Below are positions 1 through 38,373 of a stretch of DNA of 38,373 nucleotides, piece after piece (the first letter of the stretch is position 1; every line of letters starts with the position of its first letter). A program made the position numbers and the translations under genes. The DNA is from Craspedostauros australis (Eukaryota): positions 1-38,373 of the forward strand of contig JALAGF010004873.1 in assembly GCA_030167865.1 (NCBI GenBank), written 5' to 3'. The notes under the pieces are model-generated. The model did not search any database, had not been told where the DNA came from, and saw only the letters and a program-made list of their open reading frames with translations.

Positions 1-2399
1 GATGTTGCCATTCGAGAGAGGAGATGTAAATTTTGTGATGGCCGGAGAGAGAGAGAGTTTGGTGTTCACTCTCTTCCGGTCGCTTTTGGGGAATGATGTT
101 CATTCAACGGTCTGGTACGTTTGTCCATCCAGGACAACCCACACCACTTATTAGTGGTGTGGGATGGCACGATCGCTCAATCCCCAATTTGGTCAGACGA
201 GCGATTTCGTCCTAAGTCGAGCATGATTTGTGGGGAGGGACCCTGTGGGACCCCATCCCACCGACATCGACTCATGCTTCAATCTCGCTCAAACATTCTG
301 AGCAGTCAGACAGTTGACTAACTCAACTAAATCTTAACATGACTAATGGGAATACTAGTTTGAGCTAATACTTGGCTCCCACCATCAACAACCATTCGTC
401 AGATATGGTGGGGTGCAGCCTCTTGCAGACTGTCTCTCTGGCACAGACCTCGCAGATTTTGTCTTGAGTTGATACTTCACACATCTTGTGTGGGTGGGTT
501 GGCAATTGGTTGACTTGTTGATGGCGCCCATCATGGCTGAAGTCATGTGGTGGGTGTGCTGCCATCCCCCCTCTCCCCCCGATTCCTGCCCACCAACGTT
601 TCCTCTGCACGGACACCTTCCCGGTCGTCCCTGAGCCTCATGCTTTGTGGGAGGTTTGGCCCTGCCCATATGGATGCATCTTGTTCATTCATAGGCATTG
701 GTGTGGGCTGTGCATGGAACACACAGGCCACATCCAATGAGCCGATCTGGCACCACATTGTGGCCTTCGTGCAGGGGCCTGCCACGGCCCCAAATCAACC
801 GCTCTTGTGGCCTCCGCTCACCCACTCACCAAGGGTTGCATCATGATGACGGCAATGTGCTTGGATTTCTCGCTAGACCACTGGTTGGTGCGGTGCTGGG
901 GGTGCCGTTGGACGGCCATTGTGGAGGTTTTGTTTTGCTGCGCCATTGTTGTGTTGTTGTCTGAAGTTTCGCATTTTGAACCTGTCTCACATGTTGGGAG
1001 ATGTAGAGATTCCTTCAAATTGTACCGAATGTACGAAAGAATAATGACACAATACACTTCGAGAGCATCAATACGACTCGATCATTCCGTGGGGGCGAAA
1101 CACACCTGAAGATGTTTCACATCGTGCTGTGATTGGTGAATCATGACATCGTATCCAGTTTCGTGACGTAGATGACGGAGTGGCGAAATACAGGATAGAA
1201 CAGGATAGAATGGATATAAACACGGACTCGCCGCTTCTCCCAACAAAGGCCAACACGCCGCAACTAGTGCTATCGTGGATGGACTGGTGGATCATCTCAT
1301 CGGAACACCCCAGAAAGAGACCACACAAGTCAAAACGGGAACAAACTCGCTGAAGCAAAGAACAGCAAAGGGTTAAGTTGGATCGATGTAGTTGGAAGCA
1401 CAAGGCTGAAACCCGGAAGAGATCGAAAAATATGCACATCCGTCAGTCCATAACCCTGATTTTAGGAATAGGAGCAACCTCAAAACCATCATGGATGTCT
1501 ATCTATTTATGAACTACAAGGATTACGCATATGTTCTTGGTTTGGATATCGGAGATACAGAGTTAGGAGGTCTATTTCAAACGATTGGTCGACTCGCTAA
1601 CCGGCATCATATTCATCACAGATTCCGACTTGCATCGTACGTATGAATCGTGANNTAGTCGATGTAGTCTAATATTCCAAGATACGTTCGTGCAACGTCC
1701 GCAAGGTCGCCAAGGTCCGTGTTATTGGCTGGCGACTTTTCTCTCGCTGTCTGTGTCCTTGTGTTGTGTCTGTTGCGGAGGTTTGTGATCCTTGTGCGCG
1801 GAATCCTTCCCTTCCTTCGAATGGTGATGTGTTCGTGTCCGTGAGTTTGTGTCTGTGTCGTCCACGCTTCCTCTGCTGGTGTCAGTGTCGGTGTTCGTAC
1901 TTTTGGTGGTGCGCCGCCTTCCACGTCCAACGTACAAGGGTACAGTATCGTGGGGGCAGAAGGAGCAATTCCACGAAGTATTCGATGGGGATCGTTCCTA
2001 CTTTTGACTGTGGCGATGTTGTCCTGCGTGGCGCACGAAAACAAACACGCCATGGCATCACGAGCCTTCGCTTGACTTCCGTCTCTGTTGGGTTCACAGG
2101 CTTTCCGCGAGAGCGCTCTTCCCCACTTCACCGCATTCGTGTTGCCACTCAAGCCAGAGCATAGTACTTTACTTTAGATCGTACGAACAGACTGAAGGGA
2201 TAGCAGTAAGCTCAACAAGGAGGCACAATCAGAGCAGAGCATCGCGCCGTCGTCCGAATGTAACTCCCGTTTCTCTCTTGCTCTCTTACGATCTATTATA
2301 TCAGCAGTCGTCGACTCGTACCACTACTAATAGTCGCATCCGTATTCGTGCTGTGCTGTGATACGCTCTGCACCAGAGTACGAGCAGAGACGCAGCAAG

Positions 2400-5300
2400 A
2401 TGCCCGCGTCGATGACGGAAGACATGCTGACGGCGACGGATCATGACCTCATGGACGCCGCGATGAAGCCGCGCTCTGCTTCCGGCAGCGGCGCAGATCC
2501 CAACGCAAAGGAAGCAGGCTCCGTCAGGACGAAGTCAGCCGAAGCCAAAGATAGCGATGGTTCTGACGGTGCTACGAACAGCAGTGGTAACAACGATGCC
2601 TCAAAGCAGCGGCAAGGCGACGAGGAGCAACAGGAAAGCAAGGACTCCTCCGCCAAGGCCGACGATGGCAACGCCAACAGCAGCAACAACAGCAAGGACA
2701 AGCCCAATACGCTGGTCCCCAAACGCAAGGTCGCCCTCACAACAACGGCAACGGCAACAGTAGCAGGAGATGCCAACGCTGGAACCACCGATGGCAACAA
2801 CAAGAACAGAAGCAATAGCATCAGCAGCAATGGCAAGAGCAACGACAACAAGACCTCTGCTGTTGTTGCTACTACCAACACAAACACAAACACAACGACA
2901 GTCACAACCACAAACAACAGCACAAAGATGAAAGACATGAACAAGGACAAGCTGAGACGCAAGAAGAAAAGGAAGAGCAAGCGATCGCGATCTCGGAGGA
3001 GGCTCCTGTTCAGCGACTCCATCTGCGTCTACATTCCTCTCAATGTGACGGCCGACATGCGCGTGCCGCTGGAACGCCAACGCAAGAAGCGCATCCGACG
3101 CATCTACCAACGGTATCCCGCTCTGCTCGAGGAACGCAAGAGAGCGCTGCAGCGCAGGAAGGAGCAGGACGGCGACATGGATGCCGACAGCGACAAGGGC
3201 AAGGATGGCGTGCTGCTTCCGGCGGCCGATGATGAGGCACAGGACAACGACAACGATGCGGATAATGGCAACGACAACGCCAACGCCAACAGCAAAAAGG
3301 TGACGAAGCGCAAGCCCGTGCTCACCAACGTCCCGCAACCCGATCAGTTCGGCTCCGTCATTGATTACCTCGAGGCCAAGTACACGAGGGGCGTCATGCT
3401 CAATGACGATGAGGACGGCATGGGCGGCACCGACGCGGACAATGCCGAAGCCGATGGTGCCGCCGCGTCTGCCCCTGCTGCGAATCAAGGAGACGGGGAA
3501 GGCAGCGTCTACTCGCAATCCTCCTTCCTCGACGACACCGATCTGCGCCGCACGGTCGCCGAGCAGGTCATGGCCAACGCGACGCTCACGAAGCTCGAAT
3601 TGGAGCACGATGACAACGACTTCTTCGTCAACGTAGGCAACCTCGAAGTGGAGAACGATGAGTACGTGCGGGATGATTACGATCCGCTCAAGGATGAGAA
3701 CGACGAGACCAAGAAGAAAAAGAAGAAGCAGACCAAGAAGAAGCTGCCCGCGTCGTCGACTCCCAAGAATGCGGCGGCTGCCGGTGATACCATTGATGCC
3801 AAGTCCAGCAAAAAGACCCAGACACCGTCGCAACCAAATGGCAACAAAAATGATAATGCGGCCGCCACCGCGAAGGCGAAGGGTGGCAAAGGCAAAGGAC
3901 GAGCGTCGCTCGGTGCGCAATCCATCAAGTCGGCCAAATCCAGCAAGAGCAACGCCACCGTCAACAGCAAAAAGAAGACGACCAAGGCAGACAGCGCAGA
4001 TGATGAAAGCGCCGATCACAGCGCAGCGAAGGAGGAAGACCCACAAAACGACGATGACGACAACGATGGCGACCAGGAAGTGGACGATACGGAGGAGATG
4101 GATGAAACGCAGCAGCAGCTGCGTCAGAACGTGGAGAAGTGCGACGCCAAACGCATCGAGATGCGCAAGCAGCTATCTGCGGCCATCAAGGCGCTCACCG
4201 ATGAGGAGCTTCCGCGTTTCAAAACCAAGCTGAAGGTCACCGTCGTCTGCCCACCTGACAAGAAGTCGGGAGACTATGTCACCTTCACGTACGTATCAAG
4301 TGTTCGCGTGTCCTATGTGGTGCAAATACGTGCGTTTATGTTCCCACCAAACTGTGTCGTTCAATCCCAGTCAACATCATTCGATGCCATTCGATGCTTC
4401 CATCCAGCACGACACATATTGCATGCTCTTATGTTGTCTCACATCATGTGCTTACATATGCAACGCGTCGCTCTTCTCCAATACGCATTCCAATCATGTA
4501 ACATGCCTCCATGTACGCTCCACGTAAACTCCACGTAAACTCCATTCACATTCCACAGTAACCCGCACAATCCAGGACAGAAACTCCGTGTCAAGGTCCC
4601 TAAAGACTGCACGCCTGGCACCAGCTTCAAGGTCACCGTCCCAGCCAAACGTCCGCCGCAAACGTCACCGACGACGGATCTCAACAAATTCTCAAGGGAG
4701 TTCCAGGAACTCCTCGACGATTACGCGCACGCCCACGATGACTGGTGCGTGGCGATGGGCGATTTCGACCCGGACTTCTCAACCTACAAGGAGAAGGTCA
4801 ACAAGTACGAATCGTTCGCCAAGCTCTTCCCCAAGAACCTCCTCACGACTGTCACCGAATCCTACATGAAGCGCCTCATCCGACGGTCACGGCAGAACAG
4901 GCACAAGCGCATCAAGGCGGCAGCCAATCGACAAACTCAGCTGGACGAGACGGCCAAGTCCGTCAACGTGGAAGGCGCCGACGGTGCGGGTACGAAAGAT
5001 GGCAACGTCCCGGATCTGACGCAGTCCAGCAGCGACGCAAACAAAGAAAAGGATGGCGCCAAGCCCAAACGCGCCCGAGACGCCGATGGTGATGCACCCG
5101 CCAGCAAAAGACGTGTCAGAAGGGTGGAGCTGATGTATCCAACCCAAGGTTCCATGTTCCCGGCCATCCCATTCCAGTCGGACGACTTCACGATACCCAA
5201 CGGCCCCGCACCGCGCCCAGTACCATCCACACCACGATCCATGCCCAGCGCGCAGTCTACACCGGCGTCCGCGCAAAGATCACCAAAGTCAAAAGCCTCC

Positions 5301-5432
5301 AGTGCCAGAAAACCAGTCAAGAAGGAAAGGTCGTCGACGCCACCGCCGCGTACCGACGTGCTGCATTTTCCATCATCTGGTTCCACATTCCAAAAGCTCA
5401 AGTTCTTGGAGACCCATTTTGTTAGGAAGTGA
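2400..5432 (+). CDS. Hpc2/ubinuclein (HUN/HRD) domain protein, likely HIRA histone H3.3 chaperone subunit; exons 2400-4288 and 4559-5432
   Basis: The motifs FGSVIDYLEAKY, YSQSSFLDDTDL and DFFVNVGNLE match the Hpc2-related domain, and there are basic NLS-like runs. Removing the 270-nt intron joins the 2358 and 4749 ORFs in frame (VTFT|NPHNPGQKLRV). The first ATG is at 2400. Confidence 0.75.
4289..4558 (+). other. Spliceosomal intron (270 nt)
   Basis: Donor GTACGT at 4289 and acceptor TTCCACAG ending at 4558. The frame is preserved after splicing, and the intron contains an in-frame TAA. Confidence 0.85.
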
Positions 5433-6104
5433 GAAGGCGACTTGGTAACATATGCAATAAGATTTTCCCATCGACTCGTACGCACTGCTCTATGTTATGC
5501 TATGTGTTGCGTTGGCAGTCTACGAGTGTGTGTAGAGTAATCGTCATCGTCTGTGACAAATTTCATTGGTGCGATTACACACACCACATGAGTGGCCCCT
5601 GTGCAGCATTGAGGCTTTTTCGTTTGTCGAAGTGACAGACCTTGGACACGTCATTTTTCGCCACCCATCGGTTCGTCCGTTGGTGTCGCCATTTTCCGCA
5701 TCTTTTGTCACACAAGAGCGCAATAATTGTTGCGTCGTGATGTGGCAGAGCGGGTGGCGCCTGCTCAACTCACCTCTTTTGAAACCAACCAGGCCAACTT
5801 TGTGATGAATGTCTCATCGGTGAATCATTGCGCAACACTGGTGCCTCCACACATAGGTCATACCCTACTGCGGCTCGTCGAGTATCTGATTGTCGCCACT
5901 CACTTCCGAATACGCTGTGTGAGCTCAAGCAACAGGCCATCTCAACGATACAGCACGGTTGCTCGGACGCTGATACTCGCATTGTAGTCGTACAATACCG
6001 GTTGAGGTCTCCTTTGGTCAAACGAACCATAACATGCTGAGAGTAATTTGCACATCGGCCAACACTAACACTCACAATACCAACGCCAACAACAGCAAAA
6101 CACG

Positions 6105-7838
6105 ATGTCAACAATGGAAGAGGCCGGCACGATCGTGGAGCAACTGGTCAACACCAACATCGATGTGAATCTGAATGTGAATGTGAATGTGGAAGATGTG
6201 AGCGCGGCCTTGTCCATGACGGCAGCATCGGTGGCGGCCGCTGCCTCCTCCTTGACGGAAGATGCCGCAACCATCATCCAAGCCAACACGGAGGAGATCA
6301 TCGCCAGCGCGACGATCGCCACCTCCACTTCTTCCAACGCTATGTCCTACGGCTGGGCGGCCGCCGCCTTCGCTGCTCTGTGTTACGGTTCCTACGGCGT
6401 CCCCATCAAGTACACGACGGACGTCGACGTGCATCCCTTCGTCCTGCAATCCTACAAGACCTGCGTCATGTTCTGTCTGGCATGGATGGTGCCCATCCTA
6501 GGATACCGCATCGCCTTCACGCCGTGGGGCATCCTGTCGGGCTTCCTCTGGGTCGTCGGCGGCACGGGCGGCATCATCGGGATTCGCACCGTCGGCATGG
6601 CGACCGCCGTCGGCACGTGGGCGTCGACCATGATCCTCGTCAACTTCTCGTGGGGCATCCTCATCTTCCAGGAACCGGTGCATTCCTTCTCCAGCACGTG
6701 CATGTCCTTCGTCCTGCTCATCATCGGGTTGGTGGGCATGAGCAAGTACTCGTCGCCGACGACGGCCAAGACGAGTCGCACGAAAGATGAGCAGGATCAT
6801 CCTTTGAATGGCAAGGGCAACAGCAATGGCACCAACGGCATTGGAAGAATAGCCAGGGGCCTGCGTCGCAAATCGAAATCCGACGTTGTCATGAATGGCA
6901 CGGATATGGACGTTGGCATCGAAATGGGCATGAACATGGATTCTGAGACCACCGCTGATGGTGACACGAACAGGGGCAGCGCGATGGATCGCATGGATGC
7001 CACGTTGCTCAAGTCGAGAAAGAAGACGCACCTCAGTATGCTCGATGTGATGGAAAGCAACGATGGTGCAGGATATGCGTCGAATGCCACGCGCAATGGG
7101 ATAGAGGCAATCGGCGAATCGGGCTTTGAAAAGAATAAGGCGCATGACATGACTGCGGCATCACCGAGCGCAGCTGCGTCGGGGAAGGATTGCGGCCACG
7201 GCGGCATGAGTAAGATCGCCATGGGCACCAGCGCCGTTATCACCAACGGCGCCAGCAACAACAAGCACGGCGCCTCCCAAATCAGTATCAACGGCCATCA
7301 CCATGACACAAATGATAAGCACAAAGATGATGGATCCGCCAGATTCTTCCAGAACAAACGACAGATCGGAATCTTCTTCTCAGTGTGGAACGGCCTCTTC
7401 GGTGGCTCCGCTCTGATTCCGTTGCATTATGCCAAGAAGCACGGCTACGGCGGCGTGCAGTACATCCTCAGCTTCGCGTGCGGCGCTCTCATCTCCAACC
7501 TCCTGCTCTGGATCATCTTCCTCACCACCATCTACACGACGCAGTCCAAACCCGTCTTCCCACAATGGCACGTGCGCCGGTTATGGAAACAGGCCGTCCT
7601 GGCGGGATTGCTGCTGGGCTGCGGTCAATTCTCCGGTATCCTCGCCACGACGGCGTTGGGACAGGCTGTGGGCAACTCCCTCGTGCAGTGCAAGATCCTC
7701 GTCAGCGGCATTTGGGGCATCCTTTTCTTCAAGGAGATCGGCGATCCGAAGATGATCCGGCGGTGGTTCCTGTCGGCCATCATCTGCGTCGTCGCCATCA
7801 TCTGGTTGAGTTGCGAGCGGTTACTGGCCAAGACGTGA
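6105..7838 (+). CDS. TMEM144-like drug/metabolite (DMT) superfamily transporter
   Basis: 577-aa ORF with two blocks of about five TM helices (ALCYGSYGVPIK, FTPWGILSGFLW, ILVSGIWGILFFKEI) separated by a long hydrophilic loop. Confidence 0.8.
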   Translation: MSTMEEAGTIVEQLVNTNIDVNLNVNVNVEDVSAALSMTAASVAAAASSLTEDAATIIQANTEEIIASATIATSTSSNAMSYGWAAAAFAALCYGSYGVPIKYTTDVDVHPFVLQSYKTCVMFCLAWMVPILGYRIAFTPWGILSGFLWVVGGTGGIIGIRTVGMATAVGTWASTMILVNFSWGILIFQEPVHSFSSTCMSFVLLIIGLVGMSKYSSPTTAKTSRTKDEQDHPLNGKGNSNGTNGIGRIARGLRRKSKSDVVMNGTDMDVGIEMGMNMDSETTADGDTNRGSAMDRMDATLLKSRKKTHLSMLDVMESNDGAGYASNATRNGIEAIGESGFEKNKAHDMTAASPSAAASGKDCGHGGMSKIAMGTSAVITNGASNNKHGASQISINGHHHDTNDKHKDDGSARFFQNKRQIGIFFSVWNGLFGGSALIPLHYAKKHGYGGVQYILSFACGALISNLLLWIIFLTTIYTTQSKPVFPQWHVRRLWKQAVLAGLLLGCGQFSGILATTALGQAVGNSLVQCKILVSGIWGILFFKEIGDPKMIRRWFLSAIICVVAIIWLSCERLLAKT

Positions 7839-7922
7839 GCTGCACGAATGCAATACTTGCATTGCGCGAAGTGTAATAGGAGCTATGGTAGAATCGCATG
7901 TCATCGAAGTTATTGCATTCCA

Positions 7923-10198
7923 TTACTCTACTCTCTTGTGTTTTCTAGTCCTGGACGGCTTGGCATACCGAAGACCGAGCAGATCCTGATGGAACAGCTT
8001 CTCTTCGTAATGCGCACGACCTGCCTTGAACTTGTTCCACGCCTTGAAGATGGCGCGCGCACGTTTGGAGGCGTCTGTGCCAAACTCGTCCGATCCGAAG
8101 GGAATCTTCTCGATGCGGAAGCGCTCATCCTTCTCCACCTTGAGCTGCCGGGCCAGACGTTCGCCGACCTCCGATCCCAGGATCGGTCCCGACGCATCCG
8201 GGATGAGGTGCTCCATCTCGACGCCTTCCAGCAGGTAGTTACCATACCTGGCCACGAACTTGGCCCTGTCAGTGTGCTTCGTGTACTCGTCGGATAGTTC
8301 ACGGATGGCGCCTAAGCTCACCAGCTTCTTCAACTGCACGTCGTACGGCAAGTCCCAAAACAGCTTCTCATCTTCGGTTGCGGAATCCGGTGGGCCGTTC
8401 TCCAAGAGGCGGTTCAAGAGCACTTCCGCTGCCGTTTCATCACGGATGCTGTTCCAGAAGCTGTCGGAGTCCTCCTTCGTCTGTGGCGGCGATGCCAAAA
8501 GCGATTGCCTGGTCGCATCGAAATCGACATCATTCAGGGAAGCATCTGGCGAGATGGCAGTGACGTACTCCGCCATCCAGCCCTGTTGAGGTTGGCGCAG
8601 ACAACGATGAAAGGAGGGTGGAGGTCAGAAATGTGAGTCGGTTTACCACACGAAACAAAAGGAGAGCAGAAGTGTTGAGTATGAGCATGACAAGATGTGA
8701 ATGAAACCGAAGTATATGCACCATTTTGGCACTACACATGAGAGTAGAACATAGTCCACCAATGCAATTGATGCAATCGATGCATACGCCCAGCAAGGAG
8801 GCAATCACACGCAAGCGCATTTTCAGTTCTGCGTTGAATGGGTGAACTCACATCGAACTTTTTCTTGCGTTGACTTTGCCATTGGTCGTACGGAGAGTTC
8901 ATGTTGACGCGACGCCATTCCTGCAGCTCCTCTGTCAAATCAAGTATCTTCTTCTCGCGTTCCTGATCTTCGTCATAGGCAGGTGCCTCCGGGGCAGGAG
9001 CTGGCGAATCCTCGGATGGATCGTGCCAGTCCTGCAATGCCTTGAGCAGGCTATCGATATCCTTGCCCTCGAGGACGTCTGGCTTGGAAGGTGTTGCGAT
9101 GCCGCCAGTGTCATCTGCGTCATTGAGGTCGCCATCCATTTCCTCCTCGTCGTCAAGGAGGCTCGCATCAAGGACTGTCTCTGGGAAGAGGGCATGCCGG
9201 GCCGTGACGATATCGCGTCCTTGCCCCAGAAGGCTTGCGTCTTCACCTTCCAACAACGACAGCCAGGTTTCTTCGGACATGCCCAGGACCTTCTTGGCGA
9301 TCCAATGATCCAGCGCCGTCGACGCGCCTACGGTCCATTCGGCGTAGGGCACGGATTGCAGCCGGTATGTCCAGCTGATCATGCCCTCGAAGGCGCGCTG
9401 GTCGTTGGAGTAGAGCAGCGAGAGGTAATCCACGTTTGTCATGTCGTTTGGTTTGGACGTCTTTCCATCGGGGAAGAACCGCTGCGCGGTCTCGGTTGGC
9501 GTTTCCTCCGTCGCGACACGACCGAGCTGCCTGCGCTTGGACTGCAAGGCGCTCGCCTTGGTGCGGGCGTTGCGTCGCTCGGCCGCGGCATCCTCCCGCA
9601 GCATGTCCTCCACCGAATCCAGCGCATCCTGCTCGCTGATGCCGTGCATGCGCATGACCTCGTTCTGCTTGATGGCGAACGCGTAGGCCTTGTTGACCGC
9701 GGCGCTCTTCTGTCCCATGGCGGAGTCCACGCGAGGCACCTTGTCGGCTCCCAGCAGCTTGCGGTAGTACTCCTCGGACGATGCGGCAGCGCCGTTCTCG
9801 GATGCCTGTCGTTCGTGCAGCCGCTTGAGGTACTTCTCGGCCAGCCTGTCCGTGGGACGGTGCTTCTTGACGTACTCTTTGGCCATCCTGCGCTGATCCT
9901 TGACCGGAACGAACGGCCGGAAGGGCATGGGAGGATTGAGCGTCATGGCTTCGTACTCGAAGGGGTAATCTTGGATTTGGCTGCCACGCTGCACGTTCCA
10001 CCGGATGCGTCGCTCCTCGGTGGGATTCTCCGACATCTCGCGGTTCATGTCGCGGATCTCCTCGTTGGTTCGGTACGTGCCCGACTTGACCGACTTCTGT
10101 ATGTAGGTCAGCAGGTCCGGCTTCTGCTTCAGGATGCGCTGCTGTCCATGGCGGTTGGACACCGCGCCGCGGCCCATGGCCACCCTCGTGGCTTGCAT
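7923..10198 (-). CDS. Probable mitochondrial ribosomal protein mS23-like protein with a long C-terminal extension; exons 10198-8852 and 8582-7923 (668 aa)
   Basis: A phase-0 intron joins KKKFD|GWMAEYV. The N-terminus is Arg-rich and acid-free like a presequence. The motifs DLLTYIQK, EAMTLNPP, PTDRLAEKY and AYAFAIKQ..HGISEQDAL resemble mS23 as recalled. The gene model is solid but the function call is moderate. Confidence 0.6.
8583..8851 (-). other. Spliceosomal intron (269 nt)
   Basis: Minus-strand donor GTGAGT at 8851 and acceptor CAACAG ending at 8583; splicing joins the two ORFs in frame. Confidence 0.85.
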
Positions 10199-10896
10199 TT
10201 TGGTGGGAAGTAGTTGAGTGGACTAGAGTGGACTAGAGTGGATTGGTATTGCCAGGATTACTGGGAAGGACGCTGGCCGTGCATACACCACAACCATTCA
10301 CCCAGTCTCTGCTCTGTTGGGACCAAAGAGTGTGTACGTGGTCGCCTTGTGTCACCGTATCTCAATGCGTTCCGACACATCATCAATTACCATCACCATC
10401 TCCACAACCGTTCCACCACCACCGCCGTTGTCGCCATCAACTCGAGAACGAGTTTGAGACGACCAAACGATCGAAGGACTGACGGTGAGATTTGATTGTA
10501 GCCTATCAAAATAAGACTAGACTAGAGAACGCATGGAACAACATTGTCAGCACACCGTTGTTGTGTTTGCGATGAACGTCAAGGCTGGAGACAAGCGATG
10601 GACTTTGCACCAGAGGACAGCTAAGTATGCTCTGGAGAGTGCTCTACAAGGAATTCGTAGTGTTAACAATGGGATTAATTGTTGTTGTGAACATGCACGC
10701 ATTGACGATGGTCGTGATTCTACGATCTTGCTTGGTTGGTTGGTTGCGATGATCCAATCAATCCGCAACCAAGCAACACAGATGCGTATTCGCCCTGCGG
10801 GTTTCAAGCGGTAGCTCGTATGTATGCGTGCCTCGACGATGACGTTGGGGGTTGGTGCATGTTCATCCGATGCACATGTACACGCACATGTACATG

Positions 10897-13800
10897 TTAG
10901 ATGTTTCCAGTGGCCCTTCTTCGGTTGTTCGTGTACTTGCTGCGCACGTAGCTGCGCAAGTCGCCACCGGACCTCCTGGATTGACGGCTGCTCAGGGATT
11001 CCCCACCTCCTCGGCTGTTGGATTCGTGGGCAGATCCCAGAGATTCATCCATGGCGCTGTCGTGAGAGTCGTTCGACTCCTGACCTCTCGCCTGGCCTTC
11101 CAGGTAGCTCCCGAATTCGCTGCCGCTGCGTGCGCTCTCCGGCGAGAATGATTCCAAGTCGAAGTTCAGGTTCTTGGGTGGATTCACTGAATCTGGGTTG
11201 GATGAGTAGCTCCTGCTCACAGTGAAAGTTGCCTGCGTGTTGTCGTCATTGTCAAAGAACTTCTGAGGTTGGGACTGCGGCTGCGGCTTTGACTGATGCC
11301 GTGGTTGGTGTTTGGAGTCATACTGACGCAGCGTTTCCTTCAGTCTGCGGCTGGACGTGGAGAATGTGGCAGAGTTGTTGGAGAACGTTGATATGTCGTC
11401 GCCCAAACCTCTGCCGTCGATTTGTCGCAGCTGATCTGTGAGCCGTTTGCACTCAAAGTTCTTCTCCTTCAGCTCGCGTTCCAACGTGTTCATTTTGCGC
11501 TCCATCATCTCCCTCTGCGCGGTGAGGTCGTTCAGCGCATCCTTAAGATCGTCGATCTTGCATCCATAGGATGCCTGCTTCTCCTCGATCTCTTTGTTGA
11601 ACTTCTCACGCAGCGTCTTGGCTGTCTCCACTGCCCTGGTGGCCAAGACCTTGGCGTGCTCCAGTTCTCCCTCCTTCCTGTCGAGCTCTTCGCGGAAGTA
11701 GGCGATGTCCTCGTCACGTTCTGACATCGCTGGGATCATGTTTTCGAGCGCAAGAAGTATTTGCTGCTTTTCGTCTTCGACATGGGCAATCTCCTTCTTG
11801 AAGCGTTCGTTCTCTGCCATCGAGGTTTGAAGCTGTCGTTCCATCTCATCTAGCTGCCCTCCTCTGCCGGAATCAGCGTCGCGAGACTTCTTCGTTTCCT
11901 CCTCGAGCGACGCGATCTTCGCTCGCAGTGCATCGGCCTCCGTCGACACTCCGGCGGCATCGTACCTAATCATATCGAGAGCCTCCTGCAGCTTGTGCTT
12001 GGTGTTCGTGTCACGATCAAGCTTCTGTTCGAGTTCGACGATTTGCATGTTCTTCCTGTCTTCCATTTCCCGCAGCGCCCTCTCTGAGCGTTCCAACTTC
12101 GAGGTCAGCTCCGACACCTTCGTGCGGAGCTCGTCCTTGGCTCTCGACTGCGTACTGAGCCTGGTCTCGAATTCGATTTTTTCCATCTCAAAGTGTCGAA
12201 CCTCAGATCTTTTGTCGTCCATCTCCTTCACGATTTGGTCAGCCTTCTGCTTGGCGACGTCCCTCGCGCGGTTGGCTTGATCAAGCTTCGTCCTGAGCCC
12301 GGACACCTCGTGCTGCAAGTTGTCGATTTCGGATTTGAGCTTGTCCAGCTGGCTTCGAGCACCCACAGCCTCCTGCTCGGTGTGCTTTTGCGCGTACGTC
12401 TGTGCATGCAGCTTGGCCTCCAATGACGACACCTGCTCCGAGTAGGAAGTGACCGATGCATTCAGATCTTTCACCTTTTGCCGCAGCTCTCCTTCCACCT
12501 TCCCAATCTTCTGCTTGTGCTCATCGCACTCCTTCGTTTTGGTGTCCAGCTCAGCAAGCAGAGATGGGATCTTCTGCCTGAGCTCGGCGATTTGCTTGTC
12601 TTTGCGATCGAGCTCGGCGCTGGTCGCGGCAATCTGCTGCTTCACGCCTTGGTGGTCCTTCTTGACGTCCTCCAGCTGCGACACTTCCGCGCTGTATCTG
12701 CCGATGGCATCCTTCATCTCCCTCCGCTTATTCTCGAGCTCCTCCTGGGCTTCCTTCAGCTTGAAGTTGAGCTCCTCGTTCTTCATCGACCTCTGCTCCA
12801 CGTCTGCCTCCAGTTCCATCACCTTCCTCGTGTTGCGTTGAATGAGGTCTTGCGTATGCCGTTGCTTGTCTTCCAACTCGCCGCGTGCGCTCTGCAGCTT
12901 GTCCTCGACTTCCGACTTGGTCTGAGTCTCCTCCTCCAGCTTGCTTTGAAGCTCAGAAATCTCCTTCGCGTACTTCTGCACGACCTCGCGCATGTACTTG
13001 TCCTTCATCTGGAGTTCTGCTGTCGTGCCGTCCTTGGTGATGGAGTAGTTGCGCTTGGTTTGTGCCAACTCCGTTCGGACGTCTTCGAGACCAATGCGTG
13101 CCTGAGACAGCTCTTCCGCCTGCTCGGCCTTCTCCTTCTGGAGCTCCTTCACTGAACCCTGCAGACGTTCGATGCTGGCCTCGAGAGACACCTTTTGCTG
13201 TTCTGCATTCTCGATCTTGGCCTCGAGATCCGCGATCTGCTGCCTTGACTGTTTCTGAGACTCCGCGAAGGATTTCTCCTTCCGATCAAGCCTCTCTTCA
13301 AGGCTGCTCTTCGTTGCCGCGACGTGGAGATGCTCCTCGACCAGGGCGGACACCTCGGCATAGTCGCTGCGGAGGTTGGCCATCTCCTTCTCCTTCTTCG
13401 TCTTTTCGGTTGTCAGCTTGGCGATGTCCCGCTCGGCAGATTCCAGCGACTTCTCCGTGGCCGATTTGTCTGCGAGCAAGTCATTCACTTGATGCTCCAG
13501 CGACTGGACCCTTGACTCGAGTCGCCCTTGCATCTCGTTGAACATGCGATCCTTCTTCTTGATTTCGGACTGGTTGTCCTCCTTCTCGATTGACAGCTGG
13601 TGCTCCGTCTCGACCAGCTTCGCCGTCAGCTCCTCGCAATCCTTGCGGAATCTGTGGGATTCGGAGATTTGCTTCTTCTTCTCTTCCTCGATCGTTAGAA
13701 GGCGCATCTTCATTTCCTTCGCCAATTCCTCGAGCTCGGACAACATCTTCACCTTCTGCTTAAGGCCGAGGATCTGGTCCTGGAGGCGGTCGATGGTGGC

Positions 13801-16551
13801 ATCCTTCTCGGTGACCTTGCTCTTCTCCTTCTCCACGCGATCGAGGGCCTCCTCGATCTGCCGTCGCAGACCCTCCATCTCCGAGAGCTTCTGCCGCTCT
13901 TCCATGGAGTTCGATGCTGCGAGGTGCAGCTTGTGCTCCAGCTGTTCGATGGTGGATCGCTTCTGTTTCAGGCTCGTTTCGCTCGCGCGCACCTTGCTCT
14001 CGAGCTTGAGGATCGTGCTCTGCAGGTCGTCCTTGGTCTTCTCGAAGTCCAATCGTTCCTCGAGAACCTCATCCTGCAAGGTCTTGTAGCTGGTCTTGGT
14101 CTGCTCCAGCTTCTTCTCCAACCTCACGCTCGCCTCGGTGGATGACAGCTTCCTATCCTCGATCTCGTCGTTGGCCTGCTGCAGCTGCGCCTCCAGCTTG
14201 CGGATAGAGTCCTGCCTGGCCTGCTCCAGTTCGGCGAATTCCGCTTCCTGCTTGGCAACCTCGGTCTTGAGCTTGGACTCGATGGCACGGAATTGCTTGC
14301 GCTGGGCTTCGATGGCATCATCGCGATCTCGCATCTCCGTAATGTGCTTGCTCTCCATCTCCGCCATGAACTCGCGGGCCTTGTTGTCCTCGATCTGAAC
14401 GCGCATGCCGAGCTCCTTGATGCGTTTGTCCTTGTCCGCGATATCTTTCATGCACGTGTCCAATCGGTTGCGCATGTCCTCCAACTCCCGTGATCGGTCC
14501 ATGTCCTTGCGTTCAAATTCCTCGCACGACGATCGTTCCTTCGTCTCTGCCTCCTTGATGCGATGGGAGAGATCCTGTCTCGTCTGATCGTAGGACAGCT
14601 GCAGCGACTCCAGCTCTCGCCGCAGCTTCTCGGCCGCCTGGCTCTCGTCACGGCGGACCTGATCCACCACGGCTTCCTTCATGTCCTCCAAGTCCCTTTG
14701 ATTTTGTTTGTTGCGTTCCTGCAGTTCGGCATGATGGCGGTCCGTCTGGTGGCGCAGCTGCTCCTGCATGGATTTGATTCGGGCCTCGAACTTTTGAATC
14801 TCGTCGGCGTGCTTCACCACCATGGTCTGCATCTTGACGGTGGTGGAACTCTGATCGTCCTTGCGTTGCGTCAGCGACTCCTCGACCTCCTGACGTAGCG
14901 CGTCGATGGCCTTCTGCTGGTCGAGGATCAGCTCTGCCTGCTGCGCGTCCTTCTTCTTGGACAGCATGATGGCATGATCCTTGTCCGCGAGGTCCTTGGC
15001 CTGCTTGTCGATTTGGTCATGGGCATGCGTGATGTCGTCGTTGGTGAGCTGGAGCTGTTCGTTGAGGCTGGCGATGCGTTTCTCGTAGGTGGCATCCTTC
15101 TCATCGGAAGTCGATTTGAGCGATGACTTGAGGAACTTGATCTCCTGCTGCATCTTGGCCATGTCGTGCTTCTTGCGCTCCAGCTTGGACAGGAGACTGA
15201 CCTTGACGGTCTTGACCTCGGAGAGCTCCATCTCCAGAGAATCCTCCTTGGCCTTGAGATCGCCGACCGTGGCATCCTTTTGTCTGCACCTGGTCTGCGC
15301 ATCTTCCAGCTGCTTGAGAAGTCGTTGGTGCTGCTGTCGCGTGTTGGATAGATCGGCCTTTGCTTCATCCACGTGTTCCTGCACCCGATGCAACTTCGTG
15401 GCCTGGTCACGCAGCTTGGCTTGGTACTCTTCCTCCATCTGTCTCTTGCGCTGCTCGTTGTCGGTGTACGCGACGTGCATTTCGTGGGTGAGACGCTGGA
15501 GATCCTCCTGCAGACGACCCACCAGCTCGCCGTTGCGCTGCGCGGAAGCGAGGCGTGGTTTCTGGTTTTCCAGCTCGGTCTGCGCACCATGCAGCTTCTT
15601 TTCGAGATTCTTGAGCTCCTGCACGAGGTTCTGGCATTCGAGTTCCACTTCGTGACGCCCCAGCTTCGAGATCGTTCGCGGTGACAGCGGCTGGTACTTG
15701 CTCTGCATTTGAGGTATGTGGATCTGCCTCGTGGATGCTGCCGCAGCGTTGCCAATGCTCCCCTGCCTCAAAGATGACTGGAGGACGGGGGCTGCGACGT
15801 TGCGTTGCACCGTCGGCGTCATGGGTTCATTCGTTGGTGGTGGCAGCCGTTGTGAGCGCGGGTTGGAGGCGGCTCGGATGACTTTGGGGATGGACGATTG
15901 GTCGCGCTTGCTCTGCGTTGGCTGAGGTGTTAGGTTGAGAGATGGCGCCTGCCTGGGAGTCTTCGGTGCTGCGTGACGTGTTGACACCTTCTCCGTGTCA
16001 AGCTCGGCGAAGAACTGCTCCTCCTCCAAATCATCGGTGAGGCTTTTGTTGTGATTGCTGAGCGGGTACGACTGACGGTTCTTCCTTGCAGTGGACGATG
16101 AAGAACGTGCATACGAGGGGTTGGCACTCGTTTGCCCCATCCGTTGCCCATGCTGCTGCAACAACTGGTCGGCTGCGTAGAGAGCGTCTCCGCTGGATTT
16201 GCGCACCCTGCCGGTGCTCGCCGCACGTGCTGCCGACGAACGCGACGCCGTGCGATTGCCCGCGCCATTGCCATTCATGTACTCTTCGTATGCAGCCGAA
16301 GGATGCTTGCGTACTTGTTGCTGATCCTGGTAGTGCGGTTGCGGTTGAGGCTGCCTCTTGGCTGACTGGGGGCGCATGCTGGATTTGGATCGTCTGTCGG
16401 AACCGGCAGGATAGTGCTGCCTGGAGTGCGAGCTTTGCTTGGTGTGGATCTCCCAGTTCTCAAAAGAGTTCTGCGGTCTGGGGGTCTCTTGCCGCCTGGG
16501 TCGCGGCTGCGATTGGTACCGCCGGTTGCTGCCGCTGGTGCCGTTCATCAT
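10897..16551 (-). CDS. Large coiled-coil protein (1884 aa) with disordered Ser/Gln/Arg-rich termini; function unknown
   Basis: Uninterrupted ORF with about 1400 aa of E/K/L/Q heptad-like sequence. The first ATG is at 16551 and there is an in-frame TAA upstream at 16612-16614. Confidence 0.85.
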   Translation of the reverse strand: MMNGTSGSNRRYQSQPRPRRQETPRPQNSFENWEIHTKQSSHSRQHYPAGSDRRSKSSMRPQSAKRQPQPQPHYQDQQQVRKHPSAAYEEYMNGNGAGNRTASRSSAARAASTGRVRKSSGDALYAADQLLQQHGQRMGQTSANPSYARSSSSTARKNRQSYPLSNHNKSLTDDLEEEQFFAELDTEKVSTRHAAPKTPRQAPSLNLTPQPTQSKRDQSSIPKVIRAASNPRSQRLPPPTNEPMTPTVQRNVAAPVLQSSLRQGSIGNAAAASTRQIHIPQMQSKYQPLSPRTISKLGRHEVELECQNLVQELKNLEKKLHGAQTELENQKPRLASAQRNGELVGRLQEDLQRLTHEMHVAYTDNEQRKRQMEEEYQAKLRDQATKLHRVQEHVDEAKADLSNTRQQHQRLLKQLEDAQTRCRQKDATVGDLKAKEDSLEMELSEVKTVKVSLLSKLERKKHDMAKMQQEIKFLKSSLKSTSDEKDATYEKRIASLNEQLQLTNDDITHAHDQIDKQAKDLADKDHAIMLSKKKDAQQAELILDQQKAIDALRQEVEESLTQRKDDQSSTTVKMQTMVVKHADEIQKFEARIKSMQEQLRHQTDRHHAELQERNKQNQRDLEDMKEAVVDQVRRDESQAAEKLRRELESLQLSYDQTRQDLSHRIKEAETKERSSCEEFERKDMDRSRELEDMRNRLDTCMKDIADKDKRIKELGMRVQIEDNKAREFMAEMESKHITEMRDRDDAIEAQRKQFRAIESKLKTEVAKQEAEFAELEQARQDSIRKLEAQLQQANDEIEDRKLSSTEASVRLEKKLEQTKTSYKTLQDEVLEERLDFEKTKDDLQSTILKLESKVRASETSLKQKRSTIEQLEHKLHLAASNSMEERQKLSEMEGLRRQIEEALDRVEKEKSKVTEKDATIDRLQDQILGLKQKVKMLSELEELAKEMKMRLLTIEEEKKKQISESHRFRKDCEELTAKLVETEHQLSIEKEDNQSEIKKKDRMFNEMQGRLESRVQSLEHQVNDLLADKSATEKSLESAERDIAKLTTEKTKKEKEMANLRSDYAEVSALVEEHLHVAATKSSLEERLDRKEKSFAESQKQSRQQIADLEAKIENAEQQKVSLEASIERLQGSVKELQKEKAEQAEELSQARIGLEDVRTELAQTKRNYSITKDGTTAELQMKDKYMREVVQKYAKEISELQSKLEEETQTKSEVEDKLQSARGELEDKQRHTQDLIQRNTRKVMELEADVEQRSMKNEELNFKLKEAQEELENKRREMKDAIGRYSAEVSQLEDVKKDHQGVKQQIAATSAELDRKDKQIAELRQKIPSLLAELDTKTKECDEHKQKIGKVEGELRQKVKDLNASVTSYSEQVSSLEAKLHAQTYAQKHTEQEAVGARSQLDKLKSEIDNLQHEVSGLRTKLDQANRARDVAKQKADQIVKEMDDKRSEVRHFEMEKIEFETRLSTQSRAKDELRTKVSELTSKLERSERALREMEDRKNMQIVELEQKLDRDTNTKHKLQEALDMIRYDAAGVSTEADALRAKIASLEEETKKSRDADSGRGGQLDEMERQLQTSMAENERFKKEIAHVEDEKQQILLALENMIPAMSERDEDIAYFREELDRKEGELEHAKVLATRAVETAKTLREKFNKEIEEKQASYGCKIDDLKDALNDLTAQREMMERKMNTLERELKEKNFECKRLTDQLRQIDGRGLGDDISTFSNNSATFSTSSRRLKETLRQYDSKHQPRHQSKPQPQSQPQKFFDNDDNTQATFTVSRSYSSNPDSVNPPKNLNFDLESFSPESARSGSEFGSYLEGQARGQESNDSHDSAMDESLGSAHESNSRGGGESLSSRQSRRSGGDLRSYVRSKYTNNRRRATGNI

Positions 16552-17644
16552 CTCAGTCGTCGTTGCGATGTGGACTCTCAAAGGTCGCCGTCGACCGCGA
16601 TGGATTGCTGCTTATGGGGGCGCGCAATTCCACGAGTCCTGAATCGTCGATCGGCGGCAGGTGCGTCTTTTGATTGGGTCCAAAGGAGCTGGGTCAGTTG
16701 CTCCAAGTCTTCAGCTCCAATCGTGAGATGAGTGCTCGTGCGGCGCAGAGTATTGCTCGAGTAAAACTTGCTGGAGTGGTCCTTGTTGGGCACACGCTCA
16801 CGATGAGCGGAGAAGACCGACGGACAAGGCACACTCCTCCCCGAGTATTGAAGATTGGAGTATGTTGCAGCAGAGTGTCCTGGTATGATGGGTGGAAGGA
16901 AGCACCGATGGTAGTGGACGCCTCTGCCGTTTTGCAATCGCACCTTGGCTCGGCAACGCGTGGAAACTCCTCTGTGCTAGTTGGCTCCACTCCGTCTGCC
17001 TCTCCAACTTTGGGTGCTTCAGTGGATGCTGCAACTGTTGCGGCCTTGCTGGCTTCGTCTCCGAAGTATTCGATGCAGTTGGCCGATTGAGGAGGTGCAA
17101 TGCTTTGCAATGTGATGTGACGGAATGGGTTGAGATGTGATATGATGTGATGGAGAATGTTTGTGGCGAAGTTGGCAGGTGTTGACGTGGGGATGTTGTG
17201 CTTTCGCCCAGCCCTCGAGAGAGCCTTCCTTCGCAATGGATGCTCCTCCTCGACTCGACTTGCCACCGTTATGCTTTGTCGGTCGGTGAGTGAGTGAGTG
17301 AGTGGGCGAGTGAGTGAGTTGGATGACGGCTCTCTTGGGAGGCCTCCGGATGCACAATGGCACCGACAGAAAGAGAAGAAATAGTGGACCTTGGCCCACA
17401 AGGAGCGTTTCTCTGTTCGACTCTCCGTTTGCCTGTCTTTGGGGTTTCAAAAGATGCCGCGCTGCGAGTTTTACCGCTTTCGCAAACAAAGCGAGAAAAC
17501 ACAAGACAGAGCAGCGTTCACTCGTGTTGGCTCTTCTCATTTGTGCGCGCGCATGCTACATTTCAAACGAAGACGACATCATATGACTAAACACATGTTA
17601 ATAAAATCAAATACAATAGACGTTAATAACGTTAATCATGCCAA

Positions 17645-17823
17645 ACAGGAAGCCAATGGATCAGAAGCAACTCACAAACTAAAATGTCCCAGACTTGCCA
17701 CGACGAATGGTATCTTTTGTCGCTTGGACACAACACAGTCCTCTGATACCGTTTGGTTTGTCGCACCATCCGCCAACGACGTTTGGTGGGTTGGTTCTGA
17801 TCCTCTCCCTTGGTGGCTTCTGT
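17645..17823. ncRNA. Candidate structured RNA / hairpin precursor (inverted repeat)
   Basis: GGATCAGAAgCAACTCACAAAC (17658-17679) pairs with GTTTgGTGGGTTGgTTCTGATCC (17781-17803). There is an outer GAAGCCA/TGGCTTC helix and an inner GAATGGTATC/GATACCGTTT helix. Confidence 0.35.
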
Positions 17824-18605
17824 CTTTGTTGACAGCTTGTATACTCTCGAGTACCATGTTATGCTCACTCTTCCTTTGCCGGTGTCTCCGGCATGATCGC
17901 TGGCACATGACGCCTTCGGACATTACTCTCTGCTCTGCTTCTTTCCGCCCGGAGGTTCCGCATTTGGAGCCGAACGCCGCAACAAGTGCAATCCTCCACA
18001 ACCGAGTGAACAGAGACCCACGTTCTGATGTTGCTCTTCGCGTTGAAGACCATAGATCGTCCCAAAGCACGTGCCGCACGTGTTGGAGAGTGGACAACAT
18101 CAAGAATCGCAAGAAGTGAACCGCGGCATTCAATTGCGTATTGCATGGGGCGAGTTTGGTTGCATTTGCGAATCAAGTGAAAGGGCCATAAAAACTATTA
18201 GCGATCTGCTGCTGCTGTGTATGAGTATTCTACCGCATTAGTATGAGTACGGGATAGGCATGCAGGTTGTTGGGTTACTTCTCGTGGATTGCGCATCGTT
18301 TGGAGCGTGGCAATCGCCAGATGGCAGATGCTGCTGGTATCGGCCGCTGTCCATTCAGCGTAATGAAAATTGCGGATTGGAAATGTAGAGCAGAGTTTGG
18401 TGTGCTGGTATTGTCGATAGCATTTGTATCGTAAGAGTGCGACGGTCGGGCAAGGAAACGTATGGATTGGTCGAGAAGAAACACCACGTCCTTCCCTGTC
18501 CTGTCCTGTCCTGTAATGTCCGCCCTGATCTGATCTGTACGCAATGAAGTGTAGCCATGCATTGCACGTGATGCAGGCTCAGTGCAACGGTTGGGGAGGC
18601 ATGCT

Positions 18606-19661
18606 TTAGTCGCAGGACGTCCCGTCGTCGTCCACTCTGCATTCCGCGACGCTTCGGAAGAGAATTCCCGTGCGAATGATCTCGCGGTCGTGGTAGAGGA
18701 ACAAGGCGCTGTAGGAGAGACCGAGGATGGAGAAGGTCTTGTTCCACACCCAGGCCGGAAGGATGTTGCCTCCCGTCGTGCTCTGGAACGAGGCGCAGGC
18801 AGTGAATGCACCGACGAAGAAGCTCGCGAGAATGGCGAGGCCGAGGTAGGTACCCTCGGTGCGGAACTTGGGCTTGCCAGCCTTCATGCTGAAACTGTCC
18901 ATGGCCTGCTGCGCGAGCCTCGTGTAGTGGCCCGTGATGACGAAGGTGAGGGTTCCGGCGACCTGCTGGCCGACGGAGTTGACGAGGCCGAACCCGGCGG
19001 ACAGCATGGTGACCGGCAGCCAGCGATTCTGCAGCATGTTCATGAGGATGTCGCTGCCCACGAAGAGGGACGCGACGAGCGGGGCGCAGACGAGCGCCAG
19101 GGACTTCTTCTCCAGCTTGGAATTGGATTGGCGGAAGGACACGATGCCGGCGAGGTAGGCGATGATGACGGTGAGGTAGTAAACGGCGTCCATCGGCCGT
19201 GACTCCACCAAAGCACGGGCCATCCACATGGTGTTGCCCGTCATCATGGTGGAGAAGGTCTGGTACTTGAGGAAGGTCGCCACTTGCCCCCATCCCGTGA
19301 GGAAGGCCATGACCGCGGCGAAGCGCTTCTTGCCCATGCTGTTGGTTTGGGCGGGCATCTTGATTGCGGCAACTGCCTTGGAGAGTTCGACCGCCTTGGC
19401 TGTGCCTCGACGGGACATGTCAGCCGAAGCGGCTTCCGATGAGAAGAGCACGCTCCTTTCGAATGCTACGGCTGACGGCCGGCTCTGAGGTACAACCCAG
19501 CTCGGCTGTGACGTTGATGGGGCACGAAAATGCAATGCGGAAGATCTCGCATTGGAGACGGCATTTCTTGTGCTGGCGGAATATGCCTCGCAGCGTGGTG
19601 CCTGTTGGCATGCGACGAGACAAGCCACGATTGCGGCAACGTTTCTTGATGATATCCTCAT
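18606..19661 (-). CDS. DUF1275 (YoaK-like) membrane protein with a probable bipartite plastid-targeting presequence
   Basis: The motifs FLTGWG..FSTMMTGNT and GLVNS..TFVITG are typical of DUF1275. A signal peptide ending CEA|Y is followed by a Ser/Ala/Arg-rich transit region. Confidence 0.8.
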   Translation of the reverse strand: MRISSRNVAAIVACLVACQQAPRCEAYSASTRNAVSNARSSALHFRAPSTSQPSWVVPQSRPSAVAFERSVLFSSEAASADMSRRGTAKAVELSKAVAAIKMPAQTNSMGKKRFAAVMAFLTGWGQVATFLKYQTFSTMMTGNTMWMARALVESRPMDAVYYLTVIIAYLAGIVSFRQSNSKLEKKSLALVCAPLVASLFVGSDILMNMLQNRWLPVTMLSAGFGLVNSVGQQVAGTLTFVITGHYTRLAQQAMDSFSMKAGKPKFRTEGTYLGLAILASFFVGAFTACASFQSTTGGNILPAWVWNKTFSILGLSYSALFLYHDREIIRTGILFRSVAECRVDDDGTSCD

Positions 19662-20438
19662 GGTGATGCTTTGTTTTGGATGTCGTTTGATTTGATCTCT
19701 GTGTTGGAGGTCTGGTTGAGCGATCGTGCGAGGCGAGAAAGGACGGGTAGTGGCGATGCCTGTGTGTGTGGTGTGTTGTGTTTTGCTTGTGTTTGTGTTT
19801 GTGTGTTGTGGTGGCGTGGTGGCGTGGTGGTGCGTCGGCAGATTTTTTGGTCGTTCTGTGTTTTTGTGACCAGTTCGGTAGCGAAAGGTATCGTGGTGAG
19901 TTGCGTGTCGTTTTGGTGGGTTGTGGTCGATCCCCTTTCAATCACACAACCAATCCAACATCCGCGTGCGTTGCTCGCACTGGTGCTCTGTGCTCGCATC
20001 ACTGTTCCCGCACTCACTCGCCTGCGATTGATGTCTGTTTTCGTCCGGTCTCAATTCTGGTTGTGACCAAATTCCAGAACCTGCGCCAATTGTTGCATTT
20101 GCGAATCAGAATTGTTCTGATCGGTCGTGACACAGTCATGACGTCATCCCAGATGATTGCATTTTCGCGTGGAAAGAAGCACACATGCCAAATGATGATA
20201 CAGCCTAAAACAAATGTTGGAAATTCGACGAAACCTGCGTCACGAAATTCAGCATCCGAACAACACGAAGAACGTGGATGGAGGGACACACTATCAGCAA
20301 CGACAATGGCGACAGTACTTCTCGGACTCGCGTTCGTACTCGTACTCGCACTCCCAGTTGTGCTCGCGTCCGCAGGCGTGGTTGGAGAGCACGATGAATC
20401 GGACAGTCAGGCACAATGACAATCGCATTGACGACGAA

Positions 20439-20470
<32 letters not shown>

Positions 20471-20755
20471 TGATGATATAAGATCACCGAGAGAAATCAA
20501 AGCTGCCTCCGACGACAAGTGAGCGGTTCATCCAGAAGATAGCGAGGAAAGAGGACAGAGGAGATACAGACGAGGATGCAGAAGAGGATGCAGAAGAGGC
20601 TGGTGGCGGATGCGATTTCAAGCCACAGCGCATCCAACGAGATGGCACAGCACCACGGAGTCAAAAGACGGCCAAGGCAGATCCATCACCGACAAATCCA
20701 TGCGAATGCTCAGCCACACTCGCGGCCAACACAGACGGGTTCACGACCTGCAACG

Positions 20756-22225
20756 ATGGCATTGCCCGCGTCAATGCTACCGTCTGGAAGATCGGACAGC
20801 ACGGACAGCAAATCACCGCCATTCAAACGGATGCATCTCCCGCCAACCAAGGCCGTCGTTATGATGGTATTCGCCATGGTCTTCTGCATCGCCTCGGTCT
20901 TCGTCATCGTATCCATCAGCAACGACAACATGTTCGTGACAAGGTCGCACGATCAGTTCCGACAGATCCAGATTCGGTTCCACAGCCCCATCCAAACAAG
21001 AAGTACGAGCGCATTTGGAGCGCAAAAACCTGACAGCGCGGCAGGCACAGACCTGTTCTCATCGTCATCGTTGCGGGCGTCTTCTACTCCTCTTTCACTG
21101 CCGTCTCCGCAGTCGAAGATGGCTGGAAACACCGCCCCACAGTACAAGCTCAACTGGAATCCTTGGCAGGCAAAGTACGAGCAGATCGATTGGCACGAGT
21201 TGCAAAAGACGACCACGAACAAGACACTCGTCGTCATCATCGGCAACCTCCGCGGCGGCCCCCTCGCGTGGGAAACCTTGCAGAAGCAGGTCCTCGACAT
21301 CAACCCAAACACGGACTTGGCACTCATGATTGGCGATCAGGAGATGGACCACGCGCCGTCATCAGCAGCATTCATGACCAATCACAAGAGTCGGTTCGCG
21401 GCATCATCGTTGGCGCAAGATGACCCAGCGTCGATGCTATTCCAAGCAGCCAAGTACGTGTGGACGTTTCCCGAATTTGACGATTGGGCGGATGCGATGG
21501 ACATCGTCGATCCCACGCAACGGTGGGAGCGCGAAGTCCTGCCGCTCATGATCAACCGCACCGGATTGATCGGTGGCGTGCGCGACTTCAAGGGCAGCGG
21601 CAGCATCATCTTCATGGCCAGGTGGTATGCGATGCAGCACATCTTGCACTTTGACCTGTTGCGCGAATACGATCGCTTCGTCATCACCAGATCCGATCAC
21701 TACTACAAATGCGCGCACGATCTCTCCCAGCTGGACCCCAACTACATCTGGGTTCCGAAAGGCGAGGACTACAGCGGCCTCACCGATCGACATGCGGTCG
21801 TGCCGCGAGAGCTTGTGCTGCCCGCGTTGGATTTGATGCACACGATGCTGCATCATCCGCCACCCTGCACGCACTTCCCGAAGAGGCGGTTCAAATTCCA
21901 CTTCGCCTGCAGGATCCGGCTCAATCCAGAGCAATGGATTGAGTACCAATGGGATCGTGCCGGCCTGCTGCCCTACGTCCGAAGGATGGACCGTGTCATG
22001 TTCACTTGTGCTACCCAAAATGACACAACAAGATGGCAGGAGGCGACGGATGTTGCGACAGGCGGCGCATCGGCTGATATTTCTGCTGCTGCGATCATTG
22101 GCCCACACAGGCCAAGCAACGAACCGCCGCAGGAGTTCTCAGAACCACCTCCACAGGGTCTGCTTCTGAAGTATGTGAAGGAGTACGAAATGAGCTTGGC
22201 AACCTGCGGCAGAAGGCACACATGA
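20756..22225 (+). CDS. Type II membrane protein, putative glycosyltransferase-like (alternative upstream ATGs at 20576 and 20642)
   Basis: A single N-terminal TM anchor and Ser-rich stem precede a globular domain (LVVIIGNLRGG, YDRFVITRSDHY, IWVPKGEDYSGLTDRHAV). Codon usage is coding-like. Confidence 0.65.
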   Translation: MALPASMLPSGRSDSTDSKSPPFKRMHLPPTKAVVMMVFAMVFCIASVFVIVSISNDNMFVTRSHDQFRQIQIRFHSPIQTRSTSAFGAQKPDSAAGTDLFSSSSLRASSTPLSLPSPQSKMAGNTAPQYKLNWNPWQAKYEQIDWHELQKTTTNKTLVVIIGNLRGGPLAWETLQKQVLDINPNTDLALMIGDQEMDHAPSSAAFMTNHKSRFAASSLAQDDPASMLFQAAKYVWTFPEFDDWADAMDIVDPTQRWEREVLPLMINRTGLIGGVRDFKGSGSIIFMARWYAMQHILHFDLLREYDRFVITRSDHYYKCAHDLSQLDPNYIWVPKGEDYSGLTDRHAVVPRELVLPALDLMHTMLHHPPPCTHFPKRRFKFHFACRIRLNPEQWIEYQWDRAGLLPYVRRMDRVMFTCATQNDTTRWQEATDVATGGASADISAAAIIGPHRPSNEPPQEFSEPPPQGLLLKYVKEYEMSLATCGRRHT

Positions 22226-22816
22226 TGAGTGCAAAATAAAGAAATAACTCAAGGATTAGCGTGTTTTAGTTGACTGTGCCATCAGTTCTTTTCTCTGCCC
22301 CCTTGCAACTGCCTGCACCACAGGCAGAGCGCACGGAATCGGATGGAATGTGTTGAGTGTATCATGTAGAGTGGATGGTTGGGCGATGGCCGGTGAGTTG
22401 CCATGCCATAATGAATCTCCCTCCTTACACTTCTACTGTCATGAAGCCTCGTCGTATGCCCTCCTTGCACATGAGGCAAGTGCTGACAAGCGATCTTGGT
22501 GTGATGCAGTTGTTTGGCTGTGGGAAATGGAGGGCCTTCACGTTGTCCGAGAGTCTGTGGATTCCATGTGAGCTTGCGCATGCCGTTGTACCATCCTTTG
22601 GCAGAAACAGGAGCAGACAACTAGTCCATCTATGCACTACGATGACAGACATGACCAGCACTTGCACCAGAGGGGAGGTGGTGACATTGCCCCATCATGT
22701 TGCTGGTGGCAAGAGCACAGCAAGCACACCATCTAAACATCGAGCACCATCAGATCAACCATCGGGAACCACATTTTTAGCAAGGCGCAACGAGCATCCG
22801 TCAAGCGCCATTAGGT

Positions 22817-23095
22817 CACGCACACATGCACACGCACGCACACATGCACACGCACGCACACACACAGCAAGAGCGAGAAAGCCACCTCCAAACACAAACG
22901 ACAAGAGGTCCCAGCGGTTGCAGATCGGTGCTTCCATCCCCTTCAAAACGCACACACTAACACTAAGACGAACACTGACACTAACACTGACACTAACACT
23001 AAGACTAACACGCTCACACACGAATACGCTCACGCACGAATACACTCACACACAAATACACTCACACGCTCACACACCAACACAGCATCATCACA
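22817..23095 (+). repeat. CA-rich compound microsatellite (CACG/CACA and ACACTA units)
   Basis: Directly visible; similar CA-rich tracts precede several start codons in this window. Confidence 0.85.
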
Positions 23096-23106
23096 TTGAC
23101 AACGAC

Positions 23107-23269
23107 GTCCAACCGCCAGCTTGGAGGACAAGCTATCACAGGGAACTTGCTTCTGTGGTCTTTTGAGCCGTCTGCTGCTGATGATGATCATCGTTACGCA
23201 GTTGACGGCTCATTAGAACCACAAAATCAAATTCCCGTGAAAACTTGTCCTCCAGGATGGAGGTTGGAC
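23107..23269. ncRNA. Long imperfect hairpin (about 78-bp stem, 4-nt loop); candidate small-RNA precursor
   Basis: Manual alignment of 23107-23185 against 23190-23269 gives about 68 pairs, 10 mismatches and 3 single-nt bulges, with a GATC loop. There is no credible ORF. The hairpin is clearly present, but RNA function is unproven. Confidence 0.5.
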
Positions 23270-23871
23270 TGTTTTAATTTATGTGACATTGTGCGTTGCC
23301 GTTCTTTCGTTGGCGCAATTCGAACAGTTGTACGACTAGCAGTAGCAGTAGCAGTAGCCGTAACAGTGACAGGCACAATAGCTGCACGGCTCACCAGAAA
23401 ACCCCAAAATTAACACGCACGATCCACGAGGAAAGAGTGGCGAGCGCGGATGCCTCCTTGGGACTTGTGCCTCTTGTTCTTCCTGTTGTTTCGGATACCA
23501 CAAAGGGTCGCATGCCACATAAGATCGCACGTACAGAATGCAGTAGTAAGTGTCGTAAGTGTCCTATGACTCAGTGTCAGTTTGGTACTTGATTCGGAGG
23601 GTACTTGCCAGGTATCGAGTGTTTTTAAATAAGCGTTTACCGCATCTCCCAATCTGCATCCCTGAGTTTGTTCCATTGTGATTCGCCAACAAAATGTGTT
23701 CGTTTGATTGTGCTGTTGTGTTCGTCCTTGGCGGACTGCATGCCGGATCGTTTTGGTCGTCACATTAATAGTTTGTATTAGATCGTTCGCACGGGTATGG
23801 ATAGACTCGACCTATTCCAAGCCACTCTACATCGATGAATTCTGCTCTAAACAACACGGCGGCGGCCTTGA

Positions 23872-26220
23872 TCACATCTCCAGCCAATTCTTGACCATGG
23901 CGGCTGCCTTCGTTCCGGTATGAATGGATTGGAACTGCTCTGCGTCCGTGTAGTCGCGGAAGGTCTTCCACTGCTTCGAACTCTGCGAGGCGTTCTCGTC
24001 TGCCGTTTCCAAGAACCTGTGATTGGCGGTCAGAGCGTTGTGAAACGCCATGCGCTTGCCGGCATCGTTCAAGCGCGCATACGTTCCCAATGGTGCCGGG
24101 TACGATGATTTCTGCATCACGTCGGCCAGTAGCCGTATCGAATGGGAAAGCTGCTTGTACAGGTGGTCTCGCCATTGCGCTGCAACACCGTTGTCCTGGT
24201 CATCGCCCTCCTCGGCGGCGCGATCAAGGAGCGCCGAAAGAACCTCGTCGTAGTTGGCATCCATGGACTTCCTCAGGACCGGGACATCCATCTCGGCAAG
24301 GCTGCGATCCTGGTGGTGCTGTATCATATCTGCTTGGGTGGGGATCTTGAGCTCTCCAGTAATGTACGCCGCAAATATCCAGGCAAACGCATCATGATCC
24401 AGCAGCGGGTTGTTGGTCAGGTCGTGAAAGTACATCATGCGCGGATTTCGTATCTATGCGTTGCCGTTATCGTTGGCGATATCGTTGAAATTGGGAAGGT
24501 GGAAAGATGTGTCAGATTGCGTCCATGCGCTTGTCAATGATGCACGTGCAGGAAGGTTCAATGCGGATGGTTCCATGCATGCCGTCGGAGGCACTCACAA
24601 ACACAGAGACTCAGCAGGTCGCCGCAGAATAGTGCAGAAAACAAGAGCAAGGGGCCAATGTGACAGTGGAAGGTAGCCTGCCTTCCAACTCCGCTGCCAC
24701 TTCGCTACACTGTTTTGCACTGCGATGTGCGCTTGATCGCATTGTGCCGCACTTACCAAGAGACCGTAGTAATTGGCTGGCGCGCGGGTTTCATGAAAAG
24801 CGCACTGCGGCGACGGCTCGACGTGGCCAAGTTCCTCCGTGAAGCTGTTTTCCGCCATGCTCCAACCATCTGGGATTTTGAAACTGAACTCATGATGTTT
24901 GTCGAGCAGGTCCTCGCTGAGCATGTGCGTTGCCGGATGGTATCCGGTGCAGAATATGACGGCATCGATGTTCTCCAAGGATCCTTCGATCTCGTTCCAG
25001 CCTCGGTACCCGCCTTGCCGACTCCATTCGACTTCTTCAAAATGAATCGTGCTGCCTTCCGCAGCCAAGATGCGGAGACCATTGTGAACCGAGACCTTGT
25101 TGCCTGGCCAGCTGGTTGTGTACTCGATGTAGGAATCGAAGCTGCGCGACACGATGTGAACATGGTGCGCGCCGAGCTTGATGGCCTGCAGGGCAAGATC
25201 CTCGGCCGAGTACTTGCCCCCCACCAGTAGGATGCGCTTGCCTTTCACGGTGGACTCCAAGTTCGCAGTGTCCGCGGAGTGCAGGATGGGGCCGGGGAAT
25301 CCACCGGCCAGCAGCATGTCCACCGCGTCCTGCGGGATCAGCTGCTTGCCGTTGGTCCCCGCGCTCCACACGCAGTAATCGAAGTCTCGCGTGGTGGTGG
25401 CCTTCGTGATCAAATTCGTCGTCGTGACTTCGAATTTTTGCTTGGAATCGCTGAACGCGACATGCTGGACCTCCGTATTGAAGTGCATGTAGTCATCGAA
25501 AAAGGACGGGTTGTGACGCGTGACGCGCGCAATAATATAGTCCAGCACGTCCTTCCGTGGCAAGTACACGGTGACGGGTCGCCGGAAGTGATCATCGAAG
25601 GTGTAGTCGAAGAACTCCATGTTGTGCGAGGCCCCGTTCGTCCAGAGGTTGTCATACATTTCGACCGCGCCGATGTCGGATGTGTCGGATCCATTTGCCT
25701 TCCTCCAAACGCCGCCAGGACTGGAGGCCCTTTCAAAACAATGGATATCGAATGCTCTGCATCCGTTGGATTCTCTTGTGCCTGACTGCGGTTGCGACTG
25801 TGTCTCGGGTTGCGCCTGATGCTGCAGCTGCCGCTGCCGCTGCCGCCGTAGCTGTTGCTGTGACTGGTTCATCCTCTCGTCCATGTGGTAGCAAAAGAAC
25901 ATACCGCCAGGGCCTCCCCCAATGACGCAGATAGATTGGGTGGCATCGCCATCGCCATCACCATCGCCAATACCATCGGCACCGATATCACAATGATCGT
26001 TGAACACGTCCGACAGAGGAGACGTGGATGTGTCCTTGGTGCCTGCGGTGTTTCCATCGTGACCTCCAACTTTGCCAGGCGGTTCCGTCTGTGAAAGGAA
26101 GGGATTTTGAGGTGAAGTCGGCGTCGAGGCTGGACCTGAAGATGCTTGGAAAGCGAAGGACGTGATGTTTATGCTCTGCGAAAGCGAGAGCCACGACGGA
26201 AGCAGGTTGAGGTTGTTCAT
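23872..26220 (-). CDS. Flavin-containing monooxygenase (class B), similar to bacterial trimethylamine monooxygenase/mFMO; exons 26220-24757 and 24453-23872
   Basis: FAD motif IGGGPGG, MYDNLWTNG, FMO motif FPGPILHS, NADPH motif VGGKYSAEDLA and FCTGY. A phase-0 intron joins YYGLL|IRNPRMMY. Confidence 0.9.
24454..24756 (-). other. Spliceosomal intron (303 nt)
   Basis: Minus-strand donor GTAAGT at 24756 and acceptor GCATAG ending at 24454. Confidence 0.85.
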
Positions 26221-27006
26221 GCTCTACCGATACACGTAGAGTATCATGCTCTCCTCTTTCTCTCTGTCTTTCTCGCCTTTGCTTTGGCTAAGATTGGGGA
26301 TGGGCTCAGCGTTCCTTGCACAGTGCACCGTGCACCGTGCACCTTGTGGCGTGAAGTGGATGTATTATTATGTGTTCGTTGTGTTGGAGTATTTGCGAGC
26401 GTTGTGTTGATGGGTCTGCCGACTTCGGGTTCAGCAGCGTTTTTGGCAACGGTTGGAATGTTGGTTTGTTGTGTTTGTTCGCGTGATACGCTGTTGTGCA
26501 GAATCTCGTTTGCCCCAAACTCGTGTTCGTCGTGTTGTACCAGTACCGCCGAAATTGTTGGAGCCGCCGTACCTTGTGGCTCCCATGATGCCAGGCTCTC
26601 TGCTATTATAAATGTGTGGCTGTCCATTCGAATACTCTGCTTCTTGGGCTCAAGGTCAGCTCGCTCCGCCGTTCCCCTTTTGGATTGAACCTTTTGGCTG
26701 CCATTGCCACGCACATGAACAGGGCCTCGGCAACTCTCGTGCATACTAATAGTCGTACAATAGGACCTACTACAACTCCATTTCATTTTATCAATGCGAG
26801 TATCATCCTGCTTCATTCTTCGCGCGCAATGCGCTGCCCACTTGAGCTCCGGCGTCAGCTACTGGATCGCATCGTTGCTTTCCATTGAACCTCCAACTCG
26901 ACTTGGCTGCGTCCTTTTCTTTGCCTCTCTGTCTCCGTCTCTTGCGGCCCGTGGTGCAAGAAGTGGAGGCGTGCGGTATGTAAGGTAAGGCATGGTGTGC
27001 GTCGTG

Positions 27007-28248
27007 TCATATCAGTTCGGGACACTGCTTCCCCACATGCCCGGTTTGCAAGCATGCGTGGCAGTGCTCGTGATCGAATGGACAGTCGGATTTGGAGCAT
27101 CCATCTTTGTGGTAGTTGTAGTACCGGCAGATGGCCGTCTTGCCATCCTTCGGCGACAGCATCAACGGAGCGCGCAACGGATGCTTCGGTCGAGCCCGTC
27201 TTAATTTGTGCGCCTTGAACCATGCCCAACCGTCAGTGATCGACCCCGTTTCGCGATCGATGGTGGCCGATTCTCGCACGATCTGCACCAGCGCCCTGCT
27301 TTTGATGACAAGGAGCTGCGTGGTGCGGAAGGTCGACAGCACCCAAGTGATCATGCGCAAGACACCGATAGACTCTCGATTCCCGCCAATGTCCATGAAG
27401 ATGCAGGTCGGCGATGTTTGCGTACCGAAGTGCATGGCCTCAGATTCTGCTCGCTTGGGATCGATGAGCGCATCTATCTTCGCCCAGTGGCAATTGGCGC
27501 AGCTTGGGCTGTCACCACTACCCTGCGCAGCTGTTTGTGGAGAAGAGAAAGCAGAATCGTTCGTTGGCGATGCAGCAGATTGCTGCACGAGAGCCTTACA
27601 CGTGGCGATCATTTGATCCGAGGTGTCAAATCCGACCCATGTCTTCACCAGCGGGACGAGCATGCGAGACGTTTCTCCTGTGGAGCAACCAATCTCAAGG
27701 CAATGATCGTCTTTGCGTACCTGGTACGCTAGCTGGCGGAATGGAGCTGTCTCGGGCGTGATGAGTACGGTGCAGTCCGCCCGTCGCATTCTTCGGTCAT
27801 CGTCGTCTGTGCAGGGCCCTCTGTTGGCGGTACGTTTGTCATTGACGTTCCCACTGGCATCGGCATCACCATTGGCATCGGCATCATGGTTGGCTTTCGC
27901 TTTATCGCCACCAGCGGTGTCGGCATGAGTAGCTGCATCTGCCCCGCGAAAGGATCGCATGATGTGCTGCCGATCATTGCCGGCAAGGCGCAAGATCTCA
28001 TCTTGCCCGCCAGCGACCTTGATCTCCACGACCTTCTTTTCTATATCCACCGCGATCACCGTCCCCATCCTCAAGGGTACGACACGACCGTCCGCGTCCT
28101 TCTTCGTTGGCTTTATGAGGACTTGCTGACCAACCTGGCATTCGCAGCCGAACTTGGCCTTGCGCTTTGCGGGTGGGTAAAGGTACCACTGAGTGATGCG
28201 CTGCGTTCTGGCACGCTTCGGCTTCGGCGGCTCTGTCGATCGCTCCAT
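27007..28248 (-). CDS. Class I SAM-dependent methyltransferase-like protein with a C-terminal CCCH finger and CCHC knuckle (413 aa)
   Basis: Motif I CLEIGCSTGETS, then VGFDTS and IFMDIGGNR. The C-terminus has CRYYNYHKDGCSKSDCPFDH and CHACLQTGHVGKQC. The first in-frame ATG is at 28248. Confidence 0.8.
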   Translation of the reverse strand: MERSTEPPKPKRARTQRITQWYLYPPAKRKAKFGCECQVGQQVLIKPTKKDADGRVVPLRMGTVIAVDIEKKVVEIKVAGGQDEILRLAGNDRQHIMRSFRGADAATHADTAGGDKAKANHDADANGDADASGNVNDKRTANRGPCTDDDDRRMRRADCTVLITPETAPFRQLAYQVRKDDHCLEIGCSTGETSRMLVPLVKTWVGFDTSDQMIATCKALVQQSAASPTNDSAFSSPQTAAQGSGDSPSCANCHWAKIDALIDPKRAESEAMHFGTQTSPTCIFMDIGGNRESIGVLRMITWVLSTFRTTQLLVIKSRALVQIVRESATIDRETGSITDGWAWFKAHKLRRARPKHPLRAPLMLSPKDGKTAICRYYNYHKDGCSKSDCPFDHEHCHACLQTGHVGKQCPELI

Positions 28249-28973
28249 TCCTTCCGCTCCGATAGTCCTGCTGCTTCTGCTGTTAATGCTTCTCCTGCTG
28301 TTTCTGATGGTGTTACTGTGTATTCTATATGATGGCCCTCGACGATGAGAGGGTCTGCCTCGTGTCCTGGATGCGCAGTTCGGACATGCCAGAGTATCGG
28401 CAGCGCGCGTGACCTGAAGAGCATTGGAATGGGGTTGGCGAGGGGAGGAGTGCGTCGAAAAGCATGTGATGTCGTTGCGCAAGGGTGCTGCCGAAAAGTT
28501 CGTGCCGAAAAGAATGGGTGATTGGTGTGACTCGTGACTGGAACACTGTGGAATACTTCCATTCCCAATCGTTGCGGTCGACGTATTCAAACAAGACTCA
28601 GATCTTGTTCCACAGAAAATGACGAACACGAACGAAGAAAAGAACTCTCGGTTGGGTTGATGTCGCTTTCTCTGTTTCGTTCGTGGGTTGTGTACCGACC
28701 GTCAAGAACAGTACGAGACTGCCAACGTCCTCCTCATGTGCTTCTTGTTGACATCACTGGTGTTGCTGCCTCCGTCGCCCAAAAGATCTTTCATAGTTCG
28801 TCCTCGCAACCCCCCGTGCGCCCCGAACCAAGCCATAAAGTCCCCACTCTGCCCAACTCGGCTCCATTCTATTATTCCATTCTACATATTGTTGCATCTT
28901 ACACAAGCTCTCCACCTCTCATCTTACTCCCAAGATCTCACACTCCTGCTCGTACCAATCCACTCGTACAACC

Positions 28974-29987
28974 ATGCATTCTCGATCCTTGCACAAGCGG
29001 CCCTTCGCGAAGGTGGCCGTCGCCACCATCTTCATGGTTGTTTGCGCCAAGTCCATCAGACGCGCAGGAACCCGCACACCGACCAAGCACGATGCAATTC
29101 ACAAGGCTGATACGGTTGCGCATGATGGCAGTCGCGCCAGCAGTAAAAACGCCCGCAAGTCCAATAAGGTGGACGTCATCTTCTACGGCGAGGCCGAGTG
29201 CCCGTTCTGCCGCGAATTCGTCACGGAGATCTGGCCAAAGACGTGGAACGATGCCGAGATGCGTTCCGTCATCAAGTACGACTTCGTGCCATGGGGTAAC
29301 GCATACTTCGCAACCGAGGTCTGTGGCAAGGGTCCCGAGTACAGCTCCGAGGAGCGCGCATGCTGGTTCGACAAATGCATCCGAACATCACCCAACTTGC
29401 GAGGCGGAGGATCAGGGGAAGAATTGGTCGTTGCCGAGCCAGAGCTTGAAGCGAGTGCAGACGCAGACTTCACCCGCAATGAGCTCGCAACAACTTCAAG
29501 TCACCGTCAAGACAAGAGGACTATTTCCACCTCGGAATGCTTCAAGGATCATGCCATCTACCAGCACTCTGCAAGGGAAGGCAGGGTCGACATCTACGAG
29601 AGTTGCGTCAAGGAGATCTACAACATGGAGACGGCGGTCGACTTCATGATCTGCTGTGAGGGAAAATTCATGGACGACCCGGAGATGGATGCGGTCGATC
29701 TACTCGAGAACTGCACGCCCAACTTTTCTATCGCAGACGTCGTGGAAGAGTGCTTCGCGCTGCGTGGCAAGCAGATGGAGATTAGGAATGCCAAGGCGAC
29801 TCCCGACCATCCAGGCGTGCCTTACGTCACCGTCAATGGCAACGCTCTTGACGATGCCAGACAGGTGAAGGATGCGATTTGCAACGAGCTCAAGACCCAC
29901 GGGAACGGCATGCTGCATCAGGACCTTCCAAAGACGTGCCTGGAAGATGATGAAGTGAAATCAGTGGAGCAGATCATGGTGCAATGA
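28974..29987 (+). CDS. GILT (gamma-interferon-inducible lysosomal thiol reductase) family protein
   Basis: An N-terminal hydrophobic segment is followed by the active site YGEAECPFC, FVPWGNA, a degenerate QH..E signature and VPYVTVNG. Confidence 0.85.
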   Translation: MHSRSLHKRPFAKVAVATIFMVVCAKSIRRAGTRTPTKHDAIHKADTVAHDGSRASSKNARKSNKVDVIFYGEAECPFCREFVTEIWPKTWNDAEMRSVIKYDFVPWGNAYFATEVCGKGPEYSSEERACWFDKCIRTSPNLRGGGSGEELVVAEPELEASADADFTRNELATTSSHRQDKRTISTSECFKDHAIYQHSAREGRVDIYESCVKEIYNMETAVDFMICCEGKFMDDPEMDAVDLLENCTPNFSIADVVEECFALRGKQMEIRNAKATPDHPGVPYVTVNGNALDDARQVKDAICNELKTHGNGMLHQDLPKTCLEDDEVKSVEQIMVQ

Positions 29988-30553
29988 ACACGCCATCGTA
30001 CGCTCTCTTGTCAGAACTCGCAGAGTGCACCGATTCTACACATACATACAGCAACCTCGTTTTTTTCACATCACAAATCACAAGCAAATCCAAATTCTTC
30101 CGAAAGAGTGTTGTACAGACTATAGTACTTGTCTGCTACACTCGCGTATGTATTATTCGTCGCAGTAAATTAGCATGTGCGCCGGCCTGTTGGGATGGCT
30201 CTCCCACTTGATCATCGCACGCTTTGCGAAAGTCTTTGCGCCTCCAAGACAGCGAAAAATCGATTCTTGATGCCTGAGATTCTTCGCGCGTCGCAAATGA
30301 AACTGTAGTGGGGTAGTGGAGAGTAGAGTAGTCTCCTGTATTCCATTCTCCTTGTGTCAGCCACGAAGAAAACCACCAAGGACGATGGGGCACACAAAAG
30401 CATGTCGCACCGTGCTCTTTGATCATCGTCAATTCTCCTCGTTTGTTGGTGTCCAACAAGAGTATGCAAACAAAAAGATGGGCGAACATCCAAAACGAAG
30501 AATGGACCCGGCGCTTGGCTGACGGAACAAAACCAATCATGTTTCCAAAACAG

Positions 30554-30626
30554 TAACCGCGGTGGGAATCGAACCCACGATCTTCTCGGTGTAAACGAGA
30601 CGTCATCACCCCTAGACCACGCAGTC
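30554..30626 (-). tRNA. trnV: tRNA-Val (TAC)
   Basis: 73-nt cloverleaf with acceptor GACTGCG/CGCGGTT, anticodon arm TCTCG-TTTACAC-CGAGA and T-loop GGTTCGATTCC; a TTTT Pol III terminator lies just downstream. Confidence 0.95.
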
Positions 30627-30993
30627 GGTTAATGCTACAATATCATCGCAATTTTACTACTTAATAACGCTGCTTCTTTTTCGCCTCATTCTGAGATACG
30701 CAATTATATGTGCAACACCCAACGCACGTGGATGTAATGATGCTAATATATACATACCATGTACTAATTGTGAATTGCAGACACAGAAATTAGGGAGTCT
30801 ACTTCGGTCTTGGTGCTTTCACGTTGAACAGGGGGGTGCACGTGGTCATATCTGTGCTTGTGTGCAAGCCACCCCGAAACATTCACGCTCATCAACGACT
30901 TGATCAGACCACTCCTGCGCATCCCGATGTTTGGAAGGAGGTCGCTGTACTTATGTACGCATGTGTGCCAACGGGCGCCGTCGCCCATTCTCT

Positions 30994-32055
30994 CTAGAAG
31001 ATGTATGGATTGTCGCTTCCCTTTGGCGCTTCCTTGCTGAGGAGCGTGAGGCGTTCGATCAATTTCTCATCAAGTCTGCGAAAACAAGCCCACTGCAGCG
31101 GCGTGCGACCATCGTTGTCCTGCACATGGAACTTGATGTCGGAGCTGTCGATGTACTTGTTGTTGTCCCGGAAGTCCAGCAGGAAGTTCGCCACATCCTC
31201 ATGGGAGTTCTTGCAGGCGTAATGGAGTGTGGTCCTTCCATAATCCTCGATGGCGTCGATGCTGACCATGTCTTTGCCGAACTCAAGGAGCAGCTCCAGC
31301 ATCCGCTTGTGGCCTTCCTCGCAGGCGTAATGGAGGGGGGTGCACTTGCGGCTGTCCTTGACGTTGATGTCGATGTCAACATCATGCGTTCGGCTGAATT
31401 CAAGAAGGCGTTCCACCACATCCGTGTGGCCCTGCAAGCAAGCAATATGGAGTGCTGCGTAGCCGGAGGTATCTTGGATGACGAGATCGATGTCTTTGCC
31501 ACCGTAATCCAGCAGAGGCTCAACGATGCTGATGCCGCCTTGCTTGCATGCAATGTGGAGAGCCGTGTCGTTGCTAAAGTTGAGCGCGTTGATGTTGATC
31601 TTGGCACCCTCGTTGTTCTTGCAAAAGTGAAGGAGGCACTCCACCACATCTTTGCTTGCACGCATGCATGCAAAGTGGAGCGCGTTGTGCCGTTGCATGT
31701 CCTTGAGGTTGAGAACAGCGCTCATGTTGTCGCTGTTGTTCGCCTTGCAGAATTCGAGTACGCACTCCACCACACTCCTCACGCCAACGATGGCGGCGTT
31801 GTGAAGCGGAGTTTCGCCTCTCTCGTTCTTGCTGGTGAGCATGATGCTTGCCTTGTTGGTGGTCCGGCTGAAGTCAAGTAGGCGCTTTACCACCGCCTTG
31901 CTGCCAGACATGCAAGCAGCATGAAGGGGCGTAGCGCCTTCTGAGCATTTGGTTGTCAAGTCTGTCCCCTTCCCGTTCTTTAGCAAGGTTTTGACCTTGG
32001 AGACGTTGCCTGCCTTGCAAGCACGGTACAATGGCGTATCAGCGCTTGTGTTCAT
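30994..32055 (-). CDS. Ankyrin repeat protein (353 aa)
   Basis: About 9 repeats of the G.T(P/A)LH.AC..G...VV..LL consensus. Confidence 0.92.
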   Translation of the reverse strand: MNTSADTPLYRACKAGNVSKVKTLLKNGKGTDLTTKCSEGATPLHAACMSGSKAVVKRLLDFSRTTNKASIMLTSKNERGETPLHNAAIVGVRSVVECVLEFCKANNSDNMSAVLNLKDMQRHNALHFACMRASKDVVECLLHFCKNNEGAKININALNFSNDTALHIACKQGGISIVEPLLDYGGKDIDLVIQDTSGYAALHIACLQGHTDVVERLLEFSRTHDVDIDINVKDSRKCTPLHYACEEGHKRMLELLLEFGKDMVSIDAIEDYGRTTLHYACKNSHEDVANFLLDFRDNNKYIDSSDIKFHVQDNDGRTPLQWACFRRLDEKLIERLTLLSKEAPKGSDNPYIF

Positions 32056-33230
32056 GTTGGTAAGTCCTGTCGATGAAAAGGACGATGCGGATGTTTATGA
32101 AATGAAGGATGTGGAAAGACCACTGCTGATACAAGGATCCTGCCGTCTGCGACGAGTAGCAACGGTCGAATGGAGATGAAGGAATTGTCAGAGAATGCGT
32201 TCGTGATAATTGATGGTATGTCACCGTGCGATGAAACAAGCGCGAGCCAAACAAAGAGAGAGAGAGAGTGTGTGTGTGTCTGCGTGTGAGCGTCCGATTC
32301 CATTCCCAATCATTCATCCATGCATCCGCTCGGCTGCCCAGCTGTTCAGCACCGACCAAGGCAAGGGCAGAAGCGAATTCCAAACACAACAACATACTGC
32401 TCCTCCTCCTCCTCGTGGTGCAGCGACACAGCGCTTGACGTTCCAATGACATGACACTCGCGCAACGGTACGTACTCTCGTTCTTGCGTTGGTCTGCGAA
32501 GAATGGAAGGTTGTTGTGGGTATTGGCACTGGGATGGAGAACGATGATGCGCCTTGCTTTGTGATTCCGTCGGTTGTGTGAGGACTTTGGTACTGTGTTG
32601 AGATGTGTTGAGCGTTGATGTTGTGTTTGTTCGAAGTCTCGTTGATGTTCTTGGCTTGCCTCATTTGCGTGCGTTTTTTGTGGACGAAGGTATTCGGCGA
32701 GCGACCACGTTGGCTTTGGGATGTTTGACTCAGACGGAAAATGTGCGTGTCAATGCAATCTTTGCGATTGGGTGAATGAAACGTGTCTCTCTCGTGACCC
32801 AGCCTCTTCATGAATTGGCGCGACCAAATCGCCACGATGGTGGTCTGGTTCTCAAACCGAGAGCGTCGAAGACACATGGCGAACAACACCAAGAAAAACA
32901 CGAAGATGTTCATTCCTCCCATGACAGAACGTCCGCGCCTCTATCTGCACTGTCAAGCACTCGTCGCCATCGGCTTGGCACAACACGCCCATCAGGCCCA
33001 ACCTCCCTGTTGTATCACAGTGATTTCATCCTCGCACAGCGCTGTGCGAGCACAGTCGACCGCTACAGGCTTCAAGAATCCCTCAATGGGCACAGACTAG
33101 AGCAGGGTACTCTGCTCTCATCTGCATCCACATCACTCGCACACATCAACAACGTCTCTCCCTCCCTCCCTTCTTTCGCACATTCAAGCATTCAAGAATC
33201 GTAGTCTGCAGCTCTCCACGCTCGACAATC

Positions 33231-35492
33231 ATGGATTCGATTGAATCAGACGAAACAATCATGGATTCAATTGAATCAGATGAAATGGGCGACATCAATG
33301 AACTGACTTGGTACGGAGTAACGCCGCTAATAGAAGAATGTACGCGCGGCAACTTCAGCGAGGCCAAGGACCTGATCGAGTCAAGCCACGTTCCTGTCGA
33401 AGCCAACACCAGAGACGACCAGGGCAACACGGCATTCCTCTATGTTTGCGCCCATGGGAGCCTCGAGTTCGTGAAGTACATGATGGAATCGCCCGACCTT
33501 GACGTGGACATTCACATGACAGGTGTGCACGAAAGAACGGCGCTGCACTTCGCCTGCATCAGCGAGTCTGCTGAAAATGCAAAGTATCTACTCACATTGG
33601 AAGGGTTCGAGGCCTATCAGTTCAAAAAGGACAAAAAAGGCAACATACCTATCCACTCCGGGTGCCAATACGGGCGCAGCATTGCTCCGATGGAATACTT
33701 GATCCAAGCAGATGAGACCAATACTCTTTGCAACATCCGCGACAAACAACGTTTCACCGTTCTTCATCTGGCATGTCAGGATAAGGAGAGATTCGACTTC
33801 GCGGAGTGCTTGGTCCGATTAAGCGAAACCAGCGGAATGAAGATGAACATGAAGGATCGCAGAGGCCACACACCGCTCCACAATGCATGTGAACATGGAT
33901 TGTTGCGGACAGTGAAATGCCTCATGACCAACAACGAGTCTAATTCCCGTCCCACAATCGATCCCAACATCCAAGACAACAAAGGGAGGACACCGTTTCA
34001 TCTTGCTTGGAGCAATAAGCACACAGATGTGATGGATTTCTTGCTTCACACTAAGCACGTCGGCATGTATCTGGACGTTGCTGATCGGAACGGTGACACG
34101 GCACTTCACTTGCTCTTCCGTTCGTACAAGAATGGATCCATTCATCTGATCAATAGCTGGATGGCAATAGCGGGATTCCATGAAGCACTCCGCATGCAGA
34201 ACAACAAGGGGAGAACGCCGTTCCACTATGCATGCGAACATGGCTGGTTGTGCGCGGTGACATGCCTCATGACCAACGACGAATCCAACTCCCGTCCCTC
34301 AATCGATCCCAACATCCAAGACCACGAAGGCAAAACGCTATTTCATCTTGCTTGGAGCAATAAGCACGCAGATGTGATGGATTTCTTACTTCACACTGAG
34401 CACGTGGGCATGCATCTGGACGTTGCCGATCAGAACGGTGACACAGCACTTCACTTGCTCTTCCGCTGGTGCAAGGGCGAACCCATTCATCTGATCAAGG
34501 GCTGGATGGCAATACCGGGGTTCCATGATGCACTCCGCATTCAAAACAGTGATGGGGATACACCATTTCATCTCGCCTGCAGGCTTCAAAACATTCTCCT
34601 GGTGGACTTCCTGATCGAGTCGGACGAAGTGAATGTTGACGCTCGCACGACAAATGGAAAGGGCGATACGCCATTCCACATCGCGTTCGGTGCAGAGGAC
34701 GACACGATGCTTCAATACCTCCTCCGCAAACATGGAACCGAGGTGGATAAGAATGCGAAGAACAACGACGGCAACACGGTGCTACACATCGCAGCTGCCA
34801 ACTACGTGTCTTCTGCAAATAATTTTTGGGAGAGGTTGACACGAGACCACCTCGACGCCAGGATCCAGAACAATGAAGGCGACACGGTGTTCCACCTCGC
34901 CATGAAAACGAGTCAAGAACGCATGGTCCGAACGATGCTTACCTCCAATAATGTCACGCTGGATGTCACAATCACAAACAACAATGGTGATACGGCGCTT
35001 CATCTTGGGTGCACGGGGAAGCACGCCGATGCCGTGATGCCATTTCTTGAGCTTCATCCAAAAATGACCGCCCAGAACAACGATGGCAACACGCCACTCC
35101 ATTTGGCGTATCAAAATGAGCGCTCGGAAATCCTCATGCATTTGCTTCGGGACCACATGGACTATCTGGACCATCGCATCCGAAACAAGGACGGAAACAC
35201 CCCAGCGCACCTGGCCAACAAGGATCGCGTGATCCCATTTTTACAACCCGCTGCGAATATCCAGAACAACGATGGCGACACTGCGCTTCACCACGCAGCC
35301 AGCAACGGTTTCATCAAGATAGCAAAGTCATTGATTCGAACAGAAGGAGCGGATGTGACAATAAAGAACGGCAAAGGAAAAACAGCAATAACCCTTGCGA
35401 GGCGGAAGGCAAAAACGATATTGCCCTTGGCGAAGAGGCAGAAGGTGAAGGATACGGTCGCTTTGCTGCGGAGAGCATGTCCGAAGAAGTGA
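33231..35492 (+). CDS. Ankyrin repeat protein (753 aa)
   Basis: About 18 repeats of N..G.T(P/A)(L/F)H.A, with a basic C-terminus. Confidence 0.92.
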   Translation: MDSIESDETIMDSIESDEMGDINELTWYGVTPLIEECTRGNFSEAKDLIESSHVPVEANTRDDQGNTAFLYVCAHGSLEFVKYMMESPDLDVDIHMTGVHERTALHFACISESAENAKYLLTLEGFEAYQFKKDKKGNIPIHSGCQYGRSIAPMEYLIQADETNTLCNIRDKQRFTVLHLACQDKERFDFAECLVRLSETSGMKMNMKDRRGHTPLHNACEHGLLRTVKCLMTNNESNSRPTIDPNIQDNKGRTPFHLAWSNKHTDVMDFLLHTKHVGMYLDVADRNGDTALHLLFRSYKNGSIHLINSWMAIAGFHEALRMQNNKGRTPFHYACEHGWLCAVTCLMTNDESNSRPSIDPNIQDHEGKTLFHLAWSNKHADVMDFLLHTEHVGMHLDVADQNGDTALHLLFRWCKGEPIHLIKGWMAIPGFHDALRIQNSDGDTPFHLACRLQNILLVDFLIESDEVNVDARTTNGKGDTPFHIAFGAEDDTMLQYLLRKHGTEVDKNAKNNDGNTVLHIAAANYVSSANNFWERLTRDHLDARIQNNEGDTVFHLAMKTSQERMVRTMLTSNNVTLDVTITNNNGDTALHLGCTGKHADAVMPFLELHPKMTAQNNDGNTPLHLAYQNERSEILMHLLRDHMDYLDHRIRNKDGNTPAHLANKDRVIPFLQPAANIQNNDGDTALHHAASNGFIKIAKSLIRTEGADVTIKNGKGKTAITLARRKAKTILPLAKRQKVKDTVALLRRACPKK
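33860..34545 (+). repeat. Internal tandem duplication with a 345-nt (115-aa) period
   Basis: TGCCTCATGACC occurs at 33918 and 34263, and GCACTCCGCAT at 34185 and 34530. Both offsets are 345 nt and nucleotide identity is high. Confidence 0.9.
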
Positions 35493-35627
35493 CTCAAACC
35501 GACTGGGGCAACAACATCAACTAATGCATGGCAACACAAGTCGAACCGCACTGGCGGCATGCCAGTCACTCAAGTCAGACAATAGTTTTTTTGTCTTACC
35601 TTGGCCATTTCACGCACAGCATAATCG

Positions 35628-36085
35628 TGTTGGAAATCCGGGGTTAGGTAGTAGATTAATCTGTTATCAATCTGTACCAATTTAGAACTGTGAGAACAAA
35701 CTCCTTGACTCTCCAATTCCAGTTCAGCAGCAAGTGTAATCTGTAGCAGTTCACCATGATCATGCACTTGTTCATGGTTGCTTTCATCTGCTTCATCAGC
35801 TTGCTCTCATGCTCTCTTCTGCAGGTTCATCATGCTTCATCGTGGTGGTTTGCATCTTCTACATTCGAGCAGCATCTCTCATAGACGCACAGGTACCTTC
35901 AGCATGGGTCTCAGTCTGATCGATCCCACTTGACCTTCGGTTCCTCAGTATTCCACCTGCGCCATCATCACATACTCACCGGTCATGTTCAATGCATATC
36001 GCGTCGTCATTCGTGCTCTTGAGCGGATAGGAGCATCGCCTCCGTTTCGCTTTCTCAGAGAAGCGATCCCTTGTCCGTCGATGCG
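35628..36085 (-). mobile_element. Possible LTR / transposon remnant
   Basis: The segment is bounded by TGTTGGAAAT (minus-strand end ...TTTCCAACA), is CpG-poor and noncoding, and runs into an assembly gap. No second LTR or PBS is visible. Confidence 0.3.
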
Positions 36086-36121
36086 NNNNNNNNNNNNNNN
36101 NNNNNNNNNNNNNNNNNNNNN
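36086..36121. other. Assembly gap (N run)
   Basis: A run of N characters; there is also an NN at 1654-1655. Confidence 0.99.
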
Positions 36122-37146
36122 ATAGTCTTGGCTCATGTGCGATTACATCCCTAGAGGTCGATCCATAGGTTCGCCCTCATTACAGCGGTGGTACATGGAT
36201 AGGTTCCATGGTGGGACATGACTGATGTTGATGTCATTCATGAACAGAGGGTTGATGGGGGACAGGCTGCAAGGTGGTCCGAGTGTTACCAACAAAGTTG
36301 ACCTCGTCGAGTTGTGAAGATATTATTGGGAGGTGCGGCAATCATGGGTATCTTGGTAAAAGCGTACCCCCGATTCCTGACATAATCGACACGAGTAGAA
36401 TGCGTATCATTGCAACTATTCAGGCTCAACAGCCGATGGGCCTGTCATCTGACCCCTGCTGGTCTGTGACGGAGCCGCGGCATCGACATCATGCGAGTGC
36501 GCCTGCGTGAAATACGGAGGATGACGCAGGCTTTGCCTGCCCTGCCTTTGCGATTGAGAGTAGCATGGTCGAACGCAACGCAGTGTGGAGGCTTGTCCAT
36601 GCTTTCTTGCTTGTGAGGGAGGGAGGTGGTGGGGCTGTGGAATAGTGTGTGGTGCTCAATTTGGCAGTGATTGATGGCACTTCCATAGAGCAAGTAGCCT
36701 TCATGGGACCACCTTGGCACGATCGTTTGGATGCTGTGTAGGCATTCACCAAGAGGGATGGGCACATTCTGTGCGCAACGCGAGAGGACACACTCTTCAT
36801 GGACGATTGGCATCCAGGGAACGCCTCCGACGCTTCAACGCTTCAACGCGTGCATGTGTAGCATCTTGCTCTGGGGTATGTCGAGCAGCTGCGGTTGCTG
36901 AGGTTTCGCCGACGACGAACATATCCGGTACGTGTTGTAAAAGCGTGGTCCTCTCAAGTATTATGATGCAGGTTGCTTGTCACATCCTTCACTGTAGCCT
37001 GAATTGAAGTCCTGGTCCGAGCCATGTGAACGAGCTACAAGCAATATTTCATTACGCAAGCCCAGCCCCTTGAACAACTCAAGGACATAGTACAGGAATC
37101 ATGGCATGGTACGCATGTTCGAGGACTGCATGCAGGATAGTGTTTC

Positions 37147-38373
37147 TAATAATAATAATAACTCAGCGATTACGTTACGTGCCTCCGGGGCTTTATCCTC
37201 GTCTAGCCGGGCCCCGCCAGGACCCGGTGTCGAGCGAGCTGTCGAAAACGCGGTCAAGGATTGGCGAGCCACCTGGCCATCAGCGAACGCTCCTGTTGCA
37301 TGGATTGTTTACGCTGTCTGGCTCGAGCGTCCCGTCGCACCTGTTGCGCCCGTTCGATCCATTGTTGAACTTGATATTGGTTGCCAGTCTCGACCACCCC
37401 GCCTTGGTTGAGGACCTGCGCTTCGCACAGGGTAAGGCCGGGGGGATGAAAGGAGCGAAGACGTCTCGCGTAGTCACGAGCGCGTGCTGCCGCCGAGCCT
37501 GGCTCTTCGTGGACTTTGTTGTTCCTAGCGATCCATACGGACCACGGAATCTTCCAAATCCGGCGTATCACATCGGCCGCCCAGGCCTCCGCCGTCCGGT
37601 GCTTGGATTCGTTGTTGACCATCCACGCCTGTTGCTGTTGGCGCCAATCCACATGCAGAAAACCTTGAAGGAGCGGAAACCACCCCAATTGCCTCTGCGG
37701 GCCTTGCGGCCGGACCTTGCGGCCGGACCTTGCGGCGCCACCGTCGCATGCCACTACGCATACCCCCAACCACTACGGGATTTGTGCCTACCACTGACAT
37801 GTAATCCAGTAATTCCTCCACCGCCTCCTCCCATGCCTCCTCATGCCCACCACAGGTGAGGAGATGCTCCACCGTTTCTTCCTGGCGACAGCTGGGGCAA
37901 GTTGAGTGCTCCTGCTGCCCCACTTGTTGCATTTTGCGGCCCACCGCCATGAACCCTGTAGAGAGCTTCGAGACAAATCGGACGCTGTCGCGTGCCGCCC
38001 TCGATGTGCGGGCCCTGGAATACGACTGCCAATCAACCGCGGCGTACTCGTCAACGCTCCAGCCATGTTTATTGCGCCAGTATTCGGAGATGTCCTCCTT
38101 CTGCACCACTGCCTCCATGGCCTCGGAGTCGATGTGGGAGTAGGGGGCCCCCAACCAGCCAATCCTCCAGACAGGGGCTGACATAACCCACTTGTCGATG
38201 ATCGGCTGAGAAGACACCGCCTCCCAGTGACGCTTGGCCTCACTATCCGCGCGGATGTTGAGCCGGGCCCAGATGTCCAGAGACGACAATGGGCCGTCCT
38301 GGTGGCCTTTAACCCATCTCCACTGAAGAGAACACTGAAGCAGAGACTTGACGTGCTCGATTTCCGACAGGAT
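37147..38373 (-). mobile_element. Non-LTR retrotransposon (LINE, RNase H-containing, Ambal-like): ORF2 C-terminus, frameshifted and cut by the window edge
   Basis: RNase H tail QWRWVKGHQD...LNIRADSEAK, zinc finger CPSCRQEETVEHLLTC, then QLGWFPLLQGFLHVDW and IWKIPWSVWIARN in a second frame, with a stop at 37254. A (TAT)n tract at 37147-37161 may be the tail. Confidence 0.85.

Follow-up and report, generated by a model that had tools for sequence, protein, structure and literature searches.

A long hairpin between convergent genes of Craspedostauros australis: a candidate old inverted duplication in a probably transcribed spacer

Introduction

In plants and animals, hpRNA loci and young MIRNA loci are born by inverted duplication. 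Many MITEs are short, non-coding and almost wholly palindromic, and palindromic joins are known to arise as artefacts of assembly or amplification. According to the excerpted text of Monttinen, Frilander and Loytynoja 2023 (PMC10710096), template switching is documented to create hairpins whole, and new miRNA genes too where it occurs in transcribed DNA.

The occurrence of hairpin-derived regulatory small RNAs in diatoms is unsettled. A 2024 study reportedly deals with Dicer-dependent small RNAs in P. tricornutum, and may bear on how diatom Dicer handles hairpins. In the excerpts of PMC4247016 (Rogato et al. 2014), genes of P. tricornutum are silenced by inverted-repeat transgenes, and 'miRNA-like' hairpin loci are described for which the full miRNA criteria were unmet and no Northern signal was obtained. 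Canonical miRNAs are given as undetectable or most likely absent in diatoms in the excerpts of PMC4247016 and PMC4156623.

Here we describe a hairpin locus in 38,373 nt of DNA from C. australis (GCA_030167865.1, contig JALAGF010004873.1, positions 1 to 38,373, forward strand), the whole of which was analysed and is referred to as the window. We hold with moderate confidence that the hairpin is a single, old, local inverted duplication, which is decaying neutrally in a probably transcribed non-coding spacer and is a possible Dicer substrate. The locus offers a concrete, cheap and well-defined test case for the diatom question.

Surrounding genes and the non-coding spacer

Judged by its sequence, the window is eukaryotic and diatom-like. 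The hairpin had been placed between two convergent genes by the initial annotation, and a + strand gene and a - strand gene do face each other across it. The upstream gene (20543..22225, +) is a 560-codon open frame of coding-type composition with a weak match to DUF7796, and its stop codon (22223-22225) is followed by an AATAAA motif at 22236-22241. The opposing gene is FMO-like and lies on the - strand, with a first exon at about 24757-25941 (placed by tblastn of relatives), a predicted GT...AG intron at 24454-24756, and a last exon at 23872..24453 that includes the stop codon (23872-23874). A search of 6,068 candidates gave its open frame 185 relatives with an E-value of at most 0.001 (best 53% identity); those that carry names come from diatom transcriptomes or genomes, including Thalassiosira oceanica, Attheya sp. 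and Chaetoceros debilis. When 6 of the 120 relatives listed were aligned to the window by tblastn, all 6 matched in separate pieces, which in five of them span about 25941-24751 and 24453-23875; the remaining one (P0063) aligns in three pieces, 25932-24766, 24522-24133 and 24072-23875.

The tail-to-tail spacer between the two stop codons is 1,647 nt long, and the hairpin lies 881 nt past the stop of the + gene and 602 nt past that of the FMO-like gene. Third-position GC is 0.39-0.57 in 8 spacer frames, compared with 0.61-0.88 in 7 known coding stretches, a comparison that omits the row for a TMEM144-like gene, which had been started out of frame. None of the 4 spacer frames submitted to Pfam gives a match, and the ATG-started ORFs of the spacer are short or of low complexity. 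Two longer + strand frames were considered as coding and rejected: 23009-23413, which no stop codon interrupts from end to end of the hairpin, lacks a long ATG-started ORF and a Pfam match and has a third-position GC of 0.39, and for 22357-23166, too, Pfam returns nothing. Judged by frame composition, the spacer carries no coding signal, in keeping with the earlier remark that no protein follows the CA-rich tract described below. A TAGCAG microsatellite of 5.2 copies occupies 23337-23367, 70 nt to the right of the hairpin. Elsewhere in the window, a 345-bp unit is present in 2.0 tandem copies with 86% identity (33873-34548, +) inside an 822-codon ankyrin-repeat ORF (33024-35492), and runs of N at 1654-1655 and 36086-36121 (38 N in total) mark assembly gaps far from the hairpin.

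A CA-rich tract with short tandem repeats (22812..23126, +; 75-81% C+A) adjoins the left arm of the hairpin. It had been likened to tracts that precede protein starts elsewhere in the window, and at least four other long ORFs do have a sense-strand CA-rich tract at their upstream end, as defined by the open frame. These tracts lie at 6051-6130 (+), 19639-19933 (-), 26335-26485 (-, upstream of the FMO-like gene) and 32543-32694 (-), and C+A content across these sense-strand tracts, including 22812-23126, is 75-91%. In this genome, such tracts may mark promoters or 5' leaders. "Leader-like" is a fair description of the tract before the hairpin and, if the analogy holds, would indicate the + strand. 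Further tracts of this kind, with no gene assigned to them, occur at 876-979, 1714-1801, 17121-17207 and 36582-36682 (all -) and at 2834-2971 (+).

Structure and stability of the hairpin

The hairpin is an imperfect palindrome of 163 nt (23107..23269) that can form on either strand, with 67 pairs. Its left arm of 81 nt (23107..23187) and right arm of 82 nt (23188..23269) were delimited by gapped alignment, in which 65 of 79 aligned letters of the left arm are the reverse complement of the right. The axis falls between 23187 and 23188, within a perfect palindromic centre of 10 nt (GATGATCATC, 23183..23192), and the spacer between the arms is zero. An ungapped repeat search recovers shorter arms (23107-23178 and 23198-23269) with 71% complementarity. 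Among the 14 inverted repeats listed for the whole 38-kb window, the runner-up has arms of 26 nt, and the hairpin is the sole large inverted repeat.

Folding of both strands as RNA reproduces the hairpin at the position first given for it. The + strand forms one continuous hairpin of -100.4 kcal/mol (z -14.81; mean of the dinucleotide shuffles -43.4 kcal/mol) and the - strand one of -100.0 kcal/mol (z -14.62), with 0 of 200 shuffles as stable in either case. As single-stranded DNA the same letters give -55.6 kcal/mol (z -12.03), and the stem persists when 501 nt of context (22950-23450) are folded with it. The minimum-energy fold of the + strand has 63 Watson-Crick and 4 G:U pairs, and that of the - strand has 3 G:U pairs. 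The initial annotation had counted about 68 of 78 opposed positions as paired, which is close to the present 67, and its wobble counts of 5 (+) and 4 (-) were slightly too high. The 67-pair stem is a stable stem-loop with few small bulges, as is asked of miRNA precursors under the criteria for plants and animals applied here.

Copy number, mobility and sequence relatives

A target-site duplication of 2-10 bp was sought at boundaries with pairing termini, for element starts at 23090-23120 and ends at 23255-23289 (at the left end, 17 nt outward to 14 nt inward; at the right end, 14 nt inward to 20 nt outward), and gave 0 candidates. With blastn, the hairpin and 1 kb around it match only themselves in the 38-kb window, other matches having at most 12 identical letters. 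Among 30,610 contig records of one public sequencing run (X1, described below), record 2 alone reaches the hairpin, and no record can be placed twice. When metagenome contigs were scanned with a 26-nt consensus of the termini, two loci were returned (L001, 778-803; L002, 374-399), both of 42% GC and with the same 26-nt variant, and with neither a hairpin nor anything else in common with the window. As the likeness is confined to those 26 nt, they were rejected as relatives of the hairpin, and their match is probably to an unrelated repeat of another organism. The same consensus found 0 loci in viral contigs. Within the window, the X1 contigs and the metagenome and viral contig scans, the hairpin is thus apparently single copy, and it is not MITE-like. 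The earlier suggestion that it might prove to belong to a multicopy MITE family with target-site duplications found no footing in the limited sequence searched, where neither a duplication nor a second copy was seen.

The blastn check for targets and further copies that had been proposed likewise returned none within the 38-kb window. Also within the window, every match elsewhere to a 21-mer of the hairpin, from either strand, has at least 5 mismatches; in 30 shuffled controls the closest matches had 3-5. One 15-mer of the stem has 11 window matches with up to 3 mismatches, against about 1 expected. Seven of these (2-3 mismatches each) are on the - strand inside a coiled-coil ORF at 10897-16611, and one more is at 9600-9614. 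Homology or targeting was rejected as their explanation, with blastn finding at most 11-12 identical letters there and the 21-mers having at least 5 mismatches; we read them as codon words common to a repetitive gene. This ORF (10897-16611, -) is an open frame of 1,904 codons with weak coiled-coil-type Pfam matches (Filament, DUF1664, AAA_13), all below cut-offs.

At Rfam gathering scores the hairpin has no match, and the only match in the window is a tRNA gene elsewhere (30554-30626, -; 62.9 bits). With E up to 5, the region 22230-23870 gives three chance-level, non-miRNA matches of 13-17 bits, against cut-offs of 35-64.

Divergence of the arms

When the first arm is aligned, with gaps, to the reverse complement of the second, 65 positions match and the differences are 7 transitions, 7 transversions and 4 gap columns, for an identity of about 82% or a divergence of about 18%. 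The transitions that leave a wobble pair number 4 on the + strand and 3 on the - strand, so neither strand is favoured. For comparison, a null model was built from a perfect zero-spacer palindrome, derived from either arm, to which 14 random substitutions and 3 indels were applied (4 settings, 300 runs each). Mean energies under the model range from -97.6 to -111.8 kcal/mol (sd 8.1-9.3). The observed -100.4 kcal/mol is equalled or exceeded in stability by 34-90% of runs. The model expects 3.2-4.2 G:U pairs, compared with the 4 and 3 observed. Neither the within-sequence comparison of the arms nor the null model gives any sign of selection on pairing or on either strand. Neutral decay suffices for both the observed stability and the differences between the arms, in line with the caveat, attached to the locus from the start, that it might be a decayed inverted duplication. 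The neutral-looking pattern is nevertheless compatible with function as double-stranded RNA, because a source of hairpin siRNAs needs only to be double-stranded.

Transcription of the spacer

The locus is present in the contigs of one public sequencing run, X1, in which 0.42 of the sampled words were found. This run does not come from a small-RNA library. Seven of its 30,610 records match within the stretch 19500-27500, and the 5 informative ones have no differing letters. We infer that the run behaves like RNA from one splice-site coincidence and depth arithmetic, the label supplied by the tool being a guess. Three features point this way. Record 5 matches 24074-24453, its match breaking off precisely where the 3' splice site of the FMO-like gene is predicted, and the other 19 letters of this record explain the depth of 0.62 in the donor-site bin 24573-24839 (19 x 8.77 / 267). 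The third feature is the end of record 1 at 22268, which is 27 nt beyond the AATAAA of the + gene. The FMO-like intron itself has no X1 cover. In the last exon of the FMO-like gene (23899-23901), a single base, 23900, separates two adjoining X1 contigs and may be a variable site.

Record 2 is a contig of 629 letters and depth 18 that matches 22521..23149 of the window exactly, with no strand assigned. It runs colinearly through the CA-rich tract (its letters 297-499 fall on skipped repeats, 22817-23019) and stops 43 nt inside the left arm without a loose end. Therefore the non-coding stretch that adjoins and enters the hairpin, including its first 43 nt, is probably transcribed, apparently apart from the mRNA of the left gene. 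This lends support to part of the earlier suggestion of an independent + strand non-coding transcript, in the form of an RNA-like contig over 22521-23149, with cover of the hairpin itself reaching only its first 43 nt. The X1 contigs have no cover on 22269-22520 or 23150-23746, which is not evidence of silence, and those of the FMO-like gene extend only to 23747, about 480 nt from the hairpin. The contig end at 23149, 43 nt from the base of the stem, was considered as a cleavage site and rejected, as contigs cannot show RNA ends.

Proposed origin and alternative explanations

In the reading that we favour, a stretch of about 81 nt of non-coding DNA would have gained a reversed copy of itself right beside it, with no spacer, and most likely replication or repair made this error by fold-back or template switching. 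The inverted copy lies against its source with zero spacer, as such an error would leave it, and the locus is therefore read as a fold-back or template-switch duplication, unlike a transposon with an internal segment. The arms would then have drifted to about 82% identity with no detectable constraint. If RNA runs through both arms, it would form a stem of about 67 pairs, a suitable Dicer substrate, and any small RNAs derived from it would be a potential by-product of the locus, which requires no selected function. A neutral mutational scar is enough to explain all the observations.

As a counterpoint, the leader-like tract, the transcribed stretch and the unusually wide tail-to-tail spacer together would have the look of an independent non-coding gene. 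A functional small-RNA gene, miRNA-like or hpRNA, in which a + strand transcript with a CA leader carries a Dicer-cut stem that silences targets elsewhere, would also account for the stable stem with small bulges only, the resemblance of the sense-strand CA-rich tract to those upstream of genes, the RNA-like contig over that tract and 43 nt of the 5' arm, and a spacer devoid of coding signal. It agrees too with a hairpin that is single copy as far as seen and lacks a target-site duplication, and with the silencing by inverted-repeat transgenes and the 'miRNA-like' hairpin loci of P. tricornutum reported in the excerpts of PMC4247016. We nevertheless consider such a gene unlikely, in view of the absence of any sign of selection on pairing or on either strand, of an Rfam family at gathering scores or with E up to 5, and of a match to any hairpin 21-mer in the window with fewer than 5 mismatches, and of the surveys (PMC4247016 and PMC4156623, as excerpted) that found canonical miRNAs undetectable or most likely absent in diatoms. 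Its more specific form, an independently transcribed gene whose CA-rich leader drives a + strand ncRNA and whose 67-pair stem is diced to discrete small RNAs, is unlikelier still. The relic of a miniature inverted-repeat or foldback transposon, inserted and then decayed, would be short, non-coding and almost wholly palindromic, as this element is, but we judge this origin improbable: no boundary tried shows a 2-10 bp target-site duplication, there is no second copy in the 38-kb window and only record 2 of X1 touches the hairpin, the metagenome scan gave two loci with no hairpin and the viral scan 0, and the palindrome has neither a spacer nor an internal unique segment.

The position between convergent genes, the equally good folding of both strands and the end of an X1 contig inside the stem could alternatively point to a structural element that ends converging transcription, either as a bidirectional stop or as a 3'-end structure. 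To our knowledge, however, eukaryotic nuclear genes do not usually end at long hairpins. The + gene apparently ends about 840 nt earlier (AATAAA and contig end at 22268), the contigs of the FMO-like gene stop at 23747, some 480 nt short of the hairpin, the ends of contigs do not reveal those of RNAs, and no such structure is present at the other gene pairs of the window, all of which makes this role quite improbable. A chimeric palindromic join made in assembly would fit the fact that the independent contig confirms only the first 43 nt, but artefactual fold-backs are perfect copies, and here the arms differ at 14 letters and 4 gap columns and both flanks run on into ordinary unique sequence; we regard such an artefact as extremely unlikely.

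The locus is thus non-coding and probably transcribed at least up to the stem. On the preferred reading, that of a local inverted duplication, it is of a known kind and a potential source of hpRNA. It is then raw material, a copying error that made a hairpin in a transcribed spacer, and by itself ordinary; in the excerpts of PMC10710096, such errors are proposed to seed new miRNA genes. Should it be a true small-RNA gene, it would stand as a clear structural candidate for a class of RNA, miRNA-like or hpRNA, that surveys of model diatoms did not validate.

Comparison with known systems

MITEs and foldback transposons share with the locus a short, non-coding and palindromic sequence, and it differs from them in having no target-site duplication, no second copy found and no internal non-palindromic segment. 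With hpRNA loci and young MIRNA loci it shares a long, nearly continuous imperfect stem and a non-coding, here probably transcribed, setting. Young plant MIRNA loci stay similar to their source gene, whereas no parent or target was found here within 38 kb.

The 'miRNA-like' loci of P. tricornutum, as they appear in the excerpts of PMC4247016, are also intergenic hairpins of a diatom and of similar size, one of them being 144 nt long (chr1: 2,453,906-2,454,049). They were defined by small-RNA reads, whereas the present hairpin is defined by structure alone, and the likeness is one of setting and size. The template-switch hairpins of Monttinen, Frilander and Loytynoja 2023 (PMC10710096) are, in the excerpted text, animal-type miRNA stems with a preferred length of about 35 bp, compared with about 67 pairs and 81-nt arms here. 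As is proposed for the present locus, the whole stem of these hairpins is made in one event by a local inverted copy. The present hairpin, too, lies in a probably transcribed region where it could be expressed, is apparently single copy and has no transposon hallmarks.
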